Below are positions 1 through 64,000 of a stretch of 64,000 nucleotides of DNA, in pieces. The stretch is from assembly GCA_016748015.1 (NCBI GenBank), contig JAAOMT010000134.1, forward strand, positions 1,680,757 through 1,744,756. The letters run 5' to 3'. The notes under the pieces were generated by a model. It was not told the DNA's origin. It saw only the letters and a program-made list of their open reading frames with translations, and did not search any database. Positions within the stretch are counted from its first letter, which is position 1, and the number at the start of each line of letters is the position of its first letter. The translations under genes were made by a program, and so were the position numbers. The DNA is from Geosiphon pyriformis uo1. Taxonomy: Eukaryota > Fungi > Glomeromycota.

Positions 1-1
1 C

Positions 2-3000
2 CATTGCAAGCAGAGATTCAACATCCCAAATGGAATTGAAATTGTTGAAAGAACATTCTACCAATACATTGAAAACTGTATTAACAATTATCTTCTTGGA
101 AATTACAATATTTCAGAAGTGAGAAGCAATCTCTACAATAATCTAGTACACTATTCACAATTGGGAACTGAAGACCTTAACAGTAAAACACTTGCCACCT
201 ACTTTCAAGAACTCAATTACAACATTATTAAGTATTGTGAAGAAAAATACCCAGTACAGTCTAAATACTCTTTTGACTTTGAATCAAAAACAGAAACAGG
301 CAACAAAGGCAAACAAAAAGTGAAACAACACTCAAAAACTGCTCCAAACACTCCAATACTATCAAAAACAACTGCCAAACACTTGCAAACATCTGAACAA
401 GAAACCAGTGTGAAATTACCACTTTCTATCACACCATTTCCAATTTCACTTGCTTGACTACAAACACCAAATTCACTACTTAACTATTTCTCCAGACCAG
501 AAGATTTTCAGTCACCTAGAAATTCTACTCAACAGCAGGAATCTATATCAACAAGCACCAATATTATTGAATACTTGCAGAAAAACGAAAATGATCATTC
601 AGAAAATTTGGAAAGTGAAGAAACTGAATCAGAACAAAGAGAAGCCACAGAAAATGAAGAAGAAATAGCAACTGCTTACATTGCAAAGATTCCAGAATTC
701 ATAAGTGAAGATAATGATACCAGTCCTCAAAAATGGCTTGACAAAGTTCAAAAAGCAGGAAATGCAAATGGTTGAATTGCAACAAGAATGCTTAAAGCAA
801 TTCTCTACTTTTTTCAAGGAACAGCAGAAGAATGGTTTGAAAATTTAGAAGAACCATTTGAAAACTGGCAAGCATTCAAATATGCTTTTCTACAACAATT
901 CACCAACAACAATACCTTTATCATTCTTAGAAACCACTTTCACAATATCAAACAAGAAACATCTGAAACTGTTATGACCTATCTTAGAAGATTTAATAAA
1001 CTTCTCAAATAAATCCAACAATTGGAAACCAATGATTACTATTCTGATGCTCAAATTCTGAATCAGTTTATAGCAAGGTTAAAAGACAAACTGATTAAGA
1101 AAGTCCATCTACATGCTCCAGCAGACTTAGCAACTGCTATTAGACATGCAAAGAGCTATGAAATGGCAATGGAAAAAGCAAATCACACCAAGCTTGTAAA
1201 CTTTGCAATTGAAGAAACCAGCTCAGCAGCTGAAGAAAAGATAGACCAACTCACAAAAAAGATTGAAAGCTACTTCACAAACCAACAACAACAGCAACAA
1301 CAACCACAAAGATATCAACCCCTATAATGACACAATCAAAACAATTTTGGATTACCATCCAACAACCAATCTCAAAATTGTCATTATTGTGGAATTCCAG
1401 AACACTGGAAATGAGATTGTAGAAAATTACAAAGAAACCAACAAAACAGAAGTAATCAATGTTACTCTTCACTACAACAATCTTATTACCAATCTCCACT
1501 ACCAACTTATTATTTACCAAGACCACAAAATCAAAACAGTTACTATTTACCAATTCTACAACCAATGCAGCAACAATATTAGCAACTTTTACCAATTCAG
1601 CCATATCAAACACCACCCACTCAACAATATCAAGTACCAGCAAGAAGATTGGTTCAACATAACCAATCCACACCCCAAAATCAATTGCAGAGTAACAACA
1701 ACAGAATCAATCCAAATAACCAGTTGGTTCTCCAAAATTCTGGTCAGCAAAGACCCAATTACTATCACACTCAACCCAGTTATCTTACAATACCAGAGGA
1801 ATCAAATTTTCTACAAACTGCACTTTCTGAAGGTGAAGTTGAAGCACCAAGATCAAATCCTTCCAACCATACCATTCTACCAGCTCAAATTGCCCAAAAT
1901 GCCAATCTGTGAGATATATTTCTATTTGAATTTGAAGCAAATGAATCATTATTTCTGCTTAGTAATGCAGCAGTCAATGAACAGAAAGCAATTACTGCTA
2001 TGTACACAGAAGCTACAGTGGAAGGAAAACTCGTTCACTTAATCTTAGATAGTGGATTAGCTGGAAGTATCATCACTTACCAGCTGATGCAACAACTTAA
2101 ACGAAACATAGACAAACCAGCTCAAACAGTTATTGTCACAGCTGATGGTATAAAGAAGACTCCAGTAGGAGAAATTGATGATTTCCCCTTTACAATTGAT
2201 GGAATTACCATTTCAGTTAAAGTTCTTGTTATGGATGCACCCCAATACCAAGCTCTAGTCGGAAATAATTGGCTTCTCAAAACCAATGCAAACCTGAACT
2301 GGGAAACTCAAGAACTTAAAATCTCATACCAAGGACAATATACCATAGTACCTGCAATCTGTGGTACCTTTAACAAATGATCAGAAAAAGCTCCAGTATT
2401 TGAATTTGAAGAAGAGAAGGAAATGCCACTCACTGAAACCTACATGGCTCTTGGATCACCATCCAATTGGGCTGAGAAAACAAAACAAGAGATTTTTGAA
2501 GAATCAAGAGGATGGAAGAAAGTTAGATATTCCACACCAGAACCACGAAAAGAACCACCATACATTCCACTAAAATGCAAAGATTGCAAAAAGAAGCTTT
2601 TATCTATGGGAGTCTGTATTTCTCCAGAAGAGGAATACGAAACTCACACTTGTTACTTCTGCAAGGCATGTCATAAAGAACGATTTGGATTCCCAAAAAG
2701 AAGTAGAAAATGGGACAAAACTTCTTGCCTTACTTGTAGAGAAATACTACCAGAAGAATACAATTGGATTGATGTAACAATGAGAGAAGAAGTATGTGAT
2801 TAGACTTGTCAATATGCTCTATCAATTTCAGAAAAAGTCAGAAGAGGAACACCATTTGATGCAATATACAACAGTACTCTCAATAAACTTTACCACTACT
2901 CTCATAATGCTGAAATGATTTTTGACCTAGCAATGGCATTGATCAATGGAGCCACCCAAAAAGATGTCCACCAAATGAAAGAAGCTGAATACATTGAGTA

Positions 3001-5571
3001 TATCATGAAATTAGCTGAATTTGATTATGAAGATAAAGTAGAAACCTACCACTAAATTGCAAGCCACACATATCTGACCAAAGAAACTCAAATTCAATGA
3101 TTAGAGCAAATGAACATTCAATTGTGTGAAAAATGTGTTATGCCTTGTGATGACCAATGGTGTTTAAAATGTTATGCTCTTAGCATTTCTCTGCCAGATG
3201 AGAATAATGAAAATAAAATCGAATTTGGAGTATCTGAACTAGTAGAAAAACTACCAACTACCTCCATCTATCTTCTTGAAAAGCAATTACCTCTATAACT
3301 TAAATATTTCAACAACTATGGCCAAGGAATCAGACCAGAAAAAGCACACGAAATTGATGCTGAATATGATCTAAAATACCCAGAAAAAAATACTTTGGTT
3401 CTCCAACCAAAGTCCTTAACAAAAATCAATCTCAAAATTGCTCTTGAAATTCCACCAGGAGCAATAGTTCAAATTGTCTTCAGATCATCATTGGCAAGCA
3501 AAGGAATCAATATTAGAGAAGGAATTATAGATGCAGGATACACTGGAAACATTACCATCATGTTACAGAATGAGACAAACAAACCATTCAAAATTGAACA
3601 TGCTGAAAAAATTGCTCAAGCAATTTACTTACTCTTAATCAACATTGCAGGTTTACAATTAGTAAACAACAGAGAACAATTGGGAAAAAGTGAAAAAGAA
3701 ACTTAAGGTTTTGGTTCAACTGGACGATTTACAGTTTCAATAAACATAGCTCTTAATACACAAAATAAATCTCACCAGATTCTTCAACTTCCCCAGCCAA
3801 TTACTATTTTATCTTTTGGAAAACATTACGAAATTTACATTTGCTCAAAACCCACCACTACACAACAAATCTTTGAATTCAATGAACAAATCTGTTTAAA
3901 ACATAAAATCTCAATTCCAAATGTTTATATTCCCAAAGGAATGAAAAAATTTTGAGTTATATTCTACAACTCCAATAATTATCTTATTGTCTTATTAAAC
4001 AAACTAGAGATTAGAATCATACACAGCAATATTTTTCAAGATAAAAACCCTTAAATTGTCTCTAATTTCATCGAAATTGTAAGGCACATTCTACTCCCAA
4101 ATCCAAATATCATTCTTACTACTGAAAACTACCACTTTTTGGAAGAAAAACTCTCTCGAATCAACATGGATCCCTTAAAACCTCAACAACAAAGACAATT
4201 AAAACAATTGATAGCTGAATTTGCAGATATATTTGCAAAAGACAACAATAATCTGGGAAAAATGAATATGGTTCAACATCAGATCCATACAGGAGATGCT
4301 CTACCAAAACATTAGCAAGCTTACAGAATGCCACCTGCCAGCCACCAATTCATTAGAGAAGAAGTCCAGAGAATACTCAATAACGGATTGATTTAATCAT
4401 TAAGAAGTCCTTGGGCCTTACCATTAGTCCTTGTCAAAAAAAAAAATAGAAAAATCAGATTTTGTGTTGACTATTGCCAATTGAACAGTATAACAATTGG
4501 AGATGCCTACCCTCTTCCAAGAATTGATGGCATGCTAGATGCTCTAAGAAAAGCCAAGTTCTTCTCAATTTTAGACTTGGAAAGTGGATACTGACAAGTC
4601 GAAATGGACCCAAAAGACCGACCCAAAACAGTATTTACCATCCAAGAAGGAAACTATGAGTTCAATGTTATGCCTTTTGAACTTTGCAATGCACCAGCAA
4701 CATTCCAGTGACTCATGGATGTTGTATATGAAGAACTCTTGTGACAATCAGTAGTTGTCTATCTTGATAACACTGATGTATATTCACCAAGCTTTGAGAC
4801 TCATCTTATCCACCTGCAAGAAGTTTTTCAATGATTATGGAAAGCAAAATTGAAGTTAAATATTGAAAAATGTTACTTTGGAAAAACAAGCTTAATCTTC
4901 CTCAGACATATTGTTAACAAAGATGGAGTCAAACCAAATTCTAGAACAATCAGTGCTGTCAAAAACTTTCAAACTCCCAGAAATACCACAGAACTACAAG
5001 GATTTGTAGGATTAGCCTCTTACTATCGAAAATTTATAAAAAGATCTCAAAAATTGCCAAACCACTCAATTATCTTATCAACAAAAACATACCATATAAA
5101 TAAACTGAAGAACAACAAAAAGCTTTTGAAACTCTCAAAACAAAATTGACAACAGCCCCATTTCTTGCTTATCCAGACTTCAATAAACAATTCCAATTAG
5201 CCACTAATGCTTCACACATAGTATTTGGTGCCATCTTATCACAATTGGATGAAAATGGCCAGGAACAAGTTATCACCTATGTCAGCAGAACACTCAAGCC
5301 AACAGAACCCAAATATAGCTCAACTGAATTAGAAGCTGCTGCAGTCATCTGAGCTCTCAAACACTTTCAACAATACCTGAAGAATGGAAAAGAATTTGAC
5401 ATAATAACTGACAATATTGGCCTCAAATGGCTTAATAAAAAGAAAACTAAACAAAGTGCTAAACAGTCTCAATGGAATGACTTTTTAGCAGACTACAGAT
5501 ACATTGTACATCACAAACCAGGAAAACTACACACCAATGTTGATAGCCTTTCAAGAATAAGACAATATTAA
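2..5571 (+). pseudogene. E1 polyprotein ORF0-Gag-PR-Cys-rich-dUTPase-RT-RNase H (degenerate)
   Basis: ORF fragments starting at 119, 575, 788, 1022, 1649, 2000, 2423, 3110, 3395 and 4850 share one frame, broken by point stops. CCHC knuckle CHYCGIPEHWK.DC at ~1378-1420. RT motifs FCVDY/MPF/VVYLD. RNase H fragment at 5146 follows a frameshift near 5040. Ends NVDSLSRIRQY*. Confidence 0.9.
3340..3730 (+). pseudogene. dUTPase domain of E1
   Basis: Trimeric dUTPase motifs: HEIDAEYDL, RSSLASKG, GIIDAGYTGNI, KIAQAIY, GFGSTG. Confidence 0.9.
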
Positions 5572-5638
5572 TACCAACATCAACACCAACAAAACACCAA
5601 CAAACTTAACAGCAAAACAAACAACAAAATCAACAACA

Positions 5639-7010
5639 ATGGATCCAGAAAACTACAACAACATCAAAAACTATTTGGAGACTCTCACCATGCTAGAAAA
5701 TTGGTTTCCAAGTGAAAAACATCAATTACAACACCAATCCAAACAATATTTTATACACCACAACAAAATCTATTACAAAAATCGTAAAAACCCAAACCAA
5801 CCACTCAGATTAGTACAGGAAAATGAAAAAGAAACAATTCTATATAACATGCACACAGATTCTTCTTCAGCACACTTGGGAAGAGATGGAACAATTCAAA
5901 AAACTCTTGAACATTATTTTTGGCTTCACATGCAAAAAGACATTTGACAATATATAGAATCTTGTGATAGTTGTCAAAGAAGAGAAGGAACTCGCTCTAC
6001 AGAACCTTTAAATCCAATCAAAGTTGGACAACCTTTTGACAGAGTTGGAATTGATTTAGTTGGACCATTACCTATTACAACCCAAGGAAATCGTTATATT
6101 GCAGTTGCAGTGGATTATCTTACCAAATGGCTTAAAGCTAGAGTCATCCAAAGAGCAGATACAAAATCAGTAACAAATTTCATCTATGAAGACATTATTT
6201 GTAGACATAGATGTCCAATTGAACTCTTATCTGATCAAGGAACACATTTTGTGAACAACTTGATACAAGAAATTTGTGAACAATTCAATGTCAAAAGACC
6301 TCTATTATCACCTTATTACTTTCAAACAAATAAACTTGTAGAATGTTTCAACAGAATATTGTGTGAATCTCTAGCCAAAGTCTCAACAGACTTTGAATAG
6401 GAATGGAATATCTTTATTCCATTAGTGTTACTAGCATACAGAATACTAAAACAAGATACTATGAAACACACACCATTTGATCTTACTTATGGAAAGACAG
6501 CAATATTACCAATTAATTTTACAGTGGAAACATATTCTGTGCAACCAATTAATGAAGAGAACTTGCAAAAAACACTCCAAAAAAGGGCCTACACTCTTCT
6601 TAGTACACTGGAAGGAAAAAGAAGAATAGCAGCAACTCATATTGAACATTCCCAAGCTTAACAAAAAAAAAGACATGACAACAAATTACCACCCATAACC
6701 AATGAATTTAAAATAGGAAATAAAGTTCTCTTACACAGAACTAAGGCTGAAAAACAATGGAATGGGAAATTTGAAAACAAATGGGATGGACCATTTTATA
6801 TTCATGAAATTTTAAACAATGGATCATACAAGTTAAGACTTAATGACAAAGTACTAGCAAAAGTTGCACATAGAAATAGATTAAAACACTATCATTCCAA
6901 AAACAATCCTGAACCATTAATTTCACAAATTGGTACACATTTTCCTTTAATTAATCTTGAAGATATTCCTCAAAATTTAGAACCAATAATTATAATAGAA
7001 CAACAACCAA
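5639..7010 (+). pseudogene. E1 integrase, separate ORF
   Basis: Own ATG at 5639. HHCC (MHTDSSSAHLG...CDSCQ), DDE core (GIDLVGPL, LSDQGTHF), C-terminal KWDGPFYI..NGSYKL. No chromodomain seen. End approximate. Confidence 0.9.
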
Positions 7011-7178
7011 AACTTAAACACTTAATTCAACATAATTTTACAATAATTTTTAATAACACACAAAAGACAAAAATAATAAATAATTACAAAACACCCAAAA
7101 CCCAAAAACAAATAAAACCCCAGACCCAAAAAAATATTTTTCTTTATTGTCTCTTTTCACTAATTAGTCAATTTTATC

Positions 7179-7886
7179 ATGATTATTCCCCGAAATATTC
7201 AACAAATATCCCAAAAATTAATGTTAGCCTTAAAAACACTTCTTGACTTATTCATAACAATTAATGAAAGTCAAATCAATTACATTCAGAAAGAAACCAC
7301 AGCCCCAGTAATAAATAATTCTCAGAACTATTACTTCTATAGAAGAAAAACAAGAAGTCACTTTGAGAATAAGTTACCAAAACTTTTGAAGCAGGCACTA
7401 AAAGAAAACTTTTTATCTGCCCCTATTAAGATTTCACCAAATGCCACAATATAACAAAAATTTCTACTATTACTTAATAAACAGAACAATGAACATATCC
7501 TTATATTTAAATATTTCTGCATTAGAAAAACACTTTATGAACAAAAACTAGAACTTGAAGCAACAAATACCACCCCAGAAGCCATACAAAAACAAATTTA
7601 CAATGAATTCAAGACAGCAGCTGGATCAACAAACACTTGCTACAAACTTAGAGCAGCTTTTAGACTCTATAACTTGTTTAATACTTGTGAAAATGTTCTA
7701 CAAAGCCCAATACTTTAACCATTAAAAATACAATACATTGGAAAGCTCACAAAACTGAAATTTCAACAATTTTCAGAGCAAATCACTTCAATCATCTTGG
7801 ACCACTATCTTGACATTACAGATAGTGCTTGGACTTTAATGGAGCTTAGTCTTAAGAAGGAGGTTATGTTATCAGTAGAATTTTAG
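7179..7886 (+). pseudogene. E1 accessory ORF3 (env position, unknown function)
   Basis: ATG-initiated ~235-codon frame with two internal stops, lying between IN and the LTR. N- and C-terminal motifs resemble ORF3 of E3-E6. Confidence 0.7.
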
Positions 7887-8069
7887 CTATTAATTAGCAT
7901 GAAATTATTCTTATAATTCCTATCAGTAATTAACATGTTAATATCAATCCAAATTATCACTTATTATTTAATCAATTTATTACATATCATGATTCAATTA
8001 ATAATCTAATTAGTACAACAGAAAGTAAGATGATCAAATTACACAATACTCTGAACTTTGTAACATTCT

Positions 8070-8147
8070 AAAATTCGCCGAAATTTACAGAAATTCGCCG
8101 AAATTTATATGAAATTCGCCGAAATTTATAGAAATTCGCCGAAATTA
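8070..8147 (+). repeat. Tandem repeat, 4 x ~20 bp (GAAATTCGCCGAAATTTAYA), in E1 LTR U3
   Basis: Directly visible. Confidence 0.95.
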
Positions 8148-8170
8148 TGAATAGTTCATCCAAATTAATC

Positions 8171-8190
8171 NNNNNNNNNNNNNNNNNNNN
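8171..8190. other. Assembly gap (20 N)
   Basis: Run of N. Confidence 1.
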
Positions 8191-8872
8191 CTCTTTTTTT
8201 CTTATTACAATCATTAGAGTAGCCTACAGACAAGATTCTTGTAAAAGAGTTGACTTTCACAGCAAAATAACTACACATTTTTAGTGAGCTTCCAGACAAG
8301 CAATTCCTGGGAAAGAGTTGATGTTTACTATAATGTAACTACATAAAGTAACTGGCAAGGAATTGGCTATTCCACTTATAAGCCTAGCAGTTCAAATTAT
8401 AAAAGATAATTTAAAGATAAATTCAGTTATTGAAGGTTCAACTACTTCTAAAAAACGTGAATTTGCAACCAACAAACAGTTACAACATTCAAGAAAAGAG
8501 ACCAAAAACCTTTGGTAACAACGTGATAGGAAATCTTTGTTTGGTGTATTTTTCAATTTCTCTGTTTATTTTTGTAATTAGGGGTGCAAATAGGTAGTTT
8601 TGTGGAAGGGTGGTGCTTTGGAGCAATTCACTGAAAAAGTTGTTGAAGGCAGATTCTGGATCTCCTTGGTTTCTTAAATGGTATACAATTCTCTCATTAA
8701 TGTAGCAATTAAAAGCTGATTTCATTGGCCAACTATTATTTGTTAATCCGAGATGGATGTGATAATGTTGGAATAAGGATTTTGCAAATCCCAAATGGTT
8801 TGTTCCTATTTCTTCAGATTCTGCCACTGTTTGGATGGAGTTTGTTGGTGCTGGTTCTCTGTAGAATTATAT

Positions 8873-8890
8873 CTCACAGAGAGCACCAAA
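8873..8890 (-). promoter_or_regulatory. Primer-binding site of E2
   Basis: tt-TGGTGCTCTCTGTGAG immediately after the LTR; complementary to a tRNA 3' end (CCA). tRNA identity not determined. Confidence 0.8.
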
Positions 8891-9721
8891 TGTTACAAGT
8901 AATTATTTGGAGTCTCAAGTCAAATAACAAACCCATAACTTGGTGTTGATTGGTATTTTCTGGTGTTGATATTTGAAGGTTTTGGTGTAGAGTTCTTTGT
9001 ATAATAAACAGAGATTTAATAGTTGTGTTATCCATAGCTTCCCAAAACTGCAGTTTTGTCAATTTCTTTCTCAGTATAATGACTGGTATTTCTTCTGGTA
9101 AGCTATCCTTAATTGAGTGTTCTACCCTTATTTCTGGGTCTTTTTCCAGTCACTTTGATGTCAGTAACTCTGTGCATTATTTTTTTTAATCAATTAGTAC
9201 ACAAAAATAAAACCAAAGAAAAGAAATAAAGAAAATAAAATAAAAAAATAAGCCAAGGCAATTTGCAAGTTAATATCTTGTCAATAGCCATGATCAAGAG
9301 CTATTGTTCCAGTGTGGTTAAGTATTAATTGCTATCAACATGAGATGTTGATAGTGATGAGTGAAATTGAGATAAAAATTAATTATTTATTGATAGTTGT
9401 AAATAAAAGATTGCTTAAATTAAATCTAAACTGGGTGGTCTGTCTTTTCTACTTTTAATACTACCACTATATCTACATAATTAAGATTCCTCAATTCCTT
9501 AATTTTTCACACCAGGAATTCTGGAATTTCTGAAATTCTGCAATTTTTTTTGAGAAGAATCCTGAAATTCTGGAATCCTGCAATTTCTTGTATGAGAATC
9601 TTGAAATTCTTGGAATTCTGCAATTCCTCTTGAAAGAAATCCTGGAATTCTATATTTACTATGACTACTTTTAATTGGCTAATTTATATGCTAATATACT
9701 TCCTATATTTTATGAGTAATA
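8891..9721 (-). repeat. E2 5' LTR (GGAATTC-type U3)
   Basis: Minus-strand ends tattactcata...tgtaaca, followed by the PBS. Confidence 0.88.
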
Positions 9722-10439
9722 TTGTATAAAAAATTACAGGATTCTAGAATTTCAGAATTCCTCTCAAAAAAATTGCAGAATTCCAGGAATCCCAGAATTC
9801 CTGATATAAAGAATTGAGGAATTGAGGAATCTCAATTATGTATATATATTGGTAGCATTAAAAGTAGAAAAAGACAAATCTCTTAGTTTAGATTTGATCC
9901 AAGTAACCTTCTATTCACAAATATCAATAAATAAATATTCACTATCTTAATCCACTCTCCACTATTAACACTTTATGTTGATAGTAATTGATACTTAACC
10001 ACACTAAAACAATAGCTCTTGATCACAGCTGTTAATGGGATACTAATGTGCAAATCATCTTGGCTTATTTTTTTTATTTTCTTTTTTTGTTTTATTTTCT
10101 TTATTATTGGTTAACTTGATTAAAAAGATTTACACACAGAGGTACTAATGTCAGAATATAGTACTGATAAAAGACCCAGAAATAAGAGTAGACACTCAGA
10201 ATTGAGGATATCTTACCAGAAGAATTACCAGCCATCATGCTGAAAAAAAAATTGATGAAACTGCAGTTTCGGGAAGCTACAGATAAAATTATCAATTGAA
10301 TTTCTGTCTATTATATAAAGAACCTAACAAAAACCTTCAGAAAAACACACTTTCAGATATCCTTAAACATTTAAATCAATTGAGCACCAAGTTACAAGTT
10401 TGTTATTTGTATTAAAACCCCAAACAATTATCTGTAACA
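9722..10439 (+). repeat. E3 5' LTR (3' part; start displaced by the E2 insertion)
   Basis: Collinear with 38719-39439; ends tctgtaaca before the PBS. Confidence 0.9.
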
Positions 10440-10458
10440 TTTGGTGCTCTTTGTAAGG
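10440..10458 (+). promoter_or_regulatory. Primer-binding site of E3
   Basis: tttggtgctctttgtaagg after the LTR. Confidence 0.8.
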
Positions 10459-10504
10459 TATAATCCAACAAAAAACCAGCACCAACAAACAACCAGCCAA
10501 AACA

Positions 10505-13500
10505 GTGGCAGAATCTGAAGAAACAGGAACAAACCACTTGGAATTTGCAAAATTCCTATTCCAACACTATCACACCTATTTTGAATTAACAAATAATAGT
10601 TGGCCAACAGAATCAGCTTTTAACTGTTATATTAACAAGAAAATAGTTTATTATTTAGGAGGCCAAGAAGATCCAGAATTCACCTTCAACAATTTTTTCA
10701 GCAAACTACTACAAAGCATCACTTTTTTACAAAACTACTTATTTGCACCCCTAATCACAGAAATAAACAAAAAAATTGAAAAATACACCAAACAAAGATT
10801 TTCCTATCACTTTTGCTGACAAAGGAAAAAGAAGGTTACAAACACCAGCAGGAATGCCAAAACAAATTCAACCACCCACTTGGAAGAAACAAAAATTTGA
10901 TTCATCTGCTAATTCATCATATCACCACACACCCAGAAGTACTATCAATATAATAAACACAGTTACAGCAAGTGTAACAACATCACTGAATAGAATTCTA
11001 TTTCAAAGTAAACAAAAGAGAGCAGAGTTATTAGGAACATACAGTGATTATTTTAAAAAATTTAAATCGCAATCTCCAATACCATCAGGAATTTGATCAC
11101 TACCACCACAGCCAGATTTTGGAGCTGTTAGTCCTTGGGAAATAACTGATTCCAAGGAAAAGAAAAGTAATGATCAAGAAATCAGCAAGCAAAATCCAAT
11201 TCAACAAAATTCAGAAAATCAAACCCCAAATATTCAAACTCTGAAAAATCAGAACAATCTAAACCCTGGCCCAATTAATCAGCAAAACTTATCTTCAATA
11301 ATTGAGATTAATTTATTACTTATTCTACTAATTACTGAACAACAACAACAGCCACAACCAGTATCCCAACAACAATTTCAGCAGCAACCATAACAACAAC
11401 CACAACAACAAATGGCCTATGCTCCAATTGCAAAAATAGAAAAATTTACTGGCAAAGAGGATGACATCCAAGTATGACTTAATAATATAGAAAAAGCCAT
11501 TGCAGCCAATAGATGGAACAACAACAGAGTCCTTTAAGCAATCTTCTATTTTTTCCAAAATACTACTGACTTGTGGTATTAAAGTTTAGCTGCCAAACTG
11601 CAAATGTTCTAGGAATTTAAAATGGCATTCTTGGAATATTTCAGTAATAATAACAGTATTAATCATCTAGCCAACATCTTTACTACAATCAAATAGGAAG
11701 AAACTGAAGCAGTTACCACTTACTTGAAACACTTTCACAAGAACTTATGCCAAATTCAAGCAATCCAAGCTAACTATTTTACAACACCACAGATTCTGAA
11801 CCAGTTTATCTGTGGTCTGTACAGTAGCTTTCTTCAACACATATGACCATTACATCCAGCAACACTTCAAAATGCAGTCACACAGACCAGAGATTTTAAG
11901 TCAACTGAATTAGAGGCTAACCACACCCAAGCCATCAACTTAGTCATGAATAGATCATCTGATTTGAATTCCAAATTGAAACAACTCAGTAATTCAATTA
12001 ATCAGAAATTAGAAGAATACTTAGCTGACAATTATGCAATTTATTAGCCACTGCAAAGATGCAATAATTCCAGAAATGTGAATCATTCCTAAAATCAGTC
12101 ATGTTCTTTGTTATTATTCAATTAGTAGTGGCAGCAAGAGATGTGTATCTGTCATAATTATGGTAAACAAGACCATTTGAAAATTGACTCTCATTTTATA
12201 ATAATAATTCATGATCAGAAAATCAATATCAAAACCCTGATTGCAGGTTTCAAGCTCTGAATTAACACCCAAATTAAGACCAATACTCACCTCATTACAC
12301 CCAAATAACACAACAGCCAATTTATCAACCATCTGTATATTAAGCTCCAATTTATCAGCTAACAACACCCATCATTTATCAACTACAGTCTCAACCTATC
12401 TATTAGCCACAGCCTCAAATAATATATTAACCCCAACTAATTCTAACATTACCAGTAAACTTAGCTTAAATAACATCAGAGAATCTTAGATCAAAAATTA
12501 CCCAAAACTGGAAATCAGCAATAGTAGTTCATCAACCAATCCCCAGTTCTTCAACTCAACCATCAAGATCATGCCAATGAAGTTCAGAAACCAGGTACAC
12601 TCAAAATCTGAGTTCTCAGAACTATTTAAGTCTCCTGGTAACTCCAGAAGATGCCACATCCAAAAACCTGGAAATCCACCAAACACAACCACTTACCACC
12701 AACAACATTTTACCAGCCACTATTATAGAAGATGAGTCATTTGCAGCTATATTTCCTTTTGAAAGTAAAGAACTGTCAGAAACATCTTTGTTTAATGAAG
12801 TCACACTTGAAGAAAAATTTATTACGGTAATGTACACTGATGCCAAAATTAATGGCCATTCCATCAAACTGATCCTAGATAGTGGATTAGCTGACAGTAT
12901 TATCACAAGACAGTTTATGGACCAATTAGGTTGCTGAGTTGATTGAGCTACCAGTGCCAAGATAATTACAGCTAATAGAGCCACCAAGACTCCAATTGGT
13001 AAAATAGATGACCTATTCATCAAAGTCAACAGTATCATTGTACCAATCAAAGTATTAGTTATGAAAGCCACTCAATATCAAGTGCTTATTGGCAATGACT
13101 GGTTGTCCAAAACCAACATGATGTTCGATTGAAACACCCAAGAGCTTCAGCTTAGCCAGAACAGTTAACACACATGGATACCAGCTATGTGTGGCTACTT
13201 CAAGCCTATTACCATGCCATCAGCACCACTCATTGAGTTTGAAGAAGAAAAAAAAAAACCTACTTGGGAAGCATATCAAGTTTCCTGGGCCAACACAGAA
13301 CACAACAAGTTACTACTAGTACTTTTCTGGGATGACAAAAAAAAAGGAAAGAAAAAAGACATACTTGAAGAAACAACCATCACAGAAAAAATAACTAGTG
13401 GCTGGAAAAAAAAATACTCACATGAATCAATAAAAGAGCCATCATATATATCTCTTAAATACAAGAACTGTAAAAAAAAACTTTCCTCCATGGGAGCTTG

Positions 13501-14875
13501 AATTGCATCTGATAAAAATTATTGGACAAGAACCCACTACTACTATAAGCCATGCCATAGAGAATGTTATGGCTACTCAAAAAAACAAGGAAAGTGAAAC
13601 AATGAGCTATGTCTTACTTGCAGCAAATGGTTACTTAATGAAGGAATGTAACTACTGTTTGATCTCATGTAATTTTCAATATTGTAATGAGTGTGACTTT
13701 ATTTACAATTCACTAATCTACATAATCTACATGATTCCAGAGGAAAAAAAACCAATTAGCAGCTGCACATTAGAATTAGAATCAATTTTCAATCCTGATT
13801 CAAACTTCAATAATGACGACAATAATAACACCAGTTCCAACTCTGTTTGAAATAACAACAACAACAATGATAATTCAAACTCCAATTTATACTCAGAACA
13901 ATATATTGTCCTTTCTGATCTCACCAAAGACCAGAAACTGAAATGGTTCAGTAACAATGATGAAGGTATTATGCCAGAATGTGCCTATGATACTGATGCA
14001 GAATTTAATCTAAGATATCTAAGAAAAGATTTTATCAAATTAGAATCTCATTTGCATATCTGTATTGACCTCAAAATAGCATTGGAAATTTCAGCAACAA
14101 CAATAGTACAGTTAACATCTAGGAGTAGCTTAGCAAAAAAGGGAATCAACATCAAAGAAGGAATAATTGATGCAAAATATGTAGAAAATATTATTGCAAT
14201 GCTACAAAATGACTCAAAAAAAGCCTACATCATAAAGCCAAACAAAAAGATAGCACAGATGATATTTCTGTCTCTGGTTAAAATAGCTCAATTAAAATCA
14301 ATGAGAAACAAAGAGGAATTAGAGATTACAGTTAAAAGGATAGAGGATTTCAGGTCCATGGGTAGAATAGATGTACCAATTAATATGGCAAAGAAAAAAA
14401 TTATTGACAAGGGAGAAATTATCTTTATCTGTCAATCAATTTCTATTCCACCATATAACCAGTACATAGTAGTTATAGAAAGAAAAGTAAAGAATCAGGT
14501 TCAGATTTTTGAGGCAGAAACAACACTTTGTGAATTAGGAAAGATTGGATTAGTTAATCTATACATACCAGCAAAAAACCACAAACACATCAAAATTTCC
14601 ATTTATAACAACATGGGAAATATCATCGAGATACTAGAAAGAACTACCATTAAATACTTGACCACGGAAATTGAAGACCAACTTCTAAACACCATTCCAG
14701 ACTTTTCACAACTGTATAGATATGTAGATATTATATCTCAAATCATATATGAACAAAAAAAATGTTATTTGCTTCAACCAGAACAATTGGAACAGATGAA
14801 CTTGGGAAATCTAGACTCACTACAATGTATACAATTCAAGATGTTACTTAACAACTTTAATAACATTTTTGTCAG
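10505..14875 (+). pseudogene. E3 polyprotein 5' part: ORF0, Gag (from ~11412), PR (~12830), Cys-rich domain (internally deleted), dUTPase (~13971-14370), dUTPase-like domain
   Basis: MAYAPIAK.EKFTG Gag start; LILDSG; RSSLAKKG/GIIDAKY/KIAQ motifs. Confidence 0.88.
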
Positions 14876-15744
14876 TGTTACAGATAATTATTTGGGGTCT
14901 CAAATCAAATAACAAAACCCATAACTTGGTGCTCAGTGACTAATCTGGTGGATGATGTTGGTAATATTGGTATATTGTTATTATTTGATAGTGTGGTTTA
15001 TCTAAAGATTTTGTTGTTGAGTTCTTTGTATAATGGACAGAGATTCAATTGTTGTCTTTCCAATAGTCTTTCAGAATTGCAATTCCATCAAATTTTTTTC
15101 TCAGCATGGTGGCCAGTAATCTGGCAAAGATGCCCTTTTGGTAAGCTATCTGTTAATATATATAAATTCTATACCCTTCCTTTGGGGTCTTTTACCAGGC
15201 TATCCTTGACGTTAATAACTCAGCACTTAATTTTCAATCAATTAGTAAAACAAAGAAATAGAAGAAAATAAAAGAAAATAAACAAAAGCAATTGCAAGTT
15301 AATATCTTATCAATAGTTGTGATCAAGAGCTATTGTTCTAGCATGGTTAAGTATTAATTACTATCAACATAAAGTGTTGATAGTAGAGAATAGATTTGAG
15401 ATGAAGAATAATTATTTATTGATATTTGTGAATTGGAAGATTGCTTAGATAAAATCTAAACTAAGAAGTCTGTTTTTTTTTACTTCTAATGCTACCACTA
15501 TATATACATAATTTGGATTTTATAAGATTGCTCACATTCTCAAGTGATGTGCTATAATTTCTCAAGCAATGCTCACATTGTTAAACAATGTGCCATATTT
15601 TCTTGATATTGCTCTACATTGCTGAGTGATGTACCATGATTTCTAATATTGCTTTATATTGCTGAACAATGTGCTCATGTGCTAACTACTACTCTCTTAT
15701 TGGTCTACAATTTTTCTATATCTGTTTTTTTTTTATGAGTAACA
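14876..15744 (-). repeat. E4 3' LTR (GAGCAATGT-type U3)
   Basis: Direct repeat of 24113-24979, TG...CA ends. Confidence 0.95.
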
Positions 15745-15758
15745 TTATTTCCTCTTTT

Positions 15759-16394
15759 TTAATATTGAGCTCCATTGAAATTTTCATTTTGAATTAATTC
15801 TAATACTTTTTTTTCAAGTATTGTTTGTTTGACTCTGTTTCTTATGTTTTCTATTTGTGTATTGTTTATTCTTCCCCATTGGTTAATGGTTATGGTTTCC
15901 ATGTCAAAGTGTAACAGTATTTTGGGATAGTTCCGAAATATGTTGTGTAGTCAATACATGGTTTTAACATGTAATGTTGAATTTGTTTTCTTTCTAATAA
16001 ATTCTTTAATTTGTTGTATTATGTCTTAGTTGAATATTCTTTTGGATTTGTTGATATACAACTCCTGAATATTCAACTTTTGATCTAACTGATAGTAGCA
16101 ATATGATATTGGAAGTTGTTCTGTCCATTGCTTCCAATTTTTTTTTGTAAGCTCTTCTATTGGTGCCATAATAGATATTTTCCCAAAAGTGTTTTTCACT
16201 TTTTCTATTAAGTTATTTGTCCAGTTTTTATCATTCTTTGGTGGCTGCTAATATGGTGTATTCTTTGTCTTTCTTTGGGTGTTTTGATAGCAAATTATTT
16301 GGTTGTTAATAACAATTTCCATGTTTAACTGTTGTTGACTTAAGGCCTGAAACAATTGTTGAGTTATAGTGTGAATATGATTTGGTATTTCCAT
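15759..16394 (-). pseudogene. E4 accessory ORF3 (212 codons)
   Basis: MEIPNHIHTITQQLFQ...ENFNGAQY*; homologous to 33704-34338. Confidence 0.75.
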
Positions 16395-16448
16395 TTTTTT
16401 TGGCTGCTTTTGTTATGTGTACTGTGTCTTTATATACTTTTTGGTTGT

Positions 16449-17814
16449 TCAATTTGACGTGTTTGGTTCAATAACTATAATTGGTTCCAGATCTCATGAA
16501 ATCTTATCTGGTTGAACTAGTATTTTTTGTACTCCCAGTTGTGGAATATTATTGGTAGATGATGATACTATCTGGTAATATGGTTTCAGTCGATCACCAT
16601 GTGCTGCTTTGGCTAAAATTTTGTTGTCTCATCTTAATTAATAAGCTCTATTTCCTAGAATTTCTTTTATGTGAAATAATCCATTCCATTTGGGGTCAAA
16701 TTTTCCATTTTATTGTTTTTTTGCTTTGGTACAATGTAATAGTACTTTGTCTCTAATCTTGAATTTAACTGGTTTATCCAGTAGTTGGTTATCATGTTGT
16801 TTTTTTTGCTTTTTTTATGACTTTTAGATGTTATTAGATGCTTTTTATTGTCTGTTTTCTAGTGTTTCCATTAAGTCATATGTTCTTTTCAACAATGTTT
16901 CTTGGAAATTATCTTCTGTTATTGGTTCTGTTGGATATGTTTTAATTTCTATTTCAACTGGTAATGTTGTTGTTCTACCATATACCAATTCAAATGGTGT
17001 TGCTTGTGTGATATCTTGCTTCATTGTCTAATAAGCAAATAATACTGATTGTATAATTAAATTCTATTTGTCCTGGTTTTTTTGGGTAATTTTGGCTATT
17101 GCTTTACACAGTATTTTATTAAATCTTTCAACTAAGCCATTCATTTGTGGATGATATGGTAATGATAATGGTCTTTTAATTCCAAATCTTTGACTTAATT
17201 CTGTCAATGTTCTGTTCACAAAGTGAGTTTTTTGATCTGATAGTAGTTCTTTTGAACATCCATGTCGACAAATCAAATCTTGATGAATGAATTCAGCAAC
17301 AGATTTTGCATCTGCTCTTTGAATGGCTTTTGCTTTTAGCCATTTAGTGAAATAGTCCATGGCTACTGCAATATATCTGTTGCCTTTACTGGTAATTGTT
17401 AATGGTCCAACTAAGTCAATTCTAATGCAATCAAATGGTTGTCTTACTTTGATTGGTCTTAATGGTTCACTGGGTTTTGTTCCATTTCTTCTCTGACAAG
17501 CATCACAATTTTGAATGTATTGAATGATGTCCAGATACATTAATGGCCAATAATATCTTTTTTTGGTTCTTTCTATGGTTGCTTCTTTGTGAAAGTGTCC
17601 TGCTGTTAAATCTGAGTGCATGTTGAATAATATTGTTTTTTTCTCTGGTTGGTTGCTCTGAATTTCTTTTGTTCTTTTGGTAAAGTATATTTTGATGGTT
17701 GATAAAATATTTTGATTGTTGTTTTATGTTCTTTTGTTTCTTTTGAGATAATTTCTCCTTGAACAATTGGGTATTTATATAATGTTGTAGTTGTTGGTAT
17801 TTTTGGATATTCAT
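16449..17814 (-). pseudogene. E4 integrase, separate ORF
   Basis: MNIQKYQQLQ start; MHSDLTAGHF..CDAC, IDLVGPL, SDQKTHF, NGLVERFN. Confidence 0.9.
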
Positions 17815-17843
17815 TTTTTGTTATATTTTTGGGTTGAAATGTT

Positions 17844-20800
17844 TTAGATTTGTCTCATTCACAACAATTTGTCAGCATTTTCATTGTCTTTTCTCTTTTT
17901 ATAATGTACTGTATAATTAAATAGTGAAAGTTCTATTTTTTATTTGGTATGGTAATTGTTTCCAAATTCTTGCTTCTGGATTGAAGTCAATCTTTTGTAA
18001 TCTGTATATATTTCAAACTTTTGGCTCAAGTATTTTTTCTATTTTATGACTGTTCAATAAATTGCTAAGTATTCTAATGCTGGTGTTTCATAGTTTTTTT
18101 CAGCTGGACTCAAGCTTTAGCTAGCATATGCTACTGAATATTCTTTTCTATCTGGTCTTTTTTGTGATAGTACTGCTTCCAATGCTTGATCCAATGCATC
18201 AGTAGTGATGATAAATAGTTTGCTGTAATCTGGATACATCAACACCAAAGCTTGAATAAGCTTTCTTCTTAGTGTATTGAATGCTTTTTGTTGAGCTTCT
18301 GTCCATTCATACTTTACATTCTTAGTTTGTAAATGATGGAATGGCTGGGCCAGTTTAGAAAAGTCCTTAATAAAGTGGTGATAGTACTCTGCAAATCCCA
18401 AGAATGCTCTTAGTTTTGTAAGATTGTTTGGTACTGGAAAGTTCTTAACAACTTTAATCTTGTCTGGATTCGTTTTGATGCCATCTTTGCTCACAACATG
18501 TTTCAAAAATTTTAGTTCTGTTTTTCCAAAAAAGCATTTGTTGGCATTCAGTTTCAACTCTGCTTGTTTGAGTCTTTCAAATACTTGTTGGAGATGGTAA
18601 AAATAATCATCGAATGTTTTTGAGAACATATTTGTGTCATCTAAGTAAACAACTACTGATTTTTACAGTAATCTAGTGTAGACAATTTCCATAAGCCATT
18701 GGAATGTTGCTGGTGCATTCATCAAGCCAAATAGCATAACTTCAAATTCAAAATTCCCTTCTTGTATTGTGAAAGCTGTTTTTTTCTTATCTTCTGGCTT
18801 CATGGCTACTTGCCAATAACCACTGTCCAAATTCAATGTTGAGAACCATTTCTTTCTGCCGAAAGCATTGAATAATTCTTGAATCTTTGGGATTGGATAG
18901 CTATCACCTTTAGTTACCTCATTTAGTTTTCGGTAATCCACACAAAAATGGATTTTTTTATTCTTTTTAGGGACCAATACTACTGGTAATAACTATGGGC
19001 TCATTAATAGTTGAATTAATTCACTGTCAAGCATCCAGTTAATTTATTGATAAATGATTTTATGGCTGGCTGGTGGTACTCTATATGCTTATTGTTTGAT
19101 TGGCATTGCATCTCTGGTCTTAATTTGATGCTGAATTATGTTGGTTCTACCAAATTTGTTTTCACTGGCAAAGATATCATTGAAATTGTTAAGTAATATC
19201 TTAAGTTGCATATGTTGAAGTGGGTCTAAGTTTCTTATGTTCATCCATATATAGTTTGTGATGTAATATCCATATATCCACATAGTTGTAGAAAATCTGG
19301 AATGGTGTCTGGCCATTGGTCTTCAATTTCAATGGTTAAATAGCCAATAATGGTTCCTTCTGGTATTTCTACAATATTTCCAGTGTTGTTGTAGATGAGA
19401 ATTTTGATGTTTTTGGGGCTTTTGCCTGATATATAAAGATTAGTAAGTCCAATCTCTTCTGATTCGCAAATAGTGGCTTCTACTTCAAACAACTGAGCTT
19501 GATTTTTTACTGTTAATATATACTGGTCATATGGTGAAATGGAAATTAATTGACGGGTTGAGATAATTTCTCCTTTGTCAATAACTTCTTCCTCTGCCAT
19601 GTTAACTGGTACATCTATTCTACTTGTTGATCCAAATCCCTGTATCCCTCTGGCTGTGATCTCTAATTCTTTTCTGTTTCTCATTGATATTAATTTAGCT
19701 ATTTTAACCAGAAGTAGAAATATTGCTTATGTTATCTTTTCATTTGGATCTATGATATAGGCCTTTTCTGAGTCATTTTGTAGCATAGTAATAATATTTC
19801 CTATTTATCTTGTGTCAAATATTTCTTCTCTAATGTTGATCCCCTTTTTTACTAAACTACTCCTGAATGTTAGTTGCACTATTGTCATTGCTAGAATTTC
19901 CAGTATTATTTTCAGATTGATGCAAATGCATAAATGTAGTTTCAATTTGATGGGATATTTCCCTAGATATCTCAGATCAAATCCTGTATTGGTATCATGT
20001 GCATGTTCTGACATAATACCTTTATTATTATCACTAAACCATTTGAGTTCTTGTGCTTTGGTGAGATCAGGAAGTGCAATGTATGTTTTGGGGTTTGAAT
20101 TGGAGTCCAAATTATTGTTATCTTTGTTGCCATATTGAGCAGAACTGAAACTGTTATTTTCGTTATCATTATTGTTGGAGTTTGAATCGGGATTGAAAGT
20201 TGATTCTGATTCCAATGCACAACTGCTGATTGGTTTCTCCTCTGGAATCGTATAGATCATGTGTAGTGGTGGTAGATTGTAAATAAGATTACACTCATTA
20301 CAATATTGAAAGTCACATAAGATTAAACAATGATTACATAGTTGGGTGTTTATTTGGGCTAAACACTGCTCTTGTTCCTTTCTTGTTGGTGCTAAATTTT
20401 GGTAGTGTTTATGGAATTTTTCTGGGCCTGCTTTCAGGTCCAGAAAAGTGTCTGGGTTGGGAATCAGAACAATGTTGACTGGCTTCAGAGAGTTGTTCTT
20501 GATTTCCAATATTTTACTAAGCATGATACCTTCGATTTTGGTGTTTGCCATCTACCAGATTTCATTTTTATCATATGGGTAACCATCCAAGCAAGATATT
20601 ATGCAGTGCCAGATGGCAGTTATTGGCATATCACGACTCATTCAATCATTGATAAGAATTGTGTATTGGCATAAAATGTCACATGTTCTTTCTTGTCCAA
20701 GAATGTCATTCCATATTCTTTTGTCTAATAGTTGTTCGTCACAAGTGAGACATGGTTTGTTGTCCTATTTGCCTTGTCTTTTTGGATAGCCATAGCATTT

Positions 20801-23800
20801 GTGGTGGCAAGGCTTGCAATAATAGTGGGTTCACATCTAGTAATCTTCATCTGGTGCAACCCAAGCTCTCATAGAAGAAAGTTTCTTCCCACAGTTCTTG
20901 TATTTGAGAAGTATATATGGTGGCTTCTTGATCAGTTCTCATGAGTATTCTCTTTCCCCACCACTAGTTATTTCTTCTGTGGTGGTAGTTCCTTTGGTTA
21001 TATCTTTTTCTTTTTTTTTTCTTTTTCCTTTGTCAGTTTCTTCCCATTCCCAGATTGGTAGTTTGTTTGAGTTGTTGTTGGTTTCCCAGTTTTGGTTGGG
21101 GTTTCAGGTAAGTTCTTTCTTCTGCTTTCTTTTGTTGTTGTTATCTCAAGAGAGTATTGGTGGCAACTTATTGTGGTTTTTATCAGCCCAGACTACTTAA
21201 TAGGCTTTCCAGATAGGTTTTTTTTCTTCTTTCTCAAACTTAATAAGAGGTGTTGACATGTTGGTGGTTTTGAAATGGCCACACGTGGCTAGTACCCATA
21301 TGTGTCGACCATTCTAGCTGAATTAGAGCTCTTGCATGTTTCAATCAAGTGTTGCATTGGTTTTGGACAGCCAGTCATTGCCAACAAGTGCTTAATATTG
21401 AGTGGCTTCCATGACTAATACTTTGATTGGCATGATGATGCTATTGACTTCTATAGGGAAGTCATCAATCTCACCAATCAGAGTTTTGATTATTCCATCA
21501 ACTGTAATGATTTGTGCACTGACAGCTCGATTAACTCAGTGACCTAATTGGTCCATGAGTTGTCTTGTAATGATGCTGCCAGCTGATCTACTGTCTAAGA
21601 TTAGTTTGATTAAGTGGCCATTAACTTTGGCATCAGTGTACATAATGGTAATAGATTTTTCTTTGAAAGCAGCTCCACTAAATAATGGCGTGGCTAACAG
21701 TTTTTCGAGTTCAAATGGAAAAATAGTGTCTAGTAATTCATTCTTGGTGATGGTAGTTGCTGGTAAGTGTTGCTTGTTGATTGGTTTTTGGATTATTGGG
21801 TTGGACATCTTCTGGAGTAACCAGGAGACTTAAATAGTTCTGGGAACTCAGGTTTTGAGTATATCCAGTTCCTGAACTCCACTGTTATAATCCAGACAGC
21901 TGGTTGAATGAACTGGGAATCAGTTGGTAAACAACTATCACCGATCTCCAGTTTTGGGTAACTCTCAATCTAGGGTTTCTTGATGTCATTTGAGCTGAGT
22001 TTGATGGTGGTATTTGAACTGTGGGTGTCTGATAAATTATTTGTGGCTGCAGTGGTTGATATATTATTGGTGTCTGTAGTTGATAAACTGGAGGTTAATA
22101 TATAGATGGTTGATATATTGGTTGTTGTGTCATTGACAGGTAAGTTGGTTAATATGGTGCTGGATTGGATTGGTAACTTGGAGTTGGAAACCGGCAATTG
22201 GGGTTTTGATATTGATTTCCCAATCATTGGTTTTTTATTTTTGACTGACAATCAATTCTCAAATGTCTTTGTTTACTACAGTAGTGGCAGATATATGTCT
22301 TTTGCTGCCATGACTGATTGGATAATGATGAGGAATGTGACTAATTTTGTGGATGATTTGTGATTCCTAAATTATTGCATTGTTGGGGTGGTTGATAAAT
22401 TGTGCAATTGTCAGTTAAATACCCTTCAAACTTCTGGTTAATGAAGTCACTGAATTGTTTCAATTTGGAATCCAATTCAGATGATCCATTCATCACTAGA
22501 TTTATGGTTTGGGCATGGTTAGCTTCGAGTTTGGCTGCTTCAAAATCTCTGGTATTAGTAACTGTGGCTTGAAGATCTGCTGGGTGCATTGGACATATGT
22601 ATTGGAGGATGCTACTATGCAGACCTCTAATAAACTGATTTAGGATTTGTGGTGCTGTGAAATAATCAGCTTGAATTGCTTGTATTTGGTACAGATTTCT
22701 ATGGAAATGTCCTAAGTATGTAGTAACTGCTTTATTTTTTCTTTGCTTGATAGTGATAAAAGTGTTTGCCAATTGATTGATGCTATTATTATTACTAAAG
22801 TATTATAGGAATGCAAGCTTAAATGCATTGAAATCTTGGAGTTTGTTGGCTAAGCTTTGATACCATAAATTGGTAGTATCTTGGAAAAAATAAGGGATGG
22901 CTTGAAGGGCTCTCGCATCATTCCATCCGTTGGCCATGATGGCCTTTTTAATGTCATTGAGCCATATTTGGGTGTTATCTTTTTCGCCTGTGAATTTTTT
23001 TAGTTTCACTATTGGAGCATAGGCCATTGGATCTAAGTTCAGTTGTTGTTGTTGTAGTGGTTACAGTTGTTGTTGTGGCTATTGAAGTGGCTGTTGAGGT
23101 TGTTAAAACAGTAATTGAATAAGTTGCTGAAGGAATGGCTGTAGGATTGGTCCTAATATTGGTACAATTGGTGGTTGATTGATGATAATTACTGGGGGTA
23201 AGTTTTGCTGATTAATTGTTTCGGGTTTTGTATTGTTCAGATTTTAAGGAGTTTGAAAGTTTGGAGTTCCAATTTTCGGATTTTCTAACTTTGGATTTTG
23301 CTGAGTCTGAAAGTTCAGGATTTTAATATTTGGGTTTTCTGGAATCAGATTCTAATAAGTAAATTCTTGATCTTCAGCTTCTTTTTCCTCTTTTTCTGAT
23401 TCTGTTATCTCCCAGGGATTTGTGTTTTTGAAATCTGGTTGAGGTGGCAGTGATCAGAATCCTAATAGTATTGGGGATCATAATTTAAATCTCTCAAAGT
23501 AGTCACTGTAAGTTCTTAGTAATTCTGTTTTTTTTTGTTTACTTTGAAATAAGAGTTGGCCAAATGTTAATGTCATGTGTGATGTGGACGTGCTTGTTGA
23601 TGAGATGTTGATGGCACTTCCTAGTGTGTAATGGTATGATGAATTGGTTGGTGATTCAACTCTGGTTTTCTTCCAAGTAGGTAGTTGTATTTGTTTTGGT
23701 GTTACTGCTGGTGTTTGCAATTTTCCTTTGCCTTTGTCTGTGAAGGTGATGGAGAATTGTTGTTGTGTGTATCTTTTAATGGTTTGATTAATTTCTCTGA

Positions 23801-24050
23801 TGATTGGTGTGAAACTGTAGTTTCTTAATAAGCTGGTATGTTGAAATAATTCTGTATAGAAATTTTTTCTTGTAAATTCAGTGTTAACTGTTTCTCTTAA
23901 ACAGTCTGTGATTTTATTATTGACGTAGAAGTTAAAGGTAGATTCTGCTGGGAAGTAGTTATTGTTTAGTCCTAATTGTTGGCTGTACTATTGAAACAAA
24001 GATTTAGCAAATCCTAAATGATTTGCTCCTATGTTTTCTGATTCTGCCAC
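17844..24050 (-). pseudogene. E4 polyprotein ORF0-Gag-PR-Cys-rich-dUTPase-RT-RNase H
   Basis: ORF track fragments: Gag 22341-23027, PR 21536-21808, dUTPase ~19620-20015 (TARGIQGFGSTS), RT 18117-18977. Confidence 0.9.
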
Positions 24051-24112
24051 TTTTGGATAATTGTTGTTGGTGCTGATTCTCTGTAAAATTATACCTTACA
24101 GAAAGCACTAAA

Positions 24113-24979
24113 TGTTACAGGTGATTATTTGGGTCTCAAATTAAATAACAAAACCCATAACTTGGTGCTCAGTAACTAATTTGGTGGATGGTGTTGGTAA
24201 TATTGGTATGTTGTTATTATTTGATGGTGTGATTTATCTGAAAATTTTGTTGTTGAGTTCTTTGTATAATGGACAGAGATTCAATTGTTGTCTTTTCAGT
24301 AGCCTCCCAGAATTGCAATTCCATCAAATTTTTTTCTCAGTGTGGTGGCTGGTAATCTGACAGAGATGTTCTTCTGGTAAGCTATCTGTTAATATATATA
24401 AATCCTATACTCTTCCTTTGGGGTCTTTTACCAGACTATCCTTAACATTAATAACTCAGTGCTTAATTCTCAATTAATTAGTAAAACAAAGAAATAGAAG
24501 AAAATAAAAGAAAATAAACAAAAATAATTACAAGTTAGTATTCTATCAATAACTGTGATCAAAAGCTATTGTTCCAGTGTAATTAAGTATCAATTACTAT
24601 CAACATAAAGTGTTGATAGTGGAAAGTAGATTTGAGATGAAGAATAATTATTTATTGATATTTGTGAATTGGAAGGTTGCTTAGATGAAATCTAAACTAA
24701 GAGGTGTGTCTTTTCTACTTCTAATGCTATCACTATATATACATAATTTGGGTTTTACGAGATTGCTCACATTCTCAAGCAATGTGCTATAATTTCTTAA
24801 GCAATGCTCACATTGTTGAGCAATGTGCCATATTTTTTTGACATTGCTCTATATTGCTGAGTGATGTACCATGATTTCTGACATTGCTCTATATTGCTGA
24901 GCAATGTGCTCATGTGCTAACTACTACTCTCTTATTGGTCTACTATTTTTCTATATTTGTTTTCTTTTTATGAGTAACA
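24113..24979 (-). repeat. E4 5' LTR
   Basis: Direct repeat of 14876-15744; PBS adjacent. Confidence 0.95.
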
Positions 24980-25063
24980 CCAGTAAAAATGAATTTGGCA
25001 GAATTGATATTATCTAGCATTAGATCAAGACTTGAGATGTGATGCCAATTAAACAAAGAGTAT

Positions 25064-25930
25064 TGTTATTCATAAAAAGAAGACAGATATAGAAAATAGC
25101 AGACCAATAAGAGAATAGTATTTAGCACATAAGCACATTGCTTAGCAATATGGAGCAATATCAAAAATCATGACACATTGCTTAGCAATGTAGAGCAATA
25201 TTAGAAAATTAGAGCACATCACTCAGCAATGTAAGCATTGCTCAAGAAATCATAGCACATTGTTTGGAAATGTAAGTGATCTCGTAGAACATCAATTATA
25301 TATATATAGTGGTAGCATTAGAAGTAGAAAAGAAAGAATTCTTAGTTAAAAGACCTCTCTATTTAGATTTTATCTAAGCAACTTTCCAAATCACAAATAT
25401 CAATAAATAATTATTCACTATCTCAATCCACTCTCTACTATCAACATGAAATGTTGATAGTAATTGATACTTAACCATACTGGAACAATAGCTCTTAATC
25501 ACGGCTATTGATGGGATACTAACTTGCAATTGTTTTTTTTGTTAATTTCTTTATCTTTTTTTATTTTCTTTTATTTCTTTTGTTATTTCTTTGGTTTTAC
25601 TAAAATTGATTAAGGATTAAGCATTGAGATACAGACATTATAGGGACTAGTTACAGACCCATGAAACAAGGGTAGAACACTCATAGATTTGAGAATAGCT
25701 TACCAGAAGAATTACCAGCCACCACACTGAAAAAAAAATTTGACAAAACTGCAGTTTTGAGAAGCTACAGATAAAATCATCAATTAAATTTCTGTCCATT
25801 ATACAAAGGACTCTATTCTAAAACCTTTAGATACAACCAATGTATTAGTGTTATCAGCCTTGTCAAGATATTGAGTGCCAAGTTACGGATTTGTTATTTG
25901 ATTTAAAACCCCAAATAATCATCTGTAACA
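25064..25930 (+). repeat. E5 5' LTR (GAGCAATGT-type U3)
   Basis: TGTTATTCATA...TGTAACA; CCAAT box and TATA-like (TA)n. Confidence 0.95.
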
Positions 25931-25989
25931 TTTGGTGCTCCCTGTAAGATATAATCTTACAGAGAACCAGCACTAACAACTAATTAACA

Positions 25990-28900
25990 GTAGCAGAATC
26001 AGAAAGTATAGGAGTAAACCATTTAGGATTCGCGAAATTCTTATTTCAACACTACTGTCAACACTTAGAATTAAATCACAATCATATATCAGTAGAATCA
26101 GCCTTCAATTTTTATGTCAATGAAAGAATTGCCTATTTGTTAGGGACATCAGTAAACACGGAATCAGCAAGAGAAACTTTCTACTATGAATTAATACAAA
26201 ACACTAGCTTACCAACAAATCATAATTTCGCATCCATCATTACTGAGATTAACAAAGAAATTGAACATCACACACAACAAAGATATCCAATTACTTACTC
26301 AAGTAAAGACAAAGAAAAACTACAAACACCAGCAGTAACACCTCAATAGATCCAACCACCCACTTGGAAGAAACACAGAGTTGAATCACCCACAAATCTA
26401 TCATATTATTATACTTCTGAAAGTGCCATCCATATCACATTACCAAACATGTCCACATCAAATATGACATCAACATTTGGACAATTTCCATTCCAAAATA
26501 AACAAAAGAAAACAGAATTACTAGGCCCATATGGCAAATATTTCGAAGGATTTCAATCACAAACACCAACACCATCAGGAATCTGATCACCACTACCTCC
26601 ACCAGATTTCGGGATAGCTGATCTATGAAAAGCATCAAAATCAAAAGAAAAAAAAAATTTGAGGATCAAGAATTTACTTATCAGAACCTAATTCCAGAAA
26701 ACCCAGAAGTTGAAACCCCGAACATTCAAACTCCGAAAAATACAAATCAAGAAAATCTGAAAATCAAAACTCCAAATATTCAAATACCATGGAATCGGAA
26801 TATTTTAAACTCCAATTTAATCAATCAACCAAACTTACCTTCAAATATCATCATAAATCAACCACCAATTGAACTAATTATTGAACCAATTCAATAACAG
26901 CCACTCTAGCAACCAATTCAACACCCACAACAGCCAATTCAACAGCCACCAGTACTACCTTTACAGCAACAACAACAACCCATGGCATTTGTACCAATCG
27001 CGAAACTTGAGAAGTTCACCAGCAAAAAGGACAATGCCCAGGCATAGATCAATGATGTCACCAAAGCAATCACAGCAAATAACTGGGATGACCAAAGAGC
27101 CCTCCAAGCAATTTCACACTTTCTCCAGAATACTGCTAATTCCTGGTATCAAAATTTAGCAGCCAGACCACAAACCTTTCAGGAATTCAAACTGGAGTTT
27201 TTGAAATATTTCAGTAATAATAATAGTATTAATCGCTTGGCCAACACTTTCATTACTATCAAATAAGGAGAAACTGAAGCAGTCACCACTTATCTGGGAT
27301 AATTTCATAGAAGTTTGCGACAGATTCAAGCAATCAATGCTAACTATTTTACAGCACCACAAATCTTCAACCAGTTTATCCATGGCCTGTGCAGTAGTAT
27401 CTTGTAGCATGTACATACATTGTATTCCAACACTCTTCAAGATGCAGTTATACATGCCAGAGATTTCGAGTCAGCAGAGTTAGAGGCCAATTATACTCAA
27501 GCTGTAAACCTAGTGATGAATGGACTATCTGAACTGGATTCCAAATTAAAACAATTCAGTGATTCAATTAATCAGAGATTAGAAGAATACTTAGCTAACA
27601 ATTGCACAATTTATTAGCCATTTCAATGACGCAATAATTTAGAAATCACAAATCACCCAGAAAATCAGTCGCATCTCTCATCATTCTTCAATCAGCCATA
27701 ACAGCAAAAGACACATATCTGCCACTATTGTGGTAAACAAGGACATTTGAAAATCAATTGTCAGTTAAGAATAGAAAACCAATGATCGGAAAATCAATAT
27801 CGAAACCCTGATCGCTGGTTTTCAACTCCAAGATATTAATCAAACGCAGAAATATATCAACCAAATTACATACCTATGACACAGCCACAAATTTATCAGC
27901 TGCCAATTTATTAGCCAACAGCACCCATCATTTATCACCCACAGTCTCAACCCATTTATCAGCTGCAGTCTCAGGTAATCTACCAGCCGCAACAAGTTCA
28001 AACATCACTGCAGAACTTACCTCAAAACGGAACTCAAAGGCCAAAACTGACACTGCAAAGCTGAAGATCATCAATGGTGGTCCATTAACCGATCTCCAGT
28101 TCCATGGCACAACCATCAAGTTTTTGACAACAGAATTTGGGTACCAGTTCCACCCAAAATCCGAATTCCCAACACTATTTAAGTCTCTTGGTTACTTCAG
28201 AAGATGCCACCTCCCACAACTCAGAATCCAATCAACAACTATTACTTACTAGTAACATACCTCCAGCCACTGTCACCAATGACAAAACATTGGCTGCCAT
28301 ATTCCCTTTTGAACTCAAGGAAACCACAATGGTACCACTATTCAATAGAGCCACCTTGAAGGAAAAACCCATCATAGCAATGTACACTAATGCGAAAGTC
28401 AATGGCCACTCCATCAAACTGATCCTAGATAGTGGATTAGCTGGCAGCATTATCACAAGACAATTCATGGATCAATTAGGTTGCTGAGTTGATCGAGCTG
28501 CTAGTGCAAGAATGATTACTGCCAATGGAGCAACCAAAACTCCTATTGGCAAAATTGACAACTTCCCTATAGAAGTCAATGGCATAATTATCCTAATCAA
28601 AGTACTAGTCATAGAAGCCACTTAGTACCAAGCACTAGTTGGTAATAACTAGCTCACCAAAACAAATGCCATCCTTAATTGAACCATTTAAGAGTTGTAA
28701 CTTAGCCAAAATGGCTAATACACATGAGTACTAGCAACATGTGGCCATTTTGAACCCAGTCACATGCCAGCCCCACTAATCGACTTGGAAGAAGAAAAGC
28801 TGAAACCCATCTGAGAAGCATACCAAATGTTGTGAATTAATGTCAATTACAATGAACTGCTGCCAATACTCATCTGAAATGACAATGACCAAGAAAAGGG

Positions 28901-31900
28901 AAAAAAAAAAGAAGAACTTATCTGGAACACTGACCAAGCCTGGGAAATCAACAATGATCAAGAAGACCCATCAACCTGAGAGTGGCAGGAAAGCAATTAA
29001 GAAAAAGAGAAGAAAAACGAAGAAAACCGACTTGAAACCAACAAAACCAACAAAGCCAGCACTAGTAACTGGAGAAAATCCTACTCAACCAACACCAGAC
29101 CAGAGCCACTGCATATTCCTCTCAAGTGCAAAGACTGCAACAAGAAATTGTCCTCAATGAAAGCTTGGATTACACCATACAAAGACTACTGGATGCACAC
29201 CCATTACTATTGCAAACCATGTTACTGCAAACACTATAAGTACTCCAAGAGACAAGGCAAGTGGGACAATAAATCATGTTTCACTTGTGGAAAACAACTG
29301 CTCGATAAAGGGATGTGAAATGACATTCTTGGTAGAGAAGAAATGTGTGACACTTTGTGCCAGTACACAATCTTCATCAGTGACTGGGTGAATCGTGGAA
29401 CACCCATTACAGCAGCCTGGTACCAAGCAATCTTTTACTTAGAAGATTATCCACATGACGAGGACAAGATCTGGCAAATGGCCAATGCCAAAGTAGAAGG
29501 CACTTTGCCCAGTAAAATTCTGGAAATCAAGAACAACCCTCCAGAACCAACAGACATTGTGTTGGTTCTCAACCCAGATATCTTTTTCGACTTAGAAAAC
29601 AGCCCAAAAGAATTCCATAAACACAATCAAAATCTAGCACCTACAAGAGAAGAGTAAGAGCAACGTTTGGAAAAAATCAATATCCAATTATGTGACCACT
29701 GTTTAATTTCATGTGACTTCCAATTCTGTGATGATTGTGATCTCATTTACAATCTACTACCATGTATAATCTACATGATCTTAGAAGAAGAAAAACCAAT
29801 CAACAGCTGCACATTGGAATCAGAATCAGTTTTCAATCCTGATTCAAACTCTGACAACAACAATAACAAAAACACCAGTTTCAGTTTTGTTCAAAACAAC
29901 AATGAAAACAACAGCAATTGGAACTCCAATTCAAACCCAGAAATATATATCGCACTTCTTAATCTCACCAAGGAGCAGACCTTAAAATAGTTCAGTGATA
30001 ATGAGGAAAAGATCATGCCAGAATGTGCACATGATACTGATGTTGGGTTTGATCTAAGGTATTCAGAGAAAAATGTCATCAAATTGGAGCCACGTTTGTG
30101 CACCTGTATTGATCTGAAAATAGCATTGGAAATACCAGCAACAACCATAGTTCAACTAGCTTTCAGAAGTAGTTTAGCAAAAAGAGGAATTACTATAAGA
30201 GAAGGAATAATTAACACTGGATATGTAGGAAATATTATGGCAATGCTACAAAATGACTCAGAAAAGACCTATATCATAGAACCAAATGAAAAGATAGTAC
30301 AGGCAATATTCCTGCCTCTGGTTAGAATAGCTCAGTTAGTACCAATGGGAAATAGGGAAGAATTAGGGATTACTGCTAGAGGAATACAGAGATTCGGATC
30401 AACAGATAGAATAGACATACCAGTTAATATGATGGAGAAAGTGGTTATTGACAAAGGAGAAATTATCTCAACTTGTCAATCAATTTCCATTCTATCATAT
30501 GACCAGTATATGTTATATATAAAAAGAGAAGTAAAGAATCAGGCTCAGTTGTTTGAAGCAGAAACCACCATTTGTAAATTAGGAGAGATTGGACTCACTA
30601 ATCTCTACATATCAGCCAAAAGTCCCAAAAACATCAAAATTCTCATCTACAACACAACTGAAAGTATCATTGAAATACCAAAGGAAACTATTATAAGATA
30701 TTTGACCACTGAAGTTGAGGATCAACCACCAAATCACATTCCAGACTTTCTGCAACTTTGTGGATATGTTGACATCACATCACAAACAATATATGGATGT
30801 AGCAAATGTTACTTGCTTTAATCAGAACAATTAGAACAGATGAACATAGAAAATTTAGATCTATTTCAATGGATACAACTCAAGATGTTATTCAATAATT
30901 TCAATGACATCTTTGCTAGTGAAAATGAATTTGGCCAAACCAATATCATCCAGCATCAGATCAAAACTGGAGATGCAATGCCAATTAAACAAAAAGCATA
31001 CAGAATACCACTAGCTAGCCATGAGATCATTTGTCAAAAAATCAACCGGATGCTTGACAATGGGCTAATTTAGCCATCAATGAGTCCATAGTTGTCACTA
31101 ATAGTATTAGTCTATAAGAAAAATGAAAAAATCCGTTTTTGTGTAGACTATTGAAAACTGAATAGAGTAACAAAAGATGATAACTATCCAATGCCAAAGA
31201 TCCAAGAACTATTCGATGCTTTTAGAAAAAATAAATAGTTCTCAATACTGGACTTAGATAGTGGTTACTAGCAAGTAGCCATGGATCCAGCTGACAAAGA
31301 AAAAACAGCATTCACCACAAGAGAAGAAAATTTTGAGTTTGAAGTCATGCCATTTGGCTTGATGAATGCTCCAGCAACATTCCAATGGCTCATAGAAATT
31401 TTTTATACTGGATTACTATGGAAATCAGTAGTTGTATACTTGGATGACACCAATGTGTTCTTAAAAACATTTGATGATCATCTGCACCATCTCCAACAAG
31501 TGTTCGAAAGATTAAGAAGAGCTGGATTGAAATTAAATGCAACCAAATGTTTCTTTGGAAAAACTGAACTCAAGTTTTTGGGACATATAGTGAGTAAAAA
31601 TGGAATCAAAACGGATTCAGACAAGATTGAGGTAGTTAAGAACTTTCTGGTACCAACCAACTTGACAGAACTAAGAGCATTTTTAGGTTTCGCAGGCTAT
31701 TATTGCCATTTTATCAAAGACTTTTTAAAACTGGCTCAGCCACTTCACCATTTACAAACCAAGAATGTGAAGTATAAATGGACTGAAGCTCAACAAGAAG
31801 TGTTTGACACATTAAGAAAAAAGCTTATCCAAGCTCCAGTATTGATGTATTCAGATTACAACAAACCATTTATAATCACTACTGATGCATTAGGTCAAAC

Positions 31901-32240
31901 ATTGGGAGCAGTACTATCACAGAAAAGATCAGATAGAAGAGAACATCCAGTAGCTTATGCCAGTAGAAGCTTAAGTCCAGCTGAGAAAAACTATGAAACT
32001 CCAGCACTAGAACACTTAGCTATTTATTGGGCTGTTATCAAATAAAAGGAATACTTGAGTCAAAAGTTTGAAGTGTACACTGATCACAAAGAATTAACTT
32101 CAATTCAGAAACAAGAATTTGCAAACAATCACTATGCCAGATGGAAAATAAAACTTTTACTATTCAATTATACAGTACATTATAAAAAAGGAAAAGACAA
32201 TAGAAATGCCAATGGACTGTTGTGAATGAGACAAATCTAA
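25990..32240 (+). pseudogene. E5 polyprotein ORF0-Gag-PR-Cys-rich-dUTPase-RT-RNase H
   Basis: CCHC CHYCGKQGHLKINC at ~27720; LILDSG at ~28420; dUTPase 30015-30410; RT VVVYLDDT; RNase H TTDAL..VAYASR. Confidence 0.92.
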
Positions 32241-32270
32241 AAACATTTCAACCCAAAAATATAACAAAAG

Positions 32271-33643
32271 ATGAACACACAAAAATACCAACAACTTCAG
32301 CATTATATAAATACTCATTCAAGGAGAAATTATCTCAAAAAGAACAAAACAATATAAAACAACAATCAAAATATTTTATCAATCATCAAAATATACTCTA
32401 CCAAAAAAACAGAAGAAATCCAAATCAACTAATCAGAGTAATCACAGAACCAGAGAAAAAGACAATATTATTTAACATGCACTCAAATTCAACAGCAGGA
32501 CATTTTCATAAAGAAGCAACCATAAAAAGAACCAGAAAAAGATATTATTGGCCATCAATGTATCCAGACATTATTCAATATGTTCAAAATTGTGATGCTT
32601 GTTAAAGAAGAAAAGGAACAAGACCAAGTAAACCATTAAGACCAATTAAAGTGGGACAACTATTTGATCACATTGGAATTGACTTAATCAGACCATTAAC
32701 AATCACCAGTAAAGACAACAAATATATTGCAGTAGTCATGGATTATTTCACTAAATGGCCAAAAGCAAAAGCCATTCAAAGAGCAGATGCAGAATCCATT
32801 GCCGAATTTGTCCATCAAAATTTAATATGTCAACATGAATGTCTAAAAGAACTACTATCAGATCAAAGAACTTATTTTGTGAACAGAACATTAACAGAAT
32901 TAAGTCAAAGATTTGGAATTAAAAGACCATTATCATCACCATACCATCCACAAATAAATGGCTTAGTTGAAAGATTTAATAGAACACTGTGTGAAGCAAT
33001 CACCAAAATCAGTAAAAAAAACCAAAATGAATGGGATTTGTTTATACCATCAGTATTATTTGCTTATTGAACAATAAGACAAGATACTATACAAGCAACA
33101 CCATTTGAATTGGTATATGGTAGGACAATAACATTACCAGTTGAGAGAAAGGTCGGCACATATCCAATTAAACCAATAACAAAAGCTAATTTCCAAGAAA
33201 CATTATTGAGAAGAATATATAACCTAATAGAACCACTAGAAAACAGATGACAAAAAGCAGCTGATAATATTCAAAAGTCTCAAGAAAAGCAAAAAAAACG
33301 ACACAATAACCAATTACCAGATAAACCAGTTGAATTCAAGATTAGAGACAAAGTACTTCTATATCATACCAAAGTAGAAAAATAATAAAGTGGAAAATTT
33401 GACCCCAAATGGAATAAACCATTTTACATAGAAGAAATTCTCGGAAATAAAGCTTATAAACTAAGATAGGACAACAAAATTTTAGCCAAAACAGCACATG
33501 ATGATTGACTGAAACTATATTACCAAATAGCATTATCATCTACCAATAACATTCCACAATTAGGAGTACAATGAATATTAGTTCAACCAGATGAGATTTC
33601 ACGAGATCTGGAACCAATCATAATCATTGGACCAAACACATAA
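32271..33643 (+). pseudogene. E5 integrase, separate ORF
   Basis: Own ATG 30 nt after the RNase H stop; HHCC and DDE motifs; ends LEPIIIIGPNT*. Confidence 0.9.
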
Positions 33644-33703
33644 AATCAAACAATAAAAGAGTATATAAAGACACAGTATATGTGACAAAGGCAACCAAGA
33701 AAA

Positions 33704-34338
33704 ATGAAAATACCAGATCATATTTATGCCATAGCTCAACAATTATTCCAGGTCTTAAGTCAACAATCTTTAGACATGGAAATTATTGTTAACAACCAAA
33801 CAATTTGTTATCAAAACACCAAAAAAAAGACAAAGAATACACCATATCAGTGGTTACTAAAGAATAATAAAAACTGGTCAGATAACATAATAAAAAAAGT
33901 AAAAAACACTTTTGGAAAAATACCTATTATGGCACCAACAGAAAAACTTACAAAAGAAAATTGGAAGCAATGGACAGAACAACTTTCAATATTATACTGT
34001 TATTACTAGTTAGGTTAAAAGTTGAATATTCAGAAGTTGTATATTGACAAATCCAAAAGAATATTTAACCAAAACATAATACAGCAAATTGAAAAATTTA
34101 TTGAAAAGAAGACAAACTTGACACTACATGTGAGAACAATTTATTGACTGCACAACATATTTCAGAACTATCCAAAAATATTGTTATATTCTAACATGGA
34201 AACCATAATCATTAATTAATAGGGAAAAATGAACAATACACAAGTAGAAGATGTGAAGAACAGAGTCGAACAAACAATACTTGAAAAAAAGTATTAGAAT
34301 TAATTCAAAATGAAAATTTCAATGGAGCTCAATATTAA
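33704..34338 (+). pseudogene. E5 accessory ORF3
   Basis: MKIPDHIYAIAQQLFQ...ENFNGAQY*; stop abuts the PPT. Confidence 0.75.
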
Positions 34339-34351
34339 AAGAAGAAGATAA

Positions 34352-35258
34352 TGTTACTCATAAAAAGAAGACAGATATAGAAAATAGCAGACCAATAAGA
34401 GAATAGTATTTAGCATATGAGCACATTGCTCAGCAATGTGGAGCAATGTCAGAAATCATGGCATATTGCTTAGCAATGTAAAGCAATGTCAGAAAACATG
34501 GCATATTGCTCAGCAATATAGAGCAATGTTAGAAAATTAGAGCACATTGCTTAGCAATATAAGCATTGCTCAAAAAATCATAGCACATTGCTCAGAAATA
34601 TGAGCAATCTCATAGAACATCAATTATATATATATAGTGGTAGCATTAGAAGTAGAAAAGAAAGAATTCTTAATTAGAAGACCTCTCCATTTAGATTTTA
34701 TCTAAGCAACTTTCCAAATCACAAATATTAATAAATAATTATTCACTATCTCAATCCATTCTCTATTATCAACACTTCATGTTAATAGTAATTGATACTT
34801 AACCATACTGGAACAATAGCTCTTAATCATGGCTATTGACGAGATACTAACTTGCAATTGTTTTTTTTGTTAATTTCTTTATCTTTTTTTATTTCCTTTT
34901 ATTTCTTTTGTTATTTCTTTGGTTTTACTAAAATTGATTAAGGATTAAGTGCTGAGATACAGACATTATAGAAACTGGTAAAAGACCTGTGAAACAAGGG
35001 TAGAACACTCATAAATTTGAGGATAACTTACTAGAAGGATTACCAGCCATCACACTGAGAAAAAAATTTGACAAAACTGTGGTTTCAGAAAGTTATGGAT
35101 AAAACCATTAATTAAATCTCTGTCTATTATACAAAGAACTCCACTCTAAAATCTTTAGATACAACCAATGTATCAATGTTACCAGCCTTGTCAAAATATT
35201 GAGTGCCAAGTTACAGATTTGTTATTTGATTTGAGACCCCAAATAATTATCTGTAACA
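34352..35258 (+). repeat. E5 3' LTR (one extra 40-bp U3 unit versus the 5' LTR)
   Basis: 907 bp versus 867 bp; direct repeat. Confidence 0.95.
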
Positions 35259-36502
35259 GCATATAAAGTACCACCAACCAGCCATAAAATCATTCATTAA
35301 GAAATTAACCAAATGCTTGACAATGGGTTAATTCAGCCATCAATAAGCCCATGGTTATCACCAGTGGTACTAGTTCATAAGAAGAATAGAAAATTCTGCT
35401 TTTGTGTAGATTACTGGAAACTGAATGAAGTAATCAAAAAAGATAGCTATCCAATACCAAAGATCCAAGAGCTGTTTGATGTTTTTGGAAGAAAGAAATG
35501 ATTCTCAACTTTAGACTTAGACAGTGATTACTGGCAAGTAGCTATGAAACCAGAAAATAAAGAGAAAACAGCATTTACAACTTGAAAAAAAAATTTTGAA
35601 TTTGAAGTAATGTCATTTGGCTTAATAAATACTTGAGCCACTTTCTAGTGACTTATGAAAATTGTTTATACTGGGCCACTATAGAAATCAGTAGTTGTAT
35701 ACTTGGATAACACCAACATGTTTTCAAAAACATTTGATGATTATTTGTATTATCTCTAACAAGTATTTGAAAGACTCAGATAAGCAGAATTAAAATTGAA
35801 TGCAACTAAGTGTTTCTTTGGAAAAACTGAACTTAAGTTTTTGGGACATATTGTAAGCAAAGACGAAATTAAAACAGACCCAGATAAAATTGAGATTGTC
35901 AAAAACTTTCCAATACCAAATAATCTTACAGAATTAAGAACATTCTTGGAATTTGCCAGATACTACTATCACTTTATCAAAGACTTCTTCAAAATAGCTC
36001 AACTATTACACCAGCTCCAAACAAAAAACACCAAATATAAATAGACAGAAACTCAGCAAAAAGCTTTTGATACATTAAGAAGAAAGCTTATTCAAGCTCC
36101 AATATTAATCTATCTGAATTATAGCAAGCCATTTATAATCACAACAGATACATCTGGTCAAGCATTGGAAGCAGTATTATTTCAGAAAAAATTGGATGGA
36201 CAAGAACATCCAGTAGCTTATGCCAGTAAAAGCTTAAGTTCAGCTGAAAAAAACTATAGAACTCTAGCACTGGAACATTTAGCAATTATTAGATTGTTAC
36301 CAAATGGAAAAAATACTTGAATCAAAAGTTTGATGTGTATACTAATCATAAAAGATTGACTTTGATCCAAAAACAAAAATTTGGAGATGATTGCCATGTC
36401 AGATGGAAAATAGAACTTTCACTATTTAATTATACAGTACATTATAAAAAAAGAAAAAAAAATGGAAATGCTAACAGATTGTTGCAAATAAGACAAGTCT
36501 AA
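35259..36502 (+). pseudogene. E3 RT-RNase H
   Basis: SPWLSPVVLV, FCVDY, VVVYLDN, TTDTSG; ends QIRQV*. Confidence 0.9.
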
Positions 36503-36532
36503 AAACATTTTAACCCAAAAATATAACAAAAG

Positions 36533-37909
36533 ATGAATATACAAAAATATCAACAACTCCAATATTATATAAATACTAAATTGTTCAAGAAAAAATTATC
36601 TTAAAAAGAACAAAAGAACATAAAACAACAATCAAAATATTTTATCAATCATCAAAATATACTTTACCAGAAAAACAAAAGAAATCCAGATCAACCAACC
36701 AGAGTAATTACAGAATCAGAGAAAGAGACAATATTATTCAACATGCACTCAGATCCAACAGCAGGACATTTCCATAAAGAAACAATCATGGAAAGAATCA
36801 GAAAAAGATACTATTGGCCATTAATGTATTCAGACATTATTCAATATGTTCAAAGTTGTAATGCTTGTCAAAAAAGAGGTGGAACAAAACCCAGTGAATC
36901 ATTAAAACCAATCAAAGTGAGACAACCATTCAATTGTATTGGAATTGACTTAGTTAGACTATTAACAATTACCAGCAGAGGCAACAGATATATTGCAGTA
37001 GCCATGAACTATTTCACAAAATGGCCAAAAGCAAAAGCCATTCAAAGAGCAAATGCAAAATCCATTGCCAAATTTGTTTATCAAGATTTGATTTGTCAAC
37101 ACAAATGTCCAAAAAAACTATTATCAGATCAAGGAACTCACTTTGTAAATAAAATATTGACAGAATTAAGTCAAAGATTTGAGATAAAAAGACCATTATT
37201 ATCACCATATTATCCACAAACCAATGGACTAGTTGAAAGATTCAATAGAACATTATGTGAAGCAATTACCAAAATCAGTTAAGAAAACCAAGATGAATGG
37301 GATTTGTTTATACCATCAGTATTATTTGTTTACAGAACAATGAAACAAGACACTACATAAGCAACACCATTCGAATTAGTATATAATAGAACAGCAACAT
37401 TACCAGTTGAAATAGAAGTCAAAACATATTCAACAGAACCAATAACAGAAGAGAATTTTCAAAGAACATTGTTGAGAAGAACATATGACTTAATGGAGAC
37501 ATTAAAAAACACATGGTGAAAAGCAGCTGATAACATCCAAAAGTCACAAGAAAACCAAAAAGAAAGACACAATAACCAACTACCAAAGAAACCAGTTGAA
37601 TTCAAGATTGGAGACAAAGTACTTCTATATCATACTAAAGCAGAAAAACAATAAAATAAAAAATTTAACCCCAAATGGGACAGACCATTTCACATAGAAG
37701 AAATTCTTAGAAATAAAGCTTATAAATTAAGGTTGAACAACAAAATTTTAACCAAAGCAGCACATGGTAATCAACTAAAACAATATTACCATATAGTATC
37801 ATTATCTACCAGTAATATTTCACAATTAGGAGTACAGAGAATACTAGTTAACTCAGATAAGATTCCACAAGATCTAGAACCAATTATAATTATTGAACTA
37901 AACACATAA
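36533..37909 (+). pseudogene. E3 integrase, separate ORF
   Basis: ATG at 36533; MHSDPTAGHF..CNAC; SDQGTHF; QTNGLVERFNRTL. Confidence 0.9.
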
Positions 37910-37969
37910 AATTGAACAATCAAAAGAGTATATAAAGACATGATATATGTGACAAAAAACAGAAAAAAA

Positions 37970-38599
37970 ATGAAGATTACTAATGACATTTACTCACTAG
38001 CACAACAACTTTTTTAACTGATCCAACAACAAGAAATGGAAATTACAATCAACCAACAAACTATTAGATACACAAACATCAAAAAAAGACTATGAGATAA
38101 AATATGGAGAAAAACAAAAAACACTGTGAACAAAATAATCACAAAAGTGAAATTGGCAATAAAAACACAACCAAAAGTTACCCAATATCAAGAATTGACT
38201 ATAGAAACTTGGAATTGGTGGATACAACAATTTCCAAAAAACTTTTGTTACTTTTACTTGGGACAACACTTGAATATTCAAAGTTTGTATACAGATAAAA
38301 CAAAATGATTATTTGACACAACAATACTGCAACAACTGGAACAATTTGTGGGGAAGAACAATTTGACTACACAAGCCAGAGCCATCTATTGGCTACACAC
38401 CATATTTCAAGATCGACCAAAAATCTTACTTAATTCAGAAATAAACTCTATTATTATTAACCAAATAGAAAAAATAACCAATGCTCAATTTGAAAAATTA
38501 CAGAACAAGATAGCACAAGTCATTCTTGAAAAAAAAGTTCAAGAAATACTCAAAAATGGAAAATTAGAATTAGGAGATCTCAACAGAGCTTAATATTAA
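37970..38599 (+). pseudogene. E3 accessory ORF3
   Basis: MKITNDIYSLAQQLF...QARAIYWLHTIFQDRPKIL...; diverged homolog of E4/E5 ORF3. Confidence 0.75.
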
Positions 38600-38613
38600 A
38601 GAGAAGGAAATAA

Positions 38614-39439
38614 TGTTACTCATAAAATATAGGAAATATATTAGCATATAAATTAGCCAATCAAAAGTAGCCATAGTAAATGTGAAATTCCAGGATTTCT
38701 TTCAAAAAAATTACAAAATTCCAGGAATTTCAGGATTCTTGTACAAGGAATTGCAAGATTCCAGAATTCCAGGATTCTTTTCAAAAGAATTACAGGATTT
38801 CTGGTGTGAAGAATTAAGAAATTAAGGAATCTCAATTATGTATATATATCAGTAGCATTAGAAGTAGAAAAAAAGAGACCTCTTAGTTTAAATTTGATCC
38901 AAATAACCTTCCATTTACAAATATCAATAAATAAATATTCACTATCTCAATCTATTCTTTACTATTAACACTTCATGTTAATAGTAATTGATACTTAACT
39001 ACACTAGAACAATAGCTCTTGATCATGGCTATTGATAGAATACTAACATGCAAATCATTTTGGCTTATTTTTCTTATTTTCTTTTTTTGCTTTATTTTCT
39101 TTATTATTGGTTAGCTTAATTAAAAGAATTTACACACAGAGATACTAACATCAAGATATAACACTGGTAAAAGATCCAAGAATAAAAGTAGACACTTGAA
39201 ATTAAGAATATCTTACCAGGAGAATTACTGGCCATCATACTGAGAAAAAAATTGACAAAACTGTGGTTTTGGAAAGCTACAGATAAAATTATCAATTGAA
39301 TCTCTGTTCATTATACAAAGAACTCAACAAAAACCTTCAGAAAAACACATCTTCAGATATCCTTAAACATTTAAATCAATTAAGCACCAAGTTACAGATT
39401 TGTTATTTGCATTGAAACTCCAAACAATTACCTATAACA
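38614..39439 (+). repeat. E3 3' LTR (GGAATTC-type U3)
   Basis: Follows PPT gagaaggaaataa; TGTTACTC...ATAACA; not followed by a PBS. Confidence 0.93.
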
Positions 39440-42400
39440 ATGCCCAAAAGTATCATCAATATAACATTAACAAGCACATCTACAGCAAATGCAACAACAC
39501 TATTAAACAGAATCTTGTTCCAAAGTAAACAAAAGAGAACAGAGTTATTAGGAACCTACAGCAATTATTTTGAGGAATTTAAATTGCAATTTCCAATGCC
39601 ATCAGAATTTTGATCACTATTATCTAAACCAAATTTCAAAAATGCTACTCCTTGGGAAGTAACAGAATCAGAAGAAAAGGAAGACAAAGATCAAAAATTT
39701 AATTATCAAAACCTGATTTTAAAAAACCCAAAAATACAAACTCTAACTGTTCAAACTCAGCAAAATCTAAACAATCCAATCACTACTTCTATTGTTTACC
39801 AAAACTTATCTTCAGTAATCATAATAGACCTACCAATTATCCCAATTGCCAAACAGTAATAATAACAGCTGCAACTACCACCTTAACAACAACTCCAATA
39901 GCAACCACAATCACAACAACAACAATTACCAGTAGTACTAATGGTATATGTACCAATTACAAAACTTGAGAAATTTACTGGCAAGGAGAATAACATGCAA
40001 GTATGGTTCAATAATATGGAAAAAGTCATTGTAGTCAATAAATAGAATAATATTAGAACATTATAAATGATTCCATATTTTTTTCAAGATACTGCCAACT
40101 TATAATATTAAAGTCTAATTCAGAAACCTCAAGACTTTAACATATTTAAACTGAAATTTCTAAGATATTTTAGTAATAATAATAGCATCAATTGTTTAGC
40201 AAATACTTTTACAACCATTAAACAAGAAAACACTGAAGCAGTCATCACTTATCTAAGATGCTTTCATAAAAATCTGTACCAAATACAAACAATTAACACA
40301 AATTACTTTACAGCACCACAGATTTTAAACCAGTTTATCCATAAGTTATACAATAGTATTCTTTGGCACATATATCCAATACACTCACAAACTTTCTAAA
40401 ATGCAGTTATCCACACCTGAGATTTCGAATTGGCCAAGCTAAAAGCTAATTATGTCCAAGTCATTAATCTAATAATAAACAGATTATCTGAATTAGACTT
40501 CAAGTTAAAACAATTCAGTAATTCCATTAATCAAAAATTAAAGAAATACTTAGCTAATAATCAGACAATTTATTAACCATTCCAATGCCACAATAATCCA
40601 GAGAACTTGGATAGTCTTTAAAATTAACTATGTCTATCATCAACAATCAATCAACAGTGATAACAAAAAATGCATAACTGCCACTATTGTGGTAAACAAA
40701 AACATTTACAATTTAAATGTTGCAAATAGTTAAGTAATCAACAATCAAGAAATCAGTATTGAAACCCTAATTACTGATTTCAAACCCAGAATTATGTCAG
40801 TAATCAATCACTCAAACAATATGAATATCAGCCTTATTACTTTCAAATAATGCAGCCAATTTATCAAACACCAAACTATCAAAACTCAGCACCAATAATC
40901 TATTAGCCACTCCAATTTTAGCTAATTTATCAATCTCAACCAATTCAAATCCAGTTTCAAAACTCACCTTAAACCAGAATTCAAAGGCCAAAAACTATTC
41001 AGATTAAACAGAATTGGAAATTGGCAATAGTAATGTACCAATCAATTCCCAGTTCCTCAAACCAACTTTTGAGATCATGGCAATTAATTTCCAGAAATCC
41101 AGAAAATCACTACACCCAAAACCCAAATGTACAGAACTATTTAAGTCTTTTGGTTATCCCAACAAATATTTTATTTTATAACCCAGAATCCAACAACAGT
41201 TCACTCATTAATAATATTCCACTAGCAACAGTTACCAAAGACAAATCATTTGCAGTTATATTTTCTTTTGAAATAAAAGAACCAACCACTATACTACTAT
41301 TCAGTAGAGCTGTTCTTAATACTAAACTTATTACTGCCATGTATACTGATGCCAAAGTCAATAGCTATTCTATCAAGCTAATCTTTGATAGCAGTTCAAT
41401 AGGCAGCATCATTACATGACAACTTATAGACCAATTAAGTTGCCAAGTTAATCAAGCTGTCAGCACTAGAATTATCACAGTAGATAGAACAACAAAAACT
41501 CCAATTAGCAAGATTGATAACTTCTTATTTAAAGTCAATGGCATTATTACATCAATCAAAGTCTTCATAATAAAACCCACTTAGTACCAAGCTCTTATAG
41601 GAAATGATTGGCTGTTCAAAACAAATACAGTACTTGATTGAACCACATAGAAGCTTCAGCTTAGCCAGAATAGTTAACATATATAAGTACCAGCTGCATG
41701 CAGTTACTTCAAACCAATTACTACACAACTACTAATAAAATTTGAAGAAGAGGAACAGAAACCTATCTGAAAAGTCTATTAAGTTTTGTAGACCGAAAAA
41801 AAGCATAATAAACTGTCACCAATACTATCATAGAACAATAATAGAAAGAGAAAAAACAAAAAAAAACCACAAAAAAACACCATTGCCAAAGTAATTACCA
41901 ATGGTTGGAGAAGATCTTATATGACCAACACCAGACCAAAGCCATTATATATTTTACTTAAGTATAAGGACTACAAGAAAAAACTGTTCTCCATAAAAGC
42001 CTAAGTTGTGCCTAATAAAGATTACTGGACATATACACACTATTACTGCAAATCATGCCACTGTGAATGTTATGGCTACTCAAAAAGACAAGGAAAGTAA
42101 GACAACAAGCCATGTTTTACTTGTGGGGAAACTCTATTTAACAAAAAAATATGGAACAATATTCCTGGTTAAGAAAGAATATGTGATGCTTTATGTTAAT
42201 ACATAATTCTCATAAGTAACTAGATAAGTTATAAAACACCTTTTACCACTGCATAGAACTGAGCAATCTCATGCTTAGATAGTTACTCACATAATGAAGA
42301 TAAAATCTGGTAAATGGCAACTGCCAAAGTCAAAGATGCATTACTTAGCAAAATCTTGGAAATTAAAAACAATCCACCAAAACCAGTTGAAACTGTCTTT

Positions 42401-45400
42401 ATTTCCAATCCAGATACATTTTTTGATATTGAAGCTGGCTCAGAAGAATTTCATAAACATTACTAAGATTTAGTGCCAACCCAACAAAAACAGGAGCAAT
42501 ATTTAAAACAACTAAACACCCAACTATATGACTATTGTTTAATTCTCTGTAACTTTCAATATTGTAATAATTGTGATCTTATCTACAATCCACTATCATA
42601 CATGATTTACACAATTCCAGAAAAAAAAAAACCAATCAGCAGCTGTGAAATAGAATCAAAATTGCCACTCAATCATTATTCAAATTCCAATAATGATAAC
42701 AATAACAATAGTTTCAGCTTCATTCAAAATAGCAATGACAACAGTAAAAATTTAAACTTCAATTTAAACTCAAAACAATATATCACACTCCTTAATCTTT
42801 CCAAGAAGCAAGAACTTAAATGGTTCAGTAATAATAATAAAGATATTAGGCCAAAATGAGCACATAATACCAATACAGAATTTGATCTAAGATATCTTAG
42901 AAAAAATGCCATCAAATTGGAACCATATTTACACACCTGCATTAATCTGAAAGTAGCACTGAAAATCCCAATCACTATAATAGTTCAATTAATATCTAAA
43001 AGTAGTTTAGCAAAAAAAGGAATTAACATCAGAGGAAGAATAATTAATGCAAAATATGTAAGAAATATTATTGCAATGCTACAAATAACTTGGAAAAAAA
43101 ATATATTATTGAACCAAATAAAAAGATAGCATAAGCAATATTTCTACTTTTGGTTAAAATAGCTTCATTAGTGTTAGTAAAAACAAAAAAAGAATTAAGG
43201 ATTACAGCCAAAAGAAAAAATGAATTTGAATTCATAAGTAAGATAGATATACCAGTTAATATAATAGAGAAAGAAATTATTAACAAAGGAAAAATTATTT
43301 TCACCAGTTAATTAATTCTTATTCTATCATATGATTAGTATTTAGTAGTTATAGAAAGGAAAGTAAAAGATCAACCCCAAATTTTCGAAACAGAAGCCAC
43401 AAATTGTAAATTAAGAGAGATTACTATTACCAATTTCTACATACTGGCTAAAAACCACAAACACATTAAAATTTTCATCCACAATACAACTGGAAATCTT
43501 ATCAAAATACCAAAAAAAACTACTATTAGATACTTAAGTACTGAAGTTAAAGACCAACCACCAAGCACTATTTCAGATTTTTTATAATTGTGCAGATATG
43601 TAGACATTATATTACAAGCAATATACAGATGGGAAGAATGTTATTTGCTCCAACAAAAACAATTGAAATAAATGAACATGGAAAACTTAGACCCACTTTA
43701 ATGTATACAACTCAAGATACTACTCAATAATTTCACTAATATTTTTACCAGTAAAAATGAATTTGGTAGAACTGACATTATTCAACACCAGATTAAAACT
43801 GGTAATACAATGTCAATTAAACAAAGAACATATAAAATACTATCAACAAGCCATGAAATCATTTAACAAGAAATTAACAGAATGTTAGACAACAGATTAA
43901 TTCAATCATCAATAAGCCTATGGTTATTACCAGTAGTATTAGTCCAAAAAAAAAATGGAAAATTTTGCTTTTGTGTAGATTATAGAAAACTTAACAATAT
44001 TATTCATGAAGACAGCTATCTAACTCCATGAATTCAAAAATTATTTAATGCTTTCAAAGGGAAGAAATAGTTTTCAACACTGGATTTAGATAGTGGTTAC
44101 TGACAAGTAGCAATAAAATTAGAAGACAAAAAAAAAACCACATTTACCACCAAAGAGAGAAACTTTGAGTTTAAAGTAATACTATTTGGCTTAATCAATG
44201 CTTCAGTCATATTCCAATGGCTAATAGAAATTGTTTATACTGAACTGTTATGAAAATCAGTAGTTGTTTATTTAAATAACACTAATATATTTTTAAAAAC
44301 ATTTAATGATTATTTTCATTATCTACAGCAAGTGTTTAAGAGACTTAAAAGAGCTGGATTGAAACTAAATACAACTAAATGCTTCTTTGGCAAAACAAAA
44401 CTAAAATTTTTGGGACATGTTGTAAGCAAAGATAACATCAAAACAAATCCAAATAAGATTGAGATAGTAAAAAACTTTCCAGTACCAACAAATTTGACAG
44501 AACTATGAGCATTTTTGGGATTTGCTGGATATTACTGCTGCTTTATTTAGAACTTTTTTAAATTGGCTCAACCACTTCATCAATTTCAAACTAAAAACGT
44601 GAAATATAAATAGACTGAAGCCCAACAACAAGCTTTTGACATTTTAAGAAGAAAGCTTATTTAAGCTCTAGTATTGATCTATTCAGATCACAGCAAATTA
44701 TTCATTATTATTACTGATACATCAAGCCAAGCATTAGAAGCTGTATTATCTCAAAAAAAACCAGATAGAAGAAAACACCTAGTAGCATATGTCAGCCAAA
44801 GCTTAAGTTCAACTGAAAAAAACTATAAAACACCAGCATTAGAACACTTAGCTATTTATTAGGCAGTCATCAAATAAAAAGAGTATTTAAGCCAAAAGTT
44901 TGAAGTATACACTAATCACAAAAGATTAACATCAATTCAGAAGCAAGAATTTGGAAATAACTATTATGCCAAATGGAAAATAGAACTTTCAACATTCAAA
45001 TATAATGTACACTATAAAAAAGAAAAAAAAAATAGAAATGTCAACAGTTTGTCACAAATAAAACAAATCTAAGAACATTTCAACCCAAAAATATAACAAA
45101 AGATGAATACACAAAAATATTAACAACTTTAGTACTATATTAATACCCAACAGTTCAAAGAGAAATTATCTCAAAAGAAATAAAACAGCATAAAACAACA
45201 ATTAAAATATTTTATTAGTTACCAAAATATACTCTATTAAAAAAACAGAAAGAATTCAGATCAATTATTCAGAATAATCACAAAACTAGAAAAAAAAACA
45301 ACATTATACAACATGTATTCAGATTTGACAGCAGGATATTTTCATAAAGAAGCAACCATGAAAAGAACCAGAAAAAAATATTATTGGCCATCAATATATT

Positions 45401-48034
45401 CAGACATTATCTAATATGTTCAAAATTGTGATGTTTGTTAGAAAAAAAAAGAAACAAGACCCAGTAAACTACTAAGACCAATTAAAGTAGAACAATTATT
45501 TGATAGAATTGGAATTGACTTAGTTGGATTATTAACAACAATTAGCAAAAACAATTGTTATATAGCAGTAGCCATAGACTATTTTACAAAATAACCAAAA
45601 GTGAAAGCAATTCAAAGAGCAGATACAGAATCTGTAGCTGAATTCATTTATTAAGATTTGATTTGCTAACACAAATGTCCAAAAAAATTGTTATTAGATC
45701 AAAGAACTCACTTTATAAACAGAACATTAACAGAATTAAGCCAAAGATTTGAAATTAAAAGACTATTATTATCACTATATTATCTACAAATAAACAGTTT
45801 AGTTGAAAATTTCAACAGAATATTGTGTAAAGCAATCGTCAAAATTAGTCAAAAAAACCAGAATAAATGGGATTTGTTTATATTATCAGTACTATTTGCT
45901 TATTGGACAATAAAGCAAGATACCACATAAGCAATACTATTTGAACTTGTTTATAATAGAACAGCAATATTACCAGTGAAAATAGAAGTCAATACATATT
46001 CAACTAAACCAATAATAGAAGACAACTTTTGAAAAACATTGCTAAAAAAAACATATAACTTAATAAAAACTTTAGAAAACAAAAGACAAAGAGCAGCTAA
46101 AACATTTAAAAGTTACAAAAAAAACAACATAATAACCAGTTACTAAACAAACCAGTTGAATTCAGAATTAGAGACAAAGTACTTTTACATCATATCAAAG
46201 CAAAAAAACAATAGAATAGAAAATTTGATCCCAAATAAGATGAACTATTTCACATTGAAGAAATTCTAAGAAATAGAGCATATAAACTAAGATAAGACAA
46301 CAAAATTTTAGCTAAAGCAATACATGGAGATCAACTGAAATTATATCACAATATATTATCATTATTTACCAGTAATATTTTACAACTAAAAGTACAATAA
46401 ATACTAGTTCAACCAGATAAAATTTTACAAGATTTAGAACCAATTATAATCATCTGTACAAATACATCAAATTAATCAAACAAAGTAATACATAAAGATA
46501 TGATATACACAATAAAAGCAACAATAAAGATGAAAATTACTGATGACATCCACTCATTCACATAGCAACTATTCCAACTGATTCAACAATAAAACATGGA
46601 AATTACAATCAATCAATAAACCATTTAATACAAAGATAATAAAAAGAAAACCCAATACAAAGTACATAAAAAACTGGAAAACATTATAGACAAGATAATA
46701 GCAAAAGTAAAATTGTTAATGAAAATACCAGAAACAGTAGTACCATACCAAAAATTGACAAAAAAAACTTGGAATTAGTGGAGACAACAATTTTCAAGAA
46801 ACTTTTGTTATTATCACTTGGAACAAAACCTGAATATTCAGAACTTATATACTGACAAAACAAAATGATTATTCAACACAACAATACTACAACAACTTAA
46901 ACAATTTGTAAGGAAAAACAATTTGTTTATACAGGCACAAGCCATATATTAGCTACATGTAGAATTTTAAGATTGGTCAGCAATACTACTTAATCCAGTG
47001 ATAAATACAGTTACCATTAATTAATTGGAAAAAATTACCAATGCTTAATTTAAAAAATTACAGATAAAAATAAACCAAATAATTCTTAAAAAAAAAGTTC
47101 AAGAGTTAATTAAAAAAGAAAAGTTAGGAGATATAAAAGATTTTAACAGAGCTCAATATTAAAAAGAAAGAATAATATTACTCATAAAATATAGGAATTA
47201 TATATTAGTACATAATTAGCCAATCAGAATAAGATGTAATAAAAGTGGAATTCCAGGATTTCTCTTAGAGAAATTGCAAAATTACAGAATTACAGAATTT
47301 CTGTGTAAAGAATTGCAGAATTTCTGGCTAGAAAAATGAAAAATTCAAGAAATCTCATACAATAAAATTTATGTATATATAGTGGTAGTATTAGAAGCAG
47401 AAAAGACAAAATTCTTAGTTTAAAATCTTTAGTTTCAATTCCATATCCATTTCTTTATACAATAGTATTTTATGACTTGAAATAGAAACATCAAATATCA
47501 ATAAAATACTTATTCACTATTGCAATTCATCTTTCTATTATCAATAATTCATGTTAATAATTGCCAATACTTAATTATACTGGACCAATAATTCTTGATT
47601 ATGGCTATTAACAGGATACTAACTCTTTCTTGCCTTGGCTTATTTCTTTATTTTTATTTATTTTTTTTATTGTTTTTATTGTTTATTGTGTACTAATTGA
47701 TTTAAGAGATTAAGTATTGATTAATTGACATTACAGATAGTCTGGTAAAAGACTCTAAAAGAAGAGTATCAAGTTTAAAAAATTTATGAATAAGTTTACC
47801 AAAAGAACACAACTGCCAGAATAAACTGGCCACTATGCTGAAAACAAAAATTAGGTGGAATTGCAATTTTAAGAAGCTACTAAAACAACACTTAAATCTC
47901 TGTCTGTTATACAAAAGACTCAACAAAAACCTTCAAACACCAAAATTTTCAGATATTATTAACCAGATTAGTTATTGAACACCAAGTTACAGGTTTATTA
48001 TTTGTATCAACATCCCAAATAATCATTTGTAATA
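39440..48034 (+). mobile_element. E6: older, more decayed family B LTR element (5' LTR upstream of window), inserted into a HAL1-like element
   Basis: Starts mid-ORF0. Polyprotein to 45072 (dUTPase ~42850-43240), IN 45103-46475, ORF3 46530-47162, 3' LTR 47176-48034. Confidence 0.9.
47176..48034 (+). repeat. E6 3' LTR
   Basis: tattactcata...tttgtaata (TG and CA ends both mutated to TA); homologous to the E2/E3 LTRs. Confidence 0.85.
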
Positions 48035-49900
48035 ATGTTTAATACTATTAGCACTATTTTTTTAAAAATAACCAAAAATGCCAAAAATTTTAAAAAGTAA
48101 AAACAGTTATTTACTTTTGCTATTATTACACCAAACTTTTTTGTAATTTCAAATAAAATTTTGGATGAAATCTTTTTTGTATCATCTAATATGTTGTCTA
48201 AAATAGACCAAGATTAATTATTAACTGTATTGTTAAATATAATGTTTTTTAATAGATTATTACCAATTATAAAAGCAAAACAACAATTTTCTGTTGAATT
48301 ATTTGTTTTTAAAAACTGGATTAATTAAATGAAAACTAAATTATCTTTATTTTTTCTGGTTTTTGGTACTGTTATTAATAGTGCTTAAAAAACTATTGTT
48401 AGTTGTCAAAAATTTACTAAATAAATAATTTTTATTCTAGTGCTTAATGTTATTTTTAAGATCAAATTAGCTCATATTAAGACTGTTTTTTAGTCTGTAC
48501 TTGGTTTTTTAAATGCAAAGTCAATTATAAAAAACAATGTAAAACTCTTTTATATAGAGTTTGCTTTTCAAGATTTTTTAGATGTTGTTTTTCTGATTAT
48601 ATTTACAAGCTTTGTTTATTTAGTTACTTTTAAAATTGTCAAATCTTTGGTAATTTTTGAGTTTGGTTTTTTTTCTGTTGTTATACTATATAATATGTTT
48701 TTAAATATATTTGTTATTAATATTAAGACAGCTTTTAATGTGTTTAATAAAGTTGTTTATATTATATTAAAGTTTGATAGTGTTTGATAATATATAGTTA
48801 TTTATTTTAAGAAATTAGGTATTGTTGTATTTGTTCTTAATTACTGATTAGTTTTGGTAAACAAAAATAATATTCAAATTTGTTTTATAATAAGTTTAAA
48901 ACCAAGTTGATTAATTTTTTTTTTGGCTGTATTGTTTTTAAAATTAATGAAATAATTTTCCAAGTTAGTAATCAGATTTGTTTTATTCTTTGTTTACATA
49001 ATTTTGGTTATTATTTTTAATTTGTACTAATTATATTTAGCTTATAGATTAATTTAAATACTATTATTACTAAAACTGGTTCTTTAAAAAAGTGTTGCAT
49101 TTAGTAGAAAACTTATAAAAATTGATATTGTTTTAGATATTAGGATTTAAATTATTTGACTATAAATTACAAAATGTTTTTATCTTCTTTATCTAAGTCT
49201 TTTAGATATTTATGTTTTGTTTTATTAGTATTAGGTTTTATGCTAAAACTGTTGTGTTTATGCTTTTTTAGTTTTTATTTTTTTGATTGGTTTTATTTTT
49301 TTGTTGTAGTTATAGTTAGTTAATCTTCTTAAAAACTGATTTAATCAAACTTTTTACATTAATTAAGTCTATTATTAAGTTTGTCAATTCTATAGTTATT
49401 GTGTTTAAATAATTTGTTAATAATAATTTGGTTTCAAATAAAGCACTTGGTTTTAAGATCAATAAAATTTTGGTGTATATAGATGCTTTTAGTAAAGTTA
49501 TTGGTAAGCTAAAACATAAGATAGTTGCTTTAAAAACTAAATATAGCAATAAAAATATTGATATAGCTGGTTTTTAGATGAATTTGTTTATAATAGATAA
49601 TAATATATTTTCTAATTTAATGTTACTTTAAAAACATAAATCTGTTGCTATAAAAACTAATGTATTAAAAACAGTTAAATAGCTGGTTAAAATATTTAAT
49701 AATAATACTATATTGTTTAAAATTATTCAAAAAATGTTTTTTTTGATTAAGTTTTTTTTTAAATATCAATATAATATAGTCTAAATTGGCTTGAATAGCT
49801 GGTTACATGTAAAAAATATGTGAATTAAATTTAATATTGGAATACTTAGTTTGTTCTTAATTTTTAGATAGTAATTAAATTATATTTGTTAAAAAAAAAA
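48035..49900 (+). mobile_element. Highly decayed HAL1-like (ORF1-only) non-LTR element, 3' part
   Basis: Inverted homolog of ~50070-51975; same 3' UTR; poly(A) at 49891-49900. Confidence 0.8.
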
Positions 49901-50047
49901 TATATTTAACTTTTATTAATTATTATACAATTAAAATAATAAATTATTTTGAAATTTAATATAATATTTATTAAAAATTAAAATAATTTACATATATTTA
50001 AGTTAAATCAAATTTTTAAACTTATTTATTAATTATAAATACTTATT

Positions 50048-52329
50048 TTTTTTATTTTTTATTTTTTATTATGAATTTAACAAATATGACCCAACTACTA
50101 TCTAGAAATTAGGACCAAACTAAGTGATCCAAGGCTAAATATGGTTTACATACTTACTATATGTAACCAGTTACTTAAGCCAGTTCAGGTTATACTATGT
50201 TAATACATCAAAAAAAAACTTATTCAAAAAAGACATTCTTTAAACAATTTTAAATAAAGTAACACTATTATTAACCAAACCAATCAACCACTCAGCTGTT
50301 TTAAAGACATTAGTTTTTACAGCAGCAGATTCATGTTCCCAAAGAGACATCAAATTAGAAAACATATCATTATCAAAAAATAACAAACTCATATGAGAGC
50401 CAAACATATCAACGTTCTTAAAACCACACTTAATTTTTAAAGCAACCACTTTCTGCTCCAGCTTACTAACAGCTCTGCTAAAAATACTTATGTAAACCAA
50501 AACTTTGTTGACCCTGAGGCCAAAAGCAGAACTTGAAACCAAATTACTATTAACAAATTGTTCAAAAACTTTGACCATAGAGCCAACAGGCTTAACAATA
50601 GATTCAACCAAAACAGAAAGCTTGGTTAAATCAGATTCCAGAAACACCAAAGAATCTTCAACAGCCACAGAAGAAGCAGAAGCCACCAAAAAAAGAAATT
50701 CAAAAAGAACAGGAGAAACAGATGCCTTTACATAAGACAAAAAACCAATGAAATATGATTTAAACACCTTGGAAGCCTTAGAAAAGAGAGGTAGAGCAAT
50801 CTTGCAGTTTACAGCCAAATGGCCTATTTTTTGACACCAAAAACAATGCTGGCAACCAGAAGTTTTCTACCAGATATGGCATTTTCTCAGTATACTAGTT
50901 TTTAGTACTGCAGTATCCAAATCAATCTGAAAACCAAATGTAACCAAAACAAATCAAGAACAATAACCAGACTTAGGAGAACAGAGAATAAAACATGTTT
51001 AACCACCAACTTAAGAAATCATATCACTAATTTTAAAAGCTGTGCAGCCAAAAGGAAAATTAACCAACTTGGCCTTAAATCTATTACAAAACAGAATAGT
51101 TTTATTCTAATTCACCAAAGAGAGGATTCTAATACTATCCTTGTCCACCAAAATTGACCAATGATTTAAAGCAGACACAGCAGAGTCCAACTTTTTAAAA
51201 TGAACAACCACATACTGCCAAATGTCAGCAGACTTCAACACAACACGAGTGACACCACCAAACACACTGAAAGCTGTTTTAATGTTAGCAGCAAACACAC
51301 CTAAGAGCATATCACACAGCACAATAGCAGCAGAAGGGGAACCAGACTCAGAAACCACCAAAAATTTGGCAATTTTAAGGGTGGCCAAATGTATAGAGCT
51401 TGTAAGCTCAACCAAAAATGCAGCTTCTAACAATACTTAAGAAACAACTTCTATATAAAACAGTTTCACATTGTCTTTTGATACTGACTTTGCATTCAAG
51501 AAACCATGTATTGACTGAAAAACAGTCTTAAGATAAGCCAATTTAATCTTAAAAGTAGCACCAGGCACCAAAGTAAAGGCCACCTATTTAGTAAATTTTT
51601 GATGACTAGTAATGGTTTCTCAAACACCACTAAAAGTAGCACCAGAAACCAGATGAGGAGATAATTCAGTTTCTATCTGATCAGCCCAGTTCTTAAGAAC
51701 AGGTAACCCAACAGAAGATAGTTGTTTTGCTTCTAAAACTGGCAATAATCTGCTAGAAGACACCATATTTGACAACACAATCAATGGTTGATCTTGGCCC
51801 ATCTTGAATGATGTGCTGGATAATGCAACAGAGATCTTATTAGAGATTTTATTTGGAACTACAAAGAAGTTTGGTATAACAATAGCAAAGACAAACAACT
51901 GTTCCCATTTTTCTGAACTTTTGGTTTTTTTGATCATTTTTTTTGAAGAAGAGATGCTAGCAACACCAGATATTGAAGTTATAGATAAGAAAACTAACTT
52001 GTTAACTAGTCTATTATTAAACACTTTTGGGCTCTTAGTAAAAGTGGAAGCAACACTGAAACTGATTCAAGTGTGTCTTTTTGAGAGAACTTTGACTGGT
52101 AAAAAACCAGTCAAAGAAGAGGGAATTGCTTCAGTAGCTACCAAAAGCAGCTTTTCATAATTACTGGGTAAAAGAAAGGCTTCTAAAACATTCTGCCTAG
52201 TTGTTTTTACAACAGAGAGAGCTTTTCTGGTTGAAATTTTATTAAATATCTCAGAAAAGATATTAAGTGCAGCTTTTTTACTCTTTGCTTTAGTTGTGGT
52301 CATAAAATTAAGAAGATAAAGAGTTTTTT
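50048..52329 (-). mobile_element. HAL1-like ORF1-only non-autonomous non-LTR element with TSD AATACTTATT
   Basis: TSD at 50038-50047 and 52330-52339; A-rich tail; 3' UTR homologous to the LINE 3' UTR at 59332-59460. Confidence 0.85.
50195..52303 (-). pseudogene. LINE ORF1-like protein (RRM-like + CCHC knuckle), 703 codons with point stops
   Basis: ORF fragments starting at 52303, 52024, 51433 and 50818 share one frame. CFWCQKIGHLAVNC; WQY.VV.F and WSILVDKDS align with LINE ORF1. Confidence 0.8.
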
Positions 52330-52685
52330 AATACTTATTATAAAATATATAATTAAATTAAATAAATAAATATATATATTTTATTATGTTTTATAAAAAT
52401 AATTGCTATATATTTGTACTTTTATAGTTTTAAAATTTATACTATATATAAATATTTAATTAAAATTATGTAATTAATTATAAAAAAAAGTAGCTTTTAT
52501 TTTTTTTTTGGTTTTTAATAGTAATATTATTTAAGAAGCCATTTTAACTATAAAAATAGCTAAACAATATTTTATTAAAGTGTAAAATCTTTTTCTTGTT
52601 GATCCTCCAGTTATAATGAGAGTGAGATATTGTCAAAAAAAAAGTTTCCCTTACTTCTTATTCCCTTTGTATTTTAATTATTTCT

Positions 52686-54668
52686 TTGGATGTATCTTTA
52701 TTTGTAAACATAGAACTGGCAAATCCTGTTGCTGGTGGCTCTAGATCTACTTCTGTTGGATTGGAGAACTGGCCTGATACGAGAAAAAAAAGGGTGAATA
52801 GTATATACTTATGCAGTACATCTTACAAGAAGCCGAGAAATCCTAAAGTTGGAGTTGATGTGATTGACTCATCTGCTGGACCTCTGAGTCTGGCCAATAT
52901 TGGTATCATTAACAATAAGTTTTCGAAATCTTGGGGCAGTGAAATAGAATGCAAAGTGAGTAACATGGGTGGTCTGTTGAACTTGAAGAACATGAAAAAT
53001 ATTGTCACTGAGGAAACTAATTACGCTAACTTAGACAATTCTGTGGTCAATGGCATGGAAGATGATATCACACCTAAGAAAATGCGCACTTGTATATATG
53101 TGTTAGGTCAACTTCTAAAGACTTTTTTATTTAACATTTTAAGTGGTGATAAGAATATGATGGCTTTTTTGTCTTCTAAGTTTAAGGGTTCCAATCAGCT
53201 GCTGAGTATCAAGTCATGTGTTTCGGAAAAAAAATGAAACTTTGAGCCAGTAAAATTTTTTGCACTAGATATTGAGCTTTTGGCTATTCCAGAAAAATCT
53301 GTTAGTGACAAATTAATCTCAATAAAAAAAATTTTTTATTGAATTGATGGTTTTGAGAAAGTATTGACTTTTTCAAAATTCTTAGAAATCATCAGAGCTT
53401 CATTTACTTCTGAGTTTAGTATGAATAAGGCAAAGAAATTTGCAATCTGCAAGAAAATTATTATTAATAATAATCTAAGAAAAGTAAATAGCTGTTCAGA
53501 TCAGGAGGTGATCATCAAGAAGATCCCAGTAAATCTTCTCAGATCAGCAGTGGAATCGGTTTTTTCCAAATTTGACAAGATTATTTCAATCAAGATACAG
53601 TTGATTGGACTTTGACAGAAGGCTCTGGTAGAGTTTAAGTCATCTGAGGTGGCCAGTCTGATTGCTTCTAAATGGTCAGTGTTCATGAAAAAAGATTCTG
53701 TACATGTGACTTTGGCAAATAAGGACAAACAAATGTGAATATTTAAAGATCAGCATCAAGTTTTGCTTTATACTCTCCCAATTGGCACCATGGCCCATAA
53801 TTTTTCTGTTTTGGTAAGAGCTTATAGTAGAAGAACCTGTTTTATTGGCCATAATCCTGCATCATACATATGAGATAGGTGCACTGTCATTTGTTTTGAG
53901 GATGAAGTATCCAAATTGGCTGCTATTGGTTCTGTTCCAGTTTTTAAGAGTGTGAGTTTGCACTGGACTAGTCTTTTATTGGCATGTTGTGCCAAATGTA
54001 AACAATTTGGTCATGTTTCTGATATGTGTTTAGTTAATAAGAATTTTGGGGTTCATGGAAAGCAGATAGTAACTGATTGGGATCAGGTTTGTTTGACTGG
54101 TATTTATAAAAAAAAGCAAGCTTCTATTGCATGTCCAGTCTCTTTTGGTGGAAAAACTTGGGCCCAGATTGCTGGCAGCTCCTCACTTCATGTGATTTCT
54201 TTAGCTGCTCCTGGTGTTGGTTTGGTTTCGGGTGCAAATTCCCCTCCTTTGGCTTTTATTTCTCTTATTGTCTCTGGTTTAAATAATCATTTGGCTTTTC
54301 TGGAATGCTCTTTGGAAATTTTGTCTAAACAGGTTTCTGGTATTCTAAAAAAGTTGAGTTTTGTTGAGTTGGTGCTCTTAGTGTCTTCTTTTTGTGCTTC
54401 ATCTCTGGCTGTTTTTGTGCTTGTGGCTTCTGTTTTGGATTCAAATATGGCTCTAGATGATATGTTGACATCATCTTTTTTTCCTTTTCTAGGTGTTGAT
54501 GAGTTGGTTAATGGTTTTAATTTGAGTAGTTCAAAGATTCTGACTTCCAAAGTGGGTGGTTTGGAATCTAAGATGTTGACTCTGGAAGTGTCAGTCAGTT
54601 TTGTTTTGGCTAAGTTGGATTTTTTGTGTTCTGGTTCAGGTTTGTCATTGCTTTCTTTCTTTCAATAA
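52686..54668 (+). pseudogene. LINE ORF1 (RRM-like, CCHC CAKCKQFGHVSDMC)
   Basis: ORF fragments at 52686, 53364 and 53916; start approximate. Confidence 0.8.
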
Positions 54669-57600
54669 ATGGTCTAGTTTGAAAAATGGCTATTTGTAAC
54701 ATTAAGGGCATGACTAATTTGGAGAAACAAAAGGACATTGTTCATTGGCATCTAGAATCTGATAACATGGTTTCTTTTTTTACTGAGACTAAGTTAAGAG
54801 TAAGTGCTGGTCTTTGGATTAAGAACAGATTTGAGGGTGTCAGAATTTTTATGTCTGGTCTGGAAGAGAGGTTTCTTGGTGCAAGTATGGCTGTAGTTAT
54901 AAATAGTTCCTTGGCTTGGCATGTTTTGAAAGTTAAGAAGGTTCCTGATCAGGTCATTTTTGTTTGTTTGTTGTTTAAAAATAAGCTTTTGGTTATTTTT
55001 CTGAGTTTGTATGCTAGTGCTTCTGCCAAAACACATTTTGCTCAAGCTCTCAACATTAACTTATTCATCTCTAAGGTGGTTAATAATAGTTCTTTTGTGG
55101 TTGTTGGTGGAGATTTTAATAAAGACGGTGCTAGAAAATATGCTAGTTTTAGGAAGTATTCAGATTTGGAGTTGGTTAACTCGCTGAGTGGTTACTCTCT
55201 AAGTAAGTTGCCTACTTAGAGAAATTCTCAAGGAGTTGAAAAGACTATTGATTATGTTTTGTGAGTAAGATTCTTTCTTTAGCTGTTGCTGGCCATAATG
55301 TTGCCTCTGTGTTTGAACTTTTTGAAACCGATCATAATATGGTTGGAATCTTGGTTGGGTTGGAGGACTTCATTGATGCTTGTCTAAATAGTATTTGCAA
55401 GCAGACTAATAAAGACCACTGGAAGTATAGAATTAAAGATACAGATATTGTCAAATGAGGTTGTTTTAGGGATTGCTTTTTGGTCAGGTTGTCTTTGCTT
55501 TCGGATATCTTTTTGGTCTCAAAAGAAAAAAAAGATTTGGATGAGATGTGGGAGGTATTAAAAAGTGCTGTTTGTGATTTAGCTGATAAAAATTTCTTTA
55601 AGCATTGGTTTTGTGAATTCGATAGTCCTAAAAACAAACAATCTTCGAAGTTTTTTAAGCTGAAATCTTTGGTTGTCAGGATTACAAAAAGTTTGTGCTC
55701 AGGTAGATTGGTAGAAGTGGATTGTCTTGTTTGGGTTTGGTCGACTCTTGACATTGTCAAGGCCTTAGAGTTTGCTGTTTTGCTTGAAAATGGTTCAAAT
55801 TTACATGAGCTGTACAGTCTTTTGTCAAAAGTCAGGATATGTTATTGGAAATCCAAATACCACGAGGCTGAGTTGGCTAGATATAAACACATCAAAGATG
55901 TGATAGACAAATGTATAGAGAGTTTTAATTCTAATAAAGGTGGGATGATTAAAAGCATCTTAGAGCATCTTTTTCACAAAGTTGTATTGGATCATTTGGT
56001 AGTTAATGATGAGTTGATTTTGGATCCCATGGAGATTTGGTCTAAAGTAAATGAAATCATGGTGGACTGGACCCACAGACAGAGAATCTTTTCAGTCTTA
56101 TCTGATTTATGAGCTCATCAGTATGCCTCTTTAAATCATGTAGATGATGATGCCTTCTTAGGTGTGATGAGTGATATTAGCTTGAGTGAATTGTTTCTGG
56201 TTATCGGTGGGCTGCCCAATGACAAAGCTGCTGGTTTTTTTGATATAACTAATGAGTTGTGGAAGCACGGTAGTGCTGAAGTGTTGGCTTGTCTTCTTGA
56301 TTTGCTAAATTTTTGTTTGAAAGCTGGTGATATATCTGATTTGTGGAAGAGGGCTTGGGTTTCTATGATTCTCAAGCTCTATGAATGAGATAACATTCTG
56401 ACTAACACCAGGCCAATTGTCTTGATTGAGACAGCGAGAAAAATTTTATCCAAAATTTTGTCAGATCAGATTTCCTCGATCTGCAGTGAATTTGACATTC
56501 TTCATGGTAACAATTTCTCAGTTCTAAAAGGTACTTCAACTCAGTCTCCTGTGTTTGCTGTTGGCTCAATTGTGGAGAATGCTTTGGAAAAGGGCCAGAA
56601 AATTTGGCTGGTTCTACAAAATATATGTAAAGCTTATGATTTGGTTAGGTGGCATCATTTGAAGTCCAGTTTAAAGTGCATTAAGATGTGCAGCAGATTT
56701 ATTGAGTTTTTTGGGAATATCCATGAGAATAGAATTAATAGGATTATGACTGATTTTGGTTTGTCAAATAGTTACATTGTTCACAATGGTTTGGATCAGG
56801 GTAAAGTGTTTTTTCCGCTTCTCTGGAGGATTTTTTATGATCTTCTGTTGTGCGAGGTCAAGAGGCAGAAACATTTGTGTGGCTATAGAATTAATTCGAA
56901 TTTTGTGGCAAAGTCTGGCAAAGTTGAATCTAGTGGTGGCATGTCATTTTTTTTTGTTGCAGGTGCTTTTGTTGATGATACAATCTAAGTTGGTAATAGC
57001 CAGGCCTCAACACAGTATATTTTAGACATTTTAAGTAAATTTTTTGATGTAAATAATATTTCTATTAACAACAACAAAACTGTGGCAATTCTTATTAATC
57101 AAAAGGTGAAGGATGCCTTCTTGTACATCAGTGGTTAACCCATCTTCATTGCAAGAAAGAGTGAATTTTATAAGTATCTTGGTATTTTTTTGTCTACAGA
57201 GGGCCTTTCAAAGCCAAGTCTCATTAAAGCATATATGAATGTTAGGTTTTTTTCTAATTTGATTCTTAGAAAAACGGTGTCAGATAAGTAGTTCTCTTAC
57301 CTGGTTTCAGCAGTTCTTTAGTCTATTATATGTTATTGTACACAATTCAGTTTTGTTGTTAAAAGTGTGTGTCAAAAGTAGGGTATCATGATCAAAAAGA
57401 GACTTAGAGCTAAGGCATTTTTGCCAAAAGATTTTCCCATTGAGGCATTGTACTATTCATCTCTATATGGTTTGAAGCCTTTTAAGCAAGTGCAAGCTGA
57501 AGCCAAGATTGCTTCGGTAATTAGTTTCTCCAATGCACCAGGAATTCTTGGTCATCTGTTTGAGCACCATGCTTTAGACTTGAATTAGACTTCTTTGAAT

Positions 57601-59334
57601 TCCTTGTGCCATCCAATTAAGTTGAGAGTTTGTTCACTGAACAATTTTCTGGCTGGAATTGTAAAGATTTTCTTAGATATGGGTGTTTCTTTGGTTAACA
57701 AATTATCTAGTGCATTTTGTAAGTCTGGCTATTTTTCAATGTCTGAAATTCTGGATGTTTTATGCTATTTTGATGTGGTCCATTCATTGAAACATTTTGG
57801 TGTTGCTTTTGGTAACTGTCTGTTAACTAAGCAGGATCAAGTCATGAATTGAAAAACTTTTTATTGCTGGAAGAGGTTAAGCTCTAGGAGTTCAATGCCA
57901 GTTTGGTTTAGTAAAACTTTTGTGTACATGTGTGGTAGTCTAGTAGATTTAAACAATGGTAAAGTGTTGAATAGTTCTGGTCTTTTCTGTTCAAGTGATT
58001 TTTTGGTTGTTTACAAGCATCTACACAAGGTCTGAACAAAGGAGTTGAATATTTTCACTGATGGCTCATTGAGTGGCCTAAGCACATTAGGTATGGCTTG
58101 TGGAGCAGCTGCTTATTTTTCTGAGATTGATTTGGGTGTTGGTGTTAGGGTTCAGAGTCTGTTGTCTTCTATGCTGGCAGAATTATAAGTAATTGCAGTG
58201 GCTTTGGAGTGTGTTCTATTGTCCTGCTCTGTTGTTATTTATTTTGATAGTCAAGTGGCTTTGGATGCATACGTGTTTGAATGTGAGTTGGGTCAACCAG
58301 ACTTTTGCAACAGATGTTGAATGGAATGACATCATATTGCTAATTTGATTAAATTAAAAAATGTTACTGTGAGATAGGTTAAGGTAAAGGAACATTTTGG
58401 TGTGTTTGGTAATGATCAGACTAATACTATGGCCTGTGCTGCATTTCAATCTAGCTTGTTTCTTCCAGTTGAGATTCATGATAGGTTTTTTGTGGCAGAT
58501 AGTTTAGTGGTTTCTAGTAATGCTCAGCATTTTATCTATGATGTTTGCAGAATTATGTGTCATGTTTTATAAAAAGCTGGTCTTGGTGTGAGTGTCTTGA
58601 CCAGCTTATTGCTTCATTGCATTGATTGGAAGTGTACTGCTTCTGTTTGGCATCTGGATTTTCATATGTTGACAGGTTTTACTAGTAGGAGATTGGCTGC
58701 CCTGTGCACTTATTTGATAAAGACTGTTCATGATAAATTGTCAGTGGCTGTCCATAAGAGATTGTATGATATTGGTTACCCAAGTGTTTTATGTCTGATG
58801 TGTGATGACATCAAATTTTCTAATCATGCTTTTACTTGTTCTGTGAATTTACTTTTACATTTAGAGATTGTGGCCAATCACATTGGATTGTGGAAGTCTT
58901 TGGTGAGAGTTCACCTTTTTGCTTTGTCCTCAGTACTGAACACACTTGCGAATGCTTCAGATGTCTGTATTTATGCTGTTTTGTGCAAGGGTTTTGTTTT
59001 TCAAAATTGGATTGGTGAGACTATTTCCATTTTCAGAAACAGGAAAAAGGCCCAGTCAATTGTTGTTGAGTTTGTTTACCATCTTGCAGGTGACTGTTGT
59101 GATTATCTGTAGTTGTTGAGATCTAAGTTTAGAGTTGGTATGAAAAAAATTGGTCTGGTTTACAATGATGATAGAGTTTTTGCTCTGCCACGTGGTTTAT
59201 CCAGGTTGCTATCTGATGGTGTTGTTCACATGCTAGGTGTGGTGGAATCTTTTGCTGTTAGTTTTGGTTCATATAGGCATTGTTTGTTCTTTTCTGGTTT
59301 GGATAATAGTAATAGGATTCTGATAAGTGTGTAG
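54665..59334 (+). pseudogene. LINE ORF2: AP endonuclease, RT, RNase H, C-terminal zinc finger
   Basis: APE: CNIKG, TETKL, GGDFN, IDY, TDH. RT: TRPIVLIE, GLDQG..PLLWRIFYD, AFVDD. RNase H: FTDGS, AEL, DSQ, GN. C-terminal CLMCDDIKFSNHAFTC. Confidence 0.92.
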
Positions 59335-61216
59335 TATTGCCTTGATGGGCCTGAGTGGTCAGTCATGTGTAGTAAGTACATAAGCCATGTTTAGTTTGGG
59401 ATATTTTGTTTTATCTCTGTATGCTAGATAATAGTTAGGCTGTACTTATTAATTAATTATAAAAAAAAAATTAAAGTGTTTTTCTTAAATAATAAAAAAA
59501 CAAAACAGAAATTTAAAATTTTAAAGGTTTAAATGTAAAAATAAACTTATTTAAGAAAGTTAATAATTTAAGTTATGTTTTTATTGGTTGTTGTAATATA
59601 AATAAAAATTTAGTAATATAACAAATTTTGCAAATAATAATATTAATACAAAAAAATATTTTAAATTAAATTACTTAAATTATAATTTATAAAAAATTGT
59701 AACTTTTATGCCAATTACAATTTTTATGTCAATTATTATAAATTATATATTAATAAAATTGTTAAAATTAAACAGTCAAGATTTTCTTTATAATTAAAAA
59801 TGATTAATTGATTACTAAAATTTTAAATAATTAAAAAAATTTATAAAATTGTAACTAATACAAAAGTTTTAAAAAATTATAATTATAATTTTTTCATTTT
59901 TAGTTGACACCATTAAAAATATGTTTAAAATAATTTAAAACAAAGCTTTCAAAAATCGTAAATTAATATTACAAAAGAATAAGATATATTTATATTAAAA
60001 TTTTATATTTAATAAAAAAAGAATTAAACAAACACTTTTTTTAATTTTGAAATAATAGCATCTCAAACCGTTGATGGATAAAAAAAGTATACAAGACCAT
60101 GAAACATAAAAATTTTGCAGCTCTTTCTCTTCAATCACCTCCACGTCTTGAGTCGACCTGGAACGGGATTGCCACGAGTGTGTTTAATTTAAGCATAAGT
60201 GAAACAATGAAATGTAACTTCTGATAGTCTGTCTTTTACTCTTGGAAATGCCCATTCGTATATTGTTAAAAAGGGGTTGCCCCTTCCCACTCCAGTGGAA
60301 TGTCGCCATATCTCTTGACGGCTTAGGTATTATGATTTTGATCTTTGCGCACAATCAAGTATGCAGAAGCATAGAAGAGGGTCTTCTTATTTACCGAGGA
60401 TTCACCCTCCCATAATAAGTGGCTATTGGGTTTTCCTTCTAAATTCAATAATCCTAATTTTAACGAAACGTTCGGTTTCAGAATTATAATGCACCATCGA
60501 TCTCAATGTCTTTTCTTTATTATGATCAAGATTATAGGTTTTATTATCTCCAAAGATCACACGGTGGGTATTAATATCTGTAATCAACTTGTACCGCCCA
60601 ACCATTCATTCCAGAATATGTATACATTTGGACAAAACTAGCCTCAAAACCTCCAAGTAAAAAATTTGAGCCCTTTATCAAAAAATCATTATATCGCGTT
60701 TTTTTGATATTAAATTAATATAAATCTAATGATAATTTTCCAAAACTTTTTTCTCTGAAAACCCCGTCGAGAAATAAAAAATTGTTCGCCATAACTCGAA
60801 TTCAGAGATTGTCATAAACTGCAAATTTCATATGGTGAAATATAAGGGTAATTTTTTTGACATGTAGCGATTTACAGCTTTTATATTTTGAAGCTGTGAT
60901 TAACGTGTTTCACAAAGTAAGATCTAACCTAAATATTAACATATAAAATTTATACAAATAATTACACAGTTAAGAAAAAATTCAATATATATTTTCCAGC
61001 GAATCGATAAAGTCAAGACTGCAAACTTTGTGTAGAAATATGAAAAGTATTTTTCTTTGAACTCGATAATTAGCTAGGCGCACCAACAATTGACAAATGT
61101 TGAGGGTAAATAAAAAATCTGTACAAGAAGGTAAGTGGAAAAAAGGGAAAACAAAGGTTGGTGTATTATTATTTTTTAAATTTTTAAATTTTAATTGTCC
61201 CTTAGTTCAACATGAC

Positions 61217-64000
61217 CTATGTTTCAATGTCAACATACATTTTTGCTGACTCCTCTAACTGACGTTTATTCGAGGACTTAACACCAGCATTAGCAGTATG
61301 ATCTATCGTCCCGTTCAATAATGCAACCGCCAAATCTGTTCGTCTTTGCTTGATGCGCATTTTTATTTGCTTGTCCTCAGCGTTAATTTTATTTAAAAGA
61401 GTCTTCTAAATATGCAAAAAATCAAGCGAGGAATTATTAAATGCGGGGATGTTTAAAGTTAATTGATGAATAAGTTAATAACGAGATATATGACTAAAGT
61501 TTGAGCCTAACCTTCAACGTCCGTTCCTGACTAACCTCCTCTCTTTTAATAGTTTGCCAATTTCGATGCTTATCACAAGCTCCCCTACGATCAGAACATA
61601 AATTTTCATCGTCCTCGGGAGATTCGCACATTCTACTAATATCATCTGGGATTATATCTCCCCAAACTATACGTCGATCAAAACCACAAGGTTGATATTT
61701 AGGTTCCCCATGAAGTCCTTCACAACTGGTCTTCCATCTCGCTATTACTTTTTCAAGTAAATCATATCGTCTATCATTGATTTGCAAAGCCTTCTTTATC
61801 TTTTCTCGCTCGGCTTGATTTCGTTTAAGGTGAGCCAGATCATCACGTTCAGCTGCTAGATTTCTTGTATACCGTTTAGATTCAGAACTTTTGTTGCTGC
61901 CACCGTTTTTGGATTTCTTGCCATTTTGTGCTCCATTATTACCCTCTAGGTAAAGCAATAGCTTAGCTCTTTTTTCTTCAGATTCACGTAATCTCCCTTT
62001 AGCCCATTCAAGACCACAATCGCTTGAACAGTATTTAGATTCTGGAGCACGGGCAGGTTTCTTACATGATGGATTCTTGCATCTAGGTATCCATGAAGAT
62101 TGAAATCCTTGAGCTGGAAAGTAATAATTTAAGAGTTTTTTATTTGTTATTATTCAATTTACACTTATATAACGGATTAAGTATATTAATCGGCAATATC
62201 AAGTTTTCTTACCTGTGCAATTACTGCAATAATATTTATCAATTAAGAGGGATTCTTCTTCAGAAATATTGACGCAATCACCGTGATACCACTCACCGCA
62301 ATTCTCACAGCCAATCATAAAACGGAGGCCATCGTATAAAGTTTGACAAATGCAATACAACTTGGTATCAGGTTCAGGTGGATCCTCTAAGTTGATTGAT
62401 TGGATTGGATGCAATTCAGCCTTGATGACAATTGGCGACAAATTTGGGGAACCTACTTTACTAGCATGAGCTGAAACTGTACTAGATCTGATCTTTTGAC
62501 GTTTCTGGGGTTTGGCACCGGGATGAATCGTATCAGATTTGCTATTCAGGTCATCTCTTGAGCCGGGTAACGAAGACGAAGATTGTCGTTTTAATGTTTT
62601 CTTGGGAGTTTGAAAAGTTCGAGCAGTGGGTTTTTTTACTGTTTTTCTCGATAGTACTATCAACTTTCTTGTCTTCGTATTTTTTGGCTTTAAAGGATTT
62701 GAATATCGAGGACGCGGTATTTTCTCTTCACCAGAGGAAATTTCCTGTTTTATTATCGCCTTCTTAATGCCTTTAATACGTAAGACTGGATTTCTTTCAG
62801 GAGTGGAAATTTTTGAATCTTGAACTATTTCTTGGTTTATCATAGTTGGATGATCCAATTCTATGTCAGACTCGCTTGTAACTTCATCTTTTAGAGGTTC
62901 TTCGTATTCATACAATCCATCTGCCGAAGTATTTGATTGTGCGGGTGAACTAGGGGCATCTAATTCGTATGAATGATGGGGAACTATAAGCGGTGAGCTT
63001 TTTGTGTCAACGAATGAATCGATACAATATTCATTTTCAGATTTGATCAAGGGGGTGCTGGACGGGAAATTGTTGTTTTGGATATCAACGATATCATCAG
63101 TCTGAAGTTTAAGCTCTGGATCCTTTCTCTCTATGACGTCGGCTGCTATACACAACATGCTTAGAGAACCAGCTTTTTCTATCTCAGGCTTATCTATGAG
63201 TTGCCGCAAATCTTGAGACACATATTCATTTTCTAATGAATCACTAATTAACTTTTTTTCAGAATTAATTGTTTTTTCTTCTTTACTTTTAGCGTTTTTA
63301 TTGATGCTATTGGGAACTGAATCCACAACATCAATATTGAAGTGATTATCCGGCAGTAATTGAGTAAACTTGGATAAAGTTGGACTTTGGTAATCTATTT
63401 GGGAAGGTGATGGTGAGTTCTCATTCAGTGGTATATGCTGTGAAGAAATATTTGAGTGAGGAAGAGTGGGAGAAGTGATAATTGGGGATATTCGAGAATT
63501 TGGAAAGTCTGTTGGCGTGCTATTAATAATTGAAGGGGTATTCTGAAAGGCCTTAGAGTGAAAGTACCGTTGTCGGTTATTATTTTGAATGTTAACTTTA
63601 TTATAAAGTGGAGCTGGTGAGATGGTGTTAGTAATGGTAAGTGAAGTTGTATAACTTTGAGGTTTTGTGCTAGTTTGAAAACCTGAATAAGCAGAAGAGT
63701 GAGAAGGGGTAAAATGTTGGGGTAAGAGATGAGTTTGGGGTAGGGTGATTCTCATTGGAGGATACTGAGCTTTTACCTCACCTGTAGCAGGCAAAATACA
63801 GTATTGTGGGCTAACAACGTTGTTCAAGTTATTGATCGGATTTGGTTGTAACAGTGTTGGAGAGTTGGGTATTTGTGAATGGCGATGCGGTGGTGACGGT
63901 GCCGGGTTTAACATTGAGGAAATGTTAAAAGGCTTTGGTTTTGGAGAGGGAGACGATTGTTGCATCATTTCTTCTTGTTGGTGTTGATGCTGTTGCCCTT
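61217..64000 (-). CDS. SPP1: COMPASS/Set1C PHD-finger subunit Spp1/CFP1-like; exons >64000(or 63968)-62213, 62113-61512, 61405-61217
   Basis: PHD finger LYCICQ..MIGCENCGEWYHGDC..YYCSNC. GT-AG introns at 62212-62114 and 61511-61406 join the exons in frame. CKNPSC..SKYCSSDCG, CGFD and CDKHRNW motifs are typical of Spp1/CXXC1. The frame stays open to the window edge, so the start may lie upstream. Confidence 0.88.

Follow-up and report, generated by a model that had tools for sequence, protein, structure and literature searches.

Integrase (IN) is made as the tail of the Pol polyprotein in Ty1, Ty3, Tf1 and the retroviruses, and Ty3 and Tf1 are flanked by a 5-bp target-site duplication. Known stop-restart junctions include a UAAUG in SART1, a non-LTR element, and the calicivirus TURBS; we know of no LTR retrotransposon with such a junction. 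A UAAUG stop-restart junction is also present in the hypovirus CHV1, which infects a fungus (PMC2699510). A dUTPase between the protease (PR) and the reverse transcriptase (RT) has been described in fungal Gypsy LTR elements: one survey names PosPlaTy3-5 of Postia placenta and, as further dUTPase-containing elements, those of Phanerochaete chrysosporium and Tmt1 of Tuber (PMC2864245). The bdelloid rotifer elements Juno, Vesta and TelKA also carry a dUTPase between PR and RT, with a variable ORF3 and no chromodomain, and Juno has an extra zinc knuckle near the dUTPase (PMC5408684). An earlier, sequence-only reading of the locus described here had proposed a candidate undescribed lineage with several accessory modules, a dUTPase among them; a dUTPase in this position is already published for basidiomycete and rotifer elements.

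The element considered here, E5, occupies positions 25064-35258 of the window, by which we mean the whole 64-kb stretch of Geosiphon pyriformis DNA that was analysed. It is a 10.2-kb LTR retrotransposon, and the DNA on either side of it is an older copy, E2. The host assignment is supported by a protein in the G. pyriformis annotation that is 100% identical, alongside >500 diverged fragments. E5 is very probably a dead, nested copy of a Ty3/Gypsy (Metaviridae) element from a tricistronic clade, in which Gag-Pol, IN and ORF3 are separate cistrons. The ends of the element are defined by the following features:

25060-25063, + strand: left target-site duplication GTAT, equal to GCAT at 35259-35262 except for one C/T transition
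25064-25930, + strand: 5′ LTR, TGTTAT...GTAACA, 867 bp, from self-BLAST
25933-25944, + strand: primer-binding site (PBS)-like sequence TGGTGCTCCCTG, starting 2 nt past the 5′ LTR
34337-34351, + strand: polypurine tract (PPT) AAAAGAAGAAGATAA, abutting the 3′ LTR
34352-35258, + strand: 3′ LTR, 907 bp, from self-BLAST
35259-35262, + strand: right target-site duplication GCAT, partner of GTAT

The LTR ends coincide exactly with the boundaries previously proposed. In the self-BLAST, positions 25048-25930 pair with 34334-35258 at 85.9% identity, and the LTRs differ from each other by 75 transitions and 5 transversions. Both start with TGTTA and end with GTAACA, and these TG..CA termini, the PBS adjoining the 5′ LTR and the PPT adjoining the 3′ LTR are all Metaviridae traits. 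TGGTGC(T/C) is found at the PBS position also in E2a, L010, L001 and L011, and as a mutated TAGTGC in E3; there are no tRNA genes within the 64-kb window, and no primer tRNA was matched to the site. The target-site duplication is a perfect ATGC/ATGC in L010 and CTGG/CTGA in E3. The reported length of 4 bp thus stands, being perfect in L010 and one transition away from perfect in E5, but it is not unusual, since 4 bp is inside the usual Metaviridae range. E5 is a dead element. Its ORF1 frame contains 38 stops, and the CpG observed/expected ratio in the window is 0.17, a sign of strong CpG decay.

Several related copies surround E5:

1-8520, + strand: E1, a second family, its start cut off by the window edge; 87.5% identity to the younger Geosiphon copy L010
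9832-14877, + strand: 5′ part of E2, which resumes at 24980-25063 and 35259-39439
14876-24979, − strand: E3, a full-length E5-family copy inserted in E2 in reverse orientation; BLAST identity 76% over 10.9 kb
39447-48032, + strand: E6, a 5′-truncated E5-family copy with its own 3′ LTR at ~47341-48032

The collinear BLAST and tblastn matches of E2 break at the edges of E3 and E5, and E2 is the host of both insertions. The module order of E5 recurs in E1, E3, E6 and the split E2, in agreement with the shared plan that had been proposed. Because all the copies in the window are dead, the family plan rests on L010, whose LTRs are 95% identical, and on L001, a near-intact relative from a metagenome, both of which have some stops. 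Since two diverged families in the window, L010 and L001 share the plan, it is not a product of decay. Other members of the comparison (L003-L006 and L011) are intact and recur unchanged in several metagenomes.

The first cistron, ORF1, is made up of the following modules:

25990-27044, + strand: Gag N-terminal extension, opening at GTA, which is GTG in other copies
27048-27614, + strand: Gag capsid domain (Pfam Retrotrans_gag, E 1e-5; in L001 also Ty3_capsid)
27915-28250, + strand: Q/Y/P-rich low-complexity linker, seen in translation, with counterparts in L001 and L010
28389-28700, + strand: aspartic protease with LILDSG (Pfam Asp_protease_2 / gag-asp_proteas; stronger in L001, E 6e-10)
29100-29987, + strand: Cys-rich module of CxxC...CxxC clusters with a conserved middle; 13 invariant columns across E1, L010 and L001
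30009-30404, + strand: dUTPase domain, its motifs degraded in E5 (Pfam PF00692 between PR and RT, E 1.9e-17 in E5 and 1.9e-21 in L001)
30408-30818, + strand: module X, ~110-135 aa, predicted to be beta-rich, kept in three sublineages
30822-31778, + strand: RT with a YLDD motif (Pfam RVT_1, E 3e-22)
31779-32222, + strand: RNase H (RH), extended by the RH-IN connection as far as “...NGLL” (Pfam matches to RT_RNaseH and, with E 1e-29, to RT_RNaseH_2)

The Gypsy-type character of Gag and RT is evident from the matches to RVT_1, RT_RNaseH_2, Retrotrans_gag and Ty3_capsid and from the nearest proteins, which are Gypsy-type polyproteins; the Pfam domain order is PR-RT-RH-IN in both E5 and L001. The N-terminal extension had been taken for a separate “ORF0”. 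In L010 and E3, however, it shares one frame with Gag and is therefore the N-terminus of that protein; its dN/dS is 0.17-0.31, compared to 0.6-0.86 in a shifted frame. A conserved A..GTGG sits immediately past the last upstream stop, and ORF1 of E5's subclade would start at this conserved GUG. Purifying selection acts on every module, with dN/dS values of 0.14-0.42 in frame versus 0.44-1.4 out of frame. The values for the Cys-rich module are 0.14-0.22. This module, which is missing from L007, had no match in a Pfam search and may bind zinc. All five dUTPase motifs are readable in L001. The enzyme might limit the dUTP pool while cDNA is being made in the coenocytic hyphae and spores, which divide slowly. 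The “dUTPase-like” label previously given to module X is unproven: hhalign placed X against the dUTPase part in a plausible register with a weak E of 0.28, the AF2 model of X was of low confidence (pLDDT 44), and no match was found among PDB sequences or in Pfam.

The remainder of the coding region is divided as follows:

32238-32240, + strand: ancestral pol stop TAA, from a multiple alignment of E5, E3, E6, E2b and E1; followed by another conserved TAA at 32262
32271-33643, + strand: integrase cistron with a conserved ATG, HHCC, DDE core and GPY/F-type motif (Pfam Integrase_H2C2 and rve)
33704-34351, + strand: ORF3, decayed in E5, homologous to L001 ORF3 and to the intact Geosiphon proteins P0390-P0393

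The pol stop falls at the identical codon past LSR[IM]RQx, a few codons after the “LSR” that ends RH, in E5, E6, E2b, E1, L010 and L001; E5 has an additional TGA upstream of it, at 32223. The combination of this stop with an IN start is conserved in E5/E6/E2b, E1/L010, L001, L007, L008, L011 and L012, and takes the form UAAUG in L003. The stop is TAA in 8/8 lineages, and the ATG that comes next lies anywhere from an overlap to 113 nt away. Stop and start overlap as UAAUG in the intact L003-L006, and are separated by 2 nt in L008 (UAAcuAUG), by 12 nt in L007, by 24 nt in L012 and by 113 nt in the intact L011, where the spacer has stops in all frames; the stop-to-ATG distance is 6-30 nt in L001, L007, L012 and the E5 family. 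Methionine is conserved as the first IN residue in all lineages. The E5 IN can be read in frame down to the TAA at 33641 with five stops, two of them adjacent, and a private 4-nt deletion just 3′ of the IN ATG has changed the RH/IN frame in this copy. The GPY/F-type motif reads WDGPFYI in L001 and WNKPFYI in E5. No chromodomain (PF00385) was detected in the Pfam-scanned pieces of the E5 IN or in the piece scanned from the C-terminus of the L001 IN; a weak match to SH3_Tf2-1 (E 0.01) was the sole Pfam hit in the C-terminal region. The initial description of a Ty3/Gypsy-type element with three cistrons, extra modules and no chromodomain is borne out.

ORF3 begins 60-700 nt past the IN stop and, when intact, encodes 221 aa in Geosiphon and 234 aa in L001; its conserved C-terminus is encoded by the PPT and the start of the LTR in L001 and L010. 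Its dN/dS of 0.25-0.35 is near that of IN. Searches of Pfam, PDB and BFVD with ORF3 gave no match. There is no transmembrane segment, the maximum 19-residue Kyte-Doolittle mean being 1.1-1.2 in L010 and L001, and a low-confidence AF2 model consists of helices. ORF3 is probably a soluble, largely helical protein.

In an RT-RH tree of the elements and of database proteins of 585-1862 aa, picked by similarity to one query, the window copies group with L010 and L001 in one clade (SH-aLRT 99). This clade is enclosed by a 37-row group with moderate support in a quick search (SH-aLRT 83). Of the 30 database proteins in that group, 29 come from ORFs without IN, 24 stop 1-9 aa past RH, and P0301 is IN-fused. 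IN is fused in 60 of the 66 proteins of the other group in the tree, and P0322, which has both a fused IN and a chromodomain, is placed just outside the split-IN group. A Cetraspora pellucida protein lies inside the 90% cluster of one clade member, and the clade is at least partly Glomeromycotina-borne. As judged from these ORF ends, split IN appears to be shared by a wider clade, which includes simple PR-RT-RH elements, and is not peculiar to the “complex” family proposed earlier.

We tentatively propose that this fungal Gypsy clade is tricistronic, with IN made by coupled UAA...AUG reinitiation and with a GUG-started Gag-Pol in E5's subclade. In the anatomy shown here, the first cistron is a single long Gag-Pol that ends at the conserved UAA a few codons past “LSR”, the second is IN, starting at the conserved AUG at most ~110 nt downstream of the UAA, and the third is ORF3, extending into the PPT and LTR. 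Ribosomes would end Gag-Pol synthesis at the UAA and begin again at the AUG close by. IN would then be made in smaller amounts than RT and would never be part of a protease-processed polyprotein. Two points count against the proposal: eukaryotic ribosomes do not normally reinitiate efficiently once they have translated an ORF of 6 kb, and the spread in stop-to-start spacing, from overlap up to 113 nt, is broad by the standards of classical coupled reinitiation.

It is somewhat unlikely that IN and ORF3 are instead translated from subgenomic RNAs produced by splicing or by internal initiation, like retroviral env or foamy-virus pol. The same anatomy would be expected in that case, and the L011 spacer and the distance between the IN stop and ORF3 are awkward for coupled reinitiation. 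However, the junction has no conserved splice donor or acceptor; a 49-nt GT..AG candidate in E5 and E3 is missing in E6, E2b, E1 and L001, and its excision breaks the frame. The IN start is also no more than 30 nt from the stop in most lineages, with an overlap in L003. A Pol-IN fusion made by readthrough of the stop where the frames agree, and by frameshifting elsewhere, is improbable. The IN ATG is in the RH frame in L001, L007, L012 and the ancestor of the E5 family, as readthrough would predict, but the stop is invariably UAA, the least leaky stop codon, and a pair of in-frame TAAs is conserved throughout the E5 family. In L008, L003, L011 and E1/L010, moreover, IN is in a different frame with stops in the spacer, and the conserved initial Met is found throughout the lineages.

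That the three ORFs are a decay artefact of a canonical gag-pol with fused IN, broken up by C>T changes, is hardly credible. The stops in ORF1 of E5, the low CpG ratio and the frame change from the private deletion might suggest such an origin. The same TAA and ATG are found in eight lineages, including the intact L003-L006 and L011; deamination of CpG in CGA yields TGA, not TAA; and all but one of the database proteins in the 37-row group end after RH. The recurrence of the post-RH TAA and the IN ATG across diverged and intact lineages confirms the earlier view that the plan is ancestral. A curated entry for the E5 family, or for the split-IN clade as a whole, is rather unlikely to exist in Repbase, Dfam or GyDB, where it might stand under a name such as a Glomeromycotina “Gypsy-N”. 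Repeat annotations of Glomeromycotina genomes and descriptions of dUTPase-bearing Gypsy elements are available, but in the open full-text literature we found no description of split IN in LTR elements, of reinitiation in LTR elements or of Glomeromycota dUTPase elements.

A separate IN cistron that opens at an AUG close to a conserved UAA points to a different dosing and delivery of integrase. If the reinitiation proposal is true, the elements would be the first known case of an LTR retrotransposon that sets its RT:IN stoichiometry by stop-restart and not by polyprotein proteolysis, with ORF3 as a new accessory gene restricted to the lineage; the junctions would provide natural eukaryotic stop-restart sites for study in fungi. 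The E5 family extends the short list of dUTPase-carrying retrotransposons and has three conserved modules without known relatives (Cys-rich, X and ORF3). The elements make up a large share of the Geosiphon genome, where >500 are annotated as “hypothetical proteins”, and knowledge of the true element plan would allow cleaner gene annotation in Glomeromycotina.

Compared by description only, the E5 family differs from the PosPlaTy3-5 type, which in a survey of chromodomain Gypsy elements is drawn with PR, RT, RH and Int (PMC2864245), in its lack of a chromodomain, its separate IN cistron and its additional Cys-rich module, X and ORF3. The rotifer elements have animal hosts, IN in pol and an ORF3 that varies between env-like, GDSL esterase and DEDDy exonuclease types (PMC5408684), whereas the ORF3 of the E5 family, again compared by description only, has no transmembrane segment and no recognised domain. 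The ORF3 described here also has no transmembrane segment of the kind expected for the membrane glycoprotein of env-bearing Gypsy elements (errantivirus or Athila type). The split-IN elements resemble stop-restart systems in their overlapping or closely spaced stop and start, here as read from sequence alone, and differ from them in the 113-nt spacer of L011. With Ty3 and the fungal chromoviruses of the Tf1, Maggy and Tcn1 types, the E5 family shares Ty3_capsid/Retrotrans_gag, the PR-RT-RH-IN order, the HHCC, DDE and GPY/F-type motifs, a PBS, a PPT and LTRs bounded by TG..CA; Ty3 and the fungal chromoviruses, in contrast, have one or two ORFs with IN joined to RT-RH, and they lack a dUTPase as well as the Cys-rich module, X and ORF3.

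Self-comparison of the AT-rich window (GC ≈30%) resolved its left 48 kb into a heap of related LTR elements. E1 belongs to a second, diverged family, and the other copies to the family of E5, the element under study:

1-8520: E1, second family, from self-comparison
9832-14877, 24980-25063 and 35259-39439: E2, a split copy, from self-comparison
14876-24979, minus strand: E3, inserted into E2
25064-35258, plus strand: E5, inserted into E2
39447-48032: E6, from self-comparison

E3 (minus) and E5 (plus) lie head to head in the older E2 (9832-39439), separated by 84 nt (24980-25063), and these insertions have produced an inverted LTR repeat of ≈900 bp around 25020. In the right part of the window, 48001-50000 is very AT-rich (17.6% GC), another RT-bearing element occupies 52686-59112 (RVT_1 at 56422-56988), and a 589-aa ORF on the minus strand (62199-63968), with a PHD finger at its end, is probably a host gene. 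A 276-aa ORF inside E5 matched a "hypothetical protein" of Geosiphon pyriformis at 100% identity and had >500 additional fragmentary Geosiphon matches at 65–80% identity, indicating that this glomeromycotan fungus is the source of the window and that the element family of E5 is very abundant and mostly decayed.

E5 has exactly the position given by the sequence-only reading, and Pfam likewise bore out its statement that E5 has no chromodomain. The LTRs (25064-25930 and 34352-35258) are bounded by TGTTA...GTAACA and are ≈86% identical to each other, differing by 75 transitions versus 5 transversions. A PBS-like sequence, TGGTGCTCCCTG, begins 2 nt 3' of the 5' LTR, and a purine tract directly adjoins the 3' LTR; the window contains no tRNA gene that would name the PBS primer. 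The flanks of E5 (GTAT/GCAT) are consistent with a 4-bp duplication followed by one transition. The flanks of E3 are CTGG/CTGA. Pfam domains occur in the order Retrotrans_gag, aspartic protease, dUTPase (E = 2e-17), RVT_1, RT_RNaseH, Integrase_H2C2 and rve. The ORF1 frame contains 38 stops in 1867 codons, while the two alternative frames contain 115 and 135; E5 is dead. Its stops are evenly split among TAA, TAG and TGA, so transitions outside CpG are common as well. Over the whole window, CpG is strongly depleted (observed/expected = 0.17, TpG/CpA = 1.3, TpA 0.73), and the transition-driven decay with strong CpG loss fits methylation-linked deamination, not classical RIP.

Broken genes were searched in pieces, or translated with the letter X at stops, and the plan of the element was read from natural, better-preserved relatives in place of a consensus or repaired copy. 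When the dUTPase and the conserved stretch that follows it (module X) were used as a HMMER query against 1.8 billion representatives, mostly Geosiphon fragments were returned, with the exception of a 1064-aa protein on an ENA metagenome contig (L001). The L001 element is 11.3 kb long, with LTRs that are ≈96% identical in ungapped blocks and flanks (ACGG/ATGC) that show no matching duplication. Its pol frame has only ≈14 stops, mostly TGA at positions of Arg in relatives, as expected from CGA deamination. The second template, L010, is a Geosiphon locus with a younger copy of the E1 family, whose LTRs are 95% identical and whose flanks (ATGC/ATGC) form a perfect duplication. Both templates contain the previously proposed module order: ORF1 comprises an N-terminal extension, capsid, a Q/Y/P-rich linker, PR, a Cys-rich module, dUTPase (five of five motifs readable in L001), X (≈110–135 aa, conserved in both), RT and RH, and is followed by IN, with a GPY/F-type motif and without a chromodomain, and then ORF3. 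The exception is "ORF0", which had been considered an ORF of its own. In L001 and L010, this long S/T- or N/T-rich extension continues in frame into the capsid and is thus the N-terminus of Gag. Between IN and ORF3, L001 carries an additional ORF of 136 aa (13420-13830) that ends 2 nt before the ORF3 ATG; Pfam gave no match to it, and the Geosiphon copies lack an equivalent.

In a nucleotide alignment of the RH–IN junction, a TAA was present at the same codon, right after the LSR[IM]RQx motif at the RH end, in E5, E6, E2b (part of E2) and E1. The same TAA was found in L001 and L010, and in E3 together with a 1-nt deletion beside it. The Met that opens IN is also conserved (M-[DEN]-x-[EQD]-x-Y-x-x-[LI]-x-x-Y-[LI]) and lies 2 codons past the stop in L001, 10 codons past it in the E5 family, with a second conserved TAA between, and 67 nt past it in E1. 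The RH/IN frame change in E5 is caused by a private 4-nt deletion directly after the IN ATG. Among the other metagenome relatives, the junction is TAA + 12 nt + ATG in L007 (PR-dUTPase-RT-RH), TAA + 24 nt + ATG in L012, and TAA + 2 nt + ATG, in another frame, in L008, which has no dUTPase. In L011, which has an intact gag-PR-RT-RH ORF (1321 codons), an IN ORF (428 aa) and a third ORF (155 aa), TAA and ATG are separated by a 113-nt spacer with stop codons in every frame. L003–L006 are one and the same intact element, found in four JGI samples; its dUTPase follows RH and its junction is UAAUG. The junction stop was TAA in all eight lineages (8/8). The main inference of the sequence-only reading, that the plan of three ORFs and accessory modules is ancestral, holds.

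Two other features of this region were considered and rejected. A frameshift in the IN C-terminus common to E5, E3 and E2b was an artefact of off-frame tblastn matches, and IN continues in frame; an intron spanning the pol stop lacked conserved GT..AG sites, and its removal would break the frame. The L003 contig (1-14177; also L004–L006) is GC-rich (51%) and consists of a 7015-bp tandem or circular-looking unit with repeats 99.96% identical, in the order gag (–1 overlap with pol), PR, a ≈170-aa stretch, RT, RH, dUTPase, UAAUG and IN. The unassigned ≈170-aa stretch looks beta-rich and X-like by eye.

Replication should follow the usual course of Gypsy-type retrotransposons, primed in a tRNA-like manner at the PBS, with Gag particles, processing by PR and RT/RH activity, and IN would cut the target with a 4-bp stagger. 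The unusual step would be the supply of IN. From the invariable UAA, the conserved AUG, the varying frames and the short, variable spacing, we infer that IN is made by termination-reinitiation on the genomic RNA. The UAAUG junction is also found in the non-LTR element SART1. The UAAUG of the fungal hypovirus CHV1 provides a precedent (PMC2699510). The main rival is production of IN from a subgenomic or spliced RNA. Readthrough or frameshifting is compatible with a subset of members only. The dUTPase would presumably curb the entry of uracil into cDNA when cells are not dividing, a role suggested earlier for the dUTPases of retroviruses (cited in PMC2864245).

We placed the elements in an RT-RH tree of 104 rows (protein search matches and element copies; IQ-TREE quick search, LG+G4), for which proteins were bounded in length and picked by similarity to a single query. 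E5, E3, L010 and L001 formed one clade (SH-aLRT 99), nested with moderate support (SH-aLRT 83) in a 37-row group. IN is not in the same ORF in 29 of the 30 database proteins of this group, the exception being P0301, and 24 of them stop 1–9 residues past the RH region; the rest of the tree has 66 rows (animal-type 297/K02A2.6-like and others), and IN is fused in 60 of them. A Cetraspora pellucida protein falls within one cluster of the split-IN group, which therefore occurs in Glomeromycotina. P0381, a split-IN protein of the same RT clade, has a NUDIX domain (PF00293) in place of dUTPase, which is another nucleotide-pool-cleaning enzyme captured by split-IN elements.

In frame, dN/dS was 0.14–0.42 for the N-terminal extension, Cys-rich parts, dUTPase and X, compared to 0.44–1.4 in a shifted frame. 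For ORF3 it was 0.25–0.35, similar to IN in the same copy pairs (0.20–0.41). For the L001 ORF3 (234 aa), matches were limited to one close relative from a metagenome and four Geosiphon proteins that are intact and 221 aa long, and E5 contains a decayed homologue at 33704-34351. The conserved C-terminus, ELSLEEEIMLP, is the PPT and LTR start in translation. ORF3 has no TM segment and no match in Pfam; its AF2 model has a helical core at low confidence (pLDDT 50), and Foldseek searches of PDB and BFVD gave nothing below E = 0.08. Alignment of the ORF3 family with the positional ORF3 of L011 (hhalign) was not significant (E = 0.31). An older copy adjoining L010 (15246-20664, minus) retains a stop-free 218-codon ORF3, 66% identical to one of the intact Geosiphon proteins (P0390), and is decayed outside it. 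CxxC...CxxC clusters characterise the Cys-rich module, in which 13 columns are invariant across four copies. It had no match in Pfam, and the JGI metagenome scan gave no relative. Its absence from L007 indicates an addition within the clade. The "dUTPase-like" character of X is treated here as a hypothesis: hhalign against the dUTPase part gave a plausible register without significance (E = 0.28), the X profile found nothing relevant among PDB sequences, and the AF2 model of the E5 dUTPase+X piece (67-row alignment) had no confident fold (pLDDT 44, unusable).

No ATG is present near the ORF1 start in the subclade of E5. A conserved in-frame A..GTGG instead lies 1–8 codons past the last upstream stop, at 25990 in E5 and in the regions of 24050 (E3, minus) and 10502 (E2a, part of E2) in the window, and at ≈2739 in L010, ≈5358 in L001 and 373 in L011. 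L011 is intact, and its open frame has no Met before codon 186. ORF1 opens with ATG in the sister lineages L003, L008 and L012. This pattern suggests that Gag-Pol may be initiated at GUG in the E5 subclade.

Full-text searches of the open literature turned up neither a Gypsy element whose integrase is a cistron of its own, nor reinitiation in LTR elements, nor dUTPase elements in Glomeromycota. The dUTPase contributes less to the novelty than the integrase split across the clade. LTR elements with a dUTPase have been published from Phanerochaete and Tuber (PMC2864245), and the dUTPase lies between PR and RT in Postia placenta PosPlaTy3-5 (PMC2864245) and in rotifer Juno/Vesta/TelKA (PMC5408684), a position that these elements share with the E5 family.

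What the first reader, a model, noticed from the sequence alone, without database searches (positions are those of the whole stretch)
33704..34338. Conserved accessory ORF3 in the env position that is not an envelope protein
A ~210-235-codon ORF lies between IN and the PPT in E1 (7179), E4 (16394), E5 (33704), E3 (37970) and E6 (46530). Three diverged variants keep the N-terminal pattern M.I...I....Q.L...L.....I.IN...I.Y and a C-terminal A/R..Y....F...L....I...GK..N..F pattern. No signal peptide or transmembrane segment is evident, and the composition looks basic and helical. It may be a nucleic-acid-binding regulator or anti-silencing factor (inference). It diverges faster than RT/IN among family B copies.
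Basis: partly seen in the sequence, partly recalled or inferred. Interest (0 to 1): 0.8.

Follow-up and report, generated by a model that had tools for sequence, protein, structure and literature searches.

The report
Fungal retrotransposon's own DNA-binding regulator gene
Jumping genes (Ty3/gypsy retrotransposons) in this likely fungal DNA carry a conserved third gene where retroviruses keep their envelope gene; its protein has no membrane segment, is predicted to be a helical, possibly helix-turn-helix DNA binder, and would likely regulate the element through palindromic repeats in its own terminal repeat.

Summary
The ORF is real, but all five window copies are broken (2-10 stops; E5 also frameshifted; E4 lies on the minus strand). 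It sits between integrase and the polypurine tract of nested dUTPase-bearing Ty3/gypsy elements. Every named relative is labelled Geosiphon pyriformis, many are intact, and one metagenomic element (L001) carries an intact copy in the same place. Subfamilies B1 and B2 diverged under purifying selection (pN/pS 0.48-0.51 against 0.82-0.88 neutral). It is not Env: no transmembrane stretch, all-helical core models, no fold match. Additions here: a weak, same-register likeness to DUF1016_N (ParB-type helix-turn-helix class) in three deep lineages, a TATA box 41-42 bases upstream in family B, and a different palindromic U3 repeat array for each ORF3 type, with ORF3 plus U3 apparently exchanged as one cassette. 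Best reading: an element-encoded DNA-binding regulator of its own LTR, like foamy-virus Tas (0.35; binding and expression untested; profile-profile and fold tests were not significant). The scan noted a similar accessory ORF twice on other DNA; no sequence link to those notes was found.

The parts
33704..34338 (+). ORF3 of element E5 (subfamily B1); 5 in-frame stops and a frameshift near 34285-34291
   Evidence: 76% identical to intact P0006
33662..33670 (+). TATA-like box 42 bases upstream of the E5 ORF3 start; candidate internal promoter (function inferred)
34339..34351 (+). polypurine tract of E5, directly behind the ORF3 stop
34352..35258 (+). 3' LTR of E5
   Evidence: LTRs 90.8% identical; 75 transitions, 5 transversions
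34420..34612 (+). B1-type U3 tandem array, 40-base unit, 4.8 copies, with a 19-base palindrome; candidate operator (inferred)
25064..25930 (+). 5' LTR of E5 with its U3 array at 25128-25274; element flanked by a 4-base target duplication with one mismatch
30015..30404 (+). dUTPase domain of E5, between protease region and RT
   Evidence: (PF00692, E 6.6e-17)
31281..32045 (+). open part of RT-RNase H of E5
32477..33643 (+). integrase zinc-binding, core and C-terminal parts of E5 (decayed), ending 60 bases before ORF3
15762..16394 (-). ORF3 of E4 (B1), 3 stops; TATA-like box at 16428-16436; element 14876-24979
37970..38599 (+). ORF3 of E3 (B2), 4 stops; TATA-like box at 37929-37937
38686..38799 (+). 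B2-type U3 array of E3, 39-40-base unit, different motif from B1
46530..47162 (+). ORF3 of E6 (B2), 10 stops; variant box 41 bases upstream; U3 array at 47248-47322
7179..7886 (+). ORF3 of E1 (family A1), 2 stops; runs over the PPT into the LTR that starts at 7867; no TATA match within 200 bases upstream
8071..8146 (+). A-type U3 array of E1, 20-base unit, 3.8 copies, holding 8 CpG

Best explanation
ORF3 is a third gene, kept under purifying selection, between integrase and the polypurine tract of dUTPase-bearing Ty3/gypsy retrotransposons of a likely glomeromycotan fungus; it encodes a protein without a membrane segment that is predicted to be helical, is likely a DUF1016_N/ParB-class helix-turn-helix DNA binder, and would bind the palindromic repeat array in the element's own U3 to regulate the LTR promoter. 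Shown: position, family, selection, absence of a hydrophobic segment, broken state of the five window copies, a TATA-like box in family B, one distinct U3 array per ORF3 type. Predicted: a short alpha-beta-beta N-terminal module (low confidence) and an all-helical core. Inferred: transcription from the internal TATA box; HTH homology (about 0.55); binding of a dimer to the U3 palindromes (about 0.55 if it is an HTH); activation or protection from silencing rather than repression (open). ORF3 and U3 are neighbours at the 3' end of the RNA, so template switching would move them together, which would let each protein stay with its own operator. The copies in this window are dead relics of C-to-T and G-to-A decay.
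For: Gene: pN/pS B1 vs B2 0.48 and 0.51 against neutral nulls 0.88 and 0.82, 0 of 300 simulations as low in each; fixed purine/pyrimidine swaps 31/175, 17/175, 45/167 at codon positions 1, 2, 3. Intact relatives: P0006, 187 hits of 331 candidates for the E1 type; intact ORF3 in the same place in L001. Fold: models at pLDDT 76 and 82 with matching helix order. HTH: Pfam DUF1016_N E 0.12 on P0059 109-173; an HMM of 73 bacterial DUF1016_N domains scores 12 of 30 ORF3 cores above the best of 377 bacterial decoys (7.6 bits) and 5 of 30 above the best of 1200 block shuffles (11.6), in one register, in lineages B1, A and P0164 that are about 20% identical; forward beats reversed in 28 of 30. DUF1016_N and DUF3102, both named as candidates beforehand, are 2 of the 7 sets listed by the Atlas named search (0.83 each). 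DUF1016_N aligns to ParB HTH at 85.7%. ParB-family DNA-binding domains recur at low Z for both models (Spo0J Z 4.2, rmsd 5.3, 92 aligned; SopB Z 3.0, rmsd 5.3, 92 aligned; KorB Z 2.6, rmsd 3.8, 71 aligned). Promoter: TATA-like box at -41/-42 in E3, E4, E5, variant in E6. Target: four ORF3 types, four U3 motifs, one stray cross-match in the motif table. Cassette: B1-B2 transversions 0-4% over integrase, 14-26% over ORF3, 14-36% over U3, and 2-3% for E5-E3 right after the LTR TATA box.
Against: hhalign of ORF3 against DUF1016_N gives 0.7% and 2.1%, DUF3102 1.9%, ParB 0.3%, all matched or beaten by block shuffles. The DUF1016_N HMM does not lift B2, C, D or P0171 above decoys (0.2-4.1 bits), and a ParB HMM gives no core more than 4.2 bits, the decoy maximum. 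The idea was seeded by the P0059 hit, so subfamily A2 is not an independent test. All fold Z-scores are under 5, within the range of chance helical matches, and the ParB rows have rmsd near 5. Atlas scores under 0.9 are leads only, its recognition value (2119) is below the 2300 mark, and a closterovirus coat protein and a phage translation repressor rank higher. No TATA match upstream of E1 or of the L002 ORF3. U3 arrays evolve fast and lie next to ORF3, so their co-variation is expected from linkage alone; the B1 palindrome does not occur at the ORF3 promoter. The older-split signal at 4-fold sites holds for E5-E3 (7/11 vs IN 3/40, p 3e-4) but not for E4-E6 (4/12 vs 3/29, p 0.17).
Confidence: 0.35

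Rival explanations
1. The protein binds DNA through the same predicted HTH but not the U3 array: it coats the cDNA or integration complex, steers insertion, or shields copies from cytosine methylation without a specific operator.
For: Same HTH hints. The elements are nested into each other and lack an evident chromodomain after the integrase SH3-like part. Element bodies are CpG-depleted (21 observed vs 207 expected in E1), so pressure from methylation was likely strong.
Against: No test of either role. It does not explain why each ORF3 type has its own palindromic array, although linkage can.
Confidence: 0.2
2. The protein binds RNA or the particle: an RNA-silencing suppressor, translation control factor for the split reading frames, or a capsid-associated helper.
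For: Top Atlas rows are a closterovirus coat protein (0.91) and phage translation repressors (0.88, 0.87). Integrase has its own start behind a stop in these elements, so unusual translation control is plausible.
Against: The coat-protein row shares 138 of 256 features, under the 170 typical of true family members; no coat or repressor family passed a cut-off in Pfam or PHROGs or stood out in the viral and PDB fold searches.
Confidence: 0.2
3. An Env-like membrane or cell-to-cell movement protein.
For: Only its position between pol and the 3' LTR in sense orientation.
Against: No 19-residue stretch above 1.36 in 14 of 14 proteins, 1-3 cysteines, 197-261 residues; helical soluble-type models.
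Confidence: 0.03
4. A passenger frame or a cis-acting RNA/DNA region whose apparent coding is incidental.
For: All five window copies are broken; E4 vs E5 is not distinguishable from neutral change (55 of 300 nulls as low); the last codons overlap a motif next to the PPT that is kept at DNA level in different frames.
Against: Codon-position bias and pN/pS below neutral between subfamilies; frame kept across lineages 17-46% identical in the core; many intact copies.
Confidence: 0.04

Closest known systems
Fungal Gypsy elements with 'add. ORF' and with dUTPase between PR and RT (PosPlaTy3-5; PMC2864245, passages read)
   Same: Ty3/gypsy order of domains, dUTPase between protease and RT, an additional ORF of unknown function in some fungal elements.
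   Different: No sequence link tested (supplements not read). Here no chromodomain is evident, integrase has its own start, and the extra ORF is a defined family with a candidate fold.
Sense and antisense additional ORFs between pol and the 3' LTR of plant Ty3/gypsy elements (Athila, Bagy2, Grande gene23; PMC7264820, parts 1-2 of 3 read)
   Same: Same place; conserved in most copies; Grande gene23 is described as nuclear and transcribed from its own promoter.
   Different: Sense aORFs there are Env-like, some with transmembrane segments; the nuclear ones are antisense. ORF3 is sense and has no hydrophobic segment. No Pfam match to any of them.
Foamy-virus Tas (PMC8670036, PMC4929722; search listing with start of abstract only)
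   Same: Works-like analogue: a gene near the 3' LTR, expressed from an internal promoter, that binds the LTR promoter.
   Different: No homology claimed or found; Tas also binds the internal promoter, whereas the B1 palindrome is absent from the ORF3 promoter; the activity of ORF3 is untested.
DUF1016_N (PF17761), DUF3102 (PF11300) and ParB-type HTH (PF17762)
   Same: Helix with Y-x-I/L-G, second helix, turn, then a helix with R-x-Y-x-x-F in the same register; ParB-type HTH has been reported in chytrid fungi and chlorophytes fused to adenine methylases of phage origin (PMC4738411, passages read).
   Different: Far below Pfam cut-offs (12.9 vs 32.8 bits); no nuclease or methylase partner; profile-profile not significant. 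That DUF3102 and DUF6192 belong to this class is recalled, not shown here.

Membership tests
Ty3/gypsy LTR retrotransposon (host element) | PR-RT-RNase H-IN order | tested here: met
   protease-like region, dUTPase, RT, RNase H, integrase in this order in E1, E3-E6
Ty3/gypsy LTR retrotransposon (host element) | TG...CA LTRs, PPT, target-site duplication | tested here: met
   E4 and E5 LTR pairs 91% identical, 4-base duplications with one mismatch each
Chromovirus | chromodomain after integrase | tested here: inconclusive
   integrase tails read by eye; Pfam on a related tail gave only SH3_Tf2-1 under cut-off; no RT tree against reference clades was built
Env / Env-like aORF | sense ORF between pol and 3' LTR | tested here: met
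Env / Env-like aORF | signal peptide and transmembrane anchor | tested here: not met
   hydropathy maximum 0.38-1.36 in 14 of 14; SignalP and TMHMM themselves were not available
Env / Env-like aORF | sequence or fold match to a fusion protein | tested here: inconclusive
   no such row at E <= 0.001 or Z >= 5; an unlisted family is not excluded
DUF1016_N / ParB-type HTH | score over the Pfam cut-off | tested here: not met
   best 12.9 bits vs 32.8
DUF1016_N / ParB-type HTH | remote profile homology in register | tested here: inconclusive
   HMM: 12 of 30 cores above decoys; hhalign 0.3-2.1%
DUF1016_N / ParB-type HTH | four-helix HTH fold | tested here: inconclusive
   Spo0J, SopB, KorB, ParB at Z 2.6-4.2, rmsd 3.1-5.3
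DUF1016_N / ParB-type HTH | sequence-specific DNA binding | not testable with these tools
   needs gel-shift, DAP-seq or a structure
Tas-like transactivator (works-like) | own internal promoter | tested here: inconclusive
   TATA-like box in 3 of 5 window copies, variant in 1, none in 1; L001 at -126; no RNA run
Tas-like transactivator (works-like) | activates the LTR through U3 sites | not testable with these tools
   candidate sites only

The most novel reading that the evidence does not exclude
These fungal Ty3/gypsy elements are 'complex' retrotransposons: they encode a helix-turn-helix transactivator of bacterial or phage descent (DUF1016_N/ParB class) from an internal promoter, and each variant recognises its own palindromic operator array in U3. 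Regulator and operator swap between element lineages as one cassette, giving orthogonal regulator-operator pairs and perhaps shielding the promoter from cytosine methylation.
Probability: 0.25. Interest if true: 0.8.

Novelty: new variant of a known kind. Interest (0 to 1): 0.5.

Why it matters
Additional ORFs between pol and the 3' LTR are common and mostly without known function (PMC7264820). This family offers a direct test: intact proteins exist, a candidate fold class is named, and each variant sits beside its own candidate operator, so matched and mismatched protein-DNA pairs can be assayed. LTR elements are reported to cover 41.2% of the G. pyriformis genome (PMC11952901, passage), so a self-encoded regulator could bear on how that expansion escaped silencing. 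A practical gain regardless: hundreds of 'hypothetical proteins' in that fungus are retrotransposon accessory genes.

Tried and rejected
No whole genome is held for the window, so copy number and genome-wide ORF3/U3 pairing were not measured. Pfam, PHROGs, NCBIfam and PDB-sequence searches gave no family over a cut-off; phrog_23683 (9 of 32 members, best E 2.5e-4; where located, A family only) could not be sampled (1 weak match in 151 genomes) and FtsQ (9 of 32) was not followed. Foldseek found nothing at E <= 0.001 in PDB or BFVD; VIA-align had no Z >= 5; the N-terminal module was not folded alone. No relative among 409 candidate stretches of viral contigs. No RNA holder listed among sequencing runs; DNA contigs of X1 cover all 30 bins, X2 and X3 none. 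The extra 128-codon ORF of L002 is not related to ORF3 by HMM (1668 and 479 of 2000 shuffles as high). CpA-specific RIP rejected as the decay pattern: C-to-T differences are similar at CA, CC and CT (0.30-0.51) and near total at CG. A splice acceptor upstream of E1 ORF3 was considered by eye and not tested. Whether the protein forms a dimer remains open: no complex model was obtained. Literature searches that found no description of this ORF family; the genome paper of the species did not appear in them and may describe it; supplements of PMC2864245 were not read. PMC3248453 (passages) and PMC6338049 (part 1 of 4) added nothing. A recalled resemblance to a large unnamed glomeromycotan protein family fits the 25 of 30 unnamed Atlas clusters (best one Mucoromycota, 0.90) but was not tested by alignment.

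Full report
Setting. Bases 1-48000 of the window are a nest of Ty3/gypsy retrotransposons with dUTPase, RT, RNase H and integrase. E5 (25064-35258, +) and E4 (14876-24979, -) have LTR pairs 91% identical and 4-base target duplications with one mismatch; both appear inserted into E3. All named protein relatives are labelled Geosiphon pyriformis: 6 of 6, 120 of 120 listed out of 187, 19 of 20. The window is therefore likely from this glomeromycotan fungus or a close relative. The elements are decayed by transitions; CpG is depleted (observed/expected 0.11 against 0.77 in the host gene at 62199-63968) and C-to-T change is not CpA-specific. High CG methylation of transposons is reported for another glomeromycotan (bioRxiv 2021.03.30.436303, passages).

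The observation. A frame of 209-235 codons begins at each of the five cited positions and these are the only five copies in the window. None is open: 3, 5, 4, 10 and 2 stops in E4, E5, E3, E6 and E1, and a frameshift in E5 near 34285-34291. All 24 stops align to Q, R or W in at least one relative compared, which fits decay after insertion. E4 is on the minus strand. E4/E5 (B1) are 74% identical, E3/E6 (B2) 65%, B1 to B2 42-49%, E1 to the rest 22-26%. E1's homology rests on an HMM test (4 of 8 B proteins at 10.6-14.8 bits, best of 2000 shuffles 6.8; the window's own E4 and E5 copies scored -3.3 and 2.6) and on a bridging protein from L001.

It is a gene. Between B1 and B2, pN/pS is 0.48 (E5-E3) and 0.51 (E4-E6) against 0.88 and 0.82 for the same substitutions placed at random, 0 of 300 as low; E3-E6 likewise (0.39 vs 0.70); E4-E5 is not distinguishable from neutral (55 of 300). 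Fixed purine/pyrimidine swaps fall 31/175, 17/175 and 45/167 on codon positions 1, 2, 3. Constraint is weaker than on RT or integrase (second-position to 4-fold transversion ratio 0.28 vs 0.03). A profile search of 1.84 billion representatives gave 102 hits; 100 are closest to six subfamilies seen in the Geosiphon-labelled set (A1, A2, B1, B2, C, D) and two are full-length proteins of their own. Of 10 of the 102 looked up, 8 are labelled Geosiphon and 2 (P0164, P0171) are unnamed. L001 holds RT-RNase H, integrase (one stop), intact P0171, PPT and LTR in the same order; L002 holds an integrase end, a further 128-codon ORF and a P0164-like ORF3. Core identity is 17-46% between the deep lineages (A, B1, B2, C, D, P0171, P0164) and 71% between A1 and A2.

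It is not Env. The highest 19-residue hydropathy mean is 0.38-1.36 in 14 of 14 proteins, with 1-3 cysteines. The model of P0171 (pLDDT 76, about 90 over residues 80-200) has a weak helix-strand-strand start and a helical core; the B1 core alone (P0007, pLDDT 82) has the same helix order. No sequence or fold search gave a significant match.

What the core resembles. One member hit Pfam DUF1016_N at E 0.12. I noted this as a hypothesis and tested it. An HMM of 73 bacterial DUF1016_N domains scores ORF3 cores higher forward than reversed in 28 of 30 (means 6.3 and 0.6 bits). Twelve of 30 exceed the best of 377 bacterial decoys (7.6 bits; 54 element-derived decoys reach 6.6) and 5 of 30 exceed the best of 1200 block shuffles (11.6): intact B1 13.0, A1 12.5, A2 up to 14.7, P0164 8.0, in the same register; B2, C, D and P0171 score 0.2-4.1. 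The Atlas named search listed DUF6192 (0.86), DUF3102 (0.83) and DUF1016_N (0.83) among 7 sets. DUF1016_N aligns to ParB HTH at 85.7%, and Spo0J, SopB, KorB and ParB appear at Z 2.6-4.2 for both models but not in the top 50 of the Foldseek-based second look. Against: hhalign gives 0.3-2.1%, no better than shuffles, although the same test gave only 4.6% for DUF1016_N with DUF3102 (5 sequences); Atlas rows under 0.9 are leads only and unrelated families rank higher. I put the HTH class at about 0.55.

How it could be expressed. An earlier scan note (e1-7557680) reported a TATA box before a similar ORF on other DNA. Here TATATAAAG occurs 5 times in the window (1.2 expected), three of them 41-42 bases before ORF3 in E3, E4 and E5; E6 has a one-base variant; the box is the best-kept stretch of the spacer. 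These copies share descent and are not independent. E1 and the L002 ORF3 have no match within 200 bases; L001 has one at -126. No expression data were found.

A candidate target. Each LTR type has a tandem array upstream of its TATA box: B1 a 40-41-base unit with a 19-base palindrome, B2 a 39-40-base unit with another motif, E1 a 20-base unit, L001 four copies of a further 9-mer; the motif table shows one stray cross-match. Between B1 and B2, transversions are 0-4% across integrase, 14-26% across ORF3 and 14-36% across U3; right after the LTR TATA box they fall to 2-3% for E5-E3. At 4-fold sites ORF3 is more diverged than integrase for E5-E3 (p 3e-4) but not significantly for E4-E6 (p 0.17). 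This fits an ORF3-U3 cassette exchanged by recombination (inference). The E1 array holds 8 CpG in 76 bases while the E1 body has 21 in 7866 (207 expected), which fits protection from methylation or a recent amplification of the array. Linkage alone explains the pairing of ORF3 and U3 types, so this names a target to test and does not show binding.

Comparison. Additional ORFs of unknown function and dUTPase between PR and RT are described for fungal Gypsy elements (PMC2864245, passages), and aORFs between pol and the 3' LTR are common in plants, one of them nuclear and driven by its own promoter (PMC7264820, parts 1-2 of 3). The working analogue is foamy-virus Tas, which binds the LTR and an internal promoter (PMC8670036, PMC4929722; search listing and start of abstracts); no homology is claimed. 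ParB-type HTH domains have entered fungi before, fused to methylases (PMC4738411, passages). Nine literature searches found no description of this ORF family. Two earlier scan notes describe a similar ORF in other genomes; sequence look-ups did not link them to this family, and a word search for the HTH and palindrome reading found nothing.

Verdict. A real, unnamed accessory gene family of fungal Ty3/gypsy elements, dead in this window, not Env. Most likely a DNA-binding regulator of the element's own LTR (0.35); new variant of a known kind; interest 0.5.

Noticed in passing
window E1 about 5570-5640, E5 about 32235-32270, E3 about 36500-36530, E6 about 45070-45100; L001 772-800: RNase H ends in a stop and integrase begins at its own ATG a few codons later in E1, E3, E5, E6 and in the little-decayed L001 (another frame in E1; E4 is frameshifted there), so integrase appears to be a separate ORF in this lineage.
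   Followed up: partly
window 8071-8146: The U3 array of E1 holds 8 CpG in 76 bases in an element with CpG at one tenth of expectation.
   Followed up: partly
L002 425-811: A second accessory ORF of 128 codons between integrase and ORF3, with a TATA-like box 111 bases upstream; no Pfam family over cut-off and no HMM link to ORF3.
   Followed up: partly
window 31281-33013 and the matching parts of E3, E4, E6: RT-RNase H is deeply diverged at 4-fold sites in all pairs (transversions 0.25-0.35) while integrase is nearly uniform (0.02-0.08): the elements are mosaics, with a likely recent integrase sweep.
   Followed up: partly
window 7836-7866, 34320-34351; L001 3090-3120: A short motif just before the PPT is kept at DNA level across families but read in different frames: family B stops at the PPT, family A and L001 read through it into the LTR.
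   Followed up: no
window 25930-27000 and 1-900: A long coding extension upstream of the gag capsid-like region and a long insert between protease and dUTPase with several Cys/His clusters.
   Followed up: no
window 8523-9723: A B2-type LTR on the minus strand without an adjoining internal region, head to head with the truncated 5' LTR of E3; 20 N at 8171-8190 break E1's LTR.
   Followed up: no
window 54024-56112: Open fragments that look like a decayed non-LTR retrotransposon (recalled likeness; no Pfam family over cut-off).
   Followed up: no
window 62199-63968 (-): A 589-codon host ORF with a C-terminal PHD finger (E 2e-9) and near-normal CpG content.
   Followed up: no
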